Source of the DNA: an uncultured Holophagales bacterium
GTDB taxonomy: Bacteria > Acidobacteriota > Thermoanaerobaculia > UBA5066
Assembly: GCA_964561935.1 (NCBI GenBank)
Contig: CAZLQX010000003.1
Coordinates: forward strand, 66,848 to 130,847
Reading direction: 5' to 3'
DNA: 64,000 bases
Part shown: positions 1 to 64,000 of the stretch, piece after piece
Position numbering within the stretch: position 1 is the stretch's first letter
How the letters are laid out: the number at the start of each line of letters is the position of its first letter
Program-made: the position numbers and the translations under genes
Notes under the pieces: generated by a model
The model's database searches: none
The model's input: only the letters and a program-made list of their open reading frames with translations
Told to the model about the DNA's origin: nothing

Positions 1-468
1 GCGCAGCGTCTCGAGGAGATCATCGAGCGGGCGGGCGTCGAGCCCTCCCTCGTCGAGTTCGAGCTGACGGAGACCGCGGTGATGTCCGACCCCGACATGG
101 CCCTCGCCGTCCTCGGACGGATCACGGCGACGGGAGCGCGGCTCTCGATCGACGACTTCGGGACCGGCTTCTTCTCCCTCGCCTACCTCAAGCAGTTCCC
201 GGTGAGCGGCATCAAGATCGACCGCTCCTTCGTCGCGGAGATCGCGCGGTTCGAGCGGAGCGCCGCGATCGTCCGCTCGAGCATCGACCTCGCCCGGAGC
301 CTCGGTCTCCGGGTCGTGGCGGAGGGAATCGAGGACCGCGCGACGGCGGACCGGCTCCTCGAGATGGGGTGCGGCCTCGGGCAGGGCTTCTACTTCGCGC
401 GTCCCGGCCCCGCCGACGTCGTCGACTCTCTCCTCGGGCGGTCGCTCCCGTCTCCCGGCGTGCCGTGA
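1..468 (+). CDS. EAL-domain c-di-GMP phosphodiesterase, C-terminal fragment; the 5' end lies upstream of the window
   Basis: The frame is open from base 1 and the given ORF covers 79-468. It shows EAL hallmark motifs (DDFGTGFSSLAYLK, KIDRSFV, EGIED, GQGFYF). Confidence 0.8.
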   Translation, partial: AQRLEEIIERAGVEPSLVEFELTETAVMSDPDMALAVLGRITATGARLSIDDFGTGFFSLAYLKQFPVSGIKIDRSFVAEIARFERSAAIVRSSIDLARSLGLRVVAEGIEDRATADRLLEMGCGLGQGFYFARPGPADVVDSLLGRSLPSPGVP

Positions 469-508
469 GGAGAAGGCGCGGGCCCGCGCCTCCTCCTCGC
501 GGCCATCC

Positions 509-2590
509 TCAGAACGTCGCCGAAGCCCCGAACGAGAACGTCCGGCCCAGGCCGGGGAAGCCCGCCTCGCTCTCGGTGTCCTCGTCGAGGAGGTTGCGGC
601 CCGAGACCCAGACGCGGATCCCCTTCGCGACCTCCTGCGTCACCTTCGCGCCGAAGAGGACGTCGCCGTCGACCTCCTTGACGGGATCCGTCGGGTAGGC
701 GACGGACGGGAGGCTCGAGTACGTCTTCCCGAGCCAGAGGGCGTCGAGGTCGAGGAGCGTCCCCGGGCCGGGAATCCGGAAGGAGGCGAGGAGGCCCGCC
801 TTGTGCCGCGCGACGGTCGTGACGTCGTCGGTGACCCGGAGGTCGCTCCGGTCCTTCGCGTCGACGAGCGTGTAGTCCGCGCGGAGCGTCAGACCGGGGA
901 GCGGCGTCACCTCGAGGACCGTCTCGAGGCCGGCCATGCGGACCTTCCCGACGTTCAGGTAGAGGTTCGTCGCGCTCGAGCCGTTCCGCGTGATCATGTC
1001 GCTCACGTCGTGGAGGAACCCGCCCGCCTCGAGCCTCACGTTCGCGCCGAGCGGGTGCGAGACGCTCGCCGTCGCGTTCATGCTCGTCTCCGAGGCGAGG
1101 GCGACGTTGCCGCTCTTCGACGAGTAGAGCTGCGAGAGGGTCGGGAAGCGGCTCTTCCGGGCGAGGGAGGCGTTCACGACGGTGCCCGAGGGCGAACGCC
1201 AGACGAGCCCCGCCATCGGGTTCACCTGGTCGTCGCTCGGCGTGGCGAGGGCGTCCTGCCTCACGAAGTCGCCCGTCGACCCGTCCGTGACGTTCCGCTC
1301 GGCGCACGAGACGTCGAACTCGTCGTACGAGACGCCCGCGACGGCGCTGAGCTGGCCCGTGAGGGTGAAGGAGCCCTCGAGGCCGACGGAGCCGGTCGTC
1401 GAGGAGGACTCCGCGAAGGGGAGGTAGGCGTCGTCGCGCTCGCGGTGCGTGTCGTCCTTGAGGTGGGCCGCGAGGCGGAAGGTGCCCCACGGGGCGGCCT
1501 CCCACTCGGCGAGGAGCGAGCCGCCCGTGAGGGAGTCGTCATAGCGGCTGATCGCGATCCGCTCGCGGTACGTCTGGTCCCGGTACGACTCGTAGTCGTC
1601 GACGTGCTCGTGGTGGAACGCCTTGGCCTTCAGGGTCAGCCCCCGCGCGATCTCGTGACGGCCGTCGAGGTCGAAGGCGAGGTCGCGGTAGGTCGGGATC
1701 CGCGAGAACTGCGAGAAGGCGGGGCGCTTGAGGAAGACCTGCACCGCGTCCGTGGCGGGCGGCGCCCCCTTGTCGCGGTCGAAGAGGTGGACGTTGAGGA
1801 AGAGCGCCGTCGCCTTCGACGGCTCCCAGCCGAGCTTCGCCCACGCGTTCCACTGCCTCGTGCCGGAGTTCTCGCGGCGCCCGCCGTCCTCGAGGACGGC
1901 CGGGGTGCTCTTCGTCGGGTTCCTCTGCTGGATCGTCCCGGTCCTCGGCTCGAAGGAGCCGGAGACGGGCGTCCCGCCGCTCGTCTGGCCCGAAACGTTG
2001 AGCCAGTAGCTGAGCGCGCCCGCCCTCGCGCCGTGCGTCGCGACGAAGCGGCCGGACGCGTAGTCGCCCCCTTCGACGGCGACCTCCGTGAAGGGCTTCG
2101 CGCCGGCCGTCCGGCTGATGATGTTGATCGTCCCGCCGAGCGCGTTCGCGCCGGAGAGGACGGAGGCGGCGCCCTTCGTCACCTCGATCCTCGCGATGTT
2201 GTCCGTCGGGATCTGGGCGAGGTCGAGCTTGCCGTAGTTCGCCTCGTAGTACGGAACGCCGTCGATGAGGACCTGGACGCGGCTCTGGTCGAAGCCGTGG
2301 AGGTAGACGGTCGGCTCGTTCTTCCGGCCCGTCGAGACGCGCAGACCCGCGACGCCGGCGAGCGCCTCGGCGACGTTCCTCGCGTTTCGGGCGGCGATCT
2401 CCTCGGCCGTCACGGCGACGGTGAGGGCGGTCTCGTCGACCGGCGCCGCTTCCGTGGTGACGGTGACGCGAGCGAGGGCGTAGGCTTCGTAGCCGGGCTT
2501 GGACGGCTGGGGCTCCTCTCCGCGGGCGGGAAGGGCGGCGAGCGCGGCGGCGCAGGCGCCGGCGAGGAAGAGGCGGGGCGTCTGGTTCAC
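509..2590 (-). CDS. TonB-dependent outer-membrane receptor
   Basis: 693 aa with an N-terminal signal peptide, plug-domain motifs (YLHGFDQSRVQVLIDGVP, GAASVLSG) and a C-terminal aromatic residue (…SATF) typical of TBDR beta-barrels. Confidence 0.85.
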   Translation of the reverse strand: MNQTPRLFLAGACAAALAALPARGEEPQPSKPGYEAYALARVTVTTEAAPVDETALTVAVTAEEIAARNARNVAEALAGVAGLRVSTGRKNEPTVYLHGFDQSRVQVLIDGVPYYEANYGKLDLAQIPTDNIARIEVTKGAASVLSGANALGGTINIISRTAGAKPFTEVAVEGGDYASGRFVATHGARAGALSYWLNVSGQTSGGTPVSGSFEPRTGTIQQRNPTKSTPAVLEDGGRRENSGTRQWNAWAKLGWEPSKATALFLNVHLFDRDKGAPPATDAVQVFLKRPAFSQFSRIPTYRDLAFDLDGRHEIARGLTLKAKAFHHEHVDDYESYRDQTYRERIAISRYDDSLTGGSLLAEWEAAPWGTFRLAAHLKDDTHRERDDAYLPFAESSSTTGSVGLEGSFTLTGQLSAVAGVSYDEFDVSCAERNVTDGSTGDFVRQDALATPSDDQVNPMAGLVWRSPSGTVVNASLARKSRFPTLSQLYSSKSGNVALASETSMNATASVSHPLGANVRLEAGGFLHDVSDMITRNGSSATNLYLNVGKVRMAGLETVLEVTPLPGLTLRADYTLVDAKDRSDLRVTDDVTTVARHKAGLLASFRIPGPGTLLDLDALWLGKTYSSLPSVAYPTDPVKEVDGDVLFGAKVTQEVAKGIRVWVSGRNLLDEDTESEAGFPGLGRTFSFGASATF

Positions 2591-2676
2591 GGGGCCTCCG
2601 TTCGGACTCTACAGTCGAGCGCGGTCTTCGGTTCCCGCCGGGAACCTGAGACACTCGGGGACGTCGGGGAGATGGC

Positions 2677-3063
2677 GTGAAGAAGGCGACACGGAGAGCG
2701 ACCGGGGCCGGCGCGCCGGGAACGGCGCAGCTGAGGCCGAGGCTCCGCGTCGTGCGGGACGGGGAGGTCCTCCTCGGACCGGGGATGGTCCGGCTCCTCG
2801 AGGAGATCGCCCGCACCGGCAGCCTCCGGGTCGCCGCGGGCGAGCTCGGGATGTCGTACATGCACGCGTGGCAGCTCGTCCGCATGATGAACTGCGCCTT
2901 CCGGGATCCGCTCGTCGCGCTCTCGCGCGGGGGCGCCGCCCACGGGGGTGCGCAGGTCACGGCGACGGGCCGCGAGGTCCTCTCCCTGTACGGGGAGATG
3001 GAGGCCGAGGCGAGGCGCGCGGCGGAAGGCCGCTGGAGGCGCCTGAAGCGCCTCCTCTCCTGA
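2677..3063 (+). CDS. ModE/LysR-type N-terminal winged-helix regulator (ModE N-domain-like)
   Basis: 128 aa with a GTG start. Contains GMSYMHAWQLVRMMNCAF…GGAAHGGAQVTATGREVL, which is typical of the ModE N-terminal HTH. It is divergent from the TonB-dependent receptor. Confidence 0.6.
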   Translation: MKKATRRATGAGAPGTAQLRPRLRVVRDGEVLLGPGMVRLLEEIARTGSLRVAAGELGMSYMHAWQLVRMMNCAFRDPLVALSRGGAAHGGAQVTATGREVLSLYGEMEAEARRAAEGRWRRLKRLLS

Positions 3064-3228
3064 GCTCCCGGGGAGCCTCGGCCTCTCCGCGACGTCGCCC
3101 AAACCGACCTATTTTACGGGATATGTCGACGGGGGCGCGAGACGGGCCGAGGGCGGCTCGAGGGGCTGGGGCGCGGGGCCGGGACCGGGCGGGACGCGCG
3201 GCGCGGCGCGCCCCGCCCCGTCGACGCG

Positions 3229-3732
3229 CTACTTCGCGGCGGCGAGCGCCTTCTCGTAGTCCGGGTGGTGGGTCATCTCGGGGACGACCTCGGCGTGCCG
3301 GACGACGCCGTCCTTCCCGACGACGAAGATCGCTCGGGCGAGGAGGCGGAGCTCCTTCACGAGGACGCCGTACGCCTGCCCGAACGAGGCGTCGCGGTGG
3401 TCGCTCAGCGTCGTCGCCTTCTCGATCCCGGCGACCGAGCAGAAGCGCTTGTTCGCGAACGGGAGGTCCATCGAGACGTTCAGGACGACGACGTCGTCGC
3501 CGAGCTTCGTCGCGGCCTCGTTGAACCGCCGGAGCTGCGCGTCGCAGACGGGGGTGTCGAGGGACGGGGTGACCGAGACGACGACGGTCTTCCCGGCGAA
3601 GTCGGCGAGCGTCTTCGGCGCCAGGCCGTTGTCGAGGACGGTGAAGCCGGGGGCCTTCTCGCCGGACCTGATCTCGGGGCCGACGAGGGTGAGCGGGTTG
3701 CCGAGGAACGTGACGACTCCGGTTCTCTCCAT
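3229..3732 (-). CDS. tpx: thiol peroxidase (atypical 2-Cys peroxiredoxin, Tpx)
   Basis: Start re-set to internal ATG (MERTGVV) with GGAGAA 6 nt upstream. Contains the Tpx motifs SLDTPVCDAQ and …FCSVAG. Confidence 0.85.
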   Translation of the reverse strand: MERTGVVTFLGNPLTLVGPEIRSGEKAPGFTVLDNGLAPKTLADFAGKTVVVSVTPSLDTPVCDAQLRRFNEAATKLGDDVVVLNVSMDLPFANKRFCSVAGIEKATTLSDHRDASFGQAYGVLVKELRLLARAIFVVGKDGVVRHAEVVPEMTHHPDYEKALAAAK

Positions 3733-3812
3733 GCGGGGTTCTCCCTTTCGTCCAGGCTGAGTCTCGCCCGGAGTATCGCTCCTCGCGGCCGGGACGAAGG
3801 GGGCCGTCCTGC

Positions 3813-4352
3813 TCAGGAGGAGAGCTTCGACGCGACGGCCCGCACCGTCGTGACGTTCCGGAAGGTCGCGAGGAGCCCGAGCGCCTTCTCGAGCCGCCCT
3901 CCCGAGACCTCGGAGTCGGACGAGCGGACGCGGCAGAGCCACCAGATCTCGCGCTCGCTCACGGCGAGCTCGTCGGACGGCGTCCGGAAGCCGTCGACGA
4001 GGGCGTGCCGGTCGGGAGCGAGCGGCTCCTTCAGGAAGCCGACGTAGACCCCGTGGGCCGTCGCGACGTCCTCGGCGGGGAACGGCTCGCGGGCGACGAG
4101 GGCCGCGAGCTCGGCGGGGGTCCTGAGGAACGCCGGGACCTCCCAGCCGAGCGCGGTCCCGAGCGAACGCTCGATCTTCGCCTCGAGCGTCGCGGCGCGC
4201 CCGCGCCCCGCCGTGAAGAGGACGTTCCCGCTCGCGACGTGGGTCGTGACCCCGGTGAAGCCCGTCTCCTCGAAGAGCTGCCGGAGGCGTTCCATCTTCA
4301 CGACCCGCCCGCCGACGTTCACGGCGCGGAGGAAGGCGGCGTAGCGGGGCAT
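3813..4352 (-). CDS. DUF1697 family protein
   Basis: 179 aa matching the DUF1697 signature (MPRYAAFLRAVNVGG…VxMxxL…ASGNVLF). Confidence 0.75.
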   Translation of the reverse strand: MPRYAAFLRAVNVGGRVVKMERLRQLFEETGFTGVTTHVASGNVLFTAGRGRAATLEAKIERSLGTALGWEVPAFLRTPAELAALVAREPFPAEDVATAHGVYVGFLKEPLAPDRHALVDGFRTPSDELAVSEREIWWLCRVRSSDSEVSGGRLEKALGLLATFRNVTTVRAVASKLSS

Positions 4353-4400
4353 CGGGAGATTATAGGGTCAGGTTTCGATTTTCCCGGGCCGCGCGGGGGC

Positions 4401-5123
4401 TCAGGCGGCGACGCCGAAGAGGGCGCCCGCGGCGGCCGTGACCGCCATCGCGAGCGCCCCCCAGAACGTGACGCGCCCCGCGCCGACGGGGACGGAGGCC
4501 CCGCCGATCCGGGCCGCGACGCCGCCGAGCAGGGCGAGGAGGCCGAGGGAGGCGCCGACGACGACGGGGACGAGCGCGCCGCGCGGCGTCGCGACGACCG
4601 CGAGGACGGGGAGGGCGGCTCCGACGGCGAAGCTCGCGGCGGAGGAGAGGGCGGCCTGCAGGGGGCGCGCGGCGGTCGCCTCGTGCATCCCGAGCTCGTC
4701 GCGGGCGTGGGCGCCGAGGGCGTCGTGGGCCATCAGCTGCTCGGCGACCCTCTCGGCGAGGCCGCGGTCGAGGCCGCGCGCGACGTAGATCCCGGCGAGC
4801 TCGGCGCGCTCGCCCGGCTCGTCCGTCGCGAGCTCGTGGCGCTCGCGCTCGAGGTCGGCCCGCTCGGTGTCCGCCTGCGAGCTGACCGAGACGAACTCAC
4901 CGGCCGCCATCGACATCGCCCCGGCGAGGAGCCCGGCGACGGCGGAGACGGCGATCGTCCCCGGCTCGGACCCCGCGCTCGCGACGCCGACGACGAGGCT
5001 CGCGGTCGAGATGAGGCCGTCGTTCGCGCCGAGGACGGAGGCGCGGAGCCAGCCGATCCGGTCCGTCCTGTGGAGCTCGAGGTGGCGCGAGAAGCGGGCG
5101 GGGGCGGAGGTCGAGGCGTGCAT
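4401..5123 (-). CDS. VIT1/CCC1 family iron/manganese transporter
   Basis: Start re-set to internal ATG (MHASTSA). VIT-family motifs are present (GANDGLISTASLVVGVA, AMSMAAGEFVSVSSQ) and the C-terminal half has 5 TM segments. Confidence 0.75.
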   Translation of the reverse strand: MHASTSAPARFSRHLELHRTDRIGWLRASVLGANDGLISTASLVVGVASAGSEPGTIAVSAVAGLLAGAMSMAAGEFVSVSSQADTERADLERERHELATDEPGERAELAGIYVARGLDRGLAERVAEQLMAHDALGAHARDELGMHEATAARPLQAALSSAASFAVGAALPVLAVVATPRGALVPVVVGASLGLLALLGGVAARIGGASVPVGAGRVTFWGALAMAVTAAAGALFGVAA

Positions 5124-5178
5124 GGCGGGACGATAGCGCCCGGCGGGGGCCCCGGGCCGGACTAGACTCGGAGAGGCC

Positions 5179-6690
5179 TTGCCGCCGTCCGCCGACGCCG
5201 ACCCGTCCCCCGTCGAGGGTCGTCTCTCGGAGGCCGAGGAGCGCTTCGAGAGGAGGCGGCGGAGCCTCGGCCTCCCCCTCGGTCCGGCGCTCTTCGCGCT
5301 TCTCCTCGCGTTCCCTCCGGAGGCCCTCGCCCCGTCCGCCGCGCGTCTCCTCGCCGTCGTCGCGTGGGTCCTCGCCTGGTGGGTCACGGAGGCCGTCCCT
5401 CTCCCCGCGACGGCCCTCCTCGGCCCCGCCCTCGCTGTCCTCCTCGGCGTCGTCCCCGCGAAGGAAGCGTTCGCGCCGTTCGGCGACCCGATCATCTTCC
5501 TCTTCCTCGGGTCGTTCCTCCTCGCGGGCGCGATGGCGGCCCACGGCCTCGACCGGCGGATCGCCCGCGCGATCCTCAGCGCCCGCGCGGCGAGCGCCTC
5601 GCCGTTCCGCGTCGTCGTGACCTTCGTCGGCCTCACGGCGGCGCTCTCGATGTGGCTCTCCAACTCGGCGACGACGGCGATGCTCGCGCCGGTCGCCCTC
5701 GGGGCGCTCGGGACGCTCGGCGGGGGAGAGAGCCGGCCCCGGCTCGCGCGCCCTCTCCTCCTCGCCTGCGCCTACGGGGCGTCGATCGGCGGGATCGGCA
5801 CTCCCGTCGGCTCGCCGCCGAACCTCGTCGCGATCGGCCAGCTCGAGGCGCTCGCGGGCGTCCGCGTCGGCTTCGTCCCGTGGCTCCTCGTCGCGTTCCC
5901 GGTGATGCTCGCGATGCTCGTGGGGACGGTCCTCGTCCTCGGGCTGCGGTTCGGACGGACGCGCGCCGCCGAGGCGACGACCGGCGCGGGGGCCGGCGCG
6001 CCCGCGCCGGAGCCCGCGGGCCCGGCGCAGAGAAGCGTCGCCTTCGCCGTCCTCCTGACGGTCGCGGGGTGGGTCGGACCGGGCGTCGTCTCCCTCGTCC
6101 TCGGCCCGGAGCACCCCTCCGCCGCGGCGCTCGCGCGGGCGCTCCCGGAGGGGGCCGTCGCCGTCCTCGGCGCGGGGCTCCTCTTCGTCCTCCCCGGCGG
6201 GCCGGGGCGTCGCGCCCTCACGTGGCCGGAGGCGGCGCGGATCGACTGGGGGACGCTCCTCCTCTTCGGCGGCGGCCTCTCGCTCGGAAGCGCGATGTTC
6301 CGCACGGGGCTCTCCGAGGCGCTCGGCCGCGGGATCGTCGACGCGACGGGAGTCACGACGCTCGCCGGCCTCACCGTCGTCTTCTCGGTCTTCTCGATCT
6401 ACTTCACCGAGGTGACGTCGAACACGGCCGCCGCGACGATGCTCGTCCCGCTCGCGATCGCGAGCGCGCGGGCGGCGGGGGTCTCGCCCCTCGAGCCGGC
6501 CCTCGGCTGCGCGCTCGGCTGCAGCATGGCCTTCATGCTCCCGGTCGCGACCCCGCCGAACGCGATCGTCTACGGCACGGGGCTCGTCCCTATGCCGTAC
6601 CTCGTGAGGAGCGGCTTCCTCCTGAACCTCGTCGCGAGCGTCGTCGTGCCGGCGGGCGTCCTCCTCCTCGTCCCTCTCGTCTTCCGGTAG
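5179..6690 (+). CDS. DASS/SLC13 family divalent anion:Na+ symporter (CitT/ArsB superfamily permease)
   Basis: 503 aa polytopic membrane protein. Contains the SNxATxAM motif twice (SNSATTAMLAP and TSNTAAATMLVP), which is typical of DASS permeases. Confidence 0.8.
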   Translation: MPPSADADPSPVEGRLSEAEERFERRRRSLGLPLGPALFALLLAFPPEALAPSAARLLAVVAWVLAWWVTEAVPLPATALLGPALAVLLGVVPAKEAFAPFGDPIIFLFLGSFLLAGAMAAHGLDRRIARAILSARAASASPFRVVVTFVGLTAALSMWLSNSATTAMLAPVALGALGTLGGGESRPRLARPLLLACAYGASIGGIGTPVGSPPNLVAIGQLEALAGVRVGFVPWLLVAFPVMLAMLVGTVLVLGLRFGRTRAAEATTGAGAGAPAPEPAGPAQRSVAFAVLLTVAGWVGPGVVSLVLGPEHPSAAALARALPEGAVAVLGAGLLFVLPGGPGRRALTWPEAARIDWGTLLLFGGGLSLGSAMFRTGLSEALGRGIVDATGVTTLAGLTVVFSVFSIYFTEVTSNTAAATMLVPLAIASARAAGVSPLEPALGCALGCSMAFMLPVATPPNAIVYGTGLVPMPYLVRSGFLLNLVASVVVPAGVLLLVPLVFR

Positions 6691-6738
6691 ACGGGATCGG
6701 CGCCGCGGGGGGATATCGTCGGCGTCGAGGTGCCGCCG

Positions 6739-7422
6739 ATGACCTCCCCTTGCCGCGCCGCGCGCGCTCTCTCCTTCGTTCCCTGCGTCGCTCTCGCCCT
6801 CGTCCTCGCGCACGGCGCCTCGGCGGGGTCCGCGGCCGCCGCTCCGCCCGCGACGCAGGCCGCGGCCGCCGTTTCGTCTGAGGCCACGTCACAGGCCGTT
6901 TCGCCGGGCGCCTCCCCTTCGCAGACCGCCGCGACGATCGCCGACCTCGCGTTCCTCGAAGGGGGATGGGTCGCGGACGACGGGGCGCGCCGCGTCGAGG
7001 AGCGGTGGCTCTGCGCCGGCCCCGACGGGATGCTCGGCGTGGGGCGGACGACGGACCTCGCGAAGGGGAAGACCGTCTTCTTCGAGTACCTGAGGATCGA
7101 GGCGCGTCGCGACGGCCTTTTCTACGTCGCTCAGCCGCGCGGCGGCCCGGCCACCGAGTTCCGCCTCGTCCGTATCGAGGAGGGGAGAGCCGTCTTCGAG
7201 AACCCCGCGCACGACTTCCCGAAGCGCGTCGTCTACTCGAGGCGAACTGACGGCGGGCTCACGGCCCGCGTCGAGGGGGACGCCGGGAGCGCCGGGCAGG
7301 CCGAGGAGTTCCGATATCGGCCCGCCGGGTCGTGCCCTCGCGAGACGACGGCTGCCGCGGGCGCGCGGGAGCGAGTCGGTCGTCTCTCGGGCGACGAGGA
7401 ACCGCCCGCCCCGCCGCGATAG
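6739..7422 (+). CDS. secreted DUF6265-like (lipocalin-like) protein
   Basis: ATG at 6739 with GAGG 8 nt upstream; the ORF track begins at GTG 6730. Has a signal peptide and the motifs FLEGGW…FENPAHDFPKRVVY. Confidence 0.6.
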   Translation: MTSPCRAARALSFVPCVALALVLAHGASAGSAAAAPPATQAAAAVSSEATSQAVSPGASPSQTAATIADLAFLEGGWVADDGARRVEERWLCAGPDGMLGVGRTTDLAKGKTVFFEYLRIEARRDGLFYVAQPRGGPATEFRLVRIEEGRAVFENPAHDFPKRVVYSRRTDGGLTARVEGDAGSAGQAEEFRYRPAGSCPRETTAAAGARERVGRLSGDEEPPAPPR

Positions 7423-7516
7423 GGAACGGAGTATGGCGAAGGGCGTCGCCAGGGGACGCGGGAGGCGCGAGCCTGGGCGGCTGTCCCGGCGCGGCGTCTT
7501 TCCGGGCACTCGACCC

Positions 7517-7545
7517 TTGACGCGCCATTTCATGGGACTCATATT
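7517..7545 (+). promoter_or_regulatory. putative sigma70-type promoter upstream of the TrmB-family gene, possibly giving a leaderless or short-leader mRNA
   Basis: TTGACG, then a 17-nt spacer, then CATATT, ending about 10 nt before ATG 7556. It sits in an unusually AT-rich stretch of this GC-rich DNA. Confidence 0.25.
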
Positions 7546-7555
7546 ACTAGTTGCG

Positions 7556-8428
7556 ATGGCTACTACTATTGACGAGAACATCGTCAAAGCGCTCCAGGAC
7601 ATAGGCTTGTCCGAAATTGAGGCGCTCGTCTACGCCTTCCTCGCGCAGGGCGAAGCGGCCACCGGGTACCGGATCAGCCACGCCATCGGGAAGCCGACCG
7701 CGAACACCTACAAGGCGATCGCCTCGCTCGTCCAGCAGGGGGCCGTCCAGGTCGACGAGGGGGGGAGCCGCCTGATCCGGGCGGTGCCCCCGGAGGAGCT
7801 CCTCTCCGGATTCGAGCGTCGGGCGAAGGAGAGGCGCGAGGCGGCGCGGGCCGCCCTCGCCCACCAGCTCCCCGCGACGGCCGACGAGAGGGTCTACTCG
7901 CTCCGCGCGCGGGACCAGGTCCTCGAGCGGGCCCGGGCGATGCTCGGGCGGGCGAAGGAGATCGTCCTCGGCGACCTCTTCCCGGGCCCTCTCGACCTCC
8001 TCGCCCCCGACCTCGAGGCGGCCGCCGCCGGCGGGGCGCGCGTCGTCGTGAAAACGTACGGCCGCAGGGATCTCGACGGCGTCTCCGAGGTCGTCGAGCC
8101 CGACGCGCGACGGGCGCTGACCGAGTGGCCGGGTCAGCAGCTCTCCCTCGTCGTCGACGCCGAGGAGCACCTCCTCGCTCTCTTCGACGCCCCGCTCGGG
8201 GCCGTCCACCAGGCGGTCTGGAGCCGGAGCACGTTCCTCTCCTGCCTCCACCACAACCACGTCGCGATGGAGCTCCTCCACACCGCCTGGAAGGCGCGCG
8301 ACTCGCTCACCGACTCCGACGCCCTCGTCGGCATCTCCCTCCTCTCGAGCCGTCCGTCCGGGCTGCGAAGGCTGAAGGAGAGGACCAGGCGAGGAGGCGG
8401 TGAGGAAGAGCCCGGAGAACCCGAATGA
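7556..8428 (+). CDS. TrmB-family transcriptional regulator
   Basis: N-terminal wHTH (IVKALQDIGLSEIEALVYAFLAQGEATGYRISHAIGKPTANTYKAIASLVQQGAV) plus a TrmB C-domain. An alternative start is ATG 7532. The stop overlaps the next gene's ATG (ATGA). Confidence 0.7.
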   Translation: MATTIDENIVKALQDIGLSEIEALVYAFLAQGEAATGYRISHAIGKPTANTYKAIASLVQQGAVQVDEGGSRLIRAVPPEELLSGFERRAKERREAARAALAHQLPATADERVYSLRARDQVLERARAMLGRAKEIVLGDLFPGPLDLLAPDLEAAAAGGARVVVKTYGRRDLDGVSEVVEPDARRALTEWPGQQLSLVVDAEEHLLALFDAPLGAVHQAVWSRSTFLSCLHHNHVAMELLHTAWKARDSLTDSDALVGISLLSSRPSGLRRLKERTRRGGGEEEPGEPE

Positions 8429-10296
8429 ACGCCAGCCTGAAGCGATTCCTCGCCACCCCCGTACTCCTCCTCGCCCCGCTCCTCTTCCCGGGCCGCCTCG
8501 CCGCGGGCCGGCCCGCCGGGCCGGCTGTCGCTCCCGACGCCGCCGCTCTCGTCGAGAAGCACGTGATGTGGCTCGGCGGGTGGGAGGCGCTCGACGGGAT
8601 GAAGGACCTCTCCCTCGACGGGACGATCCGCGTCGCCGGCCTCGAGGGCCGCCTCTCGGTCCGCACCCGGCGCGACGGCCGCCAGCGAACGGAGGTCGAC
8701 CTGAAGGTCGTCCGGAGCGTCGAGGTCCTCGCCGGGACCGAAGGCTGGGAGCGGAACGCGAGCGGCCAGGTCGAGCCGATGGGGCGCGACAAGGCGGTGC
8801 GACAGCGGCGCGCCCTCGAGAGGACGTTCGGCCGCCACCTCCGGGGGGAGGGAGTCGTCGTGAGCGCGGCGGGCGCCGAGACGCGCGGAGGCCGTTCCTG
8901 GTCCGTCCTCCGCTTCGCCTATCCCGACGGCGACACGTACGACCTCCTCGTCGACCCGGCGACCGGCGAGTCGCGCCACGAGCGGAGCGTCGAGGACGGC
9001 CGGACGACCTGGACGACCTCCTCCGACCTCCGCGTCGTGAACGGTCTTCGCATCGCCGGCCGGCAGGAGGTCGAGGGAGAGACGGCCCGGCAGGCGCAGA
9101 TCGTGACGTGGGAGACGGTCGCCGTGAACCGGGGGCTCGACGACGCCCTCTTCGCGCCGCCGGCCGCGGCGGGCTCGCTCGTCCGCCTGCCTTCCGGCCG
9201 GACGACGACGGAGTGGGTCCCGGTGGAGCTCTTCCGGAAGAGCTACGTCTACCTCGCGGGCGAGCTGAACGGCGTGGCGACCGACGTCGTCCTCGACTCG
9301 GGCGCCGGGATGACCGTCGTCGACCGCGCCTTCGCCGAAAGGCTGAAGCTCCGCCCCGAGGGGGAGCTCGAGGCGCGCGGCACGGGCGGCAACGTCGGCG
9401 CGGGCCTCGTCACGGGCCTCACGCTGAAGGTGGCGGGCGTCGAAATCGGCCCGGTCTCGGCCGCGGTCATCGACCTCTCCGACGTCGGGCGGAGGCTCGG
9501 CCGGCCGCTCCCGGTCATCCTCGGAAAGGAGCTCTTCCACGCCCTCGTCGTCGACCTCGACTACCCGGCCGCGCGCCTGCGTCTCCACGACGCGGCGACG
9601 TTCCGCTACGACGGGCCCGGCCGAAAGGTCGACCTCCTGCCGGGCGAAGAGGGGCACAAGAGCCTCCGGATCTCGATCGAGGGGGGCGAGCCGGTCGTCG
9701 TCGGCCTCGACACGGGCCAGGGAGGCGCCCTCTCGGTCTTCCGGCACTACTCGGACGCGCGTCGGCTCCTCGACGGGCGCCGCGTCTCCGAGAGCCGCAG
9801 CGGCGGCGTCGGAGGCGCGACCGTCTCGAAGCTCGCGACGCTCCGCGCCGTCTCGATCGCCGGCTACGACCTCCGGAACGTCCCGGCCACCTTCCAGGCG
9901 ACGGACGTCCGCGGCGCCTTCGACACGAAGCGCCAGGAGGGGAACCTCGGCGCGGGGATCCTCTCCCGCTTCCGGGTCCTCTTCGACTACTCGCGCTCCG
10001 CCCTCTGGCTCGAGCCGGGGCCGCGTCTCGACGCCCCGTTCCCGAAGGAGAAGACGGGCCTCGACCTCGACTGGGTCGACGGGGCCCTCGTCGTCGAGTT
10101 CGTCGCGCCCGGCAGCCCGGCCGCCGCGGCGGGCTGGAAGAAGGGCGAGCGCGTCACGGCGCTCGACGGAGAGCCGGCGGGGCCGGAGTCGTGGCGGACG
10201 GAGCTCCGCTGGGCCGAGGCGGAGGCCGGGACGAAGGTCCGCCTCACGCTCGCCGACGGGACGGAGCGGACGCTCACGCTCGCCGAGTACTACTAG
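8425..10296 (+). CDS. secreted retropepsin-like aspartic protease (two DSG/DTG lobes) with C-terminal PDZ domain
   Basis: Has a signal peptide. Motif VVLDSGAGMTVVD and a second lobe GLDTGQGGALSV. The C-terminal PDZ region reads VVEFVAPGSPAAAAGWKKGERVTALDG. GGAGAA lies 5 nt before the ATG. Confidence 0.75.
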   Translation: MNASLKRFLATPVLLLAPLLFPGRLAAGRPAGPAVAPDAAALVEKHVMWLGGWEALDGMKDLSLDGTIRVAGLEGRLSVRTRRDGRQRTEVDLKVVRSVEVLAGTEGWERNASGQVEPMGRDKAVRQRRALERTFGRHLRGEGVVVSAAGAETRGGRSWSVLRFAYPDGDTYDLLVDPATGESRHERSVEDGRTTWTTSSDLRVVNGLRIAGRQEVEGETARQAQIVTWETVAVNRGLDDALFAPPAAAGSLVRLPSGRTTTEWVPVELFRKSYVYLAGELNGVATDVVLDSGAGMTVVDRAFAERLKLRPEGELEARGTGGNVGAGLVTGLTLKVAGVEIGPVSAAVIDLSDVGRRLGRPLPVILGKELFHALVVDLDYPAARLRLHDAATFRYDGPGRKVDLLPGEEGHKSLRISIEGGEPVVVGLDTGQGGALSVFRHYSDARRLLDGRRVSESRSGGVGGATVSKLATLRAVSIAGYDLRNVPATFQATDVRGAFDTKRQEGNLGAGILSRFRVLFDYSRSALWLEPGPRLDAPFPKEKTGLDLDWVDGALVVEFVAPGSPAAAAGWKKGERVTALDGEPAGPESWRTELRWAEAEAGTKVRLTLADGTERTLTLAEYY

Positions 10297-10976
10297 CCGC
10301 GGTCCCGGGGCCCGGGGCCGCCCGCGCCGCGAGCGGGCGGCCCCTCCACGGCGCTCGCGTACGCGGCGGCGAGCTCCGCCTCGCCCGCCGCGGAGACGCC
10401 GAGGTCGCGGAGGAGCCCGTCGGCGAGGTCGTAGACCCAGCCGTGGACGGCGAGCGACTGCCCGCGTGCCCAGGCGTCCCGGACGACCGTCGTGTTGCAG
10501 ACGTTCCGGACCTGCTCGACGACGTTCAGCTCGCAGAGGCGCGCGAGCGCCTCGGCGTCGGAGCCGAGCCGGGCGAGCCGCTCGCGGTGCTTCTCCTTCA
10601 CGTCGCCGACGTGCCGGAGCCAGTTGTCGACGAGGCCGTGCCGCTCGCCCCGGAACGCGGCCCTCACGCCGCCGCAGCCGTAGTGGCCGCAGACGACGAC
10701 GTGCGAGACGCGGAGCACCTCCACGGCGAAGTGGATCGTCGAGAGGGCGTTCAGGTCGCTGTGGACGACGAGGTTCGCGACGTTCCGGTGGACGAACATC
10801 TCCCCGGGCATCAGCCCGACGATCTGGTTCGCCGGGACGCGGCTGTCGGAGCAGCCGATCCAGAGGTAGGAGGGGGACTGCTGCCGCGAGAGCCGCGCGA
10901 AGAACTCCGGGTCGGAACGGCTGACGCTCGCGGCCCACTCGCGGTTCTTCTCGAAGAGGTCGGGGAGGTAGCGCAT
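10293..10976 (-). CDS. can: beta-class carbonic anhydrase
   Basis: Contains CSDSRV…HxxCGG (VVCGHYGCGG), the Zn ligands of beta-carbonic anhydrases. Confidence 0.85.
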   Translation of the reverse strand: MRYLPDLFEKNREWAASVSRSDPEFFARLSRQQSPSYLWIGCSDSRVPANQIVGLMPGEMFVHRNVANLVVHSDLNALSTIHFAVEVLRVSHVVVCGHYGCGGVRAAFRGERHGLVDNWLRHVGDVKEKHRERLARLGSDAEALARLCELNVVEQVRNVCNTTVVRDAWARGQSLAVHGWVYDLADGLLRDLGVSAAGEAELAAAYASAVEGPPARGAGGPGPRDRG

Positions 10977-10992
10977 CGGGTCCTCCGGAGAG

Positions 10993-12030
10993 TCAGCCGT
11001 TCTCGAATCCGTCGAGGACGTTCACGGCGTTCACGCCGAGCTCCCGCGTCGCGTAGCCCCCCTCGAGGACGAGCACCGTCGGGAGCGCGATCCGCGCGAT
11101 CCGCGCGCCGAGACGGAGGAAGTCGTCGCCCGCGAGGGCGAACGTCGTGAGCGGGTCGCCCGCGAAGGTGTCGAGGCCGAGGGAGACGACGAGCGCCTCC
11201 GCCCCGTGGGTCCCGATCCTCGCGCAGGCCGTCTCGAGCGCCGCGAACCAGTCCGCCGCGCCCGTCCCGGCCGGGAGCGGGAGGTTCAGGTTGAAGCCCT
11301 CGCCCTCGCCCTCGCCCGTCTCGTCCGCGTGGCCGAGGTAGAAGGGGTACTCGAAGAGCGGGTCCGCGTGGAGGCTCGCGAAGAGGACGTCGGAGCGGCC
11401 GTAGAAGAGGCTCTGCGTGCCGTTCCCGTGGTGGTAGTCGACGTCGAGGATCGCGACGCGCGCGCACCCGCGGTCGCGGAGCGCCTCGGCGGCGACCGCG
11501 GCGTTGTTGAGGAAGCAGTAGCCCCCCATGAAGTCGCGGCCGGCGTGGTGGCCGGGGGGCCGCGTCGCCGAGAAGGCGCTCCGCGCGCCGGAGGCGACGA
11601 GGTCGGCGGCGCTCGCGGCGGCGTCCGCGGCGGCCTTCACGGCGGACCACGTCCCCGCGGCGAGGGGCGTCCCGTTGTCCATCGAGTAGAGGCCGAGGCG
11701 GGCGACGAAGTCGCGCGGCTCGACGTCGCTCCGGAGCGTCCGGACGGGCCAGACCGAGGGGAACGGCTGCAGGCCGGCGTTCCCGGGGTCGCGCGCGAGC
11801 CACTCCTCCCAGGCCGATTCGAGAAAGGCGAGGTAGAGGGGCGAGTGGACGCGCGCGAGGAGCGGCGCGGCGTCGGCGGACGGCTCGCGGAGCTCGTGCC
11901 CCCGCGCGGCGAGCTCCTCGCGGACGAACGAGGCGCGTGCGGGCGACTCGAAGCAGGGGACCCGCTCGCCCCGGAAGTACTCGAAGGCGGGGGCGTGGCC
12001 GGCGTGGAGCGGGGTGAAGAAGGAGATCAC
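10993..12030 (-). CDS. histone deacetylase-family (acetoin utilization/acetylpolyamine amidohydrolase-like) protein
   Basis: HDAC motifs are present: PPGHHA, ILDVDYHHGNGTQ, and …LEGGY. Confidence 0.85.
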   Translation of the reverse strand: MISFFTPLHAGHAPAFEYFRGERVPCFESPARASFVREELAARGHELREPSADAAPLLARVHSPLYLAFLESAWEEWLARDPGNAGLQPFPSVWPVRTLRSDVEPRDFVARLGLYSMDNGTPLAAGTWSAVKAAADAAASAADLVASGARSAFSATRPPGHHAGRDFMGGYCFLNNAAVAAEALRDRGCARVAILDVDYHHGNGTQSLFYGRSDVLFASLHADPLFEYPFYLGHADETGEGEGEGFNLNLPLPAGTGAADWFAALETACARIGTHGAEALVVSLGLDTFAGDPLTTFALAGDDFLRLGARIARIALPTVLVLEGGYATRELGVNAVNVLDGFENG

Positions 12031-12085
12031 GCCCCGATGTTATCCGGGCCGCGCCGCCGGCCGGGAAGGGCCGCGTCCGCCCCGC

Positions 12086-12568
12086 TCAGCGCCCGGCGCG
12101 CCGCGCCCGCTCCTCGGCCTCCTCGAGGCGCGCGAGCGCGCCGCGGAGGAAGGCGAACGCCTCCTCGCGCGTCGTGTAGCCGGGCTGCCGGGCCGCCGCG
12201 ACGCCGCCGGGACGGAAGACGACGATCGTCGGCAGCCCGGTGACGCGGAACGCCTCGACGAGCTTCTTCACCTCGGGCGTGTTCGCGCCGTCCTCCCGGG
12301 TCCGGTCGACGACCTCCACCGGCACGAACCGCTCCTCGAGGAGCCGCGCGATCCCGGCGTCGGCGTTCACCCCCTCCTTCAGATCGCGGCAGGACGGGCA
12401 CCAGTCCGCCGTGAAGAAGAGGAGGAGCGGCTTCCCGTTCGCGCGCGCCTCGGCCGTCCCGTCGGCAATCCCGCGAAAGAGGACCCCGGGCCCCTCGGCC
12501 CGGAGCCCGGGCGCCACGAGCGCGAGGAGAAGGGCTGCGAGGAGCTTCGGGGCGACGGCCTGCTTCAC
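12086..12568 (-). CDS. secreted thioredoxin-family protein (WCPSC active site), tandem paralog 2
   Basis: GTG start at 12568 overlaps the upstream stop (GTGA). Has a signal peptide, then FFTADWCPSC. Confidence 0.7.
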   Translation of the reverse strand: MKQAVAPKLLAALLLALVAPGLRAEGPGVLFRGIADGTAEARANGKPLLLFFTADWCPSCRDLKEGVNADAGIARLLEERFVPVEVVDRTREDGANTPEVKKLVEAFRVTGLPTIVVFRPGGVAAARQPGYTTREEAFAFLRGALARLEEAEERARRAGR

Positions 12569-13056
12569 CGCTCCTTCGACCGCCTCTTCTTCTTCTTCTC
12601 GGCGGCCTCGAGCCGCTGCACGGCCTCGCGCAGGAACGTGAGCGTGCTGACGTGCGAGGAGTAGCCGACGTTCCGGACGGCGGCCGCTCCCTCGGGGCGC
12701 ACCACGACGAGCGTCGGGAAGCCGGTGACCCCGGCGCTCTTGACGAGGCCTGCGACCTCCGGCGTGTTCCGGCCGTCCTCGCGCGTCCGGTCGATCACCT
12801 TCACGGGGACGAAGTCGGCCTCGATCTGCTCGACGAAGTGCGAGGAGGCGAAGACGTCGGACTCGAGGCTGTGGCACGGCGGGCACCAGTCCGCCGTGAA
12901 GAAGAGGAGGAGCGGCTTCCCGTTCGCGCGCGCCTCGGCGAAGCCGTCGTCGACTCTGCGGAACCGGACCCCGCGGGGACCGTCGGCGGCGGCCGGATCG
13001 GCGAAGACGACGAGGAGGGCGGCTCCGAGGAGGAGGGCGCGAAGCGGACGCGTCAC
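12565..13056 (-). CDS. secreted thioredoxin-family protein (WCPPC active site), tandem paralog 1
   Basis: GTG start with AAAGGAG 7 nt upstream. Has a signal peptide, then FFTADWCPPCH. Strongly similar to the downstream paralog. Confidence 0.7.
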   Translation of the reverse strand: MTRPLRALLLGAALLVVFADPAAADGPRGVRFRRVDDGFAEARANGKPLLLFFTADWCPPCHSLESDVFASSHFVEQIEADFVPVKVIDRTREDGRNTPEVAGLVKSAGVTGFPTLVVVRPEGAAAVRNVGYSSHVSTLTFLREAVQRLEAAEKKKKRRSKER

Positions 13057-13203
13057 GCGGGAGCTCCTTTCGTGAGGTCGCGGCGCCGGGACGGCCGCGA
13101 CCGGCGAGTCGGCGACGAGGCTCGCGGCTCCGGGTCCGGTGGAAGCGAGGGCGGTCGCGAGCGTTCGCGGGGAACGGCGTCCCATGCGCGGTCGCATCTT
13201 CCT

Positions 13204-13737
13204 CTAGTCCCGGCAGCCGCCCGAGTAGGAGACGACCGAGGCGCTCGCCGAGCCGATCTGGAACGCCGGGTCGTCGTCGAGCGCCTTCGGGATGGCGACC
13301 GAGAGCTCCCAGGGACTGCCGTGGCCGGGAGCGAGGTCGGGCGAGCGGGGCGGGCCGGTCGCGGAGCCGACGAGCCGGCCCCGGGCGTCGACGACGGAGA
13401 CGCGAATCGTGACGTCGCACGCCGCGTCGCCGCCGGCGTTCGTGAGCCAGCCGTTCACCGACACGACGCCGGCCGACCTCCGCCAGGTCGGCTGCGGGAA
13501 GGCGAAACGGGCCCCGGCCGGGGCGGAGGAGCCGAGCTTGCGACCGGAGGCGACGGAGGCGAGCCGCGGCGTCGGCACGGGGGTCGCCGCGGGAGGGACC
13601 GGCGTCGGCGTCGGCGTCGCCGTCGGCGTCGGGGTGAACGTCGGGATGGGAGGACGCCGCGGCGTCGCCTGAGGCGCCTGACCGGGTGAAGCCTGCGGGG
13701 CGAGGGCGAGGAGGAGTACGAGCGGGAGCGGCGTCAT
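13204..13737 (-). CDS. secreted hypothetical protein with Pro/Thr-rich linker
   Basis: Has a signal peptide (MTPLPLVLLLALAPQASPG), a PT-repeat linker and a globular C-terminal region. It lies upstream of the thioredoxin pair on the same strand. Confidence 0.5.
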   Translation of the reverse strand: MTPLPLVLLLALAPQASPGQAPQATPRRPPIPTFTPTPTATPTPTPVPPAATPVPTPRLASVASGRKLGSSAPAGARFAFPQPTWRRSAGVVSVNGWLTNAGGDAACDVTIRVSVVDARGRLVGSATGPPRSPDLAPGHGSPWELSVAIPKALDDDPAFQIGSASASVVSYSGGCRD

Positions 13738-13815
13738 CGGGTGTCCGTCTCCTCGCGCATGGCCGCGTTCATTCTCGGCGACGAGCGTCGGCCGTGGAAA
13801 GCCCCTCGCGCCGAC

Positions 13816-14838
13816 TCACGGGGCCGAATCCCGCAGTGGAAAGGCGATCCCCGCGCCCGGGGCCTCGTGCGAAGCTGGCCGAACGATGGAGTAGACGAAG
13901 GCGTCCTGGGTCCGTCCGTGGACGACGAAGCGGCAGCGGAGGCGCCCCTCGAGCGCCCCGCCCGCCTTCGCGGCGACGGCCTGGCTCGCGCGGTTCTCGA
14001 CGGCGACGAGGAGCTCGAGGCGTTGCAGGTCCGTGTTCGCGAAGGCCCACTCCGCCGCGAGGCGCGCGGCCCGCGTCGCGCGGCCGCGGCCGGTTGCGGA
14101 GGTGCGGATCCAGTAGCCGAGGTTCCCGAGCCGGAACCCCCGGTTGACCTGGTTGACCCCGCAGCAGCCGAGGATCCGGCCGCCGGCGTCGACGACGACG
14201 AACTCGAACGCGGTCCCCGCCTCGCGCGCCGCGGGCTGCTCCCCGACCCAGCGGGCGGCGTCGTCGAGGCCGTAGGTGAGAGGGCACCACGGGGCCCACG
14301 GGTGGAGCTCGGCGATCGACTCGCGGACGGCGTCGAAGAGCGGCACGGCGTCGGCGGGCTCGGGGAATCGAAGCGCGACGCCCGCCTCCGCTTCGGCGTC
14401 ATCGCCGTCGCGGGGGGTCCGGGCGGGCGGCCGCGCGAACGAGATCAGCTCGATCGGCGCGCCGTCGTGGGCGATCATCGCGGAGCGGACCCCCTCGGAC
14501 GGCGAGCCGGGAGGATGGAGGACCTGCTGCCCCGCGAGGGCGGCCTCGAGGTCGTCCACCTCGAAGGCGACGTGGGGAACGGTCCGGATGAGCTCGTGGA
14601 GGGCGCTGTCGGGGTCGAACCGCATCCACTCGACGCCGTACGGGCTCGAGCCGAAGCCCGAGACGTGGAGCCCGAACGCCTCGAGGAAGATCTCGCCGGG
14701 GCGGGCCGTGGCGGTCGGGACGCCGACGTGGTGGAAGCGCCACCCGAGCCGGGCGACGACGGGCGGGGGCTCGTGGTCCCGACGGCGGGTCCGTCGGAGC
14801 CCGCACGGGAGTGGCGAAGACACGGCTCGATTCGTCAT
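13816..14838 (-). CDS. fusion of VOC/glyoxalase-like domain and GNAT N-acetyltransferase (RimJ/RimL-like)
   Basis: The N-terminal half has VOC motifs (HHVGVP…HVAFEVDD). The C-terminal half has GNAT motifs (FVVVDAGGRILGCCG…GNLGYWIRTSATGRGRATRAARLAAEWAF). Confidence 0.7.
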   Translation of the reverse strand: MTNRAVSSPLPCGLRRTRRRDHEPPPVVARLGWRFHHVGVPTATARPGEIFLEAFGLHVSGFGSSPYGVEWMRFDPDSALHELIRTVPHVAFEVDDLEAALAGQQVLHPPGSPSEGVRSAMIAHDGAPIELISFARPPARTPRDGDDAEAEAGVALRFPEPADAVPLFDAVRESIAELHPWAPWCPLTYGLDDAARWVGEQPAAREAGTAFEFVVVDAGGRILGCCGVNQVNRGFRLGNLGYWIRTSATGRGRATRAARLAAEWAFANTDLQRLELLVAVENRASQAVAAKAGGALEGRLRCRFVVHGRTQDAFVYSIVRPASHEAPGAGIAFPLRDSAP

Positions 14839-15087
14839 GGGCGGAGAAGCCTTCGGGTCCCGTCAGGATACCGCCGGTGCGGGTGCCGGAGGACGGCCCG
14901 GCGTTCCCCGTCCGCGGCGAACGGCGCGAAGGAGGGCGAGGCGGCCGCGCGCCGACGCCGGGCCGTGACGGTGTCCTCCTGCGGACCCCGTGGGACGACC
15001 GGGCGAGATGGACGCGCGACGAGCGGCGGGCGGAGAATGGGGCACCGTGCAGGGAAGGGGCGGTGTCGTCGGAACGGAGTCGGCGGC

Positions 15088-16377
15088 GTGAACGAGTCCG
15101 CCGCGCGCGGTGAAGGACTCGCGCGCTTCAGCCGCGCGCTGACCGAGCTGACGAGCCGCCGCCTCCTCGGGGGCGGGCCGTTGGAGCCCCGGGTGCGCGG
15201 GTTCGCGGAGGTCGTCGCGGAGACGCTCGGCGTCCCCCGGGTCTCGCTCTGGCGGAAAGACGTGCGCCAGGGCCGTCTCGAGTGCGTCGACCTCTTCGAC
15301 GCGCGGACGGGACGGCACGAGTCGGGGCACTCCGTCGTCGCGTCGGACTACCCGGACTACTTCCGCGCGCTCGACGACGAACGGAACATCGCGGCCGCCG
15401 ACGCCCTCGCGGACGCGCGGACGAGGGAGTTCGGCCCGGGCTACCTCGCTCCGCTCGGGATCTCCTCGCTCCTCGACGTGCCGCTCCGGAGGGAGGGGAC
15501 GACGATCGGCGTCCTCTGCGTCGAGGCGACGGGGGCGCGCCGCGACTGGTCGACGGAAGAGGAGCTCTTCGCTCTCTCCGCCGCGAACCTCCTGAACCTC
15601 GCCCTCGAGAGCGACGAGCGGAGGCGGGCCGAGGAGGCGCTCGGGGCGGCGCGCGACCGGGCCGAGGAGGCGAGCCGCGCGAAGACGCGGTTCCTCCGCG
15701 CGATGAGCCACGAGCTCCGCACGCCCCTGAACGCGATCCTCGGGTACGCGGAGCTCCTCGCCGAGGAGGCGGGGGCGGCGGGCGAGCCGAAGATCGGCGA
15801 GGACGCGGGCCGGATCCGGAACGCACGGCAGAGACTCCTCGTCCTCGTCGACGAGGCGCTCAATCTCGCGGACCTCGACGCGGGCCGCCTCGCCGTCCGC
15901 CGGGAGAGGGTCGACGTCGCGGCGATCGCCGGGGAGGCCGTCGAGGCCGCCCGGCCCCTCGTGGAGGGACGGCCCGTCCGCCTCGAGGCGGAGCTCGGAG
16001 GGGCGGGCGAGGTCCTCGCGGACCCGTCGCGTCTCCGCCAGGTCCTCGCGAGCCTCCTCGACAACGCGGCGAAGTTCACGCGCGAGGGGACGGTCCGCGT
16101 CGTGGCGCGCCGCGCGACGCGCGGCGGACGGCGCTGGGCCGAGGTCGCGGTCTCCGACACGGGCTGCGGCCTCCCGGCGTCGCTCCAGGCCGAGCTCTTC
16201 ACGCCGTTCACGCCGGGCGAAGACGAGGCCGCGCGCCCCTTCACGGGGCGCGGCGTCGGCCTCGCGATCGCGCGGCGGCTCTGCACGCTCATGGAGGGGG
16301 AGATCGAGGTCGCGTCGGCGCCGGGCGCGGGGGCGACGTTCACGGTGCGTTTCCCGGAGCTTGGGCCCGCTCCCTGA
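15088..16377 (+). CDS. GAF-domain sensor histidine kinase (orphan)
   Basis: GTG start with GGAG 8 nt upstream. GAF region, then HisKA (MSHELRTPLNAILGY), then HATPase_c (DNAAKFT…DTGCGLP…GRGVGLAI). Confidence 0.8.
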   Translation: MNESAARGEGLARFSRALTELTSRRLLGGGPLEPRVRGFAEVVAETLGVPRVSLWRKDVRQGRLECVDLFDARTGRHESGHSVVASDYPDYFRALDDERNIAAADALADARTREFGPGYLAPLGISSLLDVPLRREGTTIGVLCVEATGARRDWSTEEELFALSAANLLNLALESDERRRAEEALGAARDRAEEASRAKTRFLRAMSHELRTPLNAILGYAELLAEEAGAAGEPKIGEDAGRIRNARQRLLVLVDEALNLADLDAGRLAVRRERVDVAAIAGEAVEAARPLVEGRPVRLEAELGGAGEVLADPSRLRQVLASLLDNAAKFTREGTVRVVARRATRGGRRWAEVAVSDTGCGLPASLQAELFTPFTPGEDEAARPFTGRGVGLAIARRLCTLMEGEIEVASAPGAGATFTVRFPELGPAP

Positions 16378-16396
16378 GCGGCCCTGCGGCGCGGCG

Positions 16397-17320
16397 TCAG
16401 CCGCGGCGGTAGACGTCGGTGCTCAGGTACTTCAGGCCGGTGTCGCAGGCGAGCGTGACGACTGTGGCGTCCGGCCCGAGCCGGGCGGCGACCGCGAGAG
16501 CCGCGACGACGTTCGCTCCGGTGGAGGTCCCGGCGAAGAGCGCCTCCTCGCGCGCGAGGCGCCGCGTCATCTCCTTCGCCTCCTCCGTCCCGACGGCGAG
16601 GACCTCGTCGGCGAGGGAAGGCTCCCAGAGCGGCGGCACGTAGCCGACGCCGACGCCCTCGATCTTGTGCGGGCCGGCCGGGCCCCCGAGGAGGACGGAC
16701 GACTCCGCCGGCTCGACGGCGACGATCCGCACGCCGGGGCGTCGACCCTTCAGGACGGTCGCGATGCCGCGCAGCGAGGCCGCCGTCCCGACGGAGTGGA
16801 CGAAGGCGTCGACCTTCCCGTCCGTCTGCCCGAGAAGCTCCTCGGCGAGGGGGAAGTAGCCCGCGATCGCGTCGGCGTTCTCGAGCTGGTTCGTGAAGAA
16901 CGTCCCCGGCTCCCGTGAGATCTTGCGGGCGGCCGCGACCATGTCGAGGATCAGCTTCTTCGTCGTCAGGCCCCCCTCGCTCGGGACGAGCGTCAGCCCG
17001 GCGCCGAGCGCGGCCATGTGATCGCGCTTCTCGCGGCTGAAGGCGTCGGAGGTCACGATCCGGATCCTGTAGCCCTTCGCGGAGGCGACGAACGCGAGCG
17101 AGGTGCCGGTGCTCCCGCCGGTGTACTCGACGACGGTGCCGCCGGGGGCGAGTCGGCCGTCCGCCTCGGCCCGCGAGATCACGGCGAGCGCCATCCGGTC
17201 CTTCATGCTCCCGGTCGGGTTCTCACCTTCGAGCTTGACGAGGACGCCCGCGGAGCCGGCGGGAACGACCTTCCGGAGACGGACGAGGGAGGTGTTGCCG
17301 ACGGCGTCGAGGACGTTCAT
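16397..17320 (-). CDS. cysK: cysteine synthase (PLP-dependent, CysK/CysM family)
   Basis: Start re-set to internal ATG (MNVLDAVGNT). Contains NPTGSMKDR (PLP lysine) and the glycine loop GTSTGAN. Confidence 0.85.
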   Translation of the reverse strand: MNVLDAVGNTSLVRLRKVVPAGSAGVLVKLEGENPTGSMKDRMALAVISRAEADGRLAPGGTVVEYTGGSTGTSLAFVASAKGYRIRIVTSDAFSREKRDHMAALGAGLTLVPSEGGLTTKKLILDMVAAARKISREPGTFFTNQLENADAIAGYFPLAEELLGQTDGKVDAFVHSVGTAASLRGIATVLKGRRPGVRIVAVEPAESSVLLGGPAGPHKIEGVGVGYVPPLWEPSLADEVLAVGTEEAKEMTRRLAREEALFAGTSTGANVVAALAVAARLGPDATVVTLACDTGLKYLSTDVYRRG

Positions 17321-17403
17321 GCGCGGAGCCTGCCTCCGCGCGAGGATAGCGCCGCGCGTGGAAGGGAGCGCTTCGAGGGGACGGCGGCCGCCCGGCCGGC
17401 GGC

Positions 17404-17856
17404 TCAGCGGGAGGCGGCTTCCTCGCAGATCTCCTTCAGCTTCGCGAGCGCCATCGGCCACGCGTCGTCCATGAACGCCTCGAAGTCGGGGGGCGTCTCC
17501 ACCTCGGCGGTCACCTCCGTCGCGCCGCCGACGTCGACGAACGTGTAGTTCTCGAACGAGGGGGGCCAGGCCGTGGCCTCGGGGCTCGTCGTGTCCTCGA
17601 CGCCGTCCTTGACGATCCCGAGGTGCTTGATCGAGACGAACTCCGGCGGGCGGCTCTCGGCGATGACCGAGGTCATCCCTCCGTCGCCGCCCGGCCCGAG
17701 GAAGCGGATCCGGTCCCCCGTGTTCCAGGAGCCCTCGTAGTACGAGCCTTCGCAGAACGGCGTCGTCCAGACCCGGTAGGTCTCCGGTCCGAGCATCGCG
17801 GCCCAGACGGCCTCGCGCGGCGCGCGGATGGTGATCGAGTGACGGACCTTCTTCAT
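17404..17856 (-). CDS. SRPBCC (Aha1/START-like) family protein
   Basis: Start re-set to ATG with GGAGG 5 nt upstream (MKKVRHSITIRAPREAVWAAM…). This N-terminus is typical of the AHSA1/SRPBCC fold. Confidence 0.7.
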   Translation of the reverse strand: MKKVRHSITIRAPREAVWAAMLGPETYRVWTTPFCEGSYYEGSWNTGDRIRFLGPGGDGGMTSVIAESRPPEFVSIKHLGIVKDGVEDTTSPEATAWPPSFENYTFVDVGGATEVTAEVETPPDFEAFMDDAWPMALAKLKEICEEAASR

Positions 17857-18031
17857 GGGCGCCTCCTTCCGGACGAATCGGACGGCGCCCGGTCGACGGA
17901 CATATCGGTCCACCGCGGGACGCACCGAGCTCCGGGACGGTTTGTGGCTCTCTCCGACGGTGGCGGGGCGGATGGATTCCGGGGAGGGGCGTTTTCGCCG
18001 CGATCGGCCGACTTTGCCGTCCGGGCCCCGG

Positions 18032-18472
18032 TCAGCAGGGAATGAGGCCGAGGGCACCCGCGCCGAGGAGCCCTGCGAGGTCGGTGGCGAACGACAGGGC
18101 GACGCCGCCGAGGCGCCAGAGGTGCTCCTTTCCGCTCCGACCGAGGAGGACGACCACTGCCGATCGCCCGCGCCCCGCGGCGAGCGCGCCGACGTACGAC
18201 CACTCCAGCCAGCGGAGGAGAGCGGAGCCGGCGAGCAGGGCGAGCGGCGGGACGCCGAGGCGGTTCTGCGCCGGGGCGAGGGTGGTGAGGCCGAGGAGGA
18301 GGAGCCACCCGAGGAGGAGGCCGAGCGCGAGGCGGAGGAGCGCGAGGAGCGCGGCCCGGCGGAGCGGCGATGCCGGCCGGGCCGGTGCGAGGAGCGCGAG
18401 GCCCAGCCGGCACCACGCCGTGTAGGCCAGGAGCTTGACGCCGAAGAACGCGAGGACGCCGAAGGCGCTCAC
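18032..18472 (-). CDS. hypothetical membrane protein (3-4 TM)
   Basis: Hydrophobic Leu/Ala-rich ORF downstream of ade on the same strand. The opposite-strand ORFs are Arg-rich junk. No recognisable domain. Confidence 0.4.
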   Translation of the reverse strand: MSAFGVLAFFGVKLLAYTAWCRLGLALLAPARPASPLRRAALLALLRLALGLLLGWLLLLGLTTLAPAQNRLGVPPLALLAGSALLRWLEWSYVGALAAGRGRSAVVVLLGRSGKEHLWRLGGVALSFATDLAGLLGAGALGLIPC

Positions 18473-18506
18473 GCCGGACCCCGCGTCCGGGACTCGTCCC
18501 CTGCGA

Positions 18507-20243
18507 TCACGCGAACGAGGAGACGTGCTCGAAGCGGCCGACGTCGACGAGCCCCCTGTCCGTCAGCTTCAGCTCGGGGATGACGGGGAGGGCGAGGAAG
18601 GCGAGCGTCATGAAGGGGTGGTCGACGGCGGTGCCGAGGGCGCGGGTCGCCTCGTTCGCCTTCCGCTCGGCGCGGTCGACCTCCTCCATGGGGGCGTTCG
18701 ACATGAGGCCCGCGACGGGGAGCGCGACCTCGGCGAGGACCTGGGCGCCGTGCGCGACGACGATGCCGCCGCCGAGCTCGGCGGCTCTCCGGACGGCCGT
18801 CTCCATGGAGGCGTCGTCGCAGCCGGCGACGACGACGTTGTGCGAGTCGTGCGCGACGGAGGAGGCGATCGCGCCGCGCGCGAGGCCGAAGCCCCGCGCG
18901 AAGGAGACGCCGACGTTGCCGGTGCCGCGGTGCCGCTCGACGACGGCGAGCTTCGCGAGGTCGCGCGCGGGGTCGGCGGCGGCGCCGCCGTCGACGACGC
19001 GCGCCTCCGCGGTCGAGGCGCCGGTCGCGAGGGAGCCGGGGCGGACCTCGATGACGCGGACCCGGGCGCCGGGCTCCGCGGCGAGGCGGAGGCGCGAGGC
19101 GTCGAAGCCGTCGATCCGGAACGACGGTCCCTCGGGGATGCCGCGCGACGGGACGTCGACGAGGAGCCTCCCGCCCTTCGCGACGCTCCTCCCGCCGAGG
19201 ACGACGAGGTCGGGGCGGACGTCGTCGAGGCTCTCGAACGTGATCAGGTCGGCGCGGTAGCCCGGTGCGATCGCGCCCCGGTCGCGGAAGCCGTAGTGGC
19301 GCGCGGCCGAGAGGGAGGCGAGGCGGAAGGCGAGGACCGGGTCGAGGCCGAGCGCGATGGCGCGGCGGACGTGGTGGTCGACGTGGCCGTGGGTCAGGAG
19401 GTCCCACGGATGACGGTCGTCGGTCGCGAAGGCGAAGCGCTCGGAGTTGCCGGCGTTCACGAGCGGGAGGAGGTCGTCGAGGTTCTTCGCGGCCGTCCCT
19501 TCGCGGATCCAGATCGACATGCCGCGGCGGACCTTCTCCGTCGCCTCCTCGCGGCCGAGGCACTCGTGGTCGGTCCGGATGCCGGCGCCGACGTAGGCGT
19601 TCAGGTCGAGGCCCGAAAGGAGCGGAGAGTGGCCGTCGATGGGGAGGCCGCGGGACGCGGCGTCCTCCACCTTCGCGCGGACGTTCGGGTCGCCGAAGAG
19701 GAAACCGGGGACGTTCATCATCTCGGCCAGGCCCAGCACGTCCTTCCGGCCGTAGAAGCGGGCGAGGTCGGCCGGGCCGAGGTCGGCGCCGGCCGTCTCG
19801 AGGTGCGTCGCCGGGACGCACGAGGGGAGCATGACGTGGAGCTCGACGGGGAGGCCCTCGGCCGAGGCGAGGAACGCCTCGAGCCCCTCGGCGCCGCGCA
19901 CGTTCGCGATCTCGTGCGGGTCGGTGACGACGGCGGCCGTGCCGTGCGCAGCGGCGAGCCGCGCGAAGACGGGGGGCGTCGTCATCGTCGACTCGACGTG
20001 GATGTGGGCGTCCCAGAAGGCGGGCGCGAGGAACGCGCCGTGGAGGTCGATCTCGTTCGCCGGGTCGGCGGCGCGGTACGGCCCGAAGCCGAGGACGCGG
20101 TCGCCCGCGACACCGACCGTCTCCTCGTGGATCTCGCCCGTCAGGACGTTGACGACGCGAGCGTTCCGGAAGACGAGGTCGGCGGGGACGGTGCCGCGCG
20201 CGGCGTCGACGAAGGCGGCGAGGGGGAGCGTTCCGACGGCCAT
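18507..20243 (-). CDS. ade: adenine deaminase
   Basis: Start re-set to ATG with GGAGG 5 nt upstream (MAVGTLPLAAF). Amidohydrolase metal motifs are present (DAHIHVES, DGHS, HECL), and there is an Ade-type C-terminal domain. Confidence 0.85.
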   Translation of the reverse strand: MAVGTLPLAAFVDAARGTVPADLVFRNARVVNVLTGEIHEETVGVAGDRVLGFGPYRAADPANEIDLHGAFLAPAFWDAHIHVESTMTTPPVFARLAAAHGTAAVVTDPHEIANVRGAEGLEAFLASAEGLPVELHVMLPSCVPATHLETAGADLGPADLARFYGRKDVLGLAEMMNVPGFLFGDPNVRAKVEDAASRGLPIDGHSPLLSGLDLNAYVGAGIRTDHECLGREEATEKVRRGMSIWIREGTAAKNLDDLLPLVNAGNSERFAFATDDRHPWDLLTHGHVDHHVRRAIALGLDPVLAFRLASLSAARHYGFRDRGAIAPGYRADLITFESLDDVRPDLVVLGGRSVAKGGRLLVDVPSRGIPEGPSFRIDGFDASRLRLAAEPGARVRVIEVRPGSLATGASTAEARVVDGGAAADPARDLAKLAVVERHRGTGNVGVSFARGFGLARGAIASSVAHDSHNVVVAGCDDASMETAVRRAAELGGGIVVAHGAQVLAEVALPVAGLMSNAPMEEVDRAERKANEATRALGTAVDHPFMTLAFLALPVIPELKLTDRGLVDVGRFEHVSSFA

Positions 20244-20360
20244 GGGAGCCTCCGGGCGGAGCGTAGACCGGGACGGGGCGGGAGGCGAGGGGCGCACGGG
20301 GAGGAGGGCTTCCGCGGCCGGATCGACTAGGATCCGTGCACTTCGAAAGGAGGGTTCCCC

Positions 20361-21158
20361 ATGTCCGAGCGCAAGGAGCTGCTGCCCGGCTCGTTCTGCT
20401 GGCCCGAGCTCGCCACGGCCGACCTCGCGAAGGCGAAGGCGTTCTTCTCCGCCCTCTTCGGCTGGGAGCCCGCCGACGTCCCGACGGCGGGAGGCACCTA
20501 CACGGTCTTCAAGCTCCGCGGCCTCGACGTGGCGGCGGCGCGGTCGTTCAGCCAGGAGGAGCGCGGGCAGGAGATCCCGCCGCACTTCATGAGCTACGTC
20601 TCGACGACGGCCGTCGACGCGGCGGCGGAGAAGGCGAAGGAGCTGGGCGGGAAGGTCCTCTACGGTCCGTTCGACGTCATGGGGATCGGACGGATGGCCG
20701 TCGTCTGCGACCCGGAGGGGCTCCCCTTCGCGCTCTGGGAGGCGCGCGGCCACGTCGGGATCCAGCTCGCGGGCGAGCCCGGCGCCCTCTCGTGGACGGA
20801 GATCGTCACGCGCGACGCCGACGGCGCGAAGGCCTTCTACGGCGGTCTCTTCGGCTGGACGTTCAGGGCCTCGGGGGAGGCGATGCCCGACTACGTCGAG
20901 ATCTACCGGGAGGAGCAGCCGATCGGCGGCGTCTTCCCGATGAAGGGCGACGAGTGGGCCGGCGTCCCGGGGCACTTCATGCCCTACTTCGCCGTGACCG
21001 ACGCGGACGCGGCCTTCGCGAGGGCGAAGGGGCTCGGCGGGACGGCGGTCGTCCCGCCGACCGACATCCCGAACGTCGGGCGCTTCTCGCTCCTCCGCGA
21101 CGACCAGGGGGCCCACTTCTCGGTGATCGCCTTCGCGCCGATGCCGCAGGAGGGCTGA
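20361..21158 (+). CDS. two-domain VOC (glyoxalase/bleomycin-resistance fold) family protein
   Basis: 265 aa with duplicated VOC modules (FCWPELATAD…FKL and WTEIVTRDADGAKAFY…). Confidence 0.75.
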   Translation: MSERKELLPGSFCWPELATADLAKAKAFFSALFGWEPADVPTAGGTYTVFKLRGLDVAAARSFSQEERGQEIPPHFMSYVSTTAVDAAAEKAKELGGKVLYGPFDVMGIGRMAVVCDPEGLPFALWEARGHVGIQLAGEPGALSWTEIVTRDADGAKAFYGGLFGWTFRASGEAMPDYVEIYREEQPIGGVFPMKGDEWAGVPGHFMPYFAVTDADAAFARAKGLGGTAVVPPTDIPNVGRFSLLRDDQGAHFSVIAFAPMPQEG

Positions 21159-21243
21159 GGGGGGAGGTCGGGCGGGCCGCGCGGTCCGCGACGGCCGCCC
21201 CGACACGATGCCGGTGCTACCGTCGTCCGGCGGAGGCCCGGCG

Positions 21244-22287
21244 ATGCGGACGATCGACCTGCGAAGCGACACGGTGACCCGGCCTTCGGCCGCGATGCGG
21301 GCGGCGATGGCGGAGGCGGTCGTCGGCGACGACGTCTTCGGGGACGACCCGACGGTGCGGGAGCTCGAGGAGCACGCGGCGTCGCTCCTCGGGAAGGCCG
21401 CGGGGCTCTTCCTCCCCTCGGGGACGATGTCGAACCAGGCGGCGCTCCTCGCCTGGACGGAGCGGGGCGACGAGGTCTTCGCCCACGCGCAGAGCCACGT
21501 CCTCCTCTACGAGCAGGGAGGCGCGGCCGTCCTCGGGTCGCTCCAGACGCGCTCCTTCTCCTCCGACGACGGGCTGCTCGACCCGGAGGAGATGGAGGAG
21601 TTCGTCCACACGGGGGAGGACCCGCACAACGCGCGGACGCGCCTCGTCGCCCTCGAGAACACGCACAACCACTGCGGCGGGCGGGTCCTCGACCCGCGCG
21701 GGGTCCTCGCGGTGCGGGCCTTCTGCGACCGGCACGGTCTCGTCCTCCACCTCGACGGGGCGCGGGTCGCGAACGCCGCGGTCGCGAGCGGCCGGCCCCT
21801 TCCCGAGCTCGCGGCCCCGTTCGACTCGGTGAGCTTCTGCCTCTCGAAGGGGCTCGGCGCGCCGGTCGGGTCGGTCCTCGCCGGACCGGCCGATTTCGTG
21901 CGGAGGGCCCGGCGCGCCCGGAAGCTCCTCGGCGGCGGGATGCGCCAGGCGGGGATCCTCGCCGCGGCGGGCCTTCACGCGCTGCGGAGCAACGTGCCGC
22001 GTCTCGCCGACGACCACCGCCGCTGCCGGACGCTCGCGGAAAGGATCGCGAAGGCTCCCGGGCTCCTCGTCGACCTCGGGCGCGTGGAGACGAACATGGT
22101 CTTCGCCTCGACGCGGCCCACGGGGCTGAGGGCCGCCGAGGTCGCGCGCCGGCTCGCGGAGGCGGGGGTCCTCGCGCTCGACGAGTCGCCCTGGCTCCTC
22201 CGTTTCGTGACGCACCTCGACGTCGACGACGCGGACGTCGAGGCGGCGGGCGAGGCCGTCGTCCGGACGATGTCGGCGCTCGCGTGA
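21244..22287 (+). CDS. ltaE: low-specificity L-threonine aldolase
   Basis: ATG with GGAGG 7 nt upstream. Contains LRSDTVTRP, GTMSNQ, and the PLP-lysine motif (FCLSKGLGAPVGS). Confidence 0.85.
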   Translation: MRTIDLRSDTVTRPSAAMRAAMAEAVVGDDVFGDDPTVRELEEHAASLLGKAAGLFLPSGTMSNQAALLAWTERGDEVFAHAQSHVLLYEQGGAAVLGSLQTRSFSSDDGLLDPEEMEEFVHTGEDPHNARTRLVALENTHNHCGGRVLDPRGVLAVRAFCDRHGLVLHLDGARVANAAVASGRPLPELAAPFDSVSFCLSKGLGAPVGSVLAGPADFVRRARRARKLLGGGMRQAGILAAAGLHALRSNVPRLADDHRRCRTLAERIAKAPGLLVDLGRVETNMVFASTRPTGLRAAEVARRLAEAGVLALDESPWLLRFVTHLDVDDADVEAAGEAVVRTMSALA

Positions 22288-22302
22288 CGACGAACGCGAG
22301 AG

Positions 22303-22357
22303 GCCCGGCGCGACGGCGGCCGGCCCGGGAGGGCCCGACCCGCGTCGCGGGCCGGGC
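22303..22357. terminator. GC-rich stem-loop between convergent ltaE and pip, a possible bidirectional terminator
   Basis: GCCCGGCGCGACG…CGTCGCGGGCCGGGC inverted repeat with an inner palindrome. No U-tract. Confidence 0.3.
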
Positions 22358-22363
22358 GCAGCG

Positions 22364-23317
22364 TCAGAAGGTCCCCGAGTCGACGTCGCGAAGGAAGCGG
22401 ATCAGCCCCTCGAAGTAGGCCTCGGGGTCGTCGTACATCGCGAGGTGGCTCCCGTTCGGGCAGTGGTGGTACCGGCCGCGCGGAAGCGTCCGCGCCATCC
22501 GCTCGAGGTGCGACGGGTCCATCGTGTCGTGCGTCGCCCCGATGACGAGCGTCGGCACCGCGATGCGCGCGAGGTCCGCCGTCCGGTCCCAGCCGGCGAG
22601 CTTCCCCGAGGCGCCGAGCTCACTCGGCCCCTGCATCGGGACGTAGACCTTCGGGTTGACGTGCGCGAAGGTCCGCTGGACGGGGTCGGGCCACTCCGCC
22701 TGCGGGAGGCGCAGGACGTGCTTCTCGTAGTGGTGCGGGACGAGGAGCTCCATGTAGCGCGGCTCCTCGTGGCGCCCCTCGGCCTCGAGGCGGAGCGCCT
22801 CGGCGAGGGCGTCCTGGTCCATCGCCGGCATGAGGACGTCCCGCGCGTAGGCGTTGTAGGCGGGGATCGACGCCATCATGTTCGAGACGACGAGCCCCTT
22901 CAGGTGCTCCGGGTGCGCGAGGGCGTACTCGATCGCGAGGATGCCGCCCCACGACTGCCCGAGGAGGAAGAACGAATCGCGGTCGAGGCCGAGGGCCTTC
23001 CGCACCTGCTCGACCTCGTCGACGAAGCGGGGGATCTCCCAGAGCGACGGGTCGTCGGGCTGGTCGCTGTGCCAGGAGCCGAGCTGGTCGTAGTAGACGT
23101 ACTCGATCCCGGCGGCGGGGAGCCAGTCGTCGCACGCCTCGTAGCACTCGTGCGTGGCGCCCGGTCCGCCGTGGAGGAGGAGGAGCTTCACGCGCGGGTT
23201 GTCGCCGACGCGTCGCGTGTAGACGCGGAAGCGGCCGGCCGGGGTCTCGACCGGGATCCTCCGGACCTCGCCGGCGCGCGCGTCGGACGCGTTCCCCTCC
23301 GTCCCGGTCGTCGTCAT
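22364..23317 (-). CDS. pip: proline iminopeptidase (alpha/beta hydrolase, S33)
   Basis: Contains HGGPG and the nucleophile elbow GQSWGG, and shows overall PIP similarity. Confidence 0.85.
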   Translation of the reverse strand: MTTTGTEGNASDARAGEVRRIPVETPAGRFRVYTRRVGDNPRVKLLLLHGGPGATHECYEACDDWLPAAGIEYVYYDQLGSWHSDQPDDPSLWEIPRFVDEVEQVRKALGLDRDSFFLLGQSWGGILAIEYALAHPEHLKGLVVSNMMASIPAYNAYARDVLMPAMDQDALAEALRLEAEGRHEEPRYMELLVPHHYEKHVLRLPQAEWPDPVQRTFAHVNPKVYVPMQGPSELGASGKLAGWDRTADLARIAVPTLVIGATHDTMDPSHLERMARTLPRGRYHHCPNGSHLAMYDDPEAYFEGLIRFLRDVDSGTF

Positions 23318-23499
23318 GGGCCCTCCTCGAACGGGCGGGCGACGCCCGCCGGTGCCGGGGGCCGCCGCTCGCGCTCGTGACGGATCGTCCCCCCGACGAT
23401 ACGGCAGGAACGCGCGGGAGGCGAGCGGAAGCTCCGTCCACTATCCTCCTCCGCCGGGAGCCGCGCGGTTCCAGCCGCCGCGGGGAGAGGGAGGACGCG

Positions 23500-24522
23500 A
23501 TGAGGAGAACCGCGGGAACGCTCGCGGCGGTCGTCGCCCTGGCGGCGGGCTGCGCGGGAGGGACCGGGGGGGCGCGGACGTTCGCCGAGGCCGTCCGCGT
23601 CCGGTCCGACGTGACGATCGTCGTGACGGACTCGGGCCTCGGCGGGATGTCCGTCGTCGCGGACCTCGCGAGCCGCCTCCCGGCGAGCGGCATCGCCCGC
23701 TCGGCGCGCGTCGTCTTCGTGAACGCCCTCCTCGACGACGCGATCGGCTACAACGACCTGAAGGACGAGGCGGACAAGGTCCGCGTCTTCGACGCGGCCC
23801 TCGACGCGATGGAGCGCCGGTACCGGCCCGATCTGATCCTCGTCGCCTGCAACACTCTCTCGGTCTTCTACGGGAAGACCGAGCACGCGCGACGCGGGAC
23901 GACCGAGACGGTGAGCATCGTCCCGATGGGAGCGGAGCTCGTCGCGGAAGCTCTGCGGGAGCGCCCGGGCGCGGTCGCGGTCCTCCTCGCGACCAAGGGG
24001 ACGATCGACTCGGGCGCCCACCGGAAGCTCCTCCTCGAGGCGGGGGTCGACGAGGGGCGGATCGTCGGCCAGGCGTGCCCGAGGCTGACCGGGGCGATCG
24101 AGCGAGGGGCGCACTCCGAGGAGACGCGCGGCCGCGTCCGGGGCTTCGTGGCGGAGGCGGCGGCGAAGCTGCCGAAGGGGACCGGGCCGCCCGTCGTGAG
24201 CCTGAACTGCACGCACTTCGGCTTCGCGCGGCCGCTCTGGGAGGAGGCGTTCGCCGAGCTCGGCTTCCCGCAGGTGACCGTCCTCGACCCGAACCCGCGG
24301 ATGACCGACCTCGTCCTGAGGGAGGCGGGCGCGCGGCGCTTCCCGTCGACCGCCGTGACCGTCGAGGTCGTCTCGAAGACGCCGATCACGGACACGGTGC
24401 GCGACGCGCTCGGCGCGCTCCTGCGGCCGACCTCCCCCGCGGCCGCCGACGCGCTCGCGCGCTGGAGGCACGTGCCCGACCTCTTTCACGCCGAGGTCGA
24501 CCCGTCGAAGGTCGCCCGGTGA
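23500..24522 (+). CDS. Asp/Glu racemase-family protein (MurI-like) with N-terminal signal peptide/lipobox
   Basis: Start re-set to ATG (MRRTAGTLAAVVALAAGC…) with GGGAGG upstream. MurI motifs are present: VTDSGLGG, LVACNT, CTHF. Both catalytic Cys residues are present. Confidence 0.7.
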   Translation: MRRTAGTLAAVVALAAGCAGGTGGARTFAEAVRVRSDVTIVVTDSGLGGMSVVADLASRLPASGIARSARVVFVNALLDDAIGYNDLKDEADKVRVFDAALDAMERRYRPDLILVACNTLSVFYGKTEHARRGTTETVSIVPMGAELVAEALRERPGAVAVLLATKGTIDSGAHRKLLLEAGVDEGRIVGQACPRLTGAIERGAHSEETRGRVRGFVAEAAAKLPKGTGPPVVSLNCTHFGFARPLWEEAFAELGFPQVTVLDPNPRMTDLVLREAGARRFPSTAVTVEVVSKTPITDTVRDALGALLRPTSPAAADALARWRHVPDLFHAEVDPSKVAR

Positions 24523-24598
24523 GCGAGCCCGCGCGTCGGCGGGAGCCGCGGACACCGCGCCGCGCGGGACGTGCCCGCTTCGGCTAACCTCACGGGAG

Positions 24599-25750
24599 AT
24601 GCGGATTTCCTCGCGGGCCGTCCTCGTCGCGGCGCTCCTCGGCCGCCCGCTCGCGGCTCAGGAAGCGCCGTTCGCGACGGAGCTCTCCTTCGGCTTCCGC
24701 TACGAGGGGAGCTCGACGGATCGCCCCCTCGTCGTCCTCGACGGGACGCCGACGGACGCCTACGTCTACTCCGCCGACGACCGCTCCCACGCCGTCGAGG
24801 TCGCGGCGACGCGCTGGCTCCGCCCCGTGCCGGACGACGGGACGACGCCGCTCGCCCTCCTCCCCTGGGCGGCGCGCGTCCCGGGGCTGACGGCCCGCTT
24901 CGCGCTGACGGGCGCGAGCCGCGACTCGGCCGGGAGCTTCGCCGGACAGGCGTCGTCCTACGAGGCGCGGCTCTCCGGCGACGGCTCCGTCCGGGACGCG
25001 GAGGTCGGCGCGGAATGGTTCCTCGGCCGCGTCCTCTCCCTTCGCGGGGCGCTCGCCTTCGCGAACGAGCGGGAGACGGCGGCGTCGACGTCCGTCGAGC
25101 GCCCGTCGGGGCGGACCGACGTCGCGACGGCGGCGACCCGCGCCTCGGGGCCCTCGGCCTCCCTCGGGGTCGCGCTGCGCCTCGGCGAGCACGAGCTGCG
25201 CTTCGAGGGCGGGTACGGCGCGACGGACCTCGTCCGCGAGGACGAGAGCGCCTTCACGGGCGGGACGCAGCCGTTCTCCTCGCGGCTCGAGACGGAGAGC
25301 CTCTCGCGGCGCGGGTCCGTCGCGGCGCGGCTCCCCTTTCTGGAGAGGCGGCTCCTCGTCGACGTCGAGGGGGAGTATTCGCTCGCGACCTCCTCCTCCG
25401 ACCTCGAGGGGCTCCTCTCCGGGCCGTACGCGAAGGGGCGCGCGATCTCCCGCCGGGCGTCGGCCGCGGTGACGTGGTTCCCGCGCCGGCGGCTCGGGGT
25501 GACCGCGTCGCTCGACTACGCGACGCGCGACGCATCCTCGGGGACGGGCGGCCCGCTCCGCCCCTCGAGCTCCGGGACGACGCGGACGCTCGGGCTCTCG
25601 GCGCGCTGGTTCGCGACGGAGAGGGTCTCCGTCTTCGCGGCAGCGGCGCGTGTCGCCTCGGACTCCGTGACGCCTCCCGGCTCGACGACCTACCAGCGCT
25701 TCGACGAGACGTCGGGGCGCGTGACGCTCGGCGCGGCGGCGAGGTTCTAG
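24599..25750 (+). CDS. putative outer-membrane beta-barrel protein
   Basis: Has a signal peptide and alternating beta-strand-like composition. The C-terminus …LGAAARF ends in Phe. It lies directly upstream of the Kef gene. Confidence 0.55.
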   Translation: MRISSRAVLVAALLGRPLAAQEAPFATELSFGFRYEGSSTDRPLVVLDGTPTDAYVYSADDRSHAVEVAATRWLRPVPDDGTTPLALLPWAARVPGLTARFALTGASRDSAGSFAGQASSYEARLSGDGSVRDAEVGAEWFLGRVLSLRGALAFANERETAASTSVERPSGRTDVATAATRASGPSASLGVALRLGEHELRFEGGYGATDLVREDESAFTGGTQPFSSRLETESLSRRGSVAARLPFLERRLLVDVEGEYSLATSSSDLEGLLSGPYAKGRAISRRASAAVTWFPRRRLGVTASLDYATRDASSGTGGPLRPSSSGTTRTLGLSARWFATERVSVFAAAARVASDSVTPPGSTTYQRFDETSGRVTLGAAARF

Positions 25751-25753
25751 GCG

Positions 25754-27748
25754 GTGGGGGAGAGCCCGTTTCTCCGCGACCTCGTCATCGTCCTCGCGGC
25801 GTCGCTGCCGGTCCTCTTCGTCTTCCAGAAGCTGCGCGTGCCGACGATCGTGGCGTTCCTCTTCACGGGGATCCTGATCGGGCCCTACGCGCTCGGGCTC
25901 GTCGGCGACCCCGACCAGGTCCGGAAGATCGCCGAGCTCGGCGTCGTCCTGATCCTGTTCTACGTCGGCCTCGGTTTCTCGCTCCCGCGGTTGAAGGAGC
26001 TGGGGAGGACGGCCGTCGTGAGCGGCGCCCTCCAGATGACGCTCGCCGTCCTCGCCACCGCGGGGGTCCTCCTCCTCCTCGGCCAGGATCTCCGGCCGGC
26101 GATCTTCGGCGGTCTCCTCGTCGCGGGCTCCTCGACGGCGGTCGTCCTGCCGGTCCTCTCCTCCCGGGACGAGATCGACGCCCCGTTCGCCCGCCAGTTC
26201 CTCGGGACCTCGCTCTTCCAGGACCTCGGCGTGATCCCGCTCATCCTCCTCCTCCCGGCGCTCGCCGGCGGGACGCAGGCGGGCGAAGCGCCGTCGCTCC
26301 TCTCCGTCCTCGGGCGGGTCGGCCTCGCGGCCGCGAGCGTCGCGGTCCTCGTCGTCGTGGCGCGCTTCGTCGTCCCGCCGCTCCTCGACCGGCTCGTCCG
26401 CGTCGCCGGCCGGGAGACGTTCACGGCCGGCGTCGTCGTCGTGATCCTCGGGATGGTCGCGATCGCCGTCGAGGCGGGCGTCTCGGCCGCCATGGGCGCG
26501 TTCGCCGCGGGGATCGTCGTCGCCGAGAGCGAGTCGATGGCCGACGTCAGCGCGACCTTCGCGCCGTTCCGCGACATCCTGACGAGCCTCTTCTTCGTCT
26601 CGATCGGGATGCTCCTCGACCCGGTGTTCGTCCTGTCGCGCCCGCTCCTCGTCCTCGGCGTCGTCGTCGCCGTCGTCCTGCTGAAGGTCGTGACGGCCTA
26701 CCCGGCGCTGCGGGCGGCCCGCGCCGTGCCGCGCGTCGCGATCCGGGCCGCCTTCTCGCTCGCGACCGTCGGGGAGTTCTCGTTCGTCCTCGCGCTCGCG
26801 GGGCTCGGCTACGGGCTCCTCCAGGAGGGGCCGCAGCAGCTCTTCGTCGCGGTGTCGGTCCTGACGATGCTCTCGGCGCCCCTCCTCGTCGCGGCGGGGG
26901 CGCGCCTCGTCGGCCTCTTCCCGGAGCGGCTGGAGGGGGCCGCCGAGGCGCCGAGCGCCTCCGTCCTCCGGTCGGGGCACGTCGTCGTCGTCGGCTACGG
27001 CCTGAACGGGAGCAACGTGGCGCAGGCGCTCGGCGAGATCGGGATCCCGTACGTCGTCCTCGACGCCGAGGCGGACCGCGTCTCCCGTGCGCGGGCGGCG
27101 GGGGTGGAGGTCCTCCTCGCCGACGCGACCTCCTCCGCCGCTCTCGAGATCGCCGGGATCGCACGGGCCCGGGCGCTCGTCGTCACGGTCCCCGACCCGG
27201 CCGCGAGCCGCAAGATCGTCCGCCTGGCCCGGTCGCGGAACCCCGGGGCGAGGACGATCGTGAGGACGCGCTACATCCGCGAGGTCGACGAGCTGAGGCG
27301 CGCCGGCGCCGACGAGGTGATCCCGGAGGAGTTCGAGACCTCGATCGAGATCGTCGCGAGGCTCCTGCGCTCCTTCCACGTCCCGGGGAACCTCGTCGCG
27401 ACGCAGGTGCGGGTCCTCCGCGACGAGGCGTACCGGAGGCTGCGCGACCCGCTCGCGCGGCCCGAGACGGGCCGCCGCCTCGCCGCGCTCGTCGCGGCGG
27501 GGACGTCGGACCTCGTCCTCGTCCTCCCGGAGATGTCCGCCGTCGGGAAGACGCTCGGCGAGCTGAACCTCGAGGCGGAGCACGTCGCCGTCCCGGCGCT
27601 CCTGCGCGACGGGGCGCCGATGGCGCCGCCCCCGCTCGACCTGCCGATCGAGCCGGGCGACACGCTCCTCCTGGTCGGCGCGCACGAGGACCTCGTCCAC
27701 GCGACGAAGCGCCTCGAGGGGAGCGGCGGAGGCGAGGCGGCAGGGTGA
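25754..27748 (+). CDS. Kef-type K+/H+ antiporter (CPA2) with TrkA-N (RCK) and TrkA-C domains
   Basis: A 13-TM Na_H exchanger domain is followed by the Rossmann motif VVVVGYGLNG and a TrkA-C domain. Confidence 0.85.
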   Translation: MGESPFLRDLVIVLAASLPVLFVFQKLRVPTIVAFLFTGILIGPYALGLVGDPDQVRKIAELGVVLILFYVGLGFSLPRLKELGRTAVVSGALQMTLAVLATAGVLLLLGQDLRPAIFGGLLVAGSSTAVVLPVLSSRDEIDAPFARQFLGTSLFQDLGVIPLILLLPALAGGTQAGEAPSLLSVLGRVGLAAASVAVLVVVARFVVPPLLDRLVRVAGRETFTAGVVVVILGMVAIAVEAGVSAAMGAFAAGIVVAESESMADVSATFAPFRDILTSLFFVSIGMLLDPVFVLSRPLLVLGVVVAVVLLKVVTAYPALRAARAVPRVAIRAAFSLATVGEFSFVLALAGLGYGLLQEGPQQLFVAVSVLTMLSAPLLVAAGARLVGLFPERLEGAAEAPSASVLRSGHVVVVGYGLNGSNVAQALGEIGIPYVVLDAEADRVSRARAAGVEVLLADATSSAALEIAGIARARALVVTVPDPAASRKIVRLARSRNPGARTIVRTRYIREVDELRRAGADEVIPEEFETSIEIVARLLRSFHVPGNLVATQVRVLRDEAYRRLRDPLARPETGRRLAALVAAGTSDLVLVLPEMSAVGKTLGELNLEAEHVAVPALLRDGAPMAPPPLDLPIEPGDTLLLVGAHEDLVHATKRLEGSGGGEAAG

Positions 27749-29808
27749 GACGGCCCCCGGCGACCCGCCCCGGACGCGCGTTCGGCGTCGCGGCGGCGGT
27801 GGCCCTCGTGGCCGCGTCGCTCTGGCTTCCGGCGGGGCTTCCCCTCGTCGCGCTGGCGGACTTCGACCACGACGACGCCCTCTACGTGAGGCTCGGGAGC
27901 CACCTGGCCCGGGCCGAATGGCTGGGGCCCTACGACGAGTCGACGCTCGCGAAGGGGCCCGGCTTTCCGCTCTTCGTCGCGGCGGCCTATCGTGCCGGCA
28001 TCCCGCTCCTCCTCGCGGGCCGGCTGCTGTTCGCGGCGGCGAGCGGGCTGCTCGTCCTCGCGCTGCTGCCCCTGTTCCGGGGAAGGACCGTGCCGCTCCT
28101 GCTCTTCGCCGCGCTCCTCTTCAACCCCGTCGTCGTCACGCGGGCGGCGAGAGAGGTCGTCTACCCGTCGCTCACCCTCCTGGCGCTGGCCGGCGCGGCG
28201 GGGCTCTACCTGGCGTTTCCAGCGTCCCGATCGCGGGCGGCCGCATGGGCGGCCCTGTGCGGCCTCGGGCTCGGCGCGCTCTGGCTGACGCGCGAAGAGG
28301 GGGTCTGGATCGCCCCGGCCGTCGGGACCCTCCTGGCGGCGACGGCCGTCCGAACGGCGGTCCTGCACGGAAGGACGCGCCCGCTGGGCGAAGCGGCGCT
28401 CCTGTCGCTGCTCCCTGCCGGGATCCTCGGAGCCGTCCTCCTCGCGGTGGCCCTCGTGAACCTTCGGGTCTACGGCTCTTTCGCGGTGCGCGAGTCGTCG
28501 GGCGGGCCGTTCCTGGCGGCCTACGGCTCACTCGCGCGCGTCCTCCCGCTCCGTCCCGTTCCGCGGGTCCCGGTCCCGCGCGAGGCGCGGCTCCGCGCCT
28601 ACGCCTGGAGCCCGGCCCTGAGGTCCCTCGAGCCGCACCTCGAGGGAGACGTCGGCCGAGCCTTCGCCGCCGCGAGCGAAGCGCTCATGCCCGAGGCGAA
28701 GGGCGAGATCGGTGCGGGGTGGCTCCAGTTCGCCCTCCGCGAGTCCGCGGCGAAGACGGGCCGGTACCGCGACGCCCGGACGGCCGCAGCGTTCTGGGAG
28801 CAGGTGCGGCGCGAGCTGGACGACGCCTGCGACCAGGGCCGGCTCGCGTGCGGGCCGAACCTCGGGTCGATGACGCCGCCGGACGCGGCGTCACAGCTCC
28901 CTGCCGTCCTCGCGGACCTCCCGCGCAGCCTCGGCGTTCTCGTCTCGTCGGTGGACTCGGCCCCTGCGTTGAGGGATCCGGGTGCGAGCCGCGGGCCGAA
29001 GGCCGGCCGCGTCCTCTTTGCCCGCCTGACGCGCGAGCGGCTCGCGCCGGCGCCGGACGAGCCGCGCTGGATCCGTCTCCACGGCTGGGCCTTCCGAAGG
29101 GGGATCGGACCCGTCGAGTGGAGAGTCCGGAACGCGAAGGGCGCGGCCGTTCCGTTCGGAGTCCGCCGCACGGCGAGCGAGGACGTCGCCGCCGCCCTGG
29201 GGGCGCCGGAGGCGCGGGACGCGAGGGTCGAGCTCCTGGCCTCCTGTCCGGGGCCCTGCGTCGTGGAAGTCACCGACTCCGGACGACCGCTCGTGTGGTT
29301 CGACCCTTCTTCGCCTGGAGTGCGGACGGGCAACCCTCCGTCTTCCCTTGCGTTGAGCGTCGACGGCGTCGAGATCGTCTCGCCGGCTGCTTCACCCGGG
29401 GACTACGAGAGGGACCAGTGGCGACGAGACGCCTTGCGACGGGTCGCGGCCGCCTACCGCACGATCCTGACGACCGCCTTTCCGGCCGCCGTGCTGCTCT
29501 TCGCGCTCGCGGCGGGGATCACGGTCGTGCGCCGCTGCGACGCCCGTGCCGTAGTCGTGACCGGCGCCCTGCTCGCGGGCGTCCTCTCGCGCGTGGTGCT
29601 GCTCGACCTCGTCGAGCGGACCGCTTTCCCCGCGCTCCACTGTCTCTATCTCTCGCCGGCCTATCCCCTGCTCTACGCGTTCGTCGTCCTCGCCGCGGTG
29701 GCGGCGGCCGCCTCGCTCCGCGGCCTCCCGGCGGCCGGCCGCCTCCGGCGCTACTTCTGGACGAAGGGGACGACCCTCGGCTTCACGAGACGCTCGAAGT
29801 CCGCGTAG
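27745..29808 (+). CDS. GT-C fold glycosyltransferase (ArnT/PMT-like, GT39/GT83-like) membrane protein
   Basis: GTG start overlaps the Kef stop (GTGA). The N-terminal loop DFDHDDALYVRLGSHLARAEWLGPYDESTLAKGPGFPLF resembles the ArnT/PMT DE-motif region. Multi-TM, with a large soluble domain. The family assignment is tentative. Confidence 0.55.
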   Translation: MRRPPATRPGRAFGVAAAVALVAASLWLPAGLPLVALADFDHDDALYVRLGSHLARAEWLGPYDESTLAKGPGFPLFVAAAYRAGIPLLLAGRLLFAAASGLLVLALLPLFRGRTVPLLLFAALLFNPVVVTRAAREVVYPSLTLLALAGAAGLYLAFPASRSRAAAWAALCGLGLGALWLTREEGVWIAPAVGTLLAATAVRTAVLHGRTRPLGEAALLSLLPAGILGAVLLAVALVNLRVYGSFAVRESSGGPFLAAYGSLARVLPLRPVPRVPVPREARLRAYAWSPALRSLEPHLEGDVGRAFAAASEALMPEAKGEIGAGWLQFALRESAAKTGRYRDARTAAAFWEQVRRELDDACDQGRLACGPNLGSMTPPDAASQLPAVLADLPRSLGVLVSSVDSAPALRDPGASRGPKAGRVLFARLTRERLAPAPDEPRWIRLHGWAFRRGIGPVEWRVRNAKGAAVPFGVRRTASEDVAAALGAPEARDARVELLASCPGPCVVEVTDSGRPLVWFDPSSPGVRTGNPPSSLALSVDGVEIVSPAASPGDYERDQWRRDALRRVAAAYRTILTTAFPAAVLLFALAAGITVVRRCDARAVVVTGALLAGVLSRVVLLDLVERTAFPALHCLYLSPAYPLLYAFVVLAAVAAAASLRGLPAAGRLRRYFWTKGTTLGFTRRSKSA

Positions 29809-30215
29809 CGGAGCTTCATCAGCTCCGTGTGCGTCCCCGCGTTGAAGGCGATCTCGTCGTCCTCGGCGAGCTTCGGGGCGACGTAGACGTCCATCCCGTA
29901 GAGGTTGCCGAACGGCGGCATCGCGCCCGCCTCGCAGTCGGGGAAGAGCTCACGGAACTCGGCCTCGCTCGAGAGGACGACCGTCGCGCCGCCGGTCACC
30001 TCGCGGAGGACCTGGAAGTCGACGCGCTGCGAGGCGGGGAGGACGACCATCACCGGCTTGCCGTCGACCTTCACCATGACGGTCTTCGCGAGGTCGCGCC
30101 CCTTCACGTGGGCCGAAGCGGCGATCTCCTGCGCCGTGTAGGCCGGCGAGTGGACGACGGAGACCCAGCGGACGCCGTTCTGGTCGAGGAACTCCTTCAG
30201 CTTCCGTACGGGCAT
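29751..30215 (-). CDS. YbaK/ProX-type aminoacyl-tRNA deacylase (tRNA_edit domain)
   Basis: 154 aa. Contains KTVMVKVDGKPVMVVLPAS…GAMPPFGNLYG, which is characteristic of PF04073. Confidence 0.75.
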   Translation of the reverse strand: MPVRKLKEFLDQNGVRWVSVVHSPAYTAQEIAASAHVKGRDLAKTVMVKVDGKPVMVVLPASQRVDFQVLREVTGGATVVLSSEAEFRELFPDCEAGAMPPFGNLYGMDVYVAPKLAEDDEIAFNAGTHTELMKLRYADFERLVKPRVVPFVQK

Positions 30216-30341
30216 GGGACCCTCCTTTCCGGCCGGTCGGGGCGCACCCCGTCCGGCCCGTTCGCGGGCGCTCGCGGGGAGCCGGTGTGGTGCGGCGCGC
30301 TCATGCCGTCACCTCCGAGCCTGGGCGGGTGCGAGGGAATT

Positions 30342-31556
30342 CTATGACGGGGCGCGAAGGGTCGCCGCGCTCCGGGCGAGCCGCTCGAGCTGGATCTCCT
30401 CGAGCGCCGCAGCGAGCTCGGGGCGCTGCGCGAGGAGGCCGAGGAGGTCCGCGGCGGGGAGCTGCAGGAGCTCGGTCTCGGAGACGGCCGTGACCGTCGC
30501 CGTCCGCGTCCGCGAGCGCGTCCCGGCGAGGTCGCCGAAGAAGTCGTGCGGCGTCAGGAGCGCGAGGGCGGCGTCCCTGCTGCCGCGCCGCACGGTGACG
30601 CGGACGGCGCCGCGCTTCACGAGGAAGAGCCCGGCGTCCGCCGCCCCCTCGCGGACGACGACCTCGCCGGCCCGGACGGCGAGGGGGCGGAGGCGGCGGG
30701 CGAGGGCGTCGCGGTCGGCGCGGGGGAGGCGGCCGAAGAGGCGTGATCGCGCGAGGACGCCGTCGAGGACCCGCTCGGCGAAGAGGCGCGAGAGGGCGTC
30801 GGCGACGTGGCGGTGCTTCCGGACGACCGGGGCGAGGGCGTTCCGGTCGAGCTCGAGGAGGTCGGAGCGGACACGGGCGGTGACGGTCGCCGTGCGCGGC
30901 ACTCCGCTCAGGAACGAGATCTCGCCGGCGACGTCGCCCGGACCGAGGAGCCCGAGGAGGACGGGAACGCCCGCGTCCCCCTTCGCCGAGACGAGGAGCT
31001 CGCCGGAGGCGACGAAGAGGAGCGTGCTGCCGGCGTCTCCCTCCGCGAAGAGGCGCTCGCCGGGCTCGAGCGCGAGGAGCCGGATCTTCTCGAGGACGAG
31101 CTCGAAGAGGAACGGCGGCACGTCCTTCAGGAGCGGGATCCCGCTCGTGACGTCCCGGACCTTCGCCGCCTTCCGGCGGCGGGCGGCGACCTCCTCGGGG
31201 GGCGGCCCGCCGAGGGGAGGCGGGGGCTCGGTCGAGGCCTTCGCGGTCGCCTCGAGGATCTTCTTCAGCTCGATGTGCGAGAGGAAGCTCGACGTCACCT
31301 CGGCCTTCGGGTCGAGCGCCTCGACCTTCTTGTAGACGGCGATCGCCTCGACGAGACGCCCTGCCTTCTGGAGACGCGGCCCCGCGCGGTTCAGGACCTG
31401 GACGGCCTCGTGCCGCTCGCCGGAGGCCGCCAGGGCGTCGGCGAGGCGAAGGACGGCCGCCGCGTCCCCCGGCTCCTCGCGCAGGCGCCTGCGGCACTCC
31501 TCGACCGTCGCCCGGAGCCGGGCGTCTCCGCCCGCGCGGCCCTCGAACAGCGGCAC
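30342..31556 (-). CDS. TPR-like N-terminus plus tandem cyclic-nucleotide-binding (cNMP) domain protein
   Basis: Two CAP-family cNMP domains are present (GDAGSTLLFVASGELLV…GPGDVAGEISFL and GAADAGLFLVKRGAVRV…FFGDLA). The start is uncertain: GTG 31556 is chosen here; the longer ATG 31670 would add a low-complexity extension. Confidence 0.65.
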   Translation of the reverse strand: MPLFEGRAGGDARLRATVEECRRRLREEPGDAAAVLRLADALAASGERHEAVQVLNRAGPRLQKAGRLVEAIAVYKKVEALDPKAEVTSSFLSHIELKKILEATAKASTEPPPPLGGPPPEEVAARRRKAAKVRDVTSGIPLLKDVPPFLFELVLEKIRLLALEPGERLFAEGDAGSTLLFVASGELLVSAKGDAGVPVLLGLLGPGDVAGEISFLSGVPRTATVTARVRSDLLELDRNALAPVVRKHRHVADALSRLFAERVLDGVLARSRLFGRLPRADRDALARRLRPLAVRAGEVVVREGAADAGLFLVKRGAVRVTVRRGSRDAALALLTPHDFFGDLAGTRSRTRTATVTAVSETELLQLPAADLLGLLAQRPELAAALEEIQLERLARSAATLRAPS

Positions 31557-31668
31557 GACGCCATCGTACGCCGGACCGGGAACGCGAGGCGTCTGCGCCG
31601 GTCGTGCTGCGGCGCAGTAAGATCGCGTCGGCGTCGTCCCCGGCCGGGGCGCGCCCGAGGAGGACGGC

Positions 31669-31860
31669 ATGAAAGCGGCGCTCCGTTCGACGGACCGGGA
31701 CTCGAAGCGCCCCGCCGTGCCCCCCGTCGGCGCCTGCTCGCGCTGCCCGGCCTGCGGGAGCGAGGAGTGCCGGGTCCTCGAGGAGCTCGGCACGTACTGC
31801 CAGACGATGGCGGCCGCGGGCGCGGTGCCGGGAAGCCGCGGAGCCCGGCGGAGGGTGTGA
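31669..31860 (+). CDS. small Cys-rich zinc-ribbon-like protein (63 aa)
   Basis: GGAGG lies 5 nt upstream of the ATG. Contains the CSRCPACG knuckle plus 2 further Cys. It lies upstream of the diguanylate cyclase on the same strand. Its ATG shares a CATG with the alternative cNMP-gene start. Confidence 0.3.
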   Translation: MKAALRSTDRDSKRPAVPPVGACSRCPACGSEECRVLEELGTYCQTMAAAGAVPGSRGARRRV

Positions 31861-31903
31861 GGCCCCGCCGGAGCCGGCCGGCCCGCGCCTATCATCGGAA
31901 GCG

Positions 31904-33112
31904 TTGAGCCTCACGCTTCTCCTCTCCCGGGCCGCTTCGCCGGACTCTGTGCAGGTCTTCGCGCCGGTCCTCACCTCCGAGCTCGCGGTCCCCGCGGCCT
32001 CCGCGGTGGCGATCGCCACGCTCGGCCTCGTCGCGCTCCTCTTCTGGGCGCGCGACCGCGTACGCCGGGACCTCCTCCTCTACGCGCTCCTCGCGGCGGG
32101 GCTCGCGGCGTACCTCCTCGCGTCGCTCCCGGTCTGGACGTCCCCGCCCGCGCGGGTCGCGGCGACTCTCGCCGTCCTCCTGCCGCCGCTCGCCTGGCTC
32201 CTCCTCCTCCTCTTCCTCGAGGTCCCCCGCTCGGCCGCGCGGCTCGCCCTCCTCGCGGTTCCTCTCGCGGGTCTCGTCGCGACGTTCGCGGGGCCCCGCA
32301 ACGCGCCGGCCGCCGCGTGGGCCGGCGCAGCCTCGCTCGTCGTCTTCGGCGGCGCGGCGCTCGTCGACCTCGCGAGGCTCCGTCGTCCGGACGGCGCGCT
32401 CCTCTTCGCCGCGACGGCGGCGCTCCTGCTCGCGGCGCTCTTCGACGCGGCGGCCGGGAGCGGCGTCCTCCTCCCGGGAGCCCGGGTGACGCCGCTCCTC
32501 GGGCCCGCCTTCCTCCTCTTCACCGCACTCCTCCTCGTGGCCGTCGCCGACCAGGGGCGGCGCCTCTTCGAGCGGGCGACGACGGACGCCCTCACGGGGC
32601 TGCCGAACCGCGCGACGTTCCTCGAGCGGGCGCGCCGCGAGCTCGCGCGCGCCGAGAGAAGCGGCGGCTCGCTCGCCCTCGCGATGCTCGACATCGACCA
32701 CTTCAAGCGGTTCAACGACCGCTACGGCCACCAGGCCGGGGACCGCGTCCTCGCCCAGGCGGGGCGCGCCGTCGCCGGCGCCGTCCGCGGGATCGACCTC
32801 GCGGGGCGCTACGGCGGGGAGGAGCTCGTCGTCCTCCTCGTCGACGTCGAGGGGGAGGCGGCGGTCGCCGCGGTGGACCGGGTGCGAGGGGCGATCTCCG
32901 AGGTGCGGATCCCCCACGTCCCGGACGCCGTGACGGCCTCGGCCGGGGTCGCGCTCCACAGCGGCGCGTTCGACAGGGCGGACGTCGCGGCGCTCATCCG
33001 CCGGGCCGACGCCGCGCTCTACCGGAGCAAGGAGGCGGGCCGGAACCGGACGACCGTCGAGCCGCGCGGCCCGGAGCGCCCCGCTTCCCCGGCCGAGGTC
33101 CTCTACCGCTGA
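31904..33112 (+). CDS. membrane-anchored diguanylate cyclase (GGDEF, GGEEL variant) with I-site
   Basis: A 6-7 TM N-terminal domain is followed by GGDEF (RYGGEEL), with an RGID I-site 5 residues upstream. Confidence 0.85.
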   Translation: MSLTLLLSRAASPDSVQVFAPVLTSELAVPAASAVAIATLGLVALLFWARDRVRRDLLLYALLAAGLAAYLLASLPVWTSPPARVAATLAVLLPPLAWLLLLLFLEVPRSAARLALLAVPLAGLVATFAGPRNAPAAAWAGAASLVVFGGAALVDLARLRRPDGALLFAATAALLLAALFDAAAGSGVLLPGARVTPLLGPAFLLFTALLLVAVADQGRRLFERATTDALTGLPNRATFLERARRELARAERSGGSLALAMLDIDHFKRFNDRYGHQAGDRVLAQAGRAVAGAVRGIDLAGRYGGEELVVLLVDVEGEAAVAAVDRVRGAISEVRIPHVPDAVTASAGVALHSGAFDRADVAALIRRADAALYRSKEAGRNRTTVEPRGPERPASPAEVLYR

Positions 33113-33170
33113 GGCGAGGAGCGGCCCGCGCGCGGTCCGCCCGCGGGCCCGCTGGTAAGATCGTCGTTCA

Positions 33171-33641
33171 ATGGCCGCCGACACCGGCATCCGGGACGTC
33201 GTGACCGGGCTCTACGTCCGCGAGTACTTCGACGACGTCATCGCCCGCGAGCTGGAGCGGTCGCGCCGCCACGGGATCGTGCTCTCGGTCGTCGCGGCCG
33301 TCCTCGCGAACCTCTCCGAGATCGGCGCCGCGGGCGAGGAGACGCGCGACGCGGTCCTCGGCGAGACGGCGAAGGAGCTCCAGCGGAACGTCCGCGAGAC
33401 GGACCACCTCTTCCGCTGGGAGGACGACGAGCTCCTCGTCCTCCTCTTCGGCGCGGACGCGGCCGCCTGCGCGCTCAAGGTGGAGCAGCTCGACGGGATC
33501 TTCCGGCCGTGGCGCGAAGGCGCCGGGCCCGTCGCCGTCCCCGTGAAGGTCCGGATCGGCGGGGCGACGCACGAAGAGGGGCTCGTCTTCGCCACGGTCC
33601 TTCAGGCCGCTCGAGAGACGGCCCGCGCGCCGCACCGCTGA
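33171..33641 (+). CDS. stand-alone degenerate GGDEF-like domain protein (RWEDDE in place of GGDEF; RxxD I-site retained)
   Basis: 156 aa with GGDEF-fold motifs (TGLYVREYFDD…RETDHLFRWEDDELLVLL). Confidence 0.65.
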   Translation: MAADTGIRDVVTGLYVREYFDDVIARELERSRRHGIVLSVVAAVLANLSEIGAAGEETRDAVLGETAKELQRNVRETDHLFRWEDDELLVLLFGADAAACALKVEQLDGIFRPWREGAGPVAVPVKVRIGGATHEEGLVFATVLQAARETARAPHR

Positions 33642-34220
33642 TCAGAGCGGGAAGCCGACGCGCGCCCCGAGCCGCCGGACGAGGCGGAACGGGAGGCCGA
33701 TGACGTTCGAGGGAGTCCCCCAGATCCGCTCGACGAAGAGCCCGCCGAGACCCTGGAGGGCGTAGGCACCCGCCTTGTCGGCCGGCTCGCCGGAGGCGAC
33801 GTAGGCGTCGACCTCCTCGTCCGTCATCGGCGCGAAGACGACCTCCGTCGTCTCGCGGCCCGAGACGATCTCGCCGTCCCGCGCGAGGGCGACGCCCGTC
33901 ACGACGTCGTGGGCGCGGCCGCGGAGGGCCCGGAGCATCCGGCGGGCGTCCTCGTCGTCGCGGGGCTTCCCGAGCGCGGCGCCGTCGAGGACGACGATCG
34001 TGTCGGCGGCGAGGACGACGGCGCCGGCCGGGGCCGTCGCCGCCACGGCGGCGGCCTTCGCGCGGGCGAGGCGCTCGGCGGCGTCGTGCGGGTCCTCTCC
34101 CGGGAGGAGCTCCTCGTCGACGTCCGCGGGACGGACCCGGGGCTCGAGGCCGAGGGCCCGGAGGAGGGCGAGGCGGCGCGGCGAGGCGGACGCGAGGAGG
34201 AGCGGTGGCCGGTGCGTCAC
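33642..34220 (-). CDS. maf: Maf-like nucleoside triphosphate pyrophosphatase
   Basis: GTG start (VTHRPPLLLASASPRR…). Maf motifs LASxSPRR and …GEPADKAGAYALQG are present. Confidence 0.75.
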   Translation of the reverse strand: MTHRPPLLLASASPRRLALLRALGLEPRVRPADVDEELLPGEDPHDAAERLARAKAAAVAATAPAGAVVLAADTIVVLDGAALGKPRDDEDARRMLRALRGRAHDVVTGVALARDGEIVSGRETTEVVFAPMTDEEVDAYVASGEPADKAGAYALQGLGGLFVERIWGTPSNVIGLPFRLVRRLGARVGFPL

Positions 34221-34249
34221 GGGGGCGAAGTCTACGAAAGGGGCGCGGC

Positions 34250-37200
34250 CTACGGGTAGTAGCCGCTGATCGTCCGCGCCTCGAGGTCTCCCGGCGAGAC
34301 CTTCACCTCGACCTTCCGCCACTTGTCCCCCTTGCGTGCCGGGGGGACGTAGGTGAGGAGGTACTGGCTCCGGAGCTCCTCGTCGATCTCCTTGTAGACG
34401 CCCGCGAGGGCCTTCGCCGAGTCGACGTAGTAGACGGTCCCGCCGGTCTCGCGCGCCATCCGGTTCATCTTCGTCCGGACGTCGAACTGCGTCCCGGGGA
34501 CCTTCAGGGCGATGAAGTAGATCGCGACGCCCGACTTGCGGGCGTAGTCGAGCGCGGCCTCGTAGGCGAACTTCGAGGCGCGGTCCGCGCCGTCCGTCAG
34601 GAGGACGTACGCCTTCCGCCCCTTCGTCCCCTGGTACTGGTAGAGGCCGTAGACGACGGCGTCCCAGAGCGACGTCGAGCCCTGGGCCCTGAGGCCCGCG
34701 AGCGCCTGCGCGAGGCGGTCCCGGTCCGTCGTGAAGCGGGCGGCGAGCTGCGGCTCGTTGTCGAACGTGACGAGGAAGCAGCGGTCGCGGGGCGTCATGA
34801 CGCTCCGCAGGAAGTCGTTCGCGGCCTTCTGCGCCTCGGGGAGCGTCTCCTCCATCGAGCCCGAGGTGTCGACGCCGAGGCCGAGCGCGAGGGGGAGGTT
34901 CGTGACGACCTCGAAGCCGTCGACGGCCTGCTCGACGCCGTCCTCGAAGACCCGGAAGCTCGAGCGCGCGAGCCCCGTGACGGGACGCCCCTTCTGGAAG
35001 ACCGAGGTGTAGAGCTCGACGGCCTGGACGTCGACCTCGGAGAGGTACTTCGGGGCGTTGAAGTAGCGGACGTCCTCGCTGACGCTCCCGTCCTCGAGCG
35101 TCGCGACGACGCGGAGGAAGCCGATCTCCTTCTGCCTCGGGACGTCGACGACCTGCTGGAAGGGGGGCTGGTAGAGCGTCGCGGCGCGCGTCTCGTTGAC
35201 GAAGAGCTCGAGCTTCTGGAGCTTCTTCGTCTCGGGGACGGCGAGGTCCGCGACGACGCGGACGGGCCCGGCGAGAGGCGCGCCCTTCTCCGGGGCGGTG
35301 ATCCGCACCCGGAAGGCCTCGCGCCCCTCGTTCAGGACGAGCTCGTCCTCGGAGAGGAGCCGCCCGTCCTTCGAGTAGCCGAGGACCTTCACGGTCCGCT
35401 TCCGCGGGAGCTCGCCGAGGTCGAGGTCGGCCTCGAAGGGGGGGCGGCGGTCCGTGACGACCTTTCGCCCGTCGAGGAAGAACTCCGCCGAGGCGACGTC
35501 GTCCGAGGTCGAGCGCGTCTCGAACCGGACGACGCCTGTCGCGAACTCCCTCGCGATCGGGAGGAGCGAGAGCGAGCCCCGCTCGTTCGGCTCGGCGACG
35601 AGGCGCGCGAGGGCCGCCTTCGCCGCCTCGCGGGCCGCCTTCTCCTCCGGCGTGAGGCTCTGGTCGGGCGACTCCGGGACGACGACCTTCTCGTCGAGGA
35701 GGGCGGCGGCATTGCGGTTCGCGTCCGCGATCTTCACCTTGAGCCGGTACTCGCCCGGGTAGAGGTAGCGCTCGATGTTGAGCGGGAGGAACGCCCCCGT
35801 CACCGTCGAGGACGGGAAGTCGAACCGGTACCGGAAGTTGTCGACGAGCTTCCCCCCCTTGACGACCTCGCCGACGACGTCGAGGTCGTAGAAGCTCTCC
35901 TCGCCGAGCACCTTCGTCCCGAGGGTCTCGCGCTCGAGGAGGACGGAGAGCTCGAGCCGGATCTTGCTCGCGACCATCTCGGGGAAGCGGAGGACCCGCT
36001 GCACGGGGAGCCGCGCGGCGGACGGGTCGAGGTCCGTCGTCATGAGAAGGATCTTGTCGACCCCCTCGACGTCGGGCTTCGGCCCCGTCTTCAGCTCGTC
36101 GATGAGCTTCTGCGCCCCCATCGTCCCGAAGATCCCGGCGGACGTCGCCATCGCGGCCTGGATCTCCCGCCACTCCTGGCAGCGGGTCGGGTCGACGGTC
36201 CGCGCCGTCCCGGCGCCGCCGAGGCCGGCGATGCCGCCGGCGATGAGCGCCTGGGGACCGTCGAGCGGGGTCCAGAGCCGGTAGTCGCCGATGCCGAACG
36301 GCTGGTAGAAGAGGAGGCTCACCTTGCTCATCCGGAGCGACTCGAGGCGCTCGTAGTACCAGATCTCGACGGGGTTGTAGATGTCCTGGCAGTCGATCTT
36401 CCGGAAGCCGTCCGGAGGGCCGTTGATCAGGAAGACCCGGCCCTGGTCGCTGTTGATCGACCGGTAGCGCTCCTTGACGGTCTGGAGCCGCAGCTCGTAG
36501 ACGTCGCGGAATGCGACGCGCTGGCCGTCCTCGTCGACGGAACGGCGTTTCCAGAAGTCCTCGACGAAGCGGTCCCGCTGGTAGTCGGAAGCGAGGCGGA
36601 GGAAGGTCGCCTCCTCGAGCTCCGTCAGGATCGGCTCCACGTCGGCGAGGAACTGCCGGTAGCGGTCCGGGAGCGCGTCGAGCGCCTGCTTTCGCTCCCG
36701 GGCCGACATCCGCTTCGCCCCCAGGACGAGCGGGGCGGGCGCGCCGGCCGGGGCGGAGGCCGTCGGGCCGGAGAGCGGGACCGCGAGGGCCGCCCTCTCG
36801 CGCAGGCCTCCCGTCGTGTCCCCCTGCCGCTTGCCGATCGAGCGGTAGGCGGCCTGGACGAGGCCGGTGTCCGCGCAGCCGAACGCTCCCTCGGCGAGGG
36901 CGTCGAGCGGCTTGTCGGCCTGTGACTTCGGCGCGAGGAGGGCCGATTCCCCCTCCAGGACCGTCCAGTAGCGGCCGATCCCGGTGCCGGGCTCGGGGAA
37001 GAAGATCATCCGCGCGTTCGATCCGAGGAGCCGGTGGGAGAGGTAGGTCCAGACCTCGATCCGGGCGAAGAGGTTCGGGCAGGAGACGATCCTGCGGGCA
37101 TCGGGACCGCCGCCGGAGGCGACCCAGACCGCGGCGCGGTCGTCGTCGAGGCGTCCGAAGAGCGTCATCGCCTCGGCGCGCAGCGCGCGCGCCGCGTCGG

Positions 37201-37378
37201 GTGCCTCGTCCGTGACGTCGACCCCCTTCGAGGGGTCCGCGGGCGGGGCAGGCCGCTCCGGGGCCGGAACGGGAGCCGGGGTCGGGGGCGGGCCGCCGGC
37301 GGGCGGCGTCTGCGCCGCCGAGCCGGCCGCGACGAGCGCTGCCAGCGCGAGCCATCGAGCGTTCGACCGGACCGTCAC
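34250..37378 (-). CDS. large secreted GWxQ-domain / von Willebrand factor A (VWA) protein
   Basis: GTG start with AAGGAGG 5 nt upstream, then a signal peptide. Central region has FWKRRxVDEDGQ…IWYY. The C-terminal VWA has MIDAS motifs DTSGSM…LLTDGAD. Confidence 0.75.
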   Translation of the reverse strand: MTVRSNARWLALAALVAAGSAAQTPPAGGPPPTPAPVPAPERPAPPADPSKGVDVTDEAPDAARALRAEAMTLFGRLDDDRAAVWVASGGGPDARRIVSCPNLFARIEVWTYLSHRLLGSNARMIFFPEPGTGIGRYWTVLEGESALLAPKSQADKPLDALAEGAFGCADTGLVQAAYRSIGKRQGDTTGGLRERAALAVPLSGPTASAPAGAPAPLVLGAKRMSARERKQALDALPDRYRQFLADVEPILTELEEATFLRLASDYQRDRFVEDFWKRRSVDEDGQRVAFRDVYELRLQTVKERYRSINSDQGRVFLINGPPDGFRKIDCQDIYNPVEIWYYERLESLRMSKVSLLFYQPFGIGDYRLWTPLDGPQALIAGGIAGLGGAGTARTVDPTRCQEWREIQAAMATSAGIFGTMGAQKLIDELKTGPKPDVEGVDKILLMTTDLDPSAARLPVQRVLRFPEMVASKIRLELSVLLERETLGTKVLGEESFYDLDVVGEVVKGGKLVDNFRYRFDFPSSTVTGAFLPLNIERYLYPGEYRLKVKIADANRNAAALLDEKVVVPESPDQSLTPEEKAAREAAKAALARLVAEPNERGSLSLLPIAREFATGVVRFETRSTSDDVASAEFFLDGRKVVTDRRPPFEADLDLGELPRKRTVKVLGYSKDGRLLSEDELVLNEGREAFRVRITAPEKGAPLAGPVRVVADLAVPETKKLQKLELFVNETRAATLYQPPFQQVVDVPRQKEIGFLRVVATLEDGSVSEDVRYFNAPKYLSEVDVQAVELYTSVFQKGRPVTGLARSSFRVFEDGVEQAVDGFEVVTNLPLALGLGVDTSGSMEETLPEAQKAANDFLRSVMTPRDRCFLVTFDNEPQLAARFTTDRDRLAQALAGLRAQGSTSLWDAVVYGLYQYQGTKGRKAYVLLTDGADRASKFAYEAALDYARKSGVAIYFIALKVPGTQFDVRTKMNRMARETGGTVYYVDSAKALAGVYKEIDEELRSQYLLTYVPPARKGDKWRKVEVKVSPGDLEARTISGYYP

Positions 37379-37509
37379 CCGAGCCTCCTTGGCCTCCGTC
37401 CGCCCGGGGCTGCAAGACGGGGGCCGCATCCGAGTGTACGGCGGGCGCGGGCGCGGGTTCGTGAGCGGAGCCACGGACCGCGCGGGACGCGCTTCCTAGA
37501 ATCGGGACG

Positions 37510-38679
37510 ATGCCGACGATCCGGGTCTACGCCGACCACCACGCGACGACACCGCTCCGGCCCGAAGCGCTCGAGGCGATGCGGCCCTGGCTGGAGGGAC
37601 TCGCGGCGAACCCCTCGTCGATCCACGGCCCGGGGCGGGAGGCGCGGAAGGCGGTCGAAGGGGCGCGGCGGGAGGTCGCGTCGATCCTCGGCGTCCACGC
37701 GGAGGAGGTCGTCTTCACGTCCGGAGGGACGGAGGCCGACGCCCTCGCCGTCGTCGGCGGGGCGCGCGCGGCGCGCGCCGCGGAGCCGGACCGGACACGG
37801 GTCGCCTTCTCGGCGGCGGAGCACGCCGCGGTTCGGGAGGCGGCGCTCTCCCTCGGCGGGCTCGGCTTCGAGCCGGTCGAGCTGCCCGTCGACGGATGCG
37901 GGCTCCCGCGGGCGGAGGCGCTCGCCAAAGCGATCGGCCCGCGGACCGCGCTCGTGTCGCTGATCCTCGCGAACAACGAGACGGGTGTCCTGAACGGCGC
38001 GCTCCCGGCGACCGCGCGGGCGGCCCGGAACGCGGGCGTCCTCGTCCACGCCGACGCCGTCCAGGCGGTCGGGAAGGTCCCCGTCTCGCCGGCCGGTCTC
38101 GGTGTCGACCTCCTGTCGTTCACCGCGCACAAGCTCGGCGGGCCGAGGGGAGCGGGGGTCCTCTGGGCCCGGGACGGCGTGCGGCTCGCGCCGCTCTTCG
38201 TCGGGGGCGGGCAGGAGCGGGGGCGCCGAGGCGGGACGGAGAACGTCGCGGCGATCGTCGGCCTCGCCGCCGCGCTCCGCGCGGCGACGACGCGCCTCGC
38301 CGAGGAGGCGGCGCGCGTCGCGGCGCTCCGCGACACCTTCGAGAGGGCGCTCGTCGCGAGGATTCCGGGAACGCGCGTGAACGGAGCGGGCGCGCCCGCT
38401 CCGGGGCGCCTTCCGACGGTGACGTCCGTCACGTTTCCGGGCGTCGACGGAGAGACGCTCCTCGCGGCGCTCGACCTCGAGGGGATCGCGGCGTCGTCCG
38501 GTTCGGCGTGCGCCTCGGGGACGCCGGCCCCGAGCCGGGTCCTCCTCGCCTGCGGCCTGCCCGTCGCGGACGTCCGCGCGACGCTCCGCTTCTCGTTCGG
38601 CTGGACGACGACTGCGGAGGACGCGGAGACGCTTGTCGAGGCGCTTCCGCCCCTCGTCGCCCGCTGTCGCGCGGCTTGA
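37510..38679 (+). CDS. cysteine desulfurase (class V aminotransferase, IscS/NifS-like)
   Basis: Contains the PLP-lysine motif SFTAHKLGGPRG and the catalytic-Cys loop SSGSACASG. Confidence 0.85.
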   Translation: MPTIRVYADHHATTPLRPEALEAMRPWLEGLAANPSSIHGPGREARKAVEGARREVASILGVHAEEVVFTSGGTEADALAVVGGARAARAAEPDRTRVAFSAAEHAAVREAALSLGGLGFEPVELPVDGCGLPRAEALAKAIGPRTALVSLILANNETGVLNGALPATARAARNAGVLVHADAVQAVGKVPVSPAGLGVDLLSFTAHKLGGPRGAGVLWARDGVRLAPLFVGGGQERGRRGGTENVAAIVGLAAALRAATTRLAEEAARVAALRDTFERALVARIPGTRVNGAGAPAPGRLPTVTSVTFPGVDGETLLAALDLEGIAASSGSACASGTPAPSRVLLACGLPVADVRATLRFSFGWTTTAEDAETLVEALPPLVARCRAA

Positions 38680-38702
38680 TCCCGCGGTCGCGGGAGTGTC
38701 TA

Positions 38703-39449
38703 ATGGCCGCGGCTTCCAGTCCGGGACTGGCCCGCGGGGGAGATGCGTTGATCATCCAGTGCTCTGCCTGCAAGACGCGCTATCACTACGACGAGGCCCG
38801 GTTCGCCGGCGCCCCGGCGAAGAAGATCCGCTGCACGAAGTGCGCGACGGTCTTCGAGATCCGGAATCCCGCCGCCGCCCCGCCCCCCGCCGGTTTCCAG
38901 CCGGAAGAGACGGCCTCGATCGGCGCGCCGATGCCCGGCGCCGACGACTTCAACTTCGACACGACGGTGATGGGGCCGCACCGCAAGCGCCCCGTCGTCG
39001 CGGCGCCGCCGACCTCCGCCGTCCCGCCGCCGACGACGTCGGCGCCGGCGCCCGCACCCGCCGCGCCGCCGCGCTCCGGGACCGCGGAGTTCGAGAAGCC
39101 CGCCCTGACCGGCGCCGCCGGGGCCGGTCGCCGCCTCCGCCTCCCGGACTGGGAGAAGCTCTCCCTCGCGTGCATCGCCGGCCCCGAGGCGGGCCGGATC
39201 TTCGAGATCGACAAGGCGCGCGTCGTGATCGGCCGGGCGGGCGCGGACGTCCTCCTGAACGACCCCGAGTGCTCGCGGCACCACGCGGCGATCGAGGTCT
39301 CCGACGAGAAGGTCTTCCTCGTCGACCTCGGCTCGACGAACGGGACCTACGTCGCGGACAAGCGGATCACGCAGACCGAGCTCGAGAACCGGTCGGAGTT
39401 CGACGTCGGCTCCTCGACGCTCATGCTGATCCGGACCCGCAAGGAATAG
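38703..39449 (+). CDS. MJ0042-type zinc-ribbon plus FHA domain protein
   Basis: N-terminal CxxC…CxxC (IQCSACKTRYHY…IRCTKCATVF), a Pro/Ala-rich linker, then a C-terminal FHA domain (VVIGRAGADVLLNDPECSRHHAAIE…LVDLGSTNGTYV). Confidence 0.75.
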   Translation: MAAASSPGLARGGDALIIQCSACKTRYHYDEARFAGAPAKKIRCTKCATVFEIRNPAAAPPPAGFQPEETASIGAPMPGADDFNFDTTVMGPHRKRPVVAAPPTSAVPPPTTSAPAPAPAAPPRSGTAEFEKPALTGAAGAGRRLRLPDWEKLSLACIAGPEAGRIFEIDKARVVIGRAGADVLLNDPECSRHHAAIEVSDEKVFLVDLGSTNGTYVADKRITQTELENRSEFDVGSSTLMLIRTRKE

Positions 39450-39576
39450 CCGGCCCGGGAGCGGACCGGAGGGAACCGGCGATCTGCCGGCTCGCCCAGG
39501 GCGCCTCTGCGGTCGGATCCCTGACGGGATCTCGACCGGATCCGGGAGGATTGCCGGCGCCCTCCCTCTCCGTGAG

Positions 39577-40881
39577 CTATCGACCCTCCAGCGCCGCGAC
39601 GACCGCCTCGAGGGAGGCGGGGAGGCTCCGGGCGGGGTTCGCGTAGCGCGCGCTGCTCCCGTGGTACCTCACGGCGGCTCCCGAGAACTTGATCGCGTGG
39701 GCCGTCGCGACGACGACGACGGTCTCGTCCCTTCCGATCGCCCCCTCGCGCCTCAGCTTCGCCGCGCCCGCGAGGGCGACGGCGGAGTTCGGGCAGATGG
39801 CGAGGCCGTGCCGGTTCGCGAGGGCCGCGGCCTCGAGGAGCTCGGCCTCGGTGACGCGCGTGACGGCGCCGTTCGAGAGCTCGATCTCTCGCCGCGCCTT
39901 CGGGTGCGAGACGGGCGCGCCGATCCGGATCGCCGAGGCCTCCGTCTCGTCCGCGGTCCGCGTGACCCGCTCGGCGAAGCCGGTGAGGAAGGAGCGGTAG
40001 AACGGGTCGGCCGCCTCGGCCTGAGCCCCGGCGATCCGCGGACGCTTCCCGATGACGCCGAGGTCGAGCCACTCGCGGATCCCCTTGCCGATCGCCGAGA
40101 CGTTGCCCGCGTTCCCGACCGGGACGACGAACCAGTCGGGGACCTCCCAGCCGAGGTCGTGGATCGCCTCCTGCCCGATCGTCTTCTGCCCCTCGATCCG
40201 CACCGGGTTTTTCGAGTTCAGCAGGTAGACGGGGCGCGTGCGTGCGAGGTCCGCGACGATCCGCATGCATCCGTCGAAGTCCGTCGCGAGTCCCAGGGTG
40301 AGAGCGCCGTGGTGGAGCGCCTGAGAGAGCTGCTCTCCCGTGATCTTCGCCTCGGGGAGGAGGACGACGGCGCGCATTCCCGGCACCTCGGCCGCGTAGG
40401 AGGCGAGGGCGGCGGAGGTGTCGCCCGTCGAGGCGCAGACGACGTCGCTGCGGCCGAGCTTCCGCGCCCAGGAGACGCCGACCGTCATGCCGCGGTCCTT
40501 GAACGAGAGGGTCGGGTTCTCCCCCTCGTGCTTGACGAAGAGGCGCGCGAGGTCGAGCTCTTTCCCGAGCTCGACGCAGCGGTAGAGACGCGTCCCGCCC
40601 TCGGGCTTGCTGACGATCTCCCCCGGCGCGAGCGCCGGGAAGACGTGCTCGCGGTAGCGCCAGACGCCGCTCCGCTCGAACGCCGGCGTCTCACCGCCCG
40701 GCAGCGCCGAGCGCCGCCGGTCGAAGAGGTCGCGCCACTCGCGGCCCGACATCCCGAACGAGGCGAGGTCGTGGAGGACCTCGAGGAGGCCGCCGCACGA
40801 GGGGCACTCGGTGAGGACCTCCTCGATGCCGTGGGGGGCCCCGCAGCCGAGACAGGCGAGGCGGGAGAGGGGCGCCGCCAC
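39577..40881 (-). CDS. thrC: threonine synthase
   Basis: Contains the PLP motif NPTLSFKDRG and shows overall ThrC similarity. Confidence 0.85.
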   Translation of the reverse strand: MAAPLSRLACLGCGAPHGIEEVLTECPSCGGLLEVLHDLASFGMSGREWRDLFDRRRSALPGGETPAFERSGVWRYREHVFPALAPGEIVSKPEGGTRLYRCVELGKELDLARLFVKHEGENPTLSFKDRGMTVGVSWARKLGRSDVVCASTGDTSAALASYAAEVPGMRAVVLLPEAKITGEQLSQALHHGALTLGLATDFDGCMRIVADLARTRPVYLLNSKNPVRIEGQKTIGQEAIHDLGWEVPDWFVVPVGNAGNVSAIGKGIREWLDLGVIGKRPRIAGAQAEAADPFYRSFLTGFAERVTRTADETEASAIRIGAPVSHPKARREIELSNGAVTRVTEAELLEAAALANRHGLAICPNSAVALAGAAKLRREGAIGRDETVVVVATAHAIKFSGAAVRYHGSSARYANPARSLPASLEAVVAALEGR

Positions 40882-40888
40882 GAGCCGC

Positions 40889-41845
40889 CTACGCCTCGCG
40901 CGCGCCCCGCGGCGAGACGGCGTGGACGCTCGCGTCGGCCTCGACGCCGAGCGCGCGGAAGGCCTTCTCGGCCGCCTTCGCGATCTTCGCGGGGGCGGGG
41001 CCCTCCTCCGACAGCGCGAGGATCGTCGGGCCCGCGCCGGCGAGGGTCCAGCCGAGGGCGCCCGCCTTCCGCATCGCTCCGGTGACCTCGTCCCACCCCG
41101 GGACGAGGGCGCGCCGGCGCGGCTCGGCGATCCGGTCGCGCCGCATCCAGGTCCCGGCGGCGCCGAGGTCGCCGCGGTGGAGCGCGTCGATGAGGGCGGC
41201 GAGCGCGGCGGCCTGCCGCGTCGCCTCCGCGAGCGGCACCTCCCGCGGCAGGACGCGCCGGGCGTCCTTCGTCTCGAGCTCGGCGTCCGGGTGGACGAGG
41301 ACGAGCCTCAGGCCCGGCGGGACGGGGAGCGGGACGGGCGGGACGTAGTCGGCCGGGTCGGACGACGGGACGAGGACGAGGCCGCCGAGGATCGAGGCGA
41401 AGCCGTTGTCGCCGTGCCAGGAGCCGTCCGCCGCGTTCTCTCCGCGGAGGACCGCCTCGAGGAGGACGCGCAGCCTTCGCTCGCCGAGGAGGAGCGCGGC
41501 CGCCTTCGCGCCCGCGGCCGCGGAGGCCGCCGAGGAGCCGAGGCCGCTCGCGAGCGGGAGCCCCTTCTCGAGCGCGAGCTCGATGCCGGTGCGGGCCGTC
41601 GCGCGTCCGGCGGCGACGGCGGCCTCGAGGACGAACGCGGCGGCGACGGAGGCGGTGTTCCGCTCCGCGTCGAGCGGGAGGCGGCCGCGGTCCCCCTTCA
41701 CCTCGACGAGCCGCACGCCGGGCCGCTTCGAGCGCCAGGCGGCGACGGTGTCGCCGGGGCCGTCGAGCGCCGCGGCGAGGACGTCGAAGCCCGGGCCGAG
41801 GTTCGCGACCGTCGCGGGGGCGAAGGCGCGGACGGGCGCGCTCAC
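40889..41845 (-). CDS. thrB: homoserine kinase
   Basis: GTG start overlaps the lysC stop (GTGA). Contains the GHMP kinase motifs ANLGPGFD and PLASGLGSSAA. Confidence 0.8.
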   Translation of the reverse strand: MSAPVRAFAPATVANLGPGFDVLAAALDGPGDTVAAWRSKRPGVRLVEVKGDRGRLPLDAERNTASVAAAFVLEAAVAAGRATARTGIELALEKGLPLASGLGSSAASAAAGAKAAALLLGERRLRVLLEAVLRGENAADGSWHGDNGFASILGGLVLVPSSDPADYVPPVPLPVPPGLRLVLVHPDAELETKDARRVLPREVPLAEATRQAAALAALIDALHRGDLGAAGTWMRRDRIAEPRRRALVPGWDEVTGAMRKAGALGWTLAGAGPTILALSEEGPAPAKIAKAAEKAFRALGVEADASVHAVSPRGAREA

Positions 41846-43248
41846 CGCGTCACCGCCGCGTGGAGCGCCTTCACGGAGGCCGCTCGGTCCCTCTCGTCGA
41901 CGACGAAGGAGATGTTGCACTCGGAGGAGCCCTGGGCGATCGCTTCCACGTTCACTCCCGCGCGCGCGACGGCGGCGAAGACCTTCGCCGCGATCCCGAC
42001 GGTGCCGCGCATCCCGTCCCCGACGGCCGCGACGACGGCGACGGGCGAACGCGCCGCCACGCCGTCGATCGAGCCGACGAGCTTCTCGTACCGGAACTCG
42101 TCCGCGAGCGCGGCCGCGACCCGCGCGCGGTCCGCCTCGGGGAGGACGAGGGCGATGTTCTGCTCGGAGGAGGCCTGGGAGATCATGACGACGGAGGCGC
42201 CGAGCCGCGCCGTCGTCTGGAAGACGCGCGCCGCGATCCCCGGGACGCCGCTCATCCCCTTCCCGTCGAGCGAGAGGAGGCAGAGGCCGGAGACGGAGGT
42301 CACGGCCCGGATGCCGGGACGCGGGTCCCCCTTCTCGGAGATCGTCGTCCCGGGGCCGTCCGGGGCGAACGAGTTCCGGATGACGAGAGGGATCCGGGCG
42401 GCGATCGCGGGGAGGACGGCGGGGAAGTGGAGGACCTTCGCGCCGAAGTAGGTCATCTCCGCCGCCTCGCGGTACGAAAGGCGCGTCAGGAGCCGCGCGC
42501 CCGGGACGATCCTCGGGTCGGCCGTCAGGACGCCGTCGACGTCGGTCCAGATGACGACCTCGCGCGCGGAGAGGGCCGCCCCGAGGAGCGCCGCCGTCGT
42601 GTCGGAGCCGGAGCGGCCGAGCGTCGTCGTCTCGCCCTCCGCGGAGCGCGCGACGAACCCGGTCACGACCGGGACGACCCCGCGCGCGAGGAGGCGCCGG
42701 AGGACGCGTCGGACGCGGGGGTCGGAGCGCTTCCGGTCGCACGTCGCCGCGCCGTGCCGCCCATCGGTGACGAGGAGCTCCCGCGCGTCGACGGGGCGGG
42801 CCGGGACGCCGAGAGCCGAAAGGGCCGCCGCGAGGAGCGGCGTGGAGAGCCGTTCGCCGAAGGAGGCGACGAGGTCGGTCACGCGGGGCGTCCGCTCGCG
42901 CAGGAGCGAGATGCCGGCGAGCGCGGTCTCGAGCTCGGCGAGCGGGGCGGGGTCGAAGCGGACGGCGGAGCCCGTGGCGGCGGCGACGCCCGCGGCCGCG
43001 GCGCGGTGCCGCTCGCCGAGGGCGGCGACGGCGCGGCGGGCCGGGGCGAGGCGTCCCCGCTCGGCGTCGTGCGCGGCGCCGAGGAGGACGTCGGTCACGC
43101 CTCCCATGGCCGAGGCGACGGCGACGAGGCGGCGCCGCCGCGCGGCCGCGGCGAGGAGGCCTGCGGCGCGGACGATCCTCTCCGCGTCGCCGAGCGACGT
43201 GCCGCCGAGCTTGTGGACGGCGACGGGGCGGTCACTCGCTCTCGGCAA
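41842..43248 (-). CDS. lysC: aspartate kinase with C-terminal ACT domains
   Basis: TTG start (…KLGGTSLGD). Has an AA_kinase fold and two ACT domains. It overlaps the upstream transposase-like gene by 17 nt. Confidence 0.85.
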   Translation of the reverse strand: MPRASDRPVAVHKLGGTSLGDAERIVRAAGLLAAAARRRRLVAVASAMGGVTDVLLGAAHDAERGRLAPARRAVAALGERHRAAAAGVAAATGSAVRFDPAPLAELETALAGISLLRERTPRVTDLVASFGERLSTPLLAAALSALGVPARPVDARELLVTDGRHGAATCDRKRSDPRVRRVLRRLLARGVVPVVTGFVARSAEGETTTLGRSGSDTTAALLGAALSAREVVIWTDVDGVLTADPRIVPGARLLTRLSYREAAEMTYFGAKVLHFPAVLPAIAARIPLVIRNSFAPDGPGTTISEKGDPRPGIRAVTSVSGLCLLSLDGKGMSGVPGIAARVFQTTARLGASVVMISQASSEQNIALVLPEADRARVAAALADEFRYEKLVGSIDGVAARSPVAVVAAVGDGMRGTVGIAAKVFAAVARAGVNVEAIAQGSSECNISFVVDERDRAASVKALHAAVTR

Positions 43249-44173
43249 GGAGCCTCTTCTCCAGCTCGTCGAGCGTCGGACGGAGCGCCTTCCAGCGCCC
43301 CTCCCTGACGTCGCCGAGGACGTTGCTGACGCGCGCCGGCCTCACGCCGAACGCCTCGCCGACCTCGCGGCCGGAGAGGCCGGTGAGCCGCCGCGAGAGC
43401 CAGATCGCGGCGACCTTCGCCGCGTGGGCGTCGGACCGCCCGAGGCCGGTCTCGGGGACGCCGAAGCGCGCCGAGACGGCCGACTTCACGCGCGAGAGCT
43501 CGACGGCGCCGGGCCGGGGACGGCCCGCGGCAGGCGGCGTGAGGAGGAGCGCGCGGGCCTCGCGGGCGAACTCGGGGCTCCCGACGACGAGACCCGGGAG
43601 GGCGCGCTCGCGAAGCGGCCGGATGTTGCGGGTCCCCGAGACGAGCCGCCGGTAGCGCTCGCGCGCCCGCGGCCGGGCCGGGGAGAGGCGCCGGAGCGTC
43701 GCGTCGACCGTGAGCCAGGCGGGCCGCTCGGAGAGCCCGGCGATGGCGGGGGCGCTCGAGTAGCGCCACTCGAGGGCGGCGCGCGCGAGGCGCGCCCTCA
43801 CGGGGGCGAGGGCGACGACGCGCGCCGCCTCGAGGAAGGCCGTCGCGGGGTCGACGAGGAGCGAGCGGAAGCGCCCGTCGAAGAGCGCCCCGGAGCGGCC
43901 GTGCCGGCGGTTGAAGGCCTGGGCGTAGCGCCCCCCGAGGGCGCGCATGCCGGCCGAGAGGTTCGGCGCAGGCGTCTCGAGGAGGAGCTCGACGGAGGAG
44001 CCGAGGAGGGCGTAGGCGTGGACGAGCCAGCCCCGCTCCTCGGCGGTCCGTCCGAGGTCGAGGAGGAAGCGGTCCCGGTCCGCGTCATCCCGGAAGAGCG
44101 GGCTCCGCTCCGGCGCGCGCCATGCGACGTGGTGCACCGCGCCTGCGAGCTCGAGACGGGGAGGGCGGGACAT
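43232..44173 (-). CDS. Y1 (IS200/RayT, COG1943-like) transposase-derived protein fused to DnaA-C-type HTH; HUH and Tyr motifs substituted
   Basis: N-terminus reads HHVAWRAPERSPLFRDDADRDRFLLDL…AYALLGSSVELLL…GGRYAQAFNRRHGRSGALFDGRFRS. The C-terminus reads …AAKVAAIWLSRRLTGLSGREVGEAFGVRPARVSNV (Bac_DnaA_C-like). Confidence 0.7.
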   Translation of the reverse strand: MSRPPRLELAGAVHHVAWRAPERSPLFRDDADRDRFLLDLGRTAEERGWLVHAYALLGSSVELLLETPAPNLSAGMRALGGRYAQAFNRRHGRSGALFDGRFRSLLVDPATAFLEAARVVALAPVRARLARAALEWRYSSAPAIAGLSERPAWLTVDATLRRLSPARPRARERYRRLVSGTRNIRPLRERALPGLVVGSPEFAREARALLLTPPAAGRPRPGAVELSRVKSAVSARFGVPETGLGRSDAHAAKVAAIWLSRRLTGLSGREVGEAFGVRPARVSNVLGDVREGRWKALRPTLDELEKRLLAESE

Positions 44174-44251
44174 GCGCGGCGATTCTAGTGGGAAGGGGCC
44201 GCCGGTCCCCCCGCGCGCCCGGCGGTACGATGCCCGCACCACGAGGGAACG

Positions 44252-46825
44252 ATGGACGACGGGACGCGCGCGCGAGGGGTGAGGTGCGAGGCGCCGCCCG
44301 GCTGGGCGGAGGCGACCGCGCGCCGCGGCGCCACGGACCCTCTCGCCGCGCGGCTCGCCGAGGGAGGGCGGCTCGCCCCGCTCCGCTCCCTCCGCCTCGA
44401 GCCGCGACGCGGAGCGGGAGCGGGGACGGCGCGCCTCCACCTCCCCGAAGGGTCGGGGGACGTCGTGGTCGTCCTTCGCCAGCCGTCGGGCGCGCTCTCG
44501 ATCCACCGTCCCGAGGCGGGTGGGGCGTCGCGGCGCGGGGGCGCGACCGTCGACCTCCCCCTCCTCGCGCCGCGGGCCCGGCGTGCCGGGGAGGCGCCCC
44601 GCGGAGCCGTCGTCCTCGTCCTGGCCGCCGCCGCGCGCGTCGAGGCGCGCGCCGCGCGAACGCTCGCCCGCGTCTTCGAGGAGGCCGCGTTCCGGAGGGC
44701 CGGGCTCGTCGAGGGGCTCGTCCACGCCACGCCCGAGGGCTTCCGCGAGGGCCGGCTCGCCGCCGCACCGAGGGACCTCCTCGCGGCGCCCCCCGCGCGG
44801 AACCTCCTTCTCCTCCACGGCACCTTCTCGTCCACGGCCGCCGCGTTCGCGGGCCTCGCCCGGAGCGGCGTCCTCCCGGCGCTCGCGCCCCGCTACGGCG
44901 GCCGCGTCGTCGGATTCGACCACTTCACCGTGAGCCGGACGCCCGGGGAGACCGCGCGGAGGCTCGCTTCCGCGCTGCCGGCCGGCGGGATCTTCCTTTT
45001 CGACGTCGTCGCCCACTCGCGCGGGGGCCTCGTTCTCCGGACGCTCGTCGAGAGCCCCGGCCGGGTCGGGCCGTGTGCCGGCCGGTTCACCGCGGGGAGC
45101 GTCGTTCTCGCCGGGGTCCCGAATCTCGGCACGCCCCTCGCCTCACCCGACCGCTGGGAGCTCGCGCTCGCGGGCTGGCTGAACCTCTTCGACCTCCTCC
45201 CTCCCGCTCCCGCGCCGCTCCTCGGCGCCTTCGTCGTGGAGGCGCTCCTCTGGCTCGCGCGTCGCGTCACGACGCTCCTCCCCGGCCTCGCCGCGATGGA
45301 CCCGCACGGCGGGACGATCGCGGAGCTCGGCCGGAGCGCCCGGCCGGAGGCCTACTCGGCGATCGCGGCGCGCCACGAGGCGCGCGGAGCGCTCGCGCTC
45401 CGGCTCCTCGACGCCGGCGTCGGCTGCTTCTTCGGAGAGCCGAACGACCTCGTCGTCCCGACGGACGGCTGCGCGTCGCTCTCGCGGGACGGCACCGCAC
45501 GCGTCGCCGACGATCGGGTCGCGCTCCTCGGAACGAGCGGGGCGCCGGCGAGCCACTTCGACCTCCTCTCCTGCGAGGAGGGGGCGGCGTTCGTCGTCGC
45601 CGCGCTCGGCGGCGGGGGCGGGCCGGGCGGTCGCCGGGGAGCGCGGAGGTCGGCTCCCGGCGAGGACCGGGCGGTGCGGCAGGCGCGGCGAAGGCCGGCC
45701 TCCGCGGCTCGCGGCGGCGCGTCGCCCGCGCGTCTCGGCGAGCCGCGGCGCGAGGCGCTGGAGCTGACCCTCCTCCCCGGAGACCGGCGCGACGCGACCG
45801 CCCTCCTGTTCGCCAGATTCGGCGCGGCGCGCGCCGTTGCGGAGGTTCCGCGGAAGGGAGAGGCGTGGAGGGAGATCATCCGGGGACACGAGCGCCTCCG
45901 CGCCCACTACGACGGCGACGGGCGGCCGCTCCCGCCGGCGGCCGCGCTCGAGCGCTGGGGGGCGCTCCTCTTCGAGACCCTCTTCCCCGGCGAGGTGCGG
46001 AGGCTCTGGGACGCCGCGCGCGGGGCCGCGGGGGGCGTCCCGACGGACGTCGTCTTCACGTCGCTCCTCGACTGGGTCGCCGACAAGCCGTGGGAGCTCG
46101 CGTTCGACCCTCACCGCCGCGCGTGGCTCGCCGCGACCGAGGCGTGCTTCGTGAGGAACGTCGTCACGGCGATCCCGTGCGAGGCGCGGCCGCGCCGCCG
46201 CGGGAAGCTCGCGATCGTCGTCGCGGCGGCGCAGCCGGCGGGCCTGACGCCCCTCTCCTGGGAGGAGGAGGCCGAGGCGGTCCGGGCGGGGCTCGCGCCG
46301 CTCTCCGCCGCCGGCCTCGCCCGGATCCGCGTCGAGCGGGCCGTGACCGTCGAGGCGCTCCACCGTCTCGTCGCGGACGGGCCGTGCGACGTCCTCCACT
46401 TCGTCGGCCACGGCGCGTGGGACGCGGAGCGGAGGGTCGGGGCGCTCCTCTTGGAGTCCGCCTCCGGAGGCGCGGCGCCCGTCGAGGCGCCCGTCCTCCG
46501 ATCGCTTCTCGCGGGACGGGGTCTTTCGCTCGTCGTCCTGAACGCCTGCCAGAGCGCCCGCGGGAGCCGGTCCGACCTCGCCCGGGGGGTCGCGCCCGCG
46601 CTCGTCGCCGCGGGGGTACCGGCCGTCGTCGCGAACCAGTTCAGCGTCCTCGACGCCGCTGCGCTCGTCTTCGCGCGGGAGCTCTACCGGTCGCTCGCCC
46701 TCGGGCGGGCGCTCGGCGACGCGGCGCGCGAGGCGCGGCTCGCGGTGAGGTGCGACGCCGCGTGCGGGCCTCTCGACTGGGCCGTGCCGGTCGTCTACGC
46801 GCGAGACCCCGGCGCCGTCCTCTGA
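44252..46825 (+). CDS. fusion protein: N-terminal alpha/beta-hydrolase (lipase/PGAP1/DUF676-like, AHSRGG nucleophile elbow) plus C-terminal CHAT (caspase-like His-Cys) domain
   Basis: ATG with GAGGG upstream. N-terminal region has LLLLHGTFSST…DVVAHSRGGLV. C-terminal region has KLAIVVAAAQP…LHFVGHGAWD…LVVLNACQSA. Confidence 0.75.
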   Translation: MDDGTRARGVRCEAPPGWAEATARRGATDPLAARLAEGGRLAPLRSLRLEPRRGAGAGTARLHLPEGSGDVVVVLRQPSGALSIHRPEAGGASRRGGATVDLPLLAPRARRAGEAPRGAVVLVLAAAARVEARAARTLARVFEEAAFRRAGLVEGLVHATPEGFREGRLAAAPRDLLAAPPARNLLLLHGTFSSTAAAFAGLARSGVLPALAPRYGGRVVGFDHFTVSRTPGETARRLASALPAGGIFLFDVVAHSRGGLVLRTLVESPGRVGPCAGRFTAGSVVLAGVPNLGTPLASPDRWELALAGWLNLFDLLPPAPAPLLGAFVVEALLWLARRVTTLLPGLAAMDPHGGTIAELGRSARPEAYSAIAARHEARGALALRLLDAGVGCFFGEPNDLVVPTDGCASLSRDGTARVADDRVALLGTSGAPASHFDLLSCEEGAAFVVAALGGGGGPGGRRGARRSAPGEDRAVRQARRRPASAARGGASPARLGEPRREALELTLLPGDRRDATALLFARFGAARAVAEVPRKGEAWREIIRGHERLRAHYDGDGRPLPPAAALERWGALLFETLFPGEVRRLWDAARGAAGGVPTDVVFTSLLDWVADKPWELAFDPHRRAWLAATEACFVRNVVTAIPCEARPRRRGKLAIVVAAAQPAGLTPLSWEEEAEAVRAGLAPLSAAGLARIRVERAVTVEALHRLVADGPCDVLHFVGHGAWDAERRVGALLLESASGGAAPVEAPVLRSLLAGRGLSLVVLNACQSARGSRSDLARGVAPALVAAGVPAVVANQFSVLDAAALVFARELYRSLALGRALGDAAREARLAVRCDAACGPLDWAVPVVYARDPGAVL

Positions 46826-46834
46826 CTGCGAGCC

Positions 46835-47467
46835 TCAGGCGCCGAGGGAGCCCTTGAGCGCCGCGAGCTCGGCCTCGACGGAGGCGAGCCTCTCCTCGAG
46901 CGCGAGGAGACGGGCCTCGATCGCCGAAGGGCCCGCGGGAGGGAGGGGTCGGCCCGCGGCCGCGACCTCGGGCGCGCCGGAGACGAGGTGGGCCCAGCGC
47001 GCCTCCTTCTGCCCGGGCCGGCGCGGCAGCTCCACCACGAGCGGCTCGGGGTGCGCCGCCATCCCGCGGAGGATCTCCTCGGCCGCCGTGGCGGACGGGA
47101 AAGCGTGCATCCGCTCCGCCCGCGCGCGCAGCTCGGCCGCGGTCTGCGGGCCGCGGAGGAGGAGGAGGGCGAGGAGCGCCTTCTCGGGGCGCCCCGCCTG
47201 CCACTTCTGGTCGAGGTTGTGCTCCCACTTTTCGACCCGCCCGCCCGTCACCTTCCAGGCGAGGACGAGCTCGCGGAGGCGGTCGAGAGCGGCCGTCACG
47301 GCTTCCGCCGACAGCTCCGTGACCGGCTCGCGCGACGTCTTCTGGTTGCAGGCGGCTAGGAGCGCGGGGAGCGTGAGCGGGTAGAGGTCGGGCGTCAGCT
47401 GCTCCTTCTCGAGGAGCGCGCCGAGGACGCGGACCTCGTCGGCATCGAGGAGGCGGGGGAGCCGCAC
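46835..47467 (-). CDS. YceH/DUF480 (UPF0502) family protein
   Basis: N-terminus LDADEVRVLGALLEKEQLTPDLYPLTL is typical of YceH. Has a C-terminal coiled coil. Confidence 0.75.
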   Translation of the reverse strand: MRLPRLLDADEVRVLGALLEKEQLTPDLYPLTLPALLAACNQKTSREPVTELSAEAVTAALDRLRELVLAWKVTGGRVEKWEHNLDQKWQAGRPEKALLALLLLRGPQTAAELRARAERMHAFPSATAAEEILRGMAAHPEPLVVELPRRPGQKEARWAHLVSGAPEVAAAGRPLPPAGPSAIEARLLALEERLASVEAELAALKGSLGA

Positions 47468-47471
47468 CCCT

Positions 47472-48626
47472 TCAGCCCTTCCGCGCCGCGACGGCCGAGA
47501 TGAAGAAGCTCGGGTAGCCCTTCGCGATCTCCTCGGCGTCGGGGAGGAACGTCACGTCGACGAAGCCGGCCCTCCGGAGCGACTCGCGCCAGGCGGCGGG
47601 CGTCAGGAAGCCGTGGGTCGGGCGGGCGACGGGGTCGAGCGTGACCCGCGTGAAGCTCTCGAGGAGGTCGAAGACGAGCTCGACGTAGATCGGCTGGTCG
47701 TTCCCGAGGGGCCGCACGCACTCGGAGACGACGAGCCAGCCGCCCGGCGCGAGCGCCTCCCGGGCCTCGCCGAGGACCGAGGCGAGGTCGGGGGCGACGT
47801 GGAAGCAGTTCACGGAGTAGACGGCGTCGAACGCGCCGGCCCCGGCCCCCTGCGCGGCCCAGGGCTTCGTCATGTCGAGCTTCGCGGCCTCGACGGCGAC
47901 GCCCGGGGCCGCCGCGGCGCGGGCCGCGCGCTCGCCGCGCCGGAGGAAGGTCGGGACGACCTCGGTGAAGAGGTAGCGCGCGGGGCGCGCGCCGAGCCGC
48001 GCGAGGGCCGCCTCGGCGGCGCTCCCGGCGCCGCCGCCGATCTCGAGGACCCGCCCGCCCGACTCCGGGAGGACGCGCGAGAGGGCGAGCGCGCCGAGCG
48101 TGTTGTTGATCGCGTAGAGGAGGTTGCGGTTCGAGAAGTAGCGGAACCAGAGCGGGAGCCGGTCCGGCCGGAAGAGGATCTCCTCTCCCGTCCTTTCCCC
48201 CGAGAGGAACGCGGGGCACTCCTCGACGAGGATCCGGACGGCCTCTCCCGCGACGGCCGAGTCGGGGTCCGTCGCGGCGAGCTCCGCCTCGAGGGCGGCG
48301 AGGTCGCCCGGGTCGGAAGGCCCTGGGAAGTACGCGTCCTCCTCCGCGCGGAGGTGCCCGGCGGCGGCGAGCTTGCGGTGGACGAAGGCGACGAGCGGGA
48401 GGCTCCTCGGCGCCCAGCCGCGCGAGGCGTGGAGCGCCGCGGGGACCGTGCCGGGCGCGACGGGCCAGGCCCCGGCCCGCCGCAGGACCTCGGCGCAGGC
48501 GGCGTCCGCGAGCTCGTCGAAGACCTCGCTCGCGCGAAGGAACGGCAGCGTGAAGAGGGCGCGCGCCTCGGCGTCCGGGATGCGCGCGGAGAGGGCGGGG
48601 AAATGCTCCTCGGGCGTCCTCGACAT
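47472..48626 (-). CDS. class I SAM-dependent methyltransferase
   Basis: Contains motif I VLEIGGGAGSAA plus downstream MTase motifs. It is 5 nt from the YceH gene. Confidence 0.75.
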   Translation of the reverse strand: MSRTPEEHFPALSARIPDAEARALFTLPFLRASEVFDELADAACAEVLRRAGAWPVAPGTVPAALHASRGWAPRSLPLVAFVHRKLAAAGHLRAEEDAYFPGPSDPGDLAALEAELAATDPDSAVAGEAVRILVEECPAFLSGERTGEEILFRPDRLPLWFRYFSNRNLLYAINNTLGALALSRVLPESGGRVLEIGGGAGSAAEAALARLGARPARYLFTEVVPTFLRRGERAARAAAAPGVAVEAAKLDMTKPWAAQGAGAGAFDAVYSVNCFHVAPDLASVLGEAREALAPGGWLVVSECVRPLGNDQPIYVELVFDLLESFTRVTLDPVARPTHGFLTPAAWRESLRRAGFVDVTFLPDAEEIAKGYPSFFISAVAARKG

Positions 48627-48661
48627 CGGGCGGCATGATACGGATTCGTAGAATCGCGGGA

Positions 48662-49315
48662 ATGAAGATCTTCCTCGTCCGCCACGGCGAGAGCGAAGGG
48701 AACCTCGGCGGGACGCTCCAGGGGTGCCGGCTCGACACGCCGCTGACGCGTCGCGGGCGGCGGCAGGCGGAGGCCCTCGCCGTCCGCCTCGCGGAGGCGG
48801 AGATCGACGACGTCGTCGCGAGCCCGATGGCCCGAGCCCGGGAGACGGCCGAGATCTGCGCGGCGCCCCACGGGCTCGCGGTCCGGCTCGACCTCGAGCT
48901 CGTCGAGTTCGACTGGGGCGTCTGGACCGGACTGCCGCTCGACGACGAGATGGACCGAAGCGTCGCGGAGCTCCGCGCGAAGTGGCGCTCGGGCGACGTC
49001 GACGCGGCTCCGCCGCGCGGCGAGAGCCCGCTCCTCGCGGGAGGGCGCGCCGCGCGGGTCCTTGCGCGACTCAGGGCCGTCCGGCCCGCGGCGCCCCTCG
49101 TCGTCGCGCACGGCCGCTTCAACAGGATCCTGATGGCGACGCTCCTCGGGCGCGATCTCTCCCGGATGGACGAGGTCCGCCAGAGGAACGGGTCGATCTC
49201 CGTCTTCGAATGGGACGGCGACGGCGCCGCGCGGCCCGTCGTCCTCGACGACGTCTCGCACCTCGGGGGCGACGTCTCGACGCCGACCGGGAAGGTCGAC
49301 TGGGTGAGGGCCTGA
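48662..49315 (+). CDS. histidine phosphatase (phosphoglycerate mutase-like) family protein
   Basis: Start re-set to MKIFLVRHGESEGN (the RHG catalytic motif). An alternative start is ATG 48635. Confidence 0.75.
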   Translation: MKIFLVRHGESEGNLGGTLQGCRLDTPLTRRGRRQAEALAVRLAEAEIDDVVASPMARARETAEICAAPHGLAVRLDLELVEFDWGVWTGLPLDDEMDRSVAELRAKWRSGDVDAAPPRGESPLLAGGRAARVLARLRAVRPAAPLVVAHGRFNRILMATLLGRDLSRMDEVRQRNGSISVFEWDGDGAARPVVLDDVSHLGGDVSTPTGKVDWVRA

Positions 49316-49337
49316 CGCGCCGCGGCGATCTACGGGA

Positions 49338-49518
49338 CGCGCCGCATGCCGCGGGGAGGCTCGTGGCGAGCCTCCCCGATCCGCTCCGGCTTCCCGATCG
49401 AGGGGAGGCGCCGGAGGCGCCGCGGGGAGGCTCGTGGCGAGCCTCCCCGATCCGCTTCGGGGTTCCCGATCGAGGGGAGGCGCCGGAGGCGCCGCGGGGA
49501 CGCTCGTGGCGAGCCTCC
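49338..49518. repeat. REP-like tandem repeat array: about 2.5 copies of a 71-72 bp unit, each with a perfect 11-bp stem / 3-nt loop hairpin
   Basis: Unit: GCCGCGGGGAGGCTCGTGGCGAGCCTCCCCGATCCGCT(C/T)CGG(C/GG)TTCCCGATCGAGGGGAGGCGCCGGAGGC. Copies start at 49338, 49409 and 49481, and the third is partial with one stem mismatch. The array lies between convergent genes. Confidence 0.7.
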
Positions 49519-49528
49519 CCGATCCGCT

Positions 49529-50854
49529 CTATGCCGAGAGCCGCGGGTTCAGGGCGATCGCCTTGTTGAGCGCCTCGACCGCCGCCTCGAACTTCTTGAG
49601 CCCCTCGTAGGTCGTCTTCATCGCGTACCACGCCTCGGCGTAGTCGCTCTTGAGGGCGACGGCCTTCTTCAGGTGCCCGAGCGCCTCGTCGAAGGCGAGC
49701 TCCCGGTTCGCGGCGAGGCCGAGCCCGTAGTGCGCTTCCGCGCAGGAGGCGTCGCCGTCGAGCGCCGCCCGGAATGCCTCGGCGGCCTCGGGGAGCTTCC
49801 CTTCCTCCAGGAGCGCCATCCCGTGCGCGGCGTGGACGGGGGCGCTCTTCGGGTCGATCTCGACGGCCCTCTCGAACGTCTTCTGGGCGTCGCGGAACTT
49901 CTTCATCCGCCCGTAGGCGAGGATCGCGCACGCGGGGAGGAGCGGGTCCTTCGGGAACTTGCGCGAGGCCGCCTGGGTGGTCTCGACCGTTCCCTGGAAG
50001 TCGCCCGACTCGAGGAGCGCCCGGGCCGTCTTCAGGTGGAGCTCCGGGTCGTCCTTGTGCTGCTCGAGCGCCGTCCGGAGCGGCTTCACCGCCGAGGCGA
50101 AGTCCTTCGCTTCGTAGAGGGCAAGGCCGAGCTTCCGGTGGACGGGAGAGGTGTCGGGCGCCGTCTTCGCCGAGATCTTGTAGTTCTCGAGGGCGGTCTT
50201 CAGCTTCCCGCCGAGCTTCATGAGGTCGCCGAGGTTCTCGAAGAGGAGAGGGTCCGTCGAGGTGCGCGCCGCCTTCCTCAGGCGGAGCCGGGCCCGCTCC
50301 GCGTCGCCGCGCGAGTAGTCGACGAGGGCGAGCATGTGAAGGAGAGGCGCGTCCTCCACACCTCCCTGCTCGGCCCACGACTCGACGTCCTTCAGGATCT
50401 TCCGCGCCTCCTCGGTGAGGGTCTTCGGGTGGTCCCCGGCGAGCTCCTCGAGCCGCTCGGGGAAGCCGTCGGCGGCGAGGCGCTGGCGGAGCGTCTCGAA
50501 GGCCTCCCGGGCCTTCCGGCCGAAGAAGAAGCGCTGGGTCGTCTGCTCCCGTTTCGCCCTGTCGGCGAGGGAGTCCCTCTCGGCCGTGGCCGCCGCGAGC
50601 TGCTCCTCGGCAGCGGCGAGGCGGGCCTCGAGGTCCGCGGACCTCTCGGCGAGGGCGGTCCGTTCCGCAGAGACGGTCTCCAGCTCGCGCGCGATCCGCG
50701 CCCTTTCGGTCTCGACCTCGGCGAGACCTTCCCGGAGCTTCGAGGCTTCCTCGGTCGAGGAGGTCTTCAGGGCGGAGAGGGAGCGGAAGAGGACGACGGC
50801 GGTGACGACGGCCACGGCCGCGAGGGCGAGGGCGACGAGCAGTCCTGTCGACAA
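49529..50854 (-). CDS. membrane-anchored coiled-coil / TPR-repeat protein
   Basis: TTG start with GGAGG 6 nt upstream. Has an N-terminal TM segment, a coiled coil, then 6 or more TPR units. Confidence 0.65.
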   Translation of the reverse strand: MSTGLLVALALAAVAVVTAVVLFRSLSALKTSSTEEASKLREGLAEVETERARIARELETVSAERTALAERSADLEARLAAAEEQLAAATAERDSLADRAKREQTTQRFFFGRKAREAFETLRQRLAADGFPERLEELAGDHPKTLTEEARKILKDVESWAEQGGVEDAPLLHMLALVDYSRGDAERARLRLRKAARTSTDPLLFENLGDLMKLGGKLKTALENYKISAKTAPDTSPVHRKLGLALYEAKDFASAVKPLRTALEQHKDDPELHLKTARALLESGDFQGTVETTQAASRKFPKDPLLPACAILAYGRMKKFRDAQKTFERAVEIDPKSAPVHAAHGMALLEEGKLPEAAEAFRAALDGDASCAEAHYGLGLAANRELAFDEALGHLKKAVALKSDYAEAWYAMKTTYEGLKKFEAAVEALNKAIALNPRLSA

Positions 50855-51053
50855 GGGGCTCCTCCGCGCGAAAGGAACGGCGCGACTCGGGATGTTACCT
50901 CCGGGAGCGCCCTCTGCGGAACGGAGAAGCCCTGTCCGGGCGGAGGGTCGTGCGGCGCGGTCGAGCGCTCCGCCGCGCCCGGCGGCGAACCGGCGCCAGG
51001 GGGCAGGTGGCGGCCGGAGGCCGCCGTTAGAATGCGGCGTGGCTCGCACCAGG

Positions 51054-53198
51054 ATGTCGCCCCGCTGCCTCGCCGTCGCCCTCGCCGCCCCGCTCGCGCT
51101 CCTCGCCCCGGCCCTGGCCGCCCAGGAGGTCAAGGGACGGGTCGTCGTCCTCGGCTTCGACGGGGCCGACCACCGTCTCGTCTCCCAGTACATCGCGGAG
51201 GGGAAGCTCCCGAACCTCGCGCGGCTCGCCCGGGAGGGAAGCTTCTCGCCCCTCCGGCCGACGATCCCCGCCCAGACGCCGGTCTCCTGGTCGACCTTCT
51301 CGACCGGGCTCTCCCCGGGCCGGACGCAGATCTTCGACTTCCTGAAGAGGGACCCGAAGACCTACCGGCCCGAGTTCGCCGTCGCGACGGAGGGGAAGAG
51401 GCGCTTCCTCCTCGGGAGCGGGAACCGGGCCGGCGCCGCGGCCCTCGGGGCGCTCCTCGCGTTCCTCCTCGTCTTCCTCCTCGGCCGCTTCACGGTGAAG
51501 CGGACGAAGCCCGCGGCCCTCGTCGCACTCGTCCTCGCGGCGCCCGCCGGCTTCTTCTCCTACCGCTTCGGCGGCCTCCTCCCCGAGTCGCTCCAGACCG
51601 TCCACAACAACCGGAAGGGGACGCCGTTCTGGGAGGTCGCCGGTAAGAGCGGGATCCGGTCGGTGGTCCTCCATGTCCCGGTCACCTTCCCGGCCGTCGA
51701 CTTCGACGAGGGGCGGCTCCTCTCCGGGCTCGGCGTCCCCGACGTGCGGGGGCGGATCGGCACGCCGAGCTACTACACGTCCGACCCGTTCTTCTCGCCC
51801 CGGAACAAGAACGAGTTCTCCGTGGAGCTCGTCCGCCTCGAGTCGAACGTCGGGACGATCCGGACGGAGGTCTTCGGCCCCTACAACAAGCTCTTCGGCG
51901 AGCCCCCGGTCATCAGGACGCCGATGACGCTGACGGTCCTCCCGGACGGCGGGCGCCTGAGGATCGAGCCGAAGGGGAGCGAGCCGGTGACGCTGAAGCC
52001 GGGCGAGTGGTCCCCCTGGGTCACCTTCACGTTCGAGTTCAACCCGGTCGTCAAGCTCTCCGGCATCGGGCGCTTCCACCTCGCGAAGCTCGCGCCGGAG
52101 ATCGAGCTCTACCTCTCGCCGATCCACTTCAACCCGGCGAAGCTCCCGCCGGGCGTCAAGATCACGGCCCCCGGCGGCCTCGCGAAGGACCTCGCGAAGC
52201 GCTTCGGCCTCTACAAGACGATGGGCTGGTCGATCGACACCTGGTCGATGAGCGAGGAGACGATCGACGAGCCGACGTTCCTCGACGACGTCACCTTCAC
52301 GGTGCAGCAGTACCGGAAGATGATGGACGGGCTCCTCGCCGAGAAGGACGTGAAGCTCTACGTCCAGGTCTACGAGTTCACGGACCGGGTCGGCCACGTC
52401 ATGTGGCGCTTCCTCGACCCGACGCACCCGGCGTACGACGCGGAGAAGGCGGCGATGTTCGGTCCCTCCGTGGAGCGGAACTACGTCCAGATGGACGAGA
52501 TCGTCGGCGACGCGCTGAAGGAGCTCGGGCCGGACGACCTCCTCCTCGTCTGCTCCGACCACGGCTTCTCGAGCTGGAGGCGGTCGATCAACTACAACAC
52601 CTGGCTCGTCGAGCACGGCTACCTCGCGCTCAAGGGGGGCGACGAGAAGCAGGCGGACCTCGAGCAGCTCTTCGGCCAGGGGGAGTTCTGGCCGAACGTC
52701 GACTGGTCGCGGACCAAGGCCTACTCGATGGGCCTCGGCGAGATCTACGTGAACCTGAGGGGCCGCGAGTCGCAGGGGATCGTCGAGCCGGGGGCCGAGT
52801 ACGACGCTCTCCGGCAGGAGATCCGGGTGGGGCTGATGGCGATCGTCGACGAGGCGACCGGGCGCCGCCCCGTCGAGCGCGTCTACACCCGCGAGGAGGC
52901 CTACGGCTCGTTCGACCCGAACGTCATCCCGGACATCTTCGTGACGAACAGCGAGGGCTACCGGGTCTCGTGGCAGGCGAGCCTCGGCGTCGTCACGCCG
53001 GAGCTCTACGAGGAGAACGTCCAGGTCTGGTCGGGCGACCACTGCTCGGTCGACCCCGACGTCGTCCCCGGGATCCTCCTCTCGAGCCGGCCGCTCCGGA
53101 AGGAGCCCCGACCGAACATGGCCGACGTCCCCGCGACGATCTACAAGGCGCTCGGCCTGACGCCGCCCGAGCCGCTCGACGGGGAACCGCTCTTCTGA
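51054..53198 (+). CDS. secreted alkaline-phosphatase-superfamily protein (type I phosphodiesterase/nucleotide pyrophosphatase-like) with internal hydrophobic insertion
   Basis: Has a signal peptide. AP-superfamily metal and nucleophile motifs are present: VVLGFDGADH, PTIPAQTPVSWSTFSTG, LLVCSDHGF. Confidence 0.75.
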   Translation: MSPRCLAVALAAPLALLAPALAAQEVKGRVVVLGFDGADHRLVSQYIAEGKLPNLARLAREGSFSPLRPTIPAQTPVSWSTFSTGLSPGRTQIFDFLKRDPKTYRPEFAVATEGKRRFLLGSGNRAGAAALGALLAFLLVFLLGRFTVKRTKPAALVALVLAAPAGFFSYRFGGLLPESLQTVHNNRKGTPFWEVAGKSGIRSVVLHVPVTFPAVDFDEGRLLSGLGVPDVRGRIGTPSYYTSDPFFSPRNKNEFSVELVRLESNVGTIRTEVFGPYNKLFGEPPVIRTPMTLTVLPDGGRLRIEPKGSEPVTLKPGEWSPWVTFTFEFNPVVKLSGIGRFHLAKLAPEIELYLSPIHFNPAKLPPGVKITAPGGLAKDLAKRFGLYKTMGWSIDTWSMSEETIDEPTFLDDVTFTVQQYRKMMDGLLAEKDVKLYVQVYEFTDRVGHVMWRFLDPTHPAYDAEKAAMFGPSVERNYVQMDEIVGDALKELGPDDLLLVCSDHGFSSWRRSINYNTWLVEHGYLALKGGDEKQADLEQLFGQGEFWPNVDWSRTKAYSMGLGEIYVNLRGRESQGIVEPGAEYDALRQEIRVGLMAIVDEATGRRPVERVYTREEAYGSFDPNVIPDIFVTNSEGYRVSWQASLGVVTPELYEENVQVWSGDHCSVDPDVVPGILLSSRPLRKEPRPNMADVPATIYKALGLTPPEPLDGEPLF

Positions 53199-53284
53199 GG
53201 CTCCGCGCGGCCCTCCTCCTGGCGCTCCTCGCGGCCCCGCCGGCCGGGGCGCAGGAGGAGGGGGCGCGCCCGCCGGCCCGGGAG

Positions 53285-54364
53285 ATGGGCGGGGCGGAGC
53301 GGCGGCGGGAGCTCGAGCTCCTCCGGCAGCGTCTCGCCCTCCTGAAATCCCGCTACGAGACGACCCGCCGGAAGGCGGTCGACACCCGCGAGCAGCTCGA
53401 GGCGGCCGAGGCGAACCTCGAGCTGAGGACCGCCGAGAGGCGGCTCCTCGAGCTCCGGGCCGCCGAAGCCGAGCGCGCCGCAGTGCAGGCGCAGTCCGAC
53501 CGGGACGTGGCCGTTCGCAAGAGCGGCGCGCTCCGGGCCGACGTCGCCGTGCGGCTCCAGGCCCTCTACCGGATGGGGCGGCTCGGATACCTCCAGACGC
53601 TCGCCTCTGCCGACTCGGGAGAGTCCTTCCTTCGCGGGCTCCAGCTCCTCTCATTCCTCGCGGCCCGGGACGTGCGCCTCCTGCGCGCCTACGAGGGCTC
53701 CCTCGCCGAGCTCGCCGCGAAGGAGAGGAGCCTCGCGGCCCTCCGCGCCGCGATCGCGAACGTCGCCGCCGAGGCGCGAGCGGCGGAGCGGGAGCTGGCG
53801 CGGGCGCGGGCCGAGAAGGCGGCGCTCCTCGCGCGGCTCGAGCGGACCGCGGAGTCGCAGCGGACGCGGGTCGCGGCGCTCGAGGAGAAGACCGACCGCC
53901 TCGCGGCCCTCCTCGAGCTCCTCGAGACGCGGGGGAGGTCGCTCCCGGCCGGCTCGGCCTCCATCCGGCGGTACAAGGGGGCCCTCGACTGGCCCGCCGA
54001 GGGGGAGGTCGTCGTCCCCTTCGGCCGGATCGCGAACCCCCGCTTCCCGAAGACGTTCCTGAGGTCGAGCGGCTGGACGATCGACGTCCCCACGGGCACT
54101 CCGGTGCGGGCGGTCTTCGCGGGCGACGTCGTCTACGCCCAGTGGCTGAAGGGCTACGGGAACCTCGTCGTCCTCGACCACGGGGACGGGGTCTTCACCC
54201 TCTACGGGCACCTGATGACGGGGACCGCGGCCCGGGGGACGCGGGTCTCGCTCGGCGAGGTCGTGGGCAGGGTCGCCGATCCGCCCGAGGAGGAGGTCGC
54301 CGGCGTCTACTTCGAGATCCGCGAGAGCCGGGCCTCCGTCGACCCCCGCTCGTGGCTCAGGTAG
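53285..54364 (+). CDS. EnvC-like murein hydrolase activator (coiled coil plus degenerate M23/LytM domain)
   Basis: Coordinates start at the first in-frame ATG. A signal-peptide-like segment from 53195 has no ATG/GTG/TTG start. The LytM region VVLDHGDGVFTLYGHL is present and the HxH motif is replaced (VYFEIRE). Confidence 0.7.
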   Translation: MGGAERRRELELLRQRLALLKSRYETTRRKAVDTREQLEAAEANLELRTAERRLLELRAAEAERAAVQAQSDRDVAVRKSGALRADVAVRLQALYRMGRLGYLQTLASADSGESFLRGLQLLSFLAARDVRLLRAYEGSLAELAAKERSLAALRAAIANVAAEARAAERELARARAEKAALLARLERTAESQRTRVAALEEKTDRLAALLELLETRGRSLPAGSASIRRYKGALDWPAEGEVVVPFGRIANPRFPKTFLRSSGWTIDVPTGTPVRAVFAGDVVYAQWLKGYGNLVVLDHGDGVFTLYGHLMTGTAARGTRVSLGEVVGRVADPPEEEVAGVYFEIRESRASVDPRSWLR

Positions 54365-54437
54365 GTGGCGTCCGGGGCCTTCGCCCGGCGGGCCGGGCCC
54401 GTGCAACCGGCCCGGCGCGATCCCGTATCATCGTCGC

Positions 54438-55757
54438 GTGACGAAGTCCCGGCTCGCGTCGTTCCTCGGCTCGCTCGCCCTCCTCGGCACCCTCTTCCTC
54501 GTCCTCCCCGGGCTCGGCGCGGACGAGAAGAAGGAGAAGGGGGGGAAGGACGGCCTCTACCGACCGCTCGGCCTCTTCGCGGAGGTCCTCTCGCTCGTCA
54601 AGGGGAACTACGTCGAGCCGGTCGAGGTGACGCCCCTGCTCCAGGGCGCGTTCGCCGGGATGACCGAGGCGATGGACCCGTTCTCGGAGTACGTTCCGCC
54701 CGGCAGGATGGCCGCCTTCGAGGCGGCGAGGGCGGCCCGCGGGAAGGCCGACCACGTCGAGTCGGGCCTCGTCCTCGCCCGTCGCGGCGGGTACCCCGTC
54801 GTCGTGACGGCCGTCCCAGGGAGCCCCGCCGCCGTGGCAGGGATCCGGACGGACGACGTCCTCGAGAAGGTCGGGGGCGTCTCGGCGCGGGGCCTCGCCC
54901 TCTGGGAAGTGGAGGCGGCCCTCTCGGGCAAGCCGGGCGGCCGCGCGAGCCTCCTCGTCGTGAGGGATGCGAAGCCGCGGCGGCAGACCGTCGAGATCGT
55001 GCGCGCCTCGTGGACGCCCGCCCTTCCGTCGGCCGAGCGCGTCTCCGGGGAGCTCGTCGTCCGGATCCCGGCTTTCGTGCCCGGGACGACGGACGCGCTC
55101 GCGAAGCTCCTCGCCCCTCTCGACCGGACGAAGCCGCTCGTCCTCGACCTTCGCGGCAACGCCCGGGGCGAGTGGGACGAGGCGGCGCTCGCCGTCTCGC
55201 TCCTCGGCCCGGCCGGCCCGGTCGGAGACCTGAAGGGGCGGAAGGTCGCGACGAGGAGCTGGAAGGCCGAGCCGGGTCGACGCGTCCACGAGGGCGGGCT
55301 CGTCCTCCTCGTCGACAGCGGCACGGGAGGTCCTGCCGAGCTCTTCGTCGCGGCGCTCCGCGAGGCCGCGGCGAAGGAAGCGGGCTTCGACGTCGCCGCG
55401 GCGGTTCGGCGCGAGGAGAGGAAGGCCGAGAGCGGTCTCGACGACGATCCGGGCGCGGCTCCGGCCCCGGCCGTCGAGAAGGGGAAGCTCCGGGTCCGCG
55501 TCGTGGGCGAGCCGACGTTCGGGATGGGGATCACGCAGGAGGTCGTCCGCCTCGCGAGCGGCGGCGCGCTCCGCATCACCGTCGGCAAGGTGAGGACCGC
55601 AGCCGGCCGGACACTCTCGCCGCGCGGCGTCGCTCCCGACGACCGCGTCTTCCACGTCCTTCCCGAGGAGGGGGAGGAGGGGAAGCTCCCGGATCCCTTC
55701 CTCGAGCGCGCCCTGAAGGTCGTCACCGAGCTTCCCGCCGCTCCGCGCGCCTCGTGA
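54438..55757 (+). CDS. S41 family C-terminal processing peptidase homolog (CtpA-like) with PDZ; catalytic Ser/Lys motifs substituted
   Basis: GTG start, signal peptide and PDZ domain. The S41 core reads LVDSGTGGPAELF (canonical GSASAAE) and GEPTFGMGITQ (canonical TFGKG). Confidence 0.75.
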   Translation: MTKSRLASFLGSLALLGTLFLVLPGLGADEKKEKGGKDGLYRPLGLFAEVLSLVKGNYVEPVEVTPLLQGAFAGMTEAMDPFSEYVPPGRMAAFEAARAARGKADHVESGLVLARRGGYPVVVTAVPGSPAAVAGIRTDDVLEKVGGVSARGLALWEVEAALSGKPGGRASLLVVRDAKPRRQTVEIVRASWTPALPSAERVSGELVVRIPAFVPGTTDALAKLLAPLDRTKPLVLDLRGNARGEWDEAALAVSLLGPAGPVGDLKGRKVATRSWKAEPGRRVHEGGLVLLVDSGTGGPAELFVAALREAAAKEAGFDVAAAVRREERKAESGLDDDPGAAPAPAVEKGKLRVRVVGEPTFGMGITQEVVRLASGGALRITVGKVRTAAGRTLSPRGVAPDDRVFHVLPEEGEEGKLPDPFLERALKVVTELPAAPRAS

Positions 55758-56680
55758 CGGCGGCCCGCCGGCGCGGCGGCTGCGGTCGGTCGCTCGGCCT
55801 CCTCGTCGGCCTCGCGGTCCTCCTCGCGCTCGCAGCGGGCGCCGTCCGGCTCCTGCGCTCCCGCGCCGAGGCGCCTGTCGCCGGTCCGACCGGGGAGCGC
55901 CCGGGGGCGACGCCGTCGCCGACGCCCTCGCCGACGCCCCGGCCGACGCCTCGCCCGCGGACCGTGGCCGTCCCCGCCGATTTCGAGCCGGCGGCTGGCG
56001 AGGGAAGGGGGGCCGTCGCCGTCGTCATCGACGACGTCGGGAACGCCGACGGCTCGATCGAGCGACTCGCACGCCTCGAGGGACCGCTCGCGATCGCGGT
56101 CCTCCCCGGGGCGCCGCGGGCCCGCGAGGCGGCCGCCCTCGCGCGGCGGAAGGGCTGGGACCTCCTCGTCCACCTCCCGATGGCCGGCGTGCGAGGCCCC
56201 GCGGAGCCGGGGACGATCTCCTCGGACGACGACGACGCGGCGATCGCGCGGCGGGTCGAGGAGGCGATCGCGTCCGTCCCCGGTGCCGTCGGCCTCAACA
56301 ACCACCAGGGTTCCCTCGCGACGGCCGACGAGCGTGTCATGCGCGTCGTCCTGACCGTCGTCCGCGACCGTGGCCTCTTCTTCCTCGATTCCAAGACCTC
56401 CGCCGCGAGCGTCGCCGAGGCCGAGGCACGCGCCCTCGGCCTCGCGACGATCCCGCGGGACGTCTTCCTCGACGACGCCCGGGCCGAGGCGGCGGCGGGA
56501 GGGGCGCCCGAGGCGCGCGCGGCGGCGTGGACGCGCGCTCTCGCGATCGCGGCCTCGGGCGGGCACGCCGTCGTCATCGGTCACCCGAACGCGGCGACGG
56601 TCGACTTCCTCGGGAAGGCGCTTCCCGAGCTCGGGCGGAAGGGCGTCCTCCGGGCGCGCATCTCCGAGCTCGTCGACTGA
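55754..56680 (+). CDS. divergent polysaccharide deacetylase family protein (YibQ-like)
   Basis: GTG start overlaps the ctpA-like stop (GTGA). Has an N-terminal TM segment and PT-rich linker, then the YibQ core (AVVIDDVGN…LNNHQGS…VIGHP). Confidence 0.75.
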   Translation: MTAARRRGGCGRSLGLLVGLAVLLALAAGAVRLLRSRAEAPVAGPTGERPGATPSPTPSPTPRPTPRPRTVAVPADFEPAAGEGRGAVAVVIDDVGNADGSIERLARLEGPLAIAVLPGAPRAREAAALARRKGWDLLVHLPMAGVRGPAEPGTISSDDDDAAIARRVEEAIASVPGAVGLNNHQGSLATADERVMRVVLTVVRDRGLFFLDSKTSAASVAEAEARALGLATIPRDVFLDDARAEAAAGGAPEARAAAWTRALAIAASGGHAVVIGHPNAATVDFLGKALPELGRKGVLRARISELVD

Positions 56681-56791
56681 CGGGCGCTCCCGCGCGGGAC
56701 CCGGGAGGGGCGCGCGACCTCGCCCCGCCGGGCGTCGCGGGCTATCATCACGGCGCTCCAGCGCACGGAAGAGACGACGGGGGTTGCCGCG

Positions 56792-57211
56792 ATGGAACTT
56801 TTCGACGAGATCGAGCTGACGGACGACGAGGCGCGCGCGATCGGGCGGGCGATGCTCGCCGTGGCGCGGGCCGACGGCGCGGCCGAGCCCCGCGAGGTCG
56901 CGCTCATCGAGCAGCTCGCGCCGGTCGACCCGGCGGCTCCGGCCCCGCAGGCGGCGGAGCTCGCGGCGGCGATCCCGCGTGCGGACGCCCGGGAGCTCCT
57001 CCTCCGTTCCGCCCTCCTCGTCGCCCTCGTGGACGGCGACTACAGCGAGGCGGAGAAGGCGCTCGTCGCCGACTGGGCCGGGGCGTTCGGCGTGGCGCCC
57101 GCGCGGCTCGAGGAGCTCGCGAGCTCGGTCAAGGCGTTCCTGATGTCCCCGCTCGTCCCGCTCTCGAACAGCCCCGCGGTCGCCGAGGTCTCGAGGAAGC
57201 TGAGGGTCTGA
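56792..57211 (+). CDS. TerB-like / DjlA N-domain-like protein
   Basis: 139 aa acidic helical protein with the TerB-like repeats (ELTDDEARAIGRAMLAVARADGAAEPREVALIEQL … DGDYSEAEKALVADWAGAFGV). Confidence 0.55.
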   Translation: MELFDEIELTDDEARAIGRAMLAVARADGAAEPREVALIEQLAPVDPAAPAPQAAELAAAIPRADARELLLRSALLVALVDGDYSEAEKALVADWAGAFGVAPARLEELASSVKAFLMSPLVPLSNSPAVAEVSRKLRV

Positions 57212-57310
57212 ACCGGCGCCCCGGCGCGCGCCGGGCGGGCCGGGGGCGCCTCCCGCGCACGGGCTCCGGCCGCCTTTCGTCCGCGACCGCCGCGCGTAGA
57301 CTCCCGGGCC

Positions 57311-59824
57311 ATGCGTGGCCGCCCGTTCGCCCCGGCGCTCTTCCTCGCCCTGATCGCCCCGGCCGCCGTCGCGGCCCCGCCGTCGCCGTCGGCCTTCCTG
57401 CGGAAGCCGGTCGGCGCGGACCGGACCCTCGCCGACTGGCGCGAGGTCGTCTCCTACTTCCGGGCGCTCGACGCCGCCTCCGACCGTGTCGAGGTCTCGA
57501 CGATCGGGCGGTCGACGCGCGGGGAGGAGATGGTCCTCGCCGCGATCTCGAGCCCGGAGAACCTCGCGGGGAAGGAGCGGATCCGCGCGATCGCGCGGAG
57601 GCTCGCGGACCCGCGCGGCCTTTCCGACGCCGACGCGCGGGCCCTCGTCGCCGAGGGGAAGGTCGTCCTCCTCGTGACCTGCGGCATCCACGCGAGCGAG
57701 ATCGGCGCCTCGCAGATGGCGATGGAGTGGGCGCACGCCCTCGCGACGGCCCAGGACGCGGAGACGAAGCGCCGCCTGTCGGAGGTCGTCCTCCTCCTCG
57801 TCCCGTCGCTGAACCCCGACGGCCACGCGATGGAGGTCGACTGGTACCGGAAGAACCTCGGCACGCGGTGGGAGGGGAGCCGGATGCCCTGGCTCTACCA
57901 CCACTACGTCGGCCACGACAACAACCGCGACTTCACCCAGCTCACGCAGGCCGAGACGAAGGCGATCAGCCGCGTCCTCTACCACGACTGGTTCCCGCAG
58001 GTCTTCCTCGACGAGCACCAGATGGGGACGAACGGGCCGCGCATGTTCGTGCCGCCGTACGCCGACCCGCTCGACCCCGACATCGACCCGCTCGTCATCC
58101 GCGAGGTGAACCTCATCGGGTCGCTCATGTCGATGCGGCTCGAGCAGGCGGGAAAGGCGGGCGTCATCTCGGCGTGGGCCTTCGACGCCTCCTGGCCCGG
58201 CGGGTCGAAGAACACGGCCTGGTGGAAGAACGTGACGGGAGTCCTGACCGAGGTCGCCTCGGTCAGGGTCGCGACGCCCGTCGAGGTCCCCCCGTCCGAG
58301 CTTCGCGGCGGCGGGAAGGGGCTCGTCACCTACGGGACGCAGTCGAACTTCCCGAACCCCTGGCGGGGCGGGACGTGGCGGCTGCGCGACGTCATGGACT
58401 ACGAACGGGTCGCCTCGGACGCGATCCTCGAGTTCTGCGCGACGCACCGGCCGGACGTCCTCTCGAACATGCTCGCGAAGGCCCGCGCCTCGATCGGAGC
58501 CGCGGCCCCGGGCGAGACGTACCGGATCCCGAGGGCGCAGCGCGACCCGGCGGCCGCCCGCGCGCTCGCGGCGCTCCTCGTCGAACACGGCGTCGAGGTG
58601 TTGGCCGACGCGAACGGGGACGCCTGGGTCCCCCTCGCGCAGCCGTACGGGCGCTTCGTCCGCGAGATGCTCGAGCCGCAGCGCTTCCCCGAGGTGAAGC
58701 TCGTGCCGGGGAAGGAGATCGTCGCCCCGTACGACGTCACGGCCTGGAGCCTCCCGCTCTCGATGGGCGTGACCGTCGGGAAGGGGACGCTCCCCGAAGG
58801 GCTGGCCCCCTGGAAGGCGCCGGCGACGCCGGCCCTTCCCGCCGCGGAGACGTATGCGCTGGGCCCTGGGAGCCCGGAACGCTGGAAGGTCGTCGCCGCG
58901 GCCCGGAAGGGGGGCGAGGTCTCGCTCCTCCCGGCGGCCGCGGGAAGCCTCCCGGCCGGGACGCTCCTCCTCGACGCGGGGGCGGCGAAGGCCGGCGCGG
59001 CCGTCGCGGGCGAGCTCGGTCTCGCCCTCGAGCCCCTCGCGGCGGCCCCCGCCGGCGCAGCGAGGCTGCGCACCCCGCGCGTCGGCCTCTACAAGCCGTG
59101 GCTCGCGTCGATGGACGAGGGGTGGACGCGGTTCCTCCTCGAGCGGTACGGCTTCGCGCCGGTGACCCTCGACAACGCGGGCCTCCGAGCCGGGAAGCTC
59201 GGCACGCGCTTCGACGTGATCGTCCTTCCCGACGTCGAGAAGGAGGTCCTCGCCGGCGGGAAGCCGAAGCGCGACGAAGGCGAGATGCGCTACTTCCCCG
59301 AGCCGCGGCCCGAATACGCGGGCGGGCTCGGGAAGGAAGGGTCCGCGGCGCTGAAGGAGTTCGTCGAGGGAGGCGGGACGCTCGTCGCCCTCGCCTCCTC
59401 CTCCGAGTACCTGATCGACGAGCTCGCCCTCCCCGTGAGGAACGCCCTCGCGCACGTCCCCTCCTCGGAGTTCCTCTGCCCGGGCGGCCTCGTGAGGATC
59501 GAGCTCGGCCCGGCGCACCCGGTCACGTTCGGCCTTCCCGAGTCGCTCCCGGCGTTCCTCGACGGGCCGCTCGCCTTCCAGACCGCGATCCCGGGGGCGG
59601 AGATGACGCGGACCGTCCTCGCCTCGTACCCGGAGCAGGCTCGCGACGTCCTCGTCTCGGGCTGGATCCGCGGCGAGGAACGGCTCGCGCGGAACGCCGC
59701 GGCTGTCGCCCTGACGCTCGGGACGGGAAAGGTCGTCCTCCTCGGCTTCCGGGCCCAGCACCGCGCGCAGACGCTCGCGACGTTCCCGTTCCTCTTCAAC
59801 GCCCTCGTCTGGTCCGTGCTCTGA
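57311..59824 (+). CDS. secreted M14-family zinc carboxypeptidase-like protein with large C-terminal extension
   Basis: Has a signal peptide. M14 Zn-binding motifs are present: CGIHASEIG (HxxE), SLNPDGH, …HQMG. Confidence 0.8.
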   Translation: MRGRPFAPALFLALIAPAAVAAPPSPSAFLRKPVGADRTLADWREVVSYFRALDAASDRVEVSTIGRSTRGEEMVLAAISSPENLAGKERIRAIARRLADPRGLSDADARALVAEGKVVLLVTCGIHASEIGASQMAMEWAHALATAQDAETKRRLSEVVLLLVPSLNPDGHAMEVDWYRKNLGTRWEGSRMPWLYHHYVGHDNNRDFTQLTQAETKAISRVLYHDWFPQVFLDEHQMGTNGPRMFVPPYADPLDPDIDPLVIREVNLIGSLMSMRLEQAGKAGVISAWAFDASWPGGSKNTAWWKNVTGVLTEVASVRVATPVEVPPSELRGGGKGLVTYGTQSNFPNPWRGGTWRLRDVMDYERVASDAILEFCATHRPDVLSNMLAKARASIGAAAPGETYRIPRAQRDPAAARALAALLVEHGVEVLADANGDAWVPLAQPYGRFVREMLEPQRFPEVKLVPGKEIVAPYDVTAWSLPLSMGVTVGKGTLPEGLAPWKAPATPALPAAETYALGPGSPERWKVVAAARKGGEVSLLPAAAGSLPAGTLLLDAGAAKAGAAVAGELGLALEPLAAAPAGAARLRTPRVGLYKPWLASMDEGWTRFLLERYGFAPVTLDNAGLRAGKLGTRFDVIVLPDVEKEVLAGGKPKRDEGEMRYFPEPRPEYAGGLGKEGSAALKEFVEGGGTLVALASSSEYLIDELALPVRNALAHVPSSEFLCPGGLVRIELGPAHPVTFGLPESLPAFLDGPLAFQTAIPGAEMTRTVLASYPEQARDVLVSGWIRGEERLARNAAAVALTLGTGKVVLLGFRAQHRAQTLATFPFLFNALVWSVL

Positions 59825-59989
59825 CGCGCGCCCCCCCCCGGGCGGGATCGGGCGCCGCGGGCGCCCGTTCCCGCCGGGGACCCGGGGCTCGCGACCTCGG
59901 CCGAGGGGACAGTGCCGTGTCTTGCGTCACGGTCTCGGCGCCGCGTCGGACCTATCTTCCCGGGATACCAGTCTTACCGGGAGGTCGAG

Positions 59990-60763
59990 ATGAGCTATCC
60001 GCTTCTCCGAGAGAGAGATCTGCTCCCCGCCGTCGGAGTGCTCCAGAAGCTGCTGCAGAGAACGGGCGCGTCGATCGACGCCGACGGCGACTTCGGTCCG
60101 AGGACGAAGGCGGCCGTCGTCGCGTTCCAGCGGCCGCGTGGGCTGGTCCCCGATGGCGCCGTCGGGGAGAACACGTGGCCGCGGCTCGCCGCCGGGGCCC
60201 CGGGTCTTCGGGTCGTCGACTGCGTCGACGTCTTCGACCCGTCGCTCGCGAGGCTCGAGGAGCGGGACATCCGGCGGGCCGGCGGGAACCCGATCGTCAT
60301 CGGCGGGATGAGCGGCGGCGTCGAGCAGGCCGTCAGCGACATCCTTCGGACGGCGGCCCCGGGCTCCGTCTTCCTTCTGAGGTTCCACGGCCACGGCGCG
60401 CCCGGAGTGGCCGGGATCTCCGACGGCCACGGGGTCGCGGGCGAGCACCACTCGAGCCTCAGCGCCGGGAACCTCGCCGCGCTGCGCCCCGTCATCGCGA
60501 GGCTGCGCCCGATCTTCGGCCCCTGGGGCTGCGTCCAGTTCATGCACTGCTCGACGGGACGCGGCCCGAGCGGCCGCGCGATGCTCCGCAACATCGCGAA
60601 CGAGCTCGGCGTGCCCGCGTCGGCCGGCGTCGTCGACCAGCTCGGCGGAGGGCTGACGACGTTCCGGTTCGAGGGCCCGACGTTCACGGCCGTTCCGGGA
60701 GGCGGGGCGCTTCGCGACTGGAGCCGCGGCCTCCCGGACTTCGTGCAGATGTCCGTGGCCTAG
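59990..60763 (+). CDS. peptidoglycan-binding (PG_binding_1) domain protein with uncharacterised C-terminal His/Cys-containing domain
   Basis: GGGAGG lies 5 nt before the ATG. PG_binding_1 signature DGDFGPRTKAAVVAFQRPRGLVPDGAVGENTW. The C-terminal region has …LRFHGHG… and …VQFMHCSTG. The stop codon abuts the IS end. Confidence 0.65.
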   Translation: MSYPLLRERDLLPAVGVLQKLLQRTGASIDADGDFGPRTKAAVVAFQRPRGLVPDGAVGENTWPRLAAGAPGLRVVDCVDVFDPSLARLEERDIRRAGGNPIVIGGMSGGVEQAVSDILRTAAPGSVFLLRFHGHGAPGVAGISDGHGVAGEHHSSLSAGNLAALRPVIARLRPIFGPWGCVQFMHCSTGRGPSGRAMLRNIANELGVPASAGVVDQLGGGLTTFRFEGPTFTAVPGGGALRDWSRGLPDFVQMSVA

Positions 60764-62227
60764 TACTACTGTGTTGCGAAAGTCGGTGGTTTCGTGCGAG
60801 CGGGGGGGCGATCCGTGATGGCTCTCTGGCGGCAGGGACATCGGGGAATCCCCTCCAGAAGTACGAGAGCGATTCGTACGCGCATGGTCTCGATCGACTC
60901 CGGGACGTGTCGCTGCGGACGGATCGGGAGCACCCCTCGGGCGGAAACCTCCGGGTACGGCAGCGACCTGGAACGGGAGTCCGAGGAGCGAAACGCCTGA
61001 GGGGGAAGAAAGGCCCCGTTCCACGGCGAGGAAAGCGTATGCGGCTATGCAGAGCGTCGCGTGATGGTGGAAGCCCCGCCATCCACGGCCTTCGTAGTGG
61101 TCCAGTCCGATCTCGTCCTTCAGTTCCTCGTAGTCGCGCTCGGTGCGCCACCGCAGCTTTGCCGTCCGCACGAGCGTTGCGAGCGGCGTGTTCGGCGGCA
61201 GGGTCGACAGGAAGTACTTCGTGGGCTCCTTCTGGCCCGAGGGCCACTCGATCAGAAGCCATTCCTCGGGGCGGGCCTCGGCTCGCCAGTAGTCGCGAAG
61301 AGCGGGCCGGACGCGGACCGCATGGAAGCGCGACGTGAGCGGGGCTTTCGTGCCCTGCCGCCAGGTCACGGATCGGAAACGCGCGCGCCCGATTCGCTGC
61401 GCGAGCGCCTCGACGGAGATCGGCTGATGGGTCGCGTCTCGAGAGAGAAGCCTGGGGGGGCGTCCCTTGCCGGAAGAGGCAGGGGCAGGCAGAGGGCCCT
61501 CGCCCGGAGGCCAGACAGTCGTCGCAGCCTGGATTCCGACGGCGTATTCGAGGCCGAGCGCGGTGACGTCGTCACGGAAGGGCGTGCTGTCGCCGTATCC
61601 GGCATCGGCCAGGAGAACCCCTTTGGGGACCCCATCCTCGACCGCGGTTCGAAGCTGGGCCGTGGCGATCTCGAGCTTCGTCCGGAAAGGGACTTCGTCA
61701 GGGACACCCGCCTTCATTCGCCGCTCCCGGTCGGCCGCCCAGACCTCCGGCAGATAGAGCTCGTAGGCGATGGGCAGGCTGAGGCGCTCGTTGGCCACGG
61801 AGAGGCTTACGGCGACCTGGCAGTTCTCCTGCTTTCCGAGAACACCGCAGTGCTGACGCGTGACTCCCACCGAATGGCGTCCCTTCTTCGGAATGCCCGT
61901 GTCGTCCACGATCCACGCCTTCACACCGCCGTGCGCCTGGAACACGGGCAGGGCGTAATCCCGGATCGCCGCCAGAAGCCTGCGGTCGCTCCAGGGCGAA
62001 TCCGCCACCAGGTGGTGCATGCGCTGATGGACCGAGCGCACGTCGCCAGGCGCGAGCCGCGCGGCCATCGGCTCCACACTCTTCCGCTCCCCGGGCAGAA
62101 GAAGCCCGGCGCAGTAGAGCCGAAGCGGCTCAGCGCGATCCGAATGCCCGACCGCCCTCATCAAGACCGACGTGCAGTTTTCGAACCGTTCGCTCGGCGA
62201 CGGGGCGAAGCCGGCGCTTGTGGCCAT
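60764..62227 (-). CDS. IS701-family DDE transposase; no in-frame stop inside the element
   Basis: N-terminus MATSAGFAPSPSERFENCTSVLMR…WIVDDTGIPKKG…LLADAGYGD…GWRGFHHHATLCIAAYAFLAVERG. The ORF stays open to 59927 and runs antisense through the PG-binding gene. The 3' end given here is the putative IS boundary. Confidence 0.55.
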
Positions 62228-62280
62228 GGCCGACTGAACCGCACCGCCGCCTCAGCGTCAAGCCTCATAACACAGCAGCA
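60764..62280 (-). mobile_element. IS701-family insertion sequence (about 1.5 kb); the boundaries are approximate
   Basis: Has a DDE transposase. Imperfect terminal inverted repeats TACTACTGTGTT (60764-60775) and AACACAGCAGCA (62269-62280) match at 10 of 12 positions. It is inserted between the stop codons of the flanking genes. Confidence 0.45.
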
Positions 62281-62309
62281 CGAGCCGCCCGGGCGCGGAG
62301 GCGGCCGGG

Positions 62310-63083
62310 TCAGAACCTCAAGGAGAGACAGCTGAGGCCGCCGTCGAGCTTCCGGAACTCGGACATCCCGAGGGCGACCGTCGGGAGGCCGCGGGAGCGG
62401 AGCGCGGCCTCGAAGCGGGGGAAGCCCTCCGCGAGGAGGACGGTGCCGTTCACGAGGACGGCGTTCGCGGCGTACTCCTCGCCGTCGGGGACGCGGAGGA
62501 GGTCCCATCCGGCGAGCTCGCGGCGGGACGCGAAGGGGGCCGAGACGGCGAGCGTCCGCCCCCCGAGCCAGGCGATCCCGCTCTTGAGGTGCAGGAGGCC
62601 GGGAATCCTGCGGACGTCGACGAGGGTCGCGCCGAGGCCGCGGCTCGCGAGGTGCCCGGCGAGCTGCCGTGCCCCCTCCGCGTTCGTCCGCTCCGATACG
62701 CCGACGAAGACGTGGTCGCCCGCCTCGCAGACGTCGCCGCCGTCGACGGTCCCGGGAGCCTCGATGGCGGCGACGTCGGGGAAGAAGGGCTCGATCGCCG
62801 GCCGGACCGCCTCGACCTCGCCGGCGCGGCTCGGCGCGCCGGGCCGGCAGAGGACGGCGAGGCCGCGCGCGAGGACGGCCGTGTCCTCGACGAACGTCGA
62901 GTCGGGGAAGCGGTCGTCCGGGGGAAGGGCGGTGACGGCGAGCCCGAGCGCCTCGAGCGCGCGGACGTAGGCCCCGTGCTGGTCGCGGGCGAGCGCGAGG
63001 TCGGGAAGGCCGAGGCCGGCGGTCGTGAGACCCTCGGCGAAACGGCCGCACGGCGGCCGGACGATCGCGCGCGCGAAGCTCAC
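62310..63083 (-). CDS. N(G),N(G)-dimethylarginine dimethylaminohydrolase (DDAH) / amidinotransferase-superfamily protein
   Basis: GTG start overlaps the mazG stop (GTGA). Contains VSFARAIVRPP… and a C-terminal catalytic-Cys motif (KLDGGLSCLSLRF). Confidence 0.75.
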   Translation of the reverse strand: MSFARAIVRPPCGRFAEGLTTAGLGLPDLALARDQHGAYVRALEALGLAVTALPPDDRFPDSTFVEDTAVLARGLAVLCRPGAPSRAGEVEAVRPAIEPFFPDVAAIEAPGTVDGGDVCEAGDHVFVGVSERTNAEGARQLAGHLASRGLGATLVDVRRIPGLLHLKSGIAWLGGRTLAVSAPFASRRELAGWDLLRVPDGEEYAANAVLVNGTVLLAEGFPRFEAALRSRGLPTVALGMSEFRKLDGGLSCLSLRF

Positions 63084-63910
63084 GGCGCCTCCTCGCGCTT
63101 CACCGCGTCCCACGTCGCGTCGAGCTCGGAGAGGGACGTGTCGCGCACCTCGCGGCCGGCCGCGCGGACGCGCCGCGCGACCTCCTCGAAGCGCCTCACG
63201 AACTTCCCGTTCGTCGCCTGGAGCGCCGCCTCCGGGTCGACCCCGTGCCGCCTCGCGACGTTCACGACGGTGAAGAGGATGTCGCCGATCTCGTGGGCGA
63301 TCGAGTCCTTCGTCGCCCCCTCCGCGAGGAGCTCGGCCTTGAACTCGGCGACCTCCTCGTCGAGCTTGACGAGGACGTCCGCGTCGCGCTCCCAGTCGAA
63401 GCCGAGGTCGGCCGCACGGGACGTGACGCGGACGGCCTTCAGGAGGGCGGGGAGCGTCCTCGGGAGGCCCTCGAACGGAGAGGGGACCGCCCCGGCATCG
63501 CCGCGGGCGGCGCGCTCCCCCTCCTTGAGCTTCTCCCACTGGACCTTCACGGCCTCGGCGTCCGCGACCTCCTTCTCGCCGAAGACGTGCGGGTGGCGGG
63601 CGACCATCTTCGCGTGGACCCGCTCCGCGAGCGAGGCGAGGTCGAAGGCGCCCGCCTCGCGCCCGAGCTCCGCGAGGAAGACGATCTCGAAGAGGAGGTC
63701 GCCGAGCTCGCCTTCGAGCGCGTCGAGGTCCCGCCGCGCGAGGGCGTCGAGCGCCTCGTGGCACTCCTCGAGGAGGTAGCCCGAGAGGTCGGCGAAGGTC
63801 TGCTTCCGGTCCCAGGGGCACTCGGCCCGGAGGCGGGCCATGAGCCGGACGAGGGCGGCGGCGGCCTCTCCGGCGGCCTCGGGGCGCAGGGAGCTCGGCG
63901 GAATCGTCAC
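63080..63910 (-). CDS. mazG: nucleoside triphosphate pyrophosphohydrolase MazG
   Basis: Has two MazG EExxE repeats (LLEECHEALDA…, LDEEVAEFKAE…) and WEKLK. Confidence 0.85.
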   Translation of the reverse strand: MTIPPSSLRPEAAGEAAAALVRLMARLRAECPWDRKQTFADLSGYLLEECHEALDALARRDLDALEGELGDLLFEIVFLAELGREAGAFDLASLAERVHAKMVARHPHVFGEKEVADAEAVKVQWEKLKEGERAARGDAGAVPSPFEGLPRTLPALLKAVRVTSRAADLGFDWERDADVLVKLDEEVAEFKAELLAEGATKDSIAHEIGDILFTVVNVARRHGVDPEAALQATNGKFVRRFEEVARRVRAAGREVRDTSLSELDATWDAVKREEAP

Positions 63911-64000
63911 GGGAGCCTCCTCGTCGCGGCGCCGGGGAGAAGATCCCCTAGAATGAAGCGCCCGAACGAGGCCTTATGGCAGAAGCAACCAGGACGATCA

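Follow-up and report, generated by a model that had tools for sequence, protein, structure and literature searches.

The tandem hairpins at positions 49326-49528 of the 64-kb window (by which we mean the whole stretch of DNA that was analyzed) form a three-unit copy of a composite-hairpin repeat family that is dispersed, low in copy number, previously uncatalogued and restricted to one clade of uncultured Thermoanaerobaculia/Holophagales Acidobacteriota. On balance we favor the view that the family is a new REP-like element of gene 3' ends, which originated from a mobile element, was expanded by slippage and has a putative role at the 3' end of mRNAs.

The array in the window

Tandem Repeats Finder placed the array at 49348-49528 with a period of 72, 2.5 copies, 96% matches and a score of 334, which makes it by a wide margin the strongest tandem array in the window and agrees with the about 2.5 direct copies of a 71-72 bp unit reported in a preliminary description of this DNA. 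The biologically meaningful strand is the minus strand. Read in this direction, the array starts 8 nt past the TAG stop of a TPR gene, comprises two full units (72 and 71 nt) followed by a terminal hairpin-only unit, and fills the 213-nt spacer (49316-49528) to a convergent His_Phos_1 gene, whose stop lies 37 nt past the last hairpin. The features of the region are as follows, with scores of the covariance model R1 for the units.

43232..44173, minus strand: Y1 (RayT/TIRYT-type) protein, predicted to be catalytically dead, with a DnaA_C-like HTH (GC3 0.96; NCBIfam REP_Tyr_transpos)
46826..46834, no strand: empty site of the element family, a 9-nt spacer between the convergent CHAT and DUF480 genes (tblastn; base-level comparison)
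46835-47467, minus strand: DUF480 gene (Pfam DUF480 for the orthologue)
48635..49315, plus strand: histidine phosphatase family gene, convergent neighbor (Pfam His_Phos_1, E=3e-49)
49326..49385, minus strand: unit 3, truncated; AGC-GGATC lead, perfect H1 (49353-49377), degenerate H2/H3 (R1 52 bits, E=7e-9)
49388..49456, minus strand: unit 2, complete; AGC-GGATC lead, H1 (49424-49448), H2 (49407-49421), H3 (~49392-49405) (R1 89.2 bits, E=2.4e-16)
49460..49528, minus strand: unit 1, complete; AGC-GGATC lead, H1 (49496-49520, one mismatch), GC, H2 (49479-49493), H3 (~49464-49477) (R1 82.6 bits, E=5e-15, full length 1-69)
49529-49531, minus strand: TAG stop of the TPR gene, 8 nt before the first H1
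49529..51193, minus strand: TPR-repeat protein gene, host of the array, 554 aa (ORF list; Pfam TPR_11, TPR_1 and others)

The 25-nt hairpin GGGGAGGCTCG-TGG-CGAGCCTCCCC is exact at 49353-49377 and 49424-49448, and the copy at 49496-49520 carries one mismatch (GGGGACGC). The stem reaches 12 bp once the closing C:G pair is counted. Within the window the hairpin is confined to the array, and 100 shuffles of the window gave no match. The second element, GGCGCCGGAGGCGCC, occurs twice (49407-49421 and 49479-49493), as had been described, and a third small hairpin (CCCC...GGGR) that had been missed also belongs to the unit; the third unit is truncated after the hairpin, and only its H1 aligns well to the R1 model. 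The convergent intergenic setting and the distances to the CHAT gene (44252-46825) and the RayT-like gene (43232-44173) had been given correctly. Outside the array, R1 found nothing above 19 bits in the 64-kb window; the borderline match at 40748-40832 (18.8 bits) is coding-like sequence and not an element. The window contains no tRNA or tmRNA genes, and a tRNA/tmRNA origin of the repeat was dropped.

Family size and unit structure

A collection scan that required the exact stem, in assemblies that are mostly fragmented MAGs, returned exact copies of the hairpin at 70 loci in 17 Thermoanaerobaculia/Holophagales assemblies, about 16 of them with the full unit. This refutes the local duplication of a terminator, which the preliminary description would have favored for a hairpin unique to this site. 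The family comprises 119 units in 73 arrays, all of them intergenic, with 1 unit in 50 arrays, 2 in 14, 3 in six, 4 in two and 14 in one, and a species-representative assembly contains 1-9 exact-hairpin arrays. The covariance model detected no additional diverged sites in the 64-kb window or about 500 kb of flanks. At curated thresholds, Rfam returned nothing for the window and four array-bearing loci, and in a permissive search of 48900-49900 the only matches, to miRNA and CRISPR-DR, were at chance level.

On the minus strand of the window the order is stop codon, NNN-GGATC, H1 (12 bp, loop CCA), GC, H2 and H3. H1 is a 27-nt palindrome, H2 is GGCGCC-NNN-GGCGCC with one compensatory variant, and H3 is CCCC...GGGG. 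The unit is strand-specific and about 72 nt long, with periods of 64-74 nt across the family. In 81 aligned units the paired cells amount to 94% compared to about 50% in slid controls, and one H2 pair is changed from C:G to G:C in 20 of these units. A count of wobble pairs (16 G.U vs 36 A.C) does not favor the sense strand and is, if anything, the opposite of the expectation; wobble pairs thus give no signal for RNA rather than single-stranded DNA as the functional form.

GGATC is present at the stem foot in 95 of 119 units and the bases upstream of it read R-R-Y, which is why GTGG occurs in a minority of units only. At its 5' end the unit has a conserved segment, C-N-G-R-A-R-Y-GGATC, that shares bases with the stop codon of the gene upstream, so H1 begins 8 nt after the stop, and internal unit junctions read C-G-G-R-A-R-Y-GGATC at the same positions as at the stop codon. 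The conserved tetranucleotide C-T/G-G-A lies at -12 to -9: CnGA starts at -12 in 34/65 first units and at -13 to -10 in 10/31 internal units, 7 nt from the stem. Multi-unit arrays (23/73) are all head-to-tail; the apparent orientation exception, L011, is a terminal palindromic H1 whose orientation is undefinable. Other arrays, too, often end in a unit that breaks off after H1. As the unit is without GTT it has no GTTRRRY core, and an attC/integron site was rejected by direct reading, the host genes being syntenic housekeeping genes.

Position relative to stop codons

In 61 of the 73 arrays an ORF of at least 80 codons on the same strand ends within 60 nt upstream, with a distance from stop to H1 of 8 nt in 40 arrays and of 6-9 nt in 55. 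The 8-nt spacer (40/61 arrays) extends across 19 families. The host genes form 24 independent gene families with unrelated functions, and a regulon-specific 3' UTR element was rejected on the basis of the 11 annotated host families, which are unrelated. The stop codon is TGA in 22/24 families compared to a background of about 50%, preceded by C at -1 in 16/19 families (p=8e-7) and followed by A at +4 in 14/19 families (p=4e-5). This C-TGA-A context is specific to the element and matches the C-G-G-R-A of the internal junctions. One gene-family site (4 loci) is an exception and is not anchored to a same-strand stop. An 'ATG' abutting the element in L021, L029, L034 and L065 is not a gene start (GC3 about 0.5). 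The downstream neighbor is convergent in 48/66 arrays and co-directional in 18/66.

Gain, loss and constraint at orthologous sites

The orthologous TPR sites, at which the His_Phos_1 gene is also the convergent partner, contain 0, 1, 2 or 3 units, and across the family the copy number at orthologous sites ranges from 0 to 14. The native TPR stop position is kept in 13 orthologous loci, whether the element is present or absent. Similarly, the CHAT/DUF480 site, which is empty in the window, carries the element in four other genomes, right after the same native TGA. The element leaves the native stop codon and the C-terminus of the protein unaltered: filled and empty orthologous sites share both, and a role as source of the stop codon or in protein truncation was therefore rejected. 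Two 'empty' sites of close relatives may be collapsed remnants and not virgin targets, so that they do not define exact insertion boundaries.

Most insertions are common to several species and thus give no sign of recent mobility. Both H2 variants are found within single genomes, yet their distribution follows the gene family, from which we infer that inheritance at the sites is vertical and the insertions are old. The low copy number, 1-9 exact-hairpin sites per genome, also speaks against mobility.

To obtain an unbiased sample, the constraint on H1 was measured on loci found through protein similarity alone. Pairwise identity of H1 is 98.2%, compared to 88.7% for the adjacent CDS overall and 76.2% at third codon positions, which corresponds to 0.46 differences per 25 nt in H1 against 5.9 expected at the synonymous rate. 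H2 and H3 show decay. Concerted evolution as the cause of H1 identity is disfavored, as the H2 variants coexist in genomes and track loci.

Comparison with known repeat families

REP/BIME elements are GTAG- and CGTC-tagged palindromic repeats (Nunvar, 2010, PMC2817692; Di Nocera, 2013, PMC3733652), which are located less than 20 bp from ORF 3' ends with a GTAG tag that often supplies the stop codon (PMC3733652) and usually exceed 100 copies per genome (PMC2817692). The acidobacterial element is likewise a short (20-40 bp), G+C-rich, extragenic palindrome that is dispersed in the genome; it is found no more than 20 bp from the 3' end of an ORF, and the genes on its two sides are in most cases convergent or co-directional. 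In both cases the tag beside the palindrome overlaps the stop (TAG of GTAG in REPs, C-TGA here), the elements are single or clustered, clusters vary among relatives and compensatory changes keep the stems. The earlier label REP-like is apt insofar as this is a dispersed family with 70 exact loci, whereas four defining REP/BIME features fail. The foot of the stem is GGATC and not GT(A/G)G or CGTC, with a CnGA-like tag 7-8 nt off; the units are head-to-tail only and never alternate as in BIMEs; about 1-9 sites per genome contrast with more than 100; and, unlike in REPtrons, no RAYT gene with intact HUH/Tyr flanked by inverted REPs occurs at the 70 loci or in the window. Furthermore, the unit is a composite of three hairpins with about 72 nt, and the hairpin is identical across many species, whereas a REP is specific to a species or its RAYT.

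A second comparison is with the hairpins with a 5' CnGA foot at class 3 Y1 (HuH) genes of Acidobacteria and Planctomycetes (Quentin, 2018, PMC6006769). Compared by description, both belong to the same phylum and form REP-like secondary structures, and the C-T-G-A or C-G-G-A upstream of our element would fit CnGA. In contrast, those hairpins bracket class 3 Y1 genes, with about 600 copies in Solibacter usitatus, whereas our element has a low copy number, is not next to a Y1 gene and carries its CnGA-like tetranucleotide 7 nt off the stem.

In organization the family resembles the mycobacterial MIRUs: both have head-to-tail units, tens of nucleotides long, at a few dozen intergenic loci that are dispersed, both are polymorphic in copy number at each locus, and in both the insertion is fixed in register with a codon of the gene next to it (PMC12548453). 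However, MIRUs are anchored at start codons and carry a small, translationally coupled ORF with -4 nt spacing, whereas here the anchor is the stop codon, which is itself unchanged, the periods are not multiples of three and hairpins make up the unit.

With intrinsic (Rho-independent) terminators the element shares a very stable G+C hairpin just past the stop and enrichment between convergent genes. It differs in sequence conservation across loci and species and in its multi-hairpin tandem units, and it lacks a U-tract on either strand, which sets it apart from canonical intrinsic terminators. At other loci the units are not followed by a T-run either, and no terminator-like site was detected on either strand of 48600-50000. 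The proposal that the array acts as a stacked bidirectional terminator is plausible by position, with 48 of 66 arrays between convergent genes.

Origin, dynamics and possible role

IS200/IS605-type Y1 enzymes insert at target tetranucleotides. In a similar way, a small non-autonomous mobile element of the REP/PATE kind may have inserted in one orientation beside a CnGA/CTGA tetranucleotide, and CTGA at a stop codon would be the commonest harmless target; such targeting would account for the constant offset as well as for the excess of C-TGA-A. The arrays would then grow and shrink by replication slippage or unequal recombination. The element is presumably transcribed as the 3' end of the upstream gene, where its hairpins could cap the mRNA against 3' exonucleases and/or block convergent read-through, as for REP/BIME. 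H1 is conserved at the sequence level far beyond the needs of a hairpin and more strongly than the neighboring coding DNA, which implies a putative trans-acting factor that recognizes H1 as its specific reader.

This reader could also act on DNA. According to this explanation, which we consider unlikely, the H1 duplex or an extruded cruciform is bound by a putative sequence-specific protein, and orientation and offset are relics of insertion; the candidates would be the dead Y1-HTH protein, nucleoid proteins and, by analogy with E. coli BIME-2, gyrase. The invariance of H1 in sequence beyond structure and the absence of a wobble bias toward the RNA strand are in line with a DNA-level site, and E. 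coli BIMEs are binding sites for gyrase, IHF and Pol I (PMC6006769; PMC3733652). The compensatory H2 change points instead to intrastrand pairing, and the strict co-orientation with the upstream gene and the enrichment at convergent 3' ends also speak against it.

It had been suggested that the array is tied to the nearby RayT-like gene. The product of 43232-44173 matches NCBIfam REP_Tyr_transpos with E=1.4e-8 and 34.7 bits, which is under the 80-bit cut-off, and a PDB sequence search gave spurious bromodomain matches only. Throughout the orthologue group SSVE stands in place of N-H-Y-H and VVALAP in place of Y-I-V-L-N-P. Judged by these residues it is a conserved Y1-HTH protein with both HUH histidines and the catalytic Tyr lost in all orthologues, and its description as RayT-derived and catalytically dead was right. 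We regard it as improbable that the repeat is a classical REP/BIME substrate of a RayT transposase with a functional tie to this gene. H1 is a short, dispersed, extragenic palindrome beside ORF 3' ends, the Y1-derived gene is only 5.2 kb away and its orthologue group is present in the same clade as the element; moreover, TIRYT-associated repeats carry GGGGWSAS (PMC3733652) and the H1 arm GGGGAGGC is one base off this motif. On the other hand, GGGGWSAS is under-represented in the window (16 observed vs 38 expected), the catalytic residues are lost, R1 detected no hairpins flanking the gene in the window, and credible TIRs or inverted repeats around it are absent. The gene is near the element at 2 of 70 loci only, both syntenic. 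Six-frame translations of the 70 loci (73 arrays) contain no intact HUH...Y signature, and a regular expression for the class 3 Y1 signature (NHVH ... YV[VI]xEQ) gave 0 matches in those of all loci and the window. For Y1-HTH genes of subclass 2.1, an absence of REPs from the neighborhood has been reported (PMC6006769), and the missing GT(A/G)G head, the head-to-tail order and about 1-9 copies per genome instead of more than 100 (PMC2817692) do not fit either. Altogether we found no evidence of a link between repeat and gene.

A variant of this idea, for which we see little probability, is that a RayT/TIRYT-type transposase and its hairpin substrate were domesticated together, with H1 as the site recognized by the dead Y1-HTH protein, which is clade-specific and encoded 5 kb from the array. 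In this case the protein would attach to hairpins of single-stranded DNA or of RNA that lie exactly 8 nt past stop codons, would leave them uncut and, together with them, would label the 3' ends of a limited number of genes for the host. Hairpin and protein are restricted to one and the same clade and both evolve under purifying selection, and the invariance of H1 calls for a sequence-specific reader; the positive support is this co-distribution and nothing beyond.

It is similarly doubtful that the family is a functionless selfish or neutral minisatellite, in which remnants of an extinct mobile element persist at harmless spots and expand by slippage. The range of 0-14 units at orthologous sites, the decay of H2 and H3, the truncated terminal units and the lack of a functional theme among host genes would be expected from such remnants. 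The conservation of H1 in the unbiased sample speaks against neutrality, and the H2 variants show no genome-wide homogenization that could mimic it.

The fixed 8-nt spacer in 19 families might also suggest a modulator of translation termination: with the stop codon in the A site, a 12-bp G+C hairpin 8 nt past the stop would be at the mRNA entry channel of the ribosome, where it might delay termination, favor read-through or rescue, or adjust how much protein is made. In E. coli, expression is reduced by REPs that lie no more than about 15 nt from a stop, and the MuLV read-through pseudoknot has a spacer of 8 nt; both would agree with such a modulator. REPs have also been implicated in translation regulation in work cited by Quentin (PMC6006769). 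Nevertheless, we consider this very unlikely, as a tag overlapping the stop explains the spacing equally well, the host genes are unrelated, and unit periods of 64-74 nt that are not multiples of three leave no conserved reading frame past the stop.

A local duplication of a site-unique terminator or a CRISPR-like array is practically out of the question: the hairpin is found only here within the window, the period of about 72 nt is within the CRISPR range and a weak chance match to CRISPR-DR29 reached 15 bits (gathering score 39), but 70 loci share the same hairpin and flanks, a U-tract and Rfam matches at curated thresholds are missing, and the 'spacers' are parts of the unit conserved between units and loci, which rules out CRISPR.

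REP-like elements have been studied almost entirely in Proteobacteria. The new REP-like family adds a different design from an uncultured acidobacterial clade, with a head-to-tail unit of three hairpins, a CTGA-type tag coincident with the stop and a very low copy number. Its few, old and vertically inherited copies are a favorable case to separate function from selfish spread. If it is true that the offset reflects Y1-type targeting of CTGA, the family would be a clean case of a mobile element that uses stop codons as safe harbors. In addition, 0-14 units per locus provide a ready VNTR marker for these organisms, and gene callers should anticipate a repeat 8 nt after stops. The repeat also breaks short-read assemblies, and contig L071 ends within an array.

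The array and its repeat unit

Tandem Repeats Finder confirmed the tandem hairpin units of 71-72 bp in a convergent intergenic spacer that the preliminary description had reported. The array at 49348-49528 (period 72, 2.5 copies, 96% matches, score 334) is the top-ranking tandem array of the whole window, whose G+C content is about 74%, and fills the 213-nt spacer between two convergent genes. The 25-nt hairpin GGGGAGGCTCG-TGG-CGAGCCTCCCC starts at 49353, 49424 and 49496, the last copy with one mismatch; no further copy was found in the 64-kb window outside the array and none in 100 shuffles of the window. R1, a covariance model of the repeat unit, recovered three matches, and all others in the window reached at most 19 bits, the best of them within coding-like sequence:

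48635-49315, plus strand, histidine-phosphatase gene, convergent neighbour of the array
49326-49385, minus strand, truncated unit (R1, 52 bits)
49388-49456, minus strand, unit (R1, 89 bits)
49460-49528, minus strand, unit (R1, 83 bits)
49529-51193, minus strand, TPR gene on the other side of the array

Rfam gave no match, neither in a permissive search nor at curated thresholds (the latter applied to the window and four other arrays), and the window contains no tRNA or tmRNA genes.

When all copies are set in one orientation, the flanks of the hairpin are conserved as well. In the CCA-loop orientation (minus strand of the window) the unit opens with R-R-Y-GGATC, followed by the first hairpin H1, (C)GGGGAGGCTCG-CCA-CGAGCCTCCCC(G), whose stem comprises 12 bp once the closing C:G pair is counted, and by GC. 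H2 (GGCGCC-N3-4-GGCGCC, then T) and H3 (CCCC(T)-loop-GGGG) complete the unit, and the next GGATC lies about 8 nt further on. In the alignment A1, made from 81 distinct units that are complete, 94% of the cells of this three-helix structure are paired versus about 50% when the partners are slid. As H1 served for ascertainment, its invariance within A1 proves nothing; H2 was not used in this way and shows a compensatory switch between C:G (57 units) and G:C (20 units), with a second compensatory change in one locus (L052).

A small dispersed family

A scan of the GTDB representatives, one genome per species, with the query GGGGAGGCTCG-NNN-CGAGCCTCCCC returned 70 loci with the exact stem, nearly all from MAGs labelled Thermoanaerobaculia, Holophagales or Acidobacteria, and the hairpins are often paired at 64-74 bp. 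The hairpin is thus not unique to this site. Uniqueness would have led the preliminary description to favour a local terminator duplication, and such a duplication is excluded by the hairpin's presence across species-representative genomes. Two of the 70 matches, in an Alphaproteobacteria MAG (L001, 7817-7841) and a Pyrinomonadaceae MAG (L042, 4894-4918), share the same 11-bp stem without any flank of the unit and are probably coincidental. The stem in L042 is lengthened by AAGAG/CTCTT and followed by TTATTGTT, resembling an ordinary intrinsic terminator.

A fuzzy hairpin search, from which the unit and array counts are taken, yielded 119 hairpins in 73 arrays of one (50), two (14), three (6), four (2) or 14 units (1), and the units are arranged head-to-tail in every multi-unit array. 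Each assembly holds 1-9 exact-hairpin arrays, and about 500 kb of flanking DNA searched with R1 contained no further diverged sites; the repeat family is small. A full-length unit (85 bits) was also found at L006 693-762, on a contig labelled "uncultured Gammaproteobacteria". Its upstream gene family is shared with a Thermoanaerobaculia locus (L070), and the bin label is probably wrong, the alternative being horizontal transfer.

Anchoring at stop codons

In the CCA orientation, 61 of the 73 arrays are preceded by a host gene, defined as an ORF on the same strand that has 80 codons or more and ends at most 60 nt upstream. Between the end of the stop codon and the first base of H1 there are exactly 8 nt in 40 arrays, and 55 arrays have a spacing of 6-9 nt. 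The TPR gene likewise has its TAG (49529-49531) 8 nt ahead of H1, which assigns the array in the window to this minus-strand gene. The host ORFs, 61 in all, represent 24 independent gene families without shared function (among them response regulator, HtrA-type protease, DinB, inositol monophosphatase, DUF480, DUF520, Kup transporter, HAD hydrolase, QueA, SRAP and the TPR protein), and on the downstream side 48 arrays have a convergent neighbour and 18 a co-directional one.

One family of four orthologous loci has no same-strand stop anchor (elements at L021 5036, L029 3936, L034 1014 and L065 31). Here an ATG abutting GGATC opens an ORF whose GC3 is about 0.5 and which is not a gene; a convergent gene ends about 25 nt past H3. 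At L049 a gene 3' end plus element occurs twice (5087-5155 and 5376-5444), 289 bp apart and with identical 60-nt upstream flanks, which looks like a local segmental duplication taking in the element.

The stop codon is TGA in 22 of the 24 element families versus about 50% in 418 other predicted genes from the same DNA, which served as background. C at -1 (16/19 families versus 29%, p=8e-7) and A at +4 (14/19 versus 28%, p=4e-5) are likewise enriched. First units read C-T-G-A-A-R-Y-GGATC and internal unit junctions C-G-G-R-A-R-Y-GGATC, the same positions differing essentially at -11 alone; therefore, the stop codon lies inside the conserved unit, and its TGA fills the "nGA" of a tag resembling CnGA. 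A published parallel is given by the GTAG REPs, which lie <20 bp from ORF 3' ends and whose tag often provides the stop codon (PMC3733652). The tag also recalls, by description and not by sequence, the "CnGA foot" on the hairpins that accompany class 3 Y1 genes of Acidobacteria and Planctomycetes (PMC6006769). It is conceivable that a hairpin 8 nt past the stop would meet the terminating ribosome and affect termination, but the tag explains this spacing equally well.

Gain, loss and sequence constraint

Occupied and empty orthologous sites could be compared for two genes. In both cases the protein keeps its C-terminus and its stop position whether or not the element follows; the stop codon is native. 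The window itself contains an empty site:

46826-46834, empty site, 9 nt between the DUF480 stop and the stop of the convergent CHAT gene
46835-47467, minus strand, DUF480 gene ending ...LKGSLGA-TGA, with no element after it

The same DUF480 TGA is followed by NNN-GGATC-H1 in four genomes (L017, L048, L056, L060). For the TPR/histidine-phosphatase junction, a metagenome scan was seeded with the TPR C-terminus and was hence independent of the hairpin. The downstream sequence could be read in 11 close relatives, of which nine have the element and two (L076, L078) lack it, as do both distant relatives (60% identity). The empty junctions (L078 2104-2134, L076 1948-1978) measure 31 nt each, and their spacers, especially that of L078 (ACGGTTCGAGGCGG..CCGCGCCGC..GGGGCC), look more like a collapsed unit remnant than a never-occupied site.

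Orthologous sites hold 0, 1, 1, 2, 2 and 3 units at the TPR gene and 1 to 14 at the response regulator, although MAG copy numbers may be underestimates, as short-read assemblies break at the repeat. The 14-unit array (L025 3055-4046, 71-bp period) has orthologous sites of 1-3 units elsewhere. A metagenome contig of 1611 bp (L071), whose TPR C-terminus is 100% identical to that of the window, breaks off inside the array, one and a half units in. Both H2 variants occur together in six genomes, yet are mostly uniform per gene family, indicating that copies are inherited at their sites, with neither homogenisation nor recent spread.

Comparison of genomes within the unbiased TPR set gives 98.2% identity for the first H1, versus 88.7% for the last 300 nt of the gene and 76.2% for third codon positions. 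This corresponds to 0.46 differences per 25 nt, while 5.9 are expected at the synonymous rate, and argues for strong sequence-level constraint beyond the need of a mere hairpin. H2 and H3 are subject to drift, and terminal units have often lost them.

Comparison with known systems, origin and role

The REP/BIME reading of the preliminary description holds in so far as this is a dispersed REP-like family. The stem foot lacks the REP tag, GT(A/G)G or CGTC, the units run head-to-tail and not in the alternating orientation of BIMEs, the abundance of REPs (>100 copies per genome) is not reached, and the flanked RAYT gene of a REPtron was not found. In our reading, the element works like a REP and probably arose like one. 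Like mycobacterial MIRUs, it consists of dispersed tandem units in variable number whose insertion is in register with a codon (PMC12548453), but it has no coupled ORF and is anchored to stops instead of starts. No description of the element was found in Rfam or in the literature searched; its registration to stop codons via a TGA-containing tag is of specialist interest, as is the extreme degree to which a low-copy family has conserved a 25-nt hairpin across species.

The unit is a dispersed, strand-specific and stop-anchored composite that is gained, lost and copy-variable at orthologous sites, enriched at convergent 3' ends and strongly constrained in H1. It probably originated as a small non-autonomous mobile element inserting in a single orientation beside a CnGA/CTGA tetranucleotide. 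This is modelled on IS200/IS605-type Y1 enzymes, which use a target tetranucleotide (PMC6006769). The CTGA at stop codons would be the commonest harmless target, and arrays would grow and shrink by slippage. At present, the element may be transcribed as a 3'-end structure and in this form protect the mRNA and/or reduce convergent read-through, as proposed for REPs, with a sequence-specific factor reading H1. The wobble pairs show no bias towards the sense strand, which counts against a demonstrable role at the RNA level. A stacked bidirectional terminator had also been suggested; a U-run is absent on both strands at the array, which counts against a canonical terminator.

The RayT-like gene

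The preliminary description had named a RayT-like gene as a possible partner of the array:

43232-44173, minus strand, RayT-like gene, a real gene (GC3 0.96)

Pfam did not detect Y1_Tnp in its protein; NCBIfam REP_Tyr_transpos matched residues 5-139 (E=1.4e-8, 34.7 bits, under the 80-bit cut-off) and the C-terminus shows a weak DnaA_C-type HTH. In a database search its orthologues formed a tight group of about 30 clusters from Thermoanaerobaculia/Holophagales MAGs (75-100% identity), beyond which relatives of at most 46% identity bear PF01797 and PF08299. In the alignment, these relatives have N-H-Y-H and R-Y-I-V-L-N-P where the whole group has S-S-V-E and R-V-V-A-L-A-P. The protein was thus rightly called catalytically dead, the HUH and Y..NP motifs being replaced throughout the group. 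This dead form has itself been conserved, and the clade-specific protein looks like a domesticated transposase.

A link to the array is not borne out. R1 found no hairpin within 5 kb of the gene, the gene lies near the element at only two of the 70 loci (L060 and L056, both syntenic with the window), and no locus contains an intact HUH...Y signature in any frame; array and gene share the clade only. The architecture is that of subclass 2.1.2/TIRYT, where REPs are not found near the genes and some genes are bracketed by TIRs with GGGGWSAS (PMC6006769; PMC3733652). GGGGWSAS is under-represented in the window, and no credible inverted repeats flank the gene. An imperfect 43-nt inverted repeat (43036-43078 / 44344-44386, 77% complementary) brackets it and is most likely due to chance, as its arms lie inside neighbouring coding sequence in DNA of 75% G+C. 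The conserved dead Y1-HTH protein is nevertheless of interest to specialists as a candidate reader of the element from the same clade. The adjacent plus-strand gene at 44252-46825 encodes an 857-aa protein with a DUF7379 domain (E=1e-36) and a C-terminal CHAT protease domain (E=6e-31).

Follow-up and report, generated by a model that had tools for sequence, protein, structure and literature searches.

The locus described here is probably an envC-ctpA-sddA (yibQ) module of the Thermoanaerobaculia that controls how septal peptidoglycan is split, organized as two translationally coupled gene pairs that each lie behind a leaderless-type promoter. Gene identities, residue states, conservation, coupling junctions and promoter-like boxes are the data on which this reading rests; from them we infer the biochemical activities, the partners of the third gene, the substrate of the first and the use of a CTG start codon.

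Gene order and conservation of the locus

The window (the whole stretch of DNA that was analysed, 64,000 nucleotides from an uncultured Holophagales bacterium) contains four same-strand genes, g1 to g4, that together span positions 51039–56680:

51039–53198, plus strand: g1, NPP-type alkaline-phosphatase-superfamily phosphodiesterase, predicted to be membrane-tethered and periplasm-facing
53195–54364, plus strand: g2, EnvC-like murein-hydrolase activator, 389 aa, with signal peptide, coiled coil and degenerate LytM domain
54438–55757, plus strand: g3, CtpA-fold S41/PDZ protein, 439 aa, GTG start, predicted pseudo-protease
55754–56680, plus strand: g4, YibQ/SddA-type divergent polysaccharide deacetylase, 308 aa, with a GTG start that overlaps the g3 stop (GTGA)

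The end coordinate and the shared strand agree with a sequence-only reading of this DNA, which had described four tightly packed, co-directional genes, and a Pfam profile search recovered its four family assignments (Phosphodiest, Peptidase_M23, Peptidase_S41 and Polysacc_deac_2, respectively). g1 and g2 overlap by 4 nt (CTGA), as do g3 and g4 (GTGA, likewise in the gene calls of three related loci, L001–L003). A spacer of 73 nt separates g2 from g3, and g4 starts 1.4 kb past the end of g2 on the same strand, a linkage kept in about 75 loci. A search of the window with Rfam returned no RNA family.

We collected related loci by a genome scan with patterns specific to the dead S41 motif, active S41 genes lying outside its scope. 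The order g1-g2-g3-g4 is conserved in about 70 Thermoanaerobaculia/Acidobacteriota genomes, even in a clade with just 34–39% g3 identity. The synteny comparison with other Acidobacteria that the sequence-only reading had called for thus found its four-gene order in nearly all related loci: order and strand are shared by nearly all of 80 species-level Acidobacteriota loci with enough flanking DNA, and the outer flanks differ, so that the arrangement is not due to chance. The cluster is nevertheless divisible. Six related loci have envC-S41-yibQ with no g1 upstream, one of them (L060) carrying MoxR/DUF58/transglutaminase genes in its place, so the arrangement can do without g1. Some lineages have unrelated Ser/Thr kinase and Y-family polymerase genes between g2 and g3, which makes the two pairs separable.

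A further gene lies divergently upstream of g1 and is kept there in the close clade (65–82% identity):

49529–51193, minus strand: membrane-anchored coiled-coil and TPR protein, matching multiple Pfam TPR families

TPR adaptors such as LbcA, NlpI and WthA partner S41 proteases in Proteobacteria (PMC12772221), and by analogy this neighbour may be part of the system. A His_Phos_1 gene (~48662–49315) was rejected as an operon member, being separated from g1 by the opposite-strand TPR gene.

g1 and g2 form an overlapping pair

g1 most likely starts at GTG 51039, 5 nt behind a conserved TAGAAT, which gives a protein of 719 aa. The sequence-only reading had begun the gene at ATG 51054 (714 aa); its end coordinate for the cluster, 56680, is correct.

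51028–51033, plus strand: -10-like box TAGAAT, putative leaderless promoter, 5 nt before the g1 GTG
51414–51572, plus strand: helical transmembrane hairpin within the AP core of g1 (residues 121–173, 714-aa numbering)

The protein matches Phosphodiest (PF01663, E 8e-31) and has the AP core fold with the Thr nucleophile and all six metal-ligand residues present. The secretion signal and internal membrane insertion that had been read from the sequence were both recovered: an N-terminal signal peptide is present, hydropathy peaks at residues 124–149, and the AF2 model forms a hairpin of two helices (121–148 and 151–173, pLDDT 87–94). Together, signal peptide and hairpin would place both halves of the catalytic domain in the periplasm. 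The core also holds an additional inserted beta-rich domain of ~100 aa. A sequence search of g1 against solved structures gave nothing at E < 0.01, and a profile search against the same structures gave NPP and autotaxin matches only, all of them insignificant; in fold comparison NPP enzymes ranked above iPGM. The relationship to the NPP family is distant, with an identity of just 18–19% to Xanthomonas NPP, ENPP7 and ENPP6, and the hairpin and beta-rich insertion set g1 apart, as does the NPP motif around HG..N, which, read from the sequence, is not kept. ENPP7 is an alkaline sphingomyelinase. The fold was the sole clue to the substrate that turned up, and a literature search for COG3379 returned nothing relevant. 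We propose that the signal peptide and hairpin of g1 would anchor it to the inner membrane on the outer side, where it would work as an NPP-type bimetallo enzyme with phosphodiesterase or pyrophosphatase activity, and that its substrate may be a membrane-proximal phosphodiester or pyrophosphate.

In g2, the Pfam match to Peptidase_M23 (E 9e-23) covers the C-terminal domain:

54068–54346, plus strand: degenerate LytM (M23) domain of g2 (Pfam match, residues 292–384)

The top NCBIfam match is EnvC (NF008644), at 77.8 bits against an equivalog cut-off of 270 bits, and we therefore call g2 EnvC-like and not an EnvC equivalog. It aligns over its full length with the EnvC chains of FtsEX–EnvC structures (8tzk_E, 8i6o_E and 6tpi_A); in the case of 8tzk_E, full-length V. 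cholerae EnvC, residues 58–388 are aligned, including the coiled-coil region. As in EnvC of E. coli, V. cholerae and P. aeruginosa, other residues take the place of the HxxxD and HxH zinc ligands: S291, T295 and G370/Y372 occupy the ligand positions, and a VYF/LYF signature stands in for HxH in g2 and in chains 8tzk, 8i6o and 6tpi alike. Residue-level alignment thus bears out the suspected degeneracy of the LytM domain. Judged from these alignments, this is the defining and expected state of an EnvC, and of the two degenerate proteins in the cluster only the dead S41 is unusual. Degenerate LytM factors such as EnvC, NlpD, ActS and DipM are pseudo-enzymes that regulate wall hydrolases. By homology, g2 would be a non-catalytic LytM factor that activates cell-separation amidases, presumably under FtsEX control; no ftsEX or amidase genes were found among the window ORFs scanned.

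The start of g2 is most likely CTG 53195, which runs into the TGA stop codon of g1 (CTGA). A signal-like peptide is present only if translation begins there. The sole canonical in-frame start, ATG 53285, falls past this conserved peptide, which would be lost, and was rejected for that reason. The CTGA junction followed by a signal-like peptide recurs in 45 related loci, although in a high-GC genome the C-terminal Phe of g1, conserved and encoded by TTC, goes some way towards imposing CTGA; eight more divergent loci have GTGA at the same site. In several loci there is no canonical start ahead of the mature part of EnvC. The envC start is mis-called in these genomes, with loss of the signal peptide, and in L001 the annotated start sits within it. 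A programmed frameshift fusing g1 to g2 was rejected, both because distant relatives have the ordinary GTGA stop/start overlap at this point and because a fusion would leave EnvC on the wrong side of the membrane. With the g1 stop overlapping the CTG that would initiate g2, we propose that EnvC synthesis depends on translation of g1.

PafA and PhoK, which scavenge phosphate, share the AP-superfamily fold of g1, no further substrate clue was found, and some genomes have envC-S41-yibQ without g1. On an alternative reading, g1 could stand outside the wall module: it would be a phosphodiesterase or phosphatase for general phosphate scavenging in the periplasm and have nothing but a promoter in common with envC. 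To our knowledge, no wall role has been demonstrated for E. coli gpmM. We consider the scavenger reading somewhat unlikely. Against it, more than 50 species-level genomes, from clades that span 50–92% g1 identity, retain the 4-nt overlap with envC, which itself apparently lacks a separate start codon and a separate promoter-like box. Among related loci g1 is conserved more strongly than the other three genes, and the membrane hairpin argues for a membrane-proximal substrate.

g3 is an S41/PDZ protein that lacks the catalytic residues

g3 matches Peptidase_S41 (E 4e-21), PDZ_6 and a CtpB_N-like profile in Pfam, and its closest solved structure by sequence is P. aeruginosa CtpA (E 1e-27). Foldseek searches with the AF2 model (pLDDT 81) returned CtpA, CtpB and D1 protease with E 1e-24 to 1e-27 and TM-scores of up to 0.73. 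We fixed the catalytic columns by alignment to 7rpq and 7rqh, wild-type and S302A chains that differ at the nucleophile only. F82 (54681–54683) stands for His84 of P. aeruginosa CtpA, G298 (55329–55331) for Ser302 and M363 (55524–55526) for Lys327, in keeping with the catalytic degeneracy that the sequence-only reading had proposed for the S41 member. With all three active-site residues (Ser, Lys and His) lost, g3 is predicted to be unable to act as an S41 protease, and in the absence of the Ser-Lys dyad we file it as a non-peptidase homologue. Such proteins carry the annotation "S41 family peptidase" or "carboxyl-terminal processing protease".

The loss is conserved. Gly and Met occupy the nucleophile and Lys columns in 120/120 g3 homologues, g3 belongs to a large clade of dead, Ser-to-Gly S41 proteins, and its dN/dS of 0.22 indicates purifying selection similar to that on the neighbouring genes. 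More distant dead S41 proteins, in clusters that include Bryobacterales, do not adjoin envC or yibQ. g3 also carries an insertion:

55365–55490, plus strand: charged insertion in g3, ~42 aa long, that separates what were the Ser and Lys motifs (alignment)

As a result, 64 residues lie between the two motif columns in g3 versus 24 in P. aeruginosa CtpA and in more distant relatives; the insertion is confined to the closer clade (identity at least about 49%) and is modelled by AF2 as a helix (319–331) followed by a low-confidence loop (333–346).

Could g3 still be a hydrolase with a non-canonical site, formed by S294 or T296 together with K384? Across 38 diverse members of the family these three residues do not vary, g3 has an intact fold and PDZ domain, and in one related cluster, P0129, Ser and Lys persist although the rest of the motif has diverged. 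The reading is improbable all the same. The nucleophile column is Gly throughout the homologues and His84 is lost too, while the general-base column, Met in g3, is a scatter of H/R/Y/L/M/V in related clades, unlike a conserved catalytic residue; in CtpA, S302A or K327A alone abolishes activity (PMC11021448). We conclude that g3 is most likely a non-degradative binding or scaffolding regulator. Full-text literature searches did not turn up any dead S41/CtpA homologue with a described regulatory role.

g4 retains the zinc ligands of an SddA-type deacetylase

g4 has an N-terminal membrane anchor followed by a Pro/Thr-rich linker and matches Polysacc_deac_2 (PF04748, E 9e-61) with full-length profile coverage. 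It is not degenerate: aligned to BH1492 (2nly), it keeps all four Zn ligands (D93, D94, H140 and H184), which Atu2773 (2qv5) does not. YibQ is now known as SddA, a denuded-glycan deacetylase whose Zn ligands in E. coli are D31, D32, H78 and H123 (PMC12440217). By analogy, g4 would be a catalytically competent SddA-type enzyme that deacetylates the denuded glycan strands left by amidases. Candidate partners of g3 would be this co-translated deacetylase, or else EnvC or other wall hydrolases. In Proteobacteria, SddA-type deacetylase and wall-hydrolase proteins of this kind are degraded by active Prc or CtpA.

Promoter-like boxes probably divide the cluster

A second promoter-like element lies between the two gene pairs:

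54403–54431, plus strand: putative internal g3 promoter with a conserved -10-like box (comparison of related loci)

It consists of a -35-like GCAACC (54403–54408), a 17-nt spacer and a -10-like TATCAT (54426–54431) that ends 6 nt ahead of the g3 GTG at 54438. Essentially all related loci have CGTATCAT 6–7 nt ahead of the GTG of g3, over g2/g3 spacers of 18 to 95 nt, whereas the -35-like element, G(A/C)AACC, is restricted to the close clade. Upstream of g1, the arrangement of TAGAAT, 5 nt and GTG/ATG is conserved across the main clade of related loci. In the window, 13/21 TAnnAT hexamers have an ORF of 100 aa or more starting 4–9 nt downstream, compared with 4.7% of random positions. A promoter and terminator scan of positions 49000–60000 with the sigma-70 consensus gave nothing; the -10-only boxes were derived by comparing loci. 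On this comparative evidence, promoters in the lineage appear to be -10-only and leaderless.

The conserved TATCAT and its fit to the leaderless pattern make an internal g3 promoter likely, as in P. aeruginosa, where the envC-ctpA-PA5135 operon probably has a ctpA promoter at or within the end of envC (PMC12569750). The cluster thus looks like two leaderless units, g1-g2 and g3-g4, and not a simple operon. The sequence-only reading had envisaged two pseudo-enzyme regulators in a single operon; alignment upholds the degeneracy of the two proteins, LytM and S41, and by the standard which that reading had itself set, the conserved box before g3 makes the single operon doubtful.

Comparison with known systems

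The P. aeruginosa envC-ctpA-PA5135 (yibQ/sddA) operon shares the three families, their order and their strand with the present cluster. Its CtpA, however, is proteolytically active through Ser302/Lys327 and has the TPR lipoprotein LbcA as its partner, whereas g3 has Gly and Met at these positions, Phe for His84 and the 42-aa insertion. The coupled upstream NPP-type gene, the CTG start of envC and the leaderless-type promoters are further differences.

In E. coli gpmM-envC-sddA, SddA is expressed together with envC and serves as a substrate for Prc, an S41 protease (PMC12440217; bioRxiv 10.1101/2025.02.18.638797). Both clusters have envC, a PF04748 deacetylase and, directly upstream, an AP-superfamily gene, and SddA and g4 have the four Zn ligands in common. 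The E. coli cluster has no internal S41 gene, whereas g3 lies inside the present one, and SddA ends in a long disordered C-terminal tail that g4 lacks, having instead its N-terminal anchor and linker. The relation to E. coli gpmM-envC-yibQ that had been suggested for this DNA holds, but the occupation of the gpmM position by g1 is superficial, given its signal peptide, hairpin and Phosphodiest match. E. coli GpmM is a cytoplasmic glycolytic mutase, and g1 is predicted to be periplasm-facing, membrane-tethered and NPP-like. That g1 is a positional and evolutionary replacement of GpmM in a single four-gene operon, as first read, is very improbable and was rejected: g1 has a secretion signal and carries the hairpin, belongs to Phosphodiest with no match to Pfam Metalloenzyme or iPGM_N or to any NCBIfam model, lacks the marks of GpmM/GpmI (Metalloenzyme and iPGM_N domains, TIGR01307, cytoplasmic location) and ranks nearer to NPP than to iPGM, and a conserved internal promoter-like box precedes g3.

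A catalytically dead member in an envC-linked module has a precedent in Agrobacterium tumefaciens, where Atu2773, a YibQ homologue without Zn ligands, lies in the envC operon (PMC12440217). In that operon it is the deacetylase that is dead; in the present cluster it is the S41 protein, and the deacetylase is intact. A parallel may also be drawn within the cluster, since g2 is itself a degenerate LytM factor, and g3 would extend to another hydrolase fold the idea of a catalytic fold kept for binding or regulation.

Implications

The core envC-ctpA-yibQ arrangement was already known from P. aeruginosa and, as gpmM-envC-sddA, from E. coli. The conserved dead S41 protein, the coupled phosphodiesterase before envC and the two leaderless-looking units are new. 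A bolder synthesis, which we consider speculative and as a whole unlikely, is that dead CtpA-like PDZ proteins form an unrecognised class of pseudo-protease regulators, the S41 counterpart of the degenerate LytM factors, one of which pairs stoichiometrically with SddA in Thermoanaerobaculia, and that EnvC is made only by CTG reinitiation after a membrane-tethered NPP phosphodiesterase that processes, at the site of division, some component of the envelope or lipids joined by a phosphodiester.

In Proteobacteria, the S41 proteases Prc and CtpA are the known post-translational brake on wall hydrolases and SddA. An S41 gene in the same operon position that is conserved yet non-catalytic across a whole bacterial class, the Thermoanaerobaculia, suggests a second, non-proteolytic regulatory mode of the fold. 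g1 may, in addition, represent a well-conserved predicted periplasmic enzyme that is tied to cell division in a poorly studied phylum.

Conservation of the cluster

The cluster consists of four genes encoded on the same strand:

g1, 51039-53198, +, NPP-type alkaline-phosphatase-superfamily phosphodiesterase
g2, 53195-54364, +, EnvC-like LytM factor
g3, 54438-55757, +, CtpA-fold S41/PDZ protein
g4, 55754-56680, +, YibQ/SddA-type deacetylase

Pfam assignment returned the four families that had been guessed from sequence alone: Phosphodiest for g1 (E 8e-31), Peptidase_M23 for g2 (E 9e-23), Peptidase_S41 with PDZ_6 and a CtpB_N-like domain for g3, and Polysacc_deac_2, the YibQ family, for g4 (E 9e-61). 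Among NCBIfam models, EnvC ranked first for g2 with a score far under the equivalog cut-off, the S41 models for g3 were all sub-threshold, and none matched g1 or g4.

The cluster is a real and strongly conserved feature. Nearly all homologues of g3 and g1 are from metagenome-assembled genomes that carry the label Thermoanaerobaculia, "Holophagales" or Acidobacteriota; the closest are 77-92% identical. Across 80 species-level loci compared by tblastn, the order g1-g2-g3-g4 and the strand were kept wherever the flank was long enough, even in a clade where identity falls to 34-39% for g3 and 50-57% for g1, while the outer flanks varied from clade to clade. In six loci g1 was absent upstream of envC-S41-yibQ; in L060, MoxR, DUF58 and transglutaminase genes are found upstream instead. 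Conservation is highest in g1. Median dN/dS over 55 close pairs was 0.19 for g1, 0.15 for g2, 0.22 for g3 and 0.28 for g4, and these low values indicate purifying selection on every gene, the inactive S41 member included.

An S41 protein without catalytic residues

We aligned g3 to Pseudomonas aeruginosa CtpA, with the nucleophile column set by the PDB chains of the wild type (GGSASAAE) and the S302A mutant (GGSAAAAE). At the catalytic columns g3 has G298 (nucleophile), M363 (Lys327) and F82 (His84). In vivo, S302A and K327A abolish the activity of P. aeruginosa CtpA and H84A lowers it (PMC11021448). In all 120 listed homologues of g3 (56-100% identity), Gly occupies the nucleophile column and Met the Lys327 column, and a ~40-residue insertion lies between the two motifs. 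The AF2 model of g3 (pLDDT 81, pTM 0.81) matched CtpA, CtpB and D1 protease with E ~1e-27; such a confident CtpA-like model indicates that the fold and the PDZ domain are kept, whereas the chemistry is gone.

Residues 58-388 of g2 could be aligned with EnvC from the V. cholerae FtsEX-EnvC structure, and g2 likewise aligns with EnvC of P. aeruginosa and of E. coli. In an alignment with lysostaphin, S291, T295, G370 and Y372 take the places of the HxxxD and HxH ligands, and HxH is replaced by the VYF/LYF signature common to the three EnvC proteins. The expectation of two pseudo-enzymes, one LytM and one S41, was thus correct by residue alignment, although of the two the S41 protein is the unusual one: the degeneracy of g2 is unsurprising because it is what defines EnvC.

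Inactive S41 proteins extend well beyond the g3 family. Searched exhaustively, the 50%-identity representatives contained a single full-length cluster for g3, the next relatives being only 30-42% identical. Ser and Lys were both present in only 27 of the 135 aligned representatives; most have Gly at the nucleophile, with H, R, Y, L, M or V scattered at the base position, and no canonical protease ranks above about 70. One inactive cluster is from Bryobacterales. Among the more distant loci, the Ser-to-Gly homologue lies directly 3' of an M23 gene and 5' of a Peptidase_S55 gene in L088 (4852-9092) and is divergent from mltG/yceG in L090 (4329-7278), and the S41 relative in L089 probably adjoins an M23 gene. 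No wall-related neighbour was found beside the Ser-to-Gly homologues of L084-L087, which include one Bryobacterales genome. In the full-text literature that we searched, inactive S41 homologues from bacteria were not described, an absence that is no proof.

Intact members g1 and g4

In an alignment with BH1492, residues D93, D94, H140 and H184 of g4 fall on its Zn ligands, which Atu2773 lacks; the four residues are equivalent to D31, D32, H78 and H123 reported for E. coli SddA (YibQ). SddA deacetylates denuded glycan strands, is co-expressed with envC and is digested by the S41 protease Prc (PMC12440217). In g1, the Thr nucleophile and metal-ligand motifs (D36, T75, D444/H448, D502/H503, D662/H663) show little or no variation among 42 homologues, and a weak profile alignment with Xac NPP agrees at T75 and the DHG motif. 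Sources give the family no name beyond "alkaline phosphatase family protein" or "predicted AlkP superfamily phosphohydrolase/phosphomutase". The analogy drawn between g1 and gpmM, which precedes envC-yibQ in E. coli, holds for superfamily and position and for nothing beyond these.

Start codons and promoters

The genes overlap at g1/g2 (CTGA) and g3/g4 (GTGA), and g2 and g3 are separated by 73 nt. The only canonical start in the g2 frame 3' of the g1 stop is ATG 53285. A signal-like peptide (LRLRAALLLALLAAPPAGA, followed by QEE) precedes this ATG; its first codon is CTG 53195, and this CTG shares bases with the TGA of g1 (53195-53198). In loci L001-L062 the junction is CTGA in 45 and GTGA, with an ordinary start, in 8 that are more divergent, and in all of these the signal-like peptide begins at the overlapping codon. 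In several loci the sequence 5' of the mature EnvC part lacks ATG, GTG and TTG altogether. From these junctions we conclude that EnvC is likely initiated at the codon overlapping the g1 stop, a CTG in this clade, with termination-reinitiation as the probable mechanism. This start escapes gene callers: in L001 they place the envC start at a TTG within the signal peptide, and since ATG 53285 lies 3' of the signal peptide, automatic annotation drops it here.

A consensus scan detected neither intrinsic-terminator-like sites nor a full sigma-70 consensus around the cluster, where G+C is ~74%, and an Rfam search of the window matched 0 families. In essentially all loci a CGTATCAT motif lies 6-7 nt 5' of the g3 GTG, within a spacer that otherwise varies from 18 to 95 nt. 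Equally conserved is TAGAAT, followed by 5 nt and GTG or ATG, upstream of g1, and on the basis of this spacing the g1 start was moved to 51039. TAnnAT hexamers are rare in the window (21 in 64 kb, both strands; for example 51028, 54426, 48649 (+), 37497 (+), 48640 (-) and 44187 (-)), and for 13 of the 21 an ORF of 100 aa or more begins 4-9 nt downstream, compared with 4.7% of random positions. The simplest reading suggests that -10-only promoters yielding leaderless mRNAs are the rule in this genome. The same pattern would place the start of an upstream histidine-phosphatase gene at ATG 48662.

These boxes would divide the cluster into two coupled pairs, g1-g2 and g3-g4, and the single operon of the sequence-only reading is probably too simple given the conserved promoter-like motif before g3. 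The g2-g3 interval holds extra genes in a few loci (L026; also L024, L052, L028 and L002/L020); in L026 (2041-6001) a Ser/Thr kinase with PD40 repeats and a Y-family (IMS) polymerase stand between envC and the S41 gene. Such unrelated genes split the module into the same two pairs. The box before g3 also parallels the internal ctpA promoter inside P. aeruginosa envC (PMC12569750).

Neighbouring genes

The cluster is flanked by the following features:

48662-49315, +, histidine-phosphatase-superfamily gene (GpmB/CobC-like; His_Phos_1), 2 kb 5' of the cluster, kept there in relative L003
49529-51193, -, membrane-anchored coiled-coil and TPR protein, divergent from g1, kept there in the close clade (65-82% identity)
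56792-57211, +, small TerB-like protein, 3' of g4, a position shared only by the closest clades (L003-L017)
57311-59824, +, secreted M14 carboxypeptidase-like protein (837 aa, HxxE motif present), conserved there only in L003-L017
59912-60763, +, PG_binding_1-domain protein, between the M14 and MazG genes
within 59930-62227, -, DDE_5 transposase, between the M14 and MazG genes
63080-63973, -, MazG gene

TPR adaptors pair with S41 proteases in Proteobacteria (PMC12772221), which makes the TPR protein a candidate partner of the inactive S41 protein. Its opposite-strand gene stands between g1 and the histidine-phosphatase gene, which is probably unrelated to the module. In L003 the M14 and MazG genes adjoin each other, and 59912-62227 was probably inserted in this genome alone.

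Elsewhere in the window, a large ORF unrelated to the cluster (44189-46825, +) encodes DUF7379 and CHAT (caspase-like) domains. At 30342-33641 a cyclic-nucleotide-binding/TPR protein (-) adjoins two GGDEF-domain ORFs (+), the second of them short (161 aa).

Discussion

At its core the cluster is the envC-ctpA-sddA module, which is already known. What is new is that the S41 member is inactive, that an NPP-type enzyme tethered to the membrane is coupled to the module, and the way in which expression is organised. We observed directly which parts are present, which residues they carry, how far they are conserved and how the genes join; the mechanism beyond this is inferred. The EnvC-like g2 would activate amidases, and the denuded strands that these leave would be deacetylated by g4. 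Being unable to cleave, g3 may use the surfaces of its PDZ domain and tunnel to bind partners, which it would regulate without degradation; g4, translated together with it, is one candidate, and hydrolases are another. The role of g1 would be to hydrolyse a phosphodiester or pyrophosphate close to the membrane. The main source of the cluster's interest is the conserved clade of pseudo-proteases to which g3 belongs.

Follow-up and report, generated by a model that had tools for sequence, protein, structure and literature searches.

A CTG codon overlapping the upstream stop codon very probably starts an EnvC-like gene in Thermoanaerobaculia

An EnvC-like gene lies on the forward strand of the window (the whole 64,000-nucleotide stretch of DNA that was analysed), between a gene of the Phosphodiest family and a gene for an S41 protease. 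The features of the locus are given below.

51054..53198, + strand: upstream gene, a 714-aa type I phosphodiesterase / alkaline-phosphatase-superfamily protein with the C-terminus ...PLDGEPLF-TGA (Pfam PF01663, E 7e-31)
53181..53184, + strand: Shine-Dalgarno-like GGGG (in many relatives GGAG), 10 nt before the CTG, made up of the Gly codon in ..LDG.. and the next base
53195..53197, + strand: proposed CTG initiation codon of the EnvC-like gene (in-frame CTGA in 43/50 orthologous junctions)
53196..53198, + strand: TGA stop of the upstream gene, within CTGA (from the sequence)
53195..53251, + strand: predicted Sec-type signal peptide with (M)RLR n-region, AALLLALLAA h-region and PPAGA c-region, predicted cleavage AGA/QEE (from translation and hydrophobicity)
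53195..54364, + strand: full EnvC-like open reading frame, 389 codons and TAG, with signal peptide, coiled coil and degenerate LytM/M23 domain (PF01551, E 9e-23)
53285..53287, + strand: internal ATG, the start in current gene calls, giving a 359-aa product without the signal peptide (P0001, 100% identical, 359 aa)
54438..55757, + strand: downstream operon gene for an S41 (CtpA-like) protease with a PDZ domain (Pfam, gene calls)
55754..56680, + strand: downstream operon gene, Polysacc_deac_2 (YibQ-like) (gene calls; GTGA overlap with the S41 gene, sequence CTCGTGACGG)

The upstream gene was also called as 714 aa on identical contigs, and the ..KLDGxPLF* C-terminus of its product is kept in orthologs.

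EnvC proteins act in the periplasm together with FtsEX, and the envC gene of E. coli has an ordinary start codon. In the PDB, the present protein is matched best by EnvC chains from FtsEX-EnvC complexes, over residues 58-388. In phmmer searches, the EnvC chain of 8tzk aligns with residues 58-388 and E. coli EnvC (6tpi) with residues 173-388, with ..VYFEIRE.. of the EnvC-like protein facing ..LYFEIRR.. of EnvC. Like the EnvC of these complexes (PDB 6tpi, 8hd0, 8tzk, 8i6o), the protein would have a signal peptide, a long coiled coil, and a C-terminal LytM domain in which ..YFEIR.. stands in place of the HxH of active M23 enzymes. Among NCBIfam models it matches EnvC NF008644 best, at 77.8 bits and thus below the cut-off of 270, so we describe the product as EnvC-like and not as a curated equivalog. 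Its gene neighbours also set it apart from EnvC, with the Phosphodiest-family gene upstream and the S41 protease and YibQ-like genes downstream.

At the junction, CTG 53195-53197 shares two bases with the upstream stop TGA 53196-53198 (CTGA 53195-53198 on the + strand, a -4 geometry), and coding signal is present on both sides. An earlier reading made from the sequence only had placed the CTG, the overlapping TGA, and ATG 53285 at these positions, all of which were correct on re-check. It had also stated that ATG, GTG, and TTG are absent between the junction and ATG 53285, and in the EnvC frame we found none from GTG 52970 to ATG 53285. No such codon in frame between 52970 and 53285 would give a complete N-terminus with the signal peptide. 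The claim that the CTG is the only possible start stands in part. At the junction the EnvC frame is not closed by a stop, and it stays open back to 51644, with in-frame GTGs at 52970, 52403, and 52007, but these GTGs are far inside the upstream gene and are not kept in relatives. In two orthologous loci (L079/L080), a stop in the EnvC frame lies 8 codons ahead of the CTG.

The 30 codons from the CTG to the ATG translate as L-RLRAALLLALLAAPPAGA/QEEGARPPARE. Judged by its n-h-c features and Kyte-Doolittle hydrophobicity, the stretch of 19 codons after the CTG encodes a textbook Sec signal peptide, which agrees with the ideal signal peptide that had been noticed upstream of the first ATG. The maximum 9-residue Kyte-Doolittle score at 53195-53251 is 2.9 in the EnvC frame, whereas the two remaining frames give -1.4 and 0.2; in orthologs, this segment reaches 2.1-3.5 in the EnvC frame and at most 1.3 in the others. 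In the EnvC frame, GC3 is 0.47-0.50 ahead of the CTG, 1.00 between the CTG and the ATG, and 0.96 after the ATG. This step from about 0.5 to 1.0 occurs exactly at the CTG, and the CTG-ATG segment therefore looks coding. The predicted N-terminal Sec signal peptide is present in the EnvC-like protein only if translation begins at CTG 53195.

Gene callers and the NCBI annotation (359 aa) instead choose ATG 53285. If the annotation were right, with the first canonical codon downstream as the start, the hydrophobic segment would be untranslated and EnvC would be cytoplasmic or otherwise exported. The Met of ATG 53285 is kept in the closest relatives (..AREM..), but only in that closest clade, and GGGAG adjoins the ATG with zero spacer. 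Among the CTG loci, the position of the first canonical in-frame start ranges from codon 7 to codon 134; it is often well inside the mature protein, where its use would remove part of the coiled coil, and the database N-termini of the EnvC family are correspondingly ragged. Relatives with a canonical start place it before the same signal peptide, in the same M-R/K-x-hydrophobic-AxA-QE layout. A downstream start would also require that the n-h-c features, the frame, and a GC3 of 1.0 were kept by chance in more than 40 lineages, and we consider it improbable.

The comparison with orthologs covered 50 unique junctions, taken from species-representative genome loci and metagenome loci. The same in-frame CTGA is present in 43 of the 50 (56-100% protein identity), nearly always with the signal peptide directly after it. 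TTC|TGA with the in-frame CTG is found in all 17 species-representative genome loci, and an n-h-c signal peptide comes right after it in each. These loci are phylogenetically related, and the raw counts overstate their independence; the CTG state is found on nearly all ingroup branches of the tree, in lineages as far apart as 56-60% protein identity. The codon after the CTG varies among loci (AGG, AAC, AGA, AAG, AAA, AGC, ACC). In L091, the last upstream codon is now CTC and the CTGA is still kept. One subclade (L057, L060-L062), in which the CTG is a less certain start, has 17-20 additional in-frame codons between the CTGA and the h-region.

Canonical starts occur at the homologous base in sister lineages, with GTGA in L054 (where the upstream F becomes L) and L055, and TTGA in L065/L093. 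In four further sister lineages (L053, L064, L072, and L090), EnvC is begun independently from GTG or ATG, after or before the upstream stop. In a more distant group (36-40% identity), ATGA or GTGA joins the gene to an upstream member of the same Phosphodiest family, indicating that the -4 overlap is ancestral. The ortholog comparison that had been proposed thus returned both the retained upstream hydrophobic segment and a GTG at the same base in L054 and L055. This GTG is what a recent inactivating GTG to CTG mutation, stranding EnvC in the cytoplasm, would predict. However, independent assemblies show this C in 43 unique junctions, at 56-100% protein identity and on nearly all ingroup branches. 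The span of the CTG over lineages at 56-60% identity refutes a recent mutation, and the recurrence of the same base in more than 40 independent assemblies excludes a sequencing error. We assign practically no weight to a recent mutation at base 53195, nor to an error of sequencing or assembly there.

Two aspects of this conservation carry little information about selection on the start codon itself. TTC makes up 97.6-99.5% of the Phe codons here, and one TTT (giving TTG) among about 45 junctions corresponds to the background rate. The conserved C of the CTG is explicable by Phe codon bias alone, with no need for selection on the CTG, and we set such selection aside as evidence since it is inseparable from the TTC bias. 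The conservation of TGA (vs TAG) was also given little weight because a change from TGA to TAG takes two mutations.

The Shine-Dalgarno-like element falls on a synonymous site. The Gly codon 12-14 nt upstream reads GGA in 21 and GGG in 22 of the 43 CTG junctions, always with G as the next base; GGC and GGT are absent there. The background Gly usage is 56-58% GGC, 31-36% GGG, and 5-8% GGA. GGC occupies this Gly codon in 4 of the 7 junctions with a canonical or relocated start and in no CTG junction; with phylogeny ignored, the hypergeometric chance of this split (0/43 vs 4/7) is about 1.5e-4. These counts support the maintenance of a putative GGAG/GGGG element upstream of the CTG. Its spacing to the CTG, 10 nt, counts against the proposed start, being longer than the 4-8 nt at most Shine-Dalgarno-bearing genes in the window.

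The junction may alternatively be read as a site of programmed -1 frameshifting or other recoding at ...CUC UUC UGA, which would yield a phosphodiesterase-EnvC fusion with the apparent signal peptide as an internal hydrophobic segment. The EnvC frame is indeed the -1 frame of the upstream gene and, in most loci, runs through the junction without a stop, and TTC-TGA is invariant in the CTG loci. A slippery heptamer of the form X XXY YYZ is, however, missing: the sequence at the junction is CCG CTC TTC TGA, and the preceding codons vary (CTC/CTG/CTT; CCG/CCC/CCT/TCG). RNAalifold on 29 orthologs found no conserved RNA structure at the junction beyond a 5-bp helix between the Shine-Dalgarno-like element and the start (-2.2 kcal/mol, no covariation), and the single-sequence fold of the junction was no better than shuffles (z = +1.09). 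The independent EnvC starts of L053, L064, L072, and L090 also argue against recoding, as do the basic n-region and the AxA/QE cleavage site, which are those of an N-terminal signal peptide. Recoding would leave the Shine-Dalgarno-like element without explanation. We regard it as very unlikely.

Initiation might also be non-canonical near the junction but not at the CUG, either at another near-cognate codon or through a lineage-wide relaxation of proofreading (an altered initiator tRNA or IF3). Other near-cognate codons are available in some loci, such as ATT 7 codons upstream in L079/L080 and ATC 3 codons upstream in L001; the CTG alone is conserved, and the codon following it varies. For relaxed proofreading there is a precedent in E. 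coli, where an anticodon-stem variant of tRNAfMet lowers discrimination against CUG (PMC11497404). A scan of the 64-kb window for an unusual initiator tRNA found zero tRNA genes. A relaxation across the lineage is opposed by the remaining junctions, as no other gene within the window needs a CTG start. Two further in-frame CTGA sites, at 17407(-) and 3816(-), belong to CysK-like and Tpx-like genes; we rejected both as CTG starts and attribute them to chance, with ATG starts 28-29 codons downstream. We judge initiation elsewhere near the junction, or by general relaxation, to be of low probability.

An in-frame CTGA alone is thus not special, and what goes beyond chance at 53195 is the signal peptide and its conservation. 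A stricter scan that required coding signal on both sides left 53195 as the sole CTGA site in the window. The sequence-only reading had counted at least five other gene pairs with ATGA or GTGA, and we found GTGA at 27745(+), 63083(-), 41845(-), 12568(-), and 55754 and ATGA at 8425, in a junction list from a crude GC3-based gene finder that missed or shortened some genes.

We conclude that translation of the EnvC-like gene probably begins at CUG 53195, in a CUGA that also contains the UGA of the upstream phosphodiesterase-family gene. The CTG start appears to be old and maintained, and most likely works by termination-reinitiation coupling. Of the two possibilities first offered for this locus, rare CTG initiation with translational coupling is the one we infer from the 43/50 junctions with CTGA and a signal peptide, the GTG/TTG at the same base, and the Shine-Dalgarno-like GGAG/GGGG. 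In the proposed mechanism, a ribosome that has just terminated on the UGA would be kept on the mRNA by the GGGG/GGAG element 10 nt upstream and would re-initiate one base back, on the CUG, with initiator tRNA. The resulting pre-protein would carry a Sec signal peptide of 19 residues, cut after AGA, and the mature coiled-coil/LytM activator would reach the periplasm. Initiation on CUG in E. coli is only about 0.1-3% of that on AUG (bioRxiv 10.1101/063800) and CUG forms unstable initiation complexes (PMC11497404), both of which count against a CUG start. As the CUG would be very poor for de novo 30S initiation, we propose that the EnvC level is low and tied to translation of the upstream gene.

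A bolder version of this proposal, which we hold only as a tentative and rather doubtful idea, is that CUGA is a selected start for coupling only. Proofreading would reject the CUG de novo, and a just-terminated ribosome held by the Shine-Dalgarno-like element would use it. The cell would then make EnvC, an amidase activator with lytic potential, only in a small and fixed proportion to the upstream envelope enzyme, an arrangement kept through the whole history of a large Thermoanaerobaculia clade. If true, the junction would be a natural test case for relaxed start-codon stringency of re-initiating bacterial ribosomes.

Conserved CTG starts have been described for rpsL (ribosomal protein S12) in Deinococcus-Thermus and for plasmid RepA in E. 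coli (PMC2830850). As in those cases, the CTG here is deduced from a conserved N-terminus upstream of any canonical start, is conserved over related genomes, and was overlooked by automatic annotation. The Deinococcus case is backed by peptides, whereas the EnvC-like CTG is read from sequence. In contrast to both rpsL and RepA, the EnvC-like CTG overlaps an upstream stop and the N-terminal sequence concerned is an export signal. Our literature search found nothing specific on a CTG start of envC or on CTG starts hiding signal peptides.

Overlapping stop/start pairs of the NTGA type (-4 nt) are associated with translational coupling by termination-reinitiation (PMC12548453, PMC6728339). The EnvC junction shares with them two start-codon bases common to the upstream TGA, co-oriented genes of one operon, and an SD-like element inside the upstream coding sequence, and the window contains at least six ordinary pairs with ATGA or GTGA. 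It differs from ordinary pairs in that N is C, which gives CUG instead of AUG, GUG, or UUG at a junction where coupling is presumed. It also differs from sporadic NTGA variants in that the CUGA state is held over a deep clade.

The EnvC-like gene of this high-GC Acidobacteriota group thus very probably has a CTG start, in a layout kept across dozens of species. In Thermoanaerobaculia/'Holophagales' MAGs, most database entries for this EnvC family are cut short at the N-terminus (359 aa and similar) and miss the signal peptide, and the protein would be mis-predicted as cytoplasmic from them. Standard gene callers limited to ATG/GTG/TTG are unable to mend this truncation. The arrangement also suggests a link between the expression of a divisome amidase activator and an upstream envelope protein of the phosphodiesterase family.

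Deeply conserved CUG starts are rare in bacteria, and NTGA is the commonest coupling geometry. The EnvC junction, with its natural GTG/TTG/ATG variants and co-varying Shine-Dalgarno-like element, offers a clean comparative and experimental system for the CUG tolerance of re-initiating ribosomes and for weak starts that set stoichiometry. A known weak start is that of infC (IF3), whose AUU/AUA start codon is conserved for autoregulation. The codon differs in the EnvC-like gene, which has no known feedback logic and joins the weak start to a -4 overlap. The two are alike in that a weak non-canonical start is kept over a long evolutionary distance and plausibly sets or regulates the expression level.

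The window has a G+C content of 74%, and in it the stop codon of the gene preceding the EnvC-like gene is overlapped by a CTG at 53195-53197. The preceding gene is:

51054-53198, + strand: upstream Phosphodiest gene, 714 aa, Pfam PF01663

Its 3' end reads ...CCG CTC TTC TGA. The -1 frame over this end reads CTT CTG AGG CTC CGC... and continues stop-free from the junction into the Peptidase_M23 gene (PF01551), which ends at 54364. Read from CTG 53195, the 30 codons up to ATG 53285 encode L-RLRAALLLALLAAPPAGA-QEEGARPPARE, in which a basic n-region is followed by a hydrophobic core of 10 residues and an A-x-A site. The sequence-only reading regarded the CTG as the only possible start. This holds between GTG 52970 and ATG 53285, where the EnvC frame contains no ATG, GTG, or TTG, but no stop closes the frame at the junction. 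It is open back to 51644, so that GTGs are available deep within the phosphodiesterase gene. Those GTGs are not conserved among relatives, and in two orthologous loci (L079 and L080) an in-frame stop lies just 8 codons 5' of the CTG. Over the 30-60 codons preceding the CTG, the EnvC frame has a GC3 of 0.47-0.50; the value is 1.00 from the CTG to the ATG and 0.96 thereafter. This codon-position G+C profile places the beginning of coding at the CTG.

Among solved structures, the product best matches EnvC chains from FtsEX-EnvC complexes (8tzk, 8i6o, 6tpi, and 8hd0); the aligned region spans coiled coil and LytM domain. The protein differs from active M23 enzymes in having ..YFEIR.. at the place of HxH. 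The EnvC model was the top NCBIfam match at 77.8 bits, below the equivalog cut-off of 270, and we therefore use the label 'EnvC-like'. The operon (51054-56680, + strand) runs Phosphodiest, EnvC-like, S41/PDZ (CtpA-like) protease, and Polysacc_deac_2 (YibQ-like) deacetylase, an order found identically in the orthologous locus L053. It resembles the gpmM-envC-yibQ cluster of E. coli, in which the upstream enzyme is likewise an alkaline-phosphatase-superfamily member. At about 60764-62224 (- strand), a few kb past the 3' end of the operon, lies a gene for a DDE transposase of 486 aa (PF13546/PF01609), as called on contigs that match the window exactly (L136, 9929-11389).

Orthologous DNA came from metagenomes, from genomes sampled at one per GTDB species, and from the loci of three proteins whose starts are canonical. 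The 17 close genome loci, which belong to Thermoanaerobaculia/'Holophagales'/Acidobacteriota MAGs and show 58-100% protein identity, share one layout without exception: the upstream gene terminates with ..KLDGxPLF-TGA, written TTC|TGA, and an in-frame CTG overlaps the stop with a signal peptide immediately after it, for example LNVRAVLFLALLAAGLAGA/EEE, LRRLVALVALFVLAAGARA/QE, and LKRLPALSAVLLVAAGVRA/QE. With duplicates removed, 43 of 50 unique junctions from genomes and metagenomes carry the in-frame CTGA, a count drawn from related sequences. Among these 43, the first canonical in-frame start ranges from codon 7 to codon 134 and no canonical alternative is conserved; with many of the candidates, the mature protein would lose a portion. 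Kyte-Doolittle hydrophobicity, taken as the 9-residue maximum, is 2.1-3.5 in the EnvC frame and does not exceed 1.3 in either of the other frames, except in four unique loci (L057:1405-1540, L060:596-720, L061, and L062). These four form a subclade with 17-20 extra in-frame, Arg/Gly-rich codons between the CTGA and the hydrophobic core (LTRAGEPRPGGG.RRGRG..), a segment containing no canonical start. In L060, a second CTG AGG occurs about 60 nt past the upstream stop, at the position homologous to the window CTG. The conserved C of the CTG needs no special selection, because TTC makes up 97.6-99.5% of Phe codons, a background that the single TTT junction fits.

The natural variants of the junction are as follows.

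L054: ...CTC TTG TGA, giving GTGA; upstream Phe changed to Leu
L055: GTGA; upstream gene one codon longer
L065/L093: TTT TGA, giving TTGA; silent in the upstream gene
L091: CTC TGA, CTGA kept; last upstream codon altered, C retained
L053, L064, L090: GTG or ATG a few bases past the stop; L090 with its own GGGG
L072: ATG 5' of the stop

In every variant locus, the canonical start sits directly before the same M-(R/K)-x-hydrophobic layout, and the variants show this base as the predicted start position. A -1 frameshift producing an upstream-EnvC fusion is unlikely: EnvC is initiated on its own in relatives, the segment is built like an N-terminal signal peptide, and both a slippery heptamer and a stimulatory structure are absent. 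Nearly every ingroup branch of a neighbour-joining tree has the CTG state, and the canonical variants fall in one subclade plus L090. This rules out a sequencing error and the recent GTG-to-CTG mutation proposed earlier. In a more distant group, at 36-40% identity, the junction is ATGA or GTGA and again follows a Phosphodiest-family gene, which makes both the gene pair and the -4 overlap ancestral. The junctions of this group (L016:1553-1568, L018, L022, L023, L027, and L021) read ..TGG AGA TGA or TGG AAA TGA, the upstream protein ending in ..W[KR]*. GGAG or GGAA there abuts the ATG with no spacer, an odd Shine-Dalgarno position, and in L022 the ..WK* junction is tandemly duplicated.

In ..LDG.., the Gly codon occupies the bases 12-14 nt 5' of the CTG. 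It is GGA (21) or GGG (22) in 43/43 CTG junctions, and the next codon always begins with G, so that GGAG or GGGG is formed with a 10-nt spacer to the CTG. The background for Gly codons across these genes is GGC 56-58%, GGG 31-36%, GGA 5-8%, and GGT 2-3%, and adjacent synonymous sites are free to vary (Leu as CTC, CTG, or CTT; Pro as CCG, CCC, or CCT). GGC occurs at this site solely in L053, L054, L072, and L090, whose start is GTG or relocated. With phylogeny ignored, chance would place all four GGY codons in the seven non-CTG junctions with a probability of about 1.5e-4. In other genes of the window, GGAG or GGAGG precedes the start, in most cases by 4-8 nt and in one case by 12 nt; at ATG 53285, GGGAG abuts the codon with zero spacer.

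Other ATGA or GTGA gene pairs had been noticed in the window, and our count confirmed at least six. Two further in-frame CTGA overlaps, at 17404-17410 (- strand, 17407) and 3813-3819 (- strand, 3816), were rejected as starts: the CysK-like and Tpx-like genes clearly begin at ATGs 17320 and 3732, 28-29 codons downstream. They are negative controls showing that in-frame CTGA can arise by chance in this genome. Since CTGA alone says little, the EnvC case depends on the signal peptide and the comparative data. When coding-type composition was demanded on both sides, 53195 was the sole surviving CTGA, together with four GTGA sites. The 74% G+C also produces very long spurious ORFs in several frames, such as 1717 aa at 54608-59761 (- strand), and long overlapping ORFs at 49346-51646 (+ strand) and 49529-51193 (- strand). 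Mechanical ORF lists are thus unreliable, and real frames were picked with codon-position G+C.

Translation table 11 permits a CTG start. Conserved CTG starts are documented for rpsL across Deinococcus-Thermus, with peptide support, and for plasmid RepA (PMC2830850). The EnvC-like case is set apart from them by its conservation depth, the CUGA overlap, the co-varying Shine-Dalgarno-like element, and natural GTG/TTG/ATG revertants. In the best-supported reading, ribosomes fresh from termination on the overlapping UGA would use the CUG as initiation codon, and the GGAG/GGGG element may assist initiation there. The NTGA (-4) arrangement is a common coupling geometry (PMC12548453). CUG initiation in E. 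coli reaches about 0.1-3% of the AUG level (bioRxiv 10.1101/063800); initiation complexes on CUG are less stable, and the codon is uncommon as a bacterial start (PMC11497404). EnvC output may plausibly be low and dependent on translation of the upstream gene, which would suit an activator of cell-wall amidases. No conserved RNA structure supporting unfolding-type coupling was found at the junction, and the 64-kb window contains no tRNA genes.

A search recovered 341 relatives from a large protein collection. Gene calls give a length of 359 aa, from the internal ATG, for the identical protein (P0001) and for most relatives at 77-87% identity. Other called N-termini fall within the hydrophobic segment or past it, as in VAPPAGAQEG... 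and MLLALLAPPAGAEEG..., and only a minority have the full signal peptide behind a canonical start (MRGLFLPLVIGVATTVAAQEE, MRRFGLLALILGLSSPAFAAEE, and MKGAFVLLCLALSTGSALGQD). Such ragged N-termini are expected if callers restricted to ATG, GTG, or TTG miss the real start. The EnvC-like family is, in all probability, systematically mis-annotated at the N-terminus, and in practice the whole protein family would be annotated without its export signal. About nine-tenths of the full-length relatives (P0001-P0120) have the called N-terminus inside or after the signal peptide, and NCBI-annotated entries share the truncation, for example P0019 at 359 aa.
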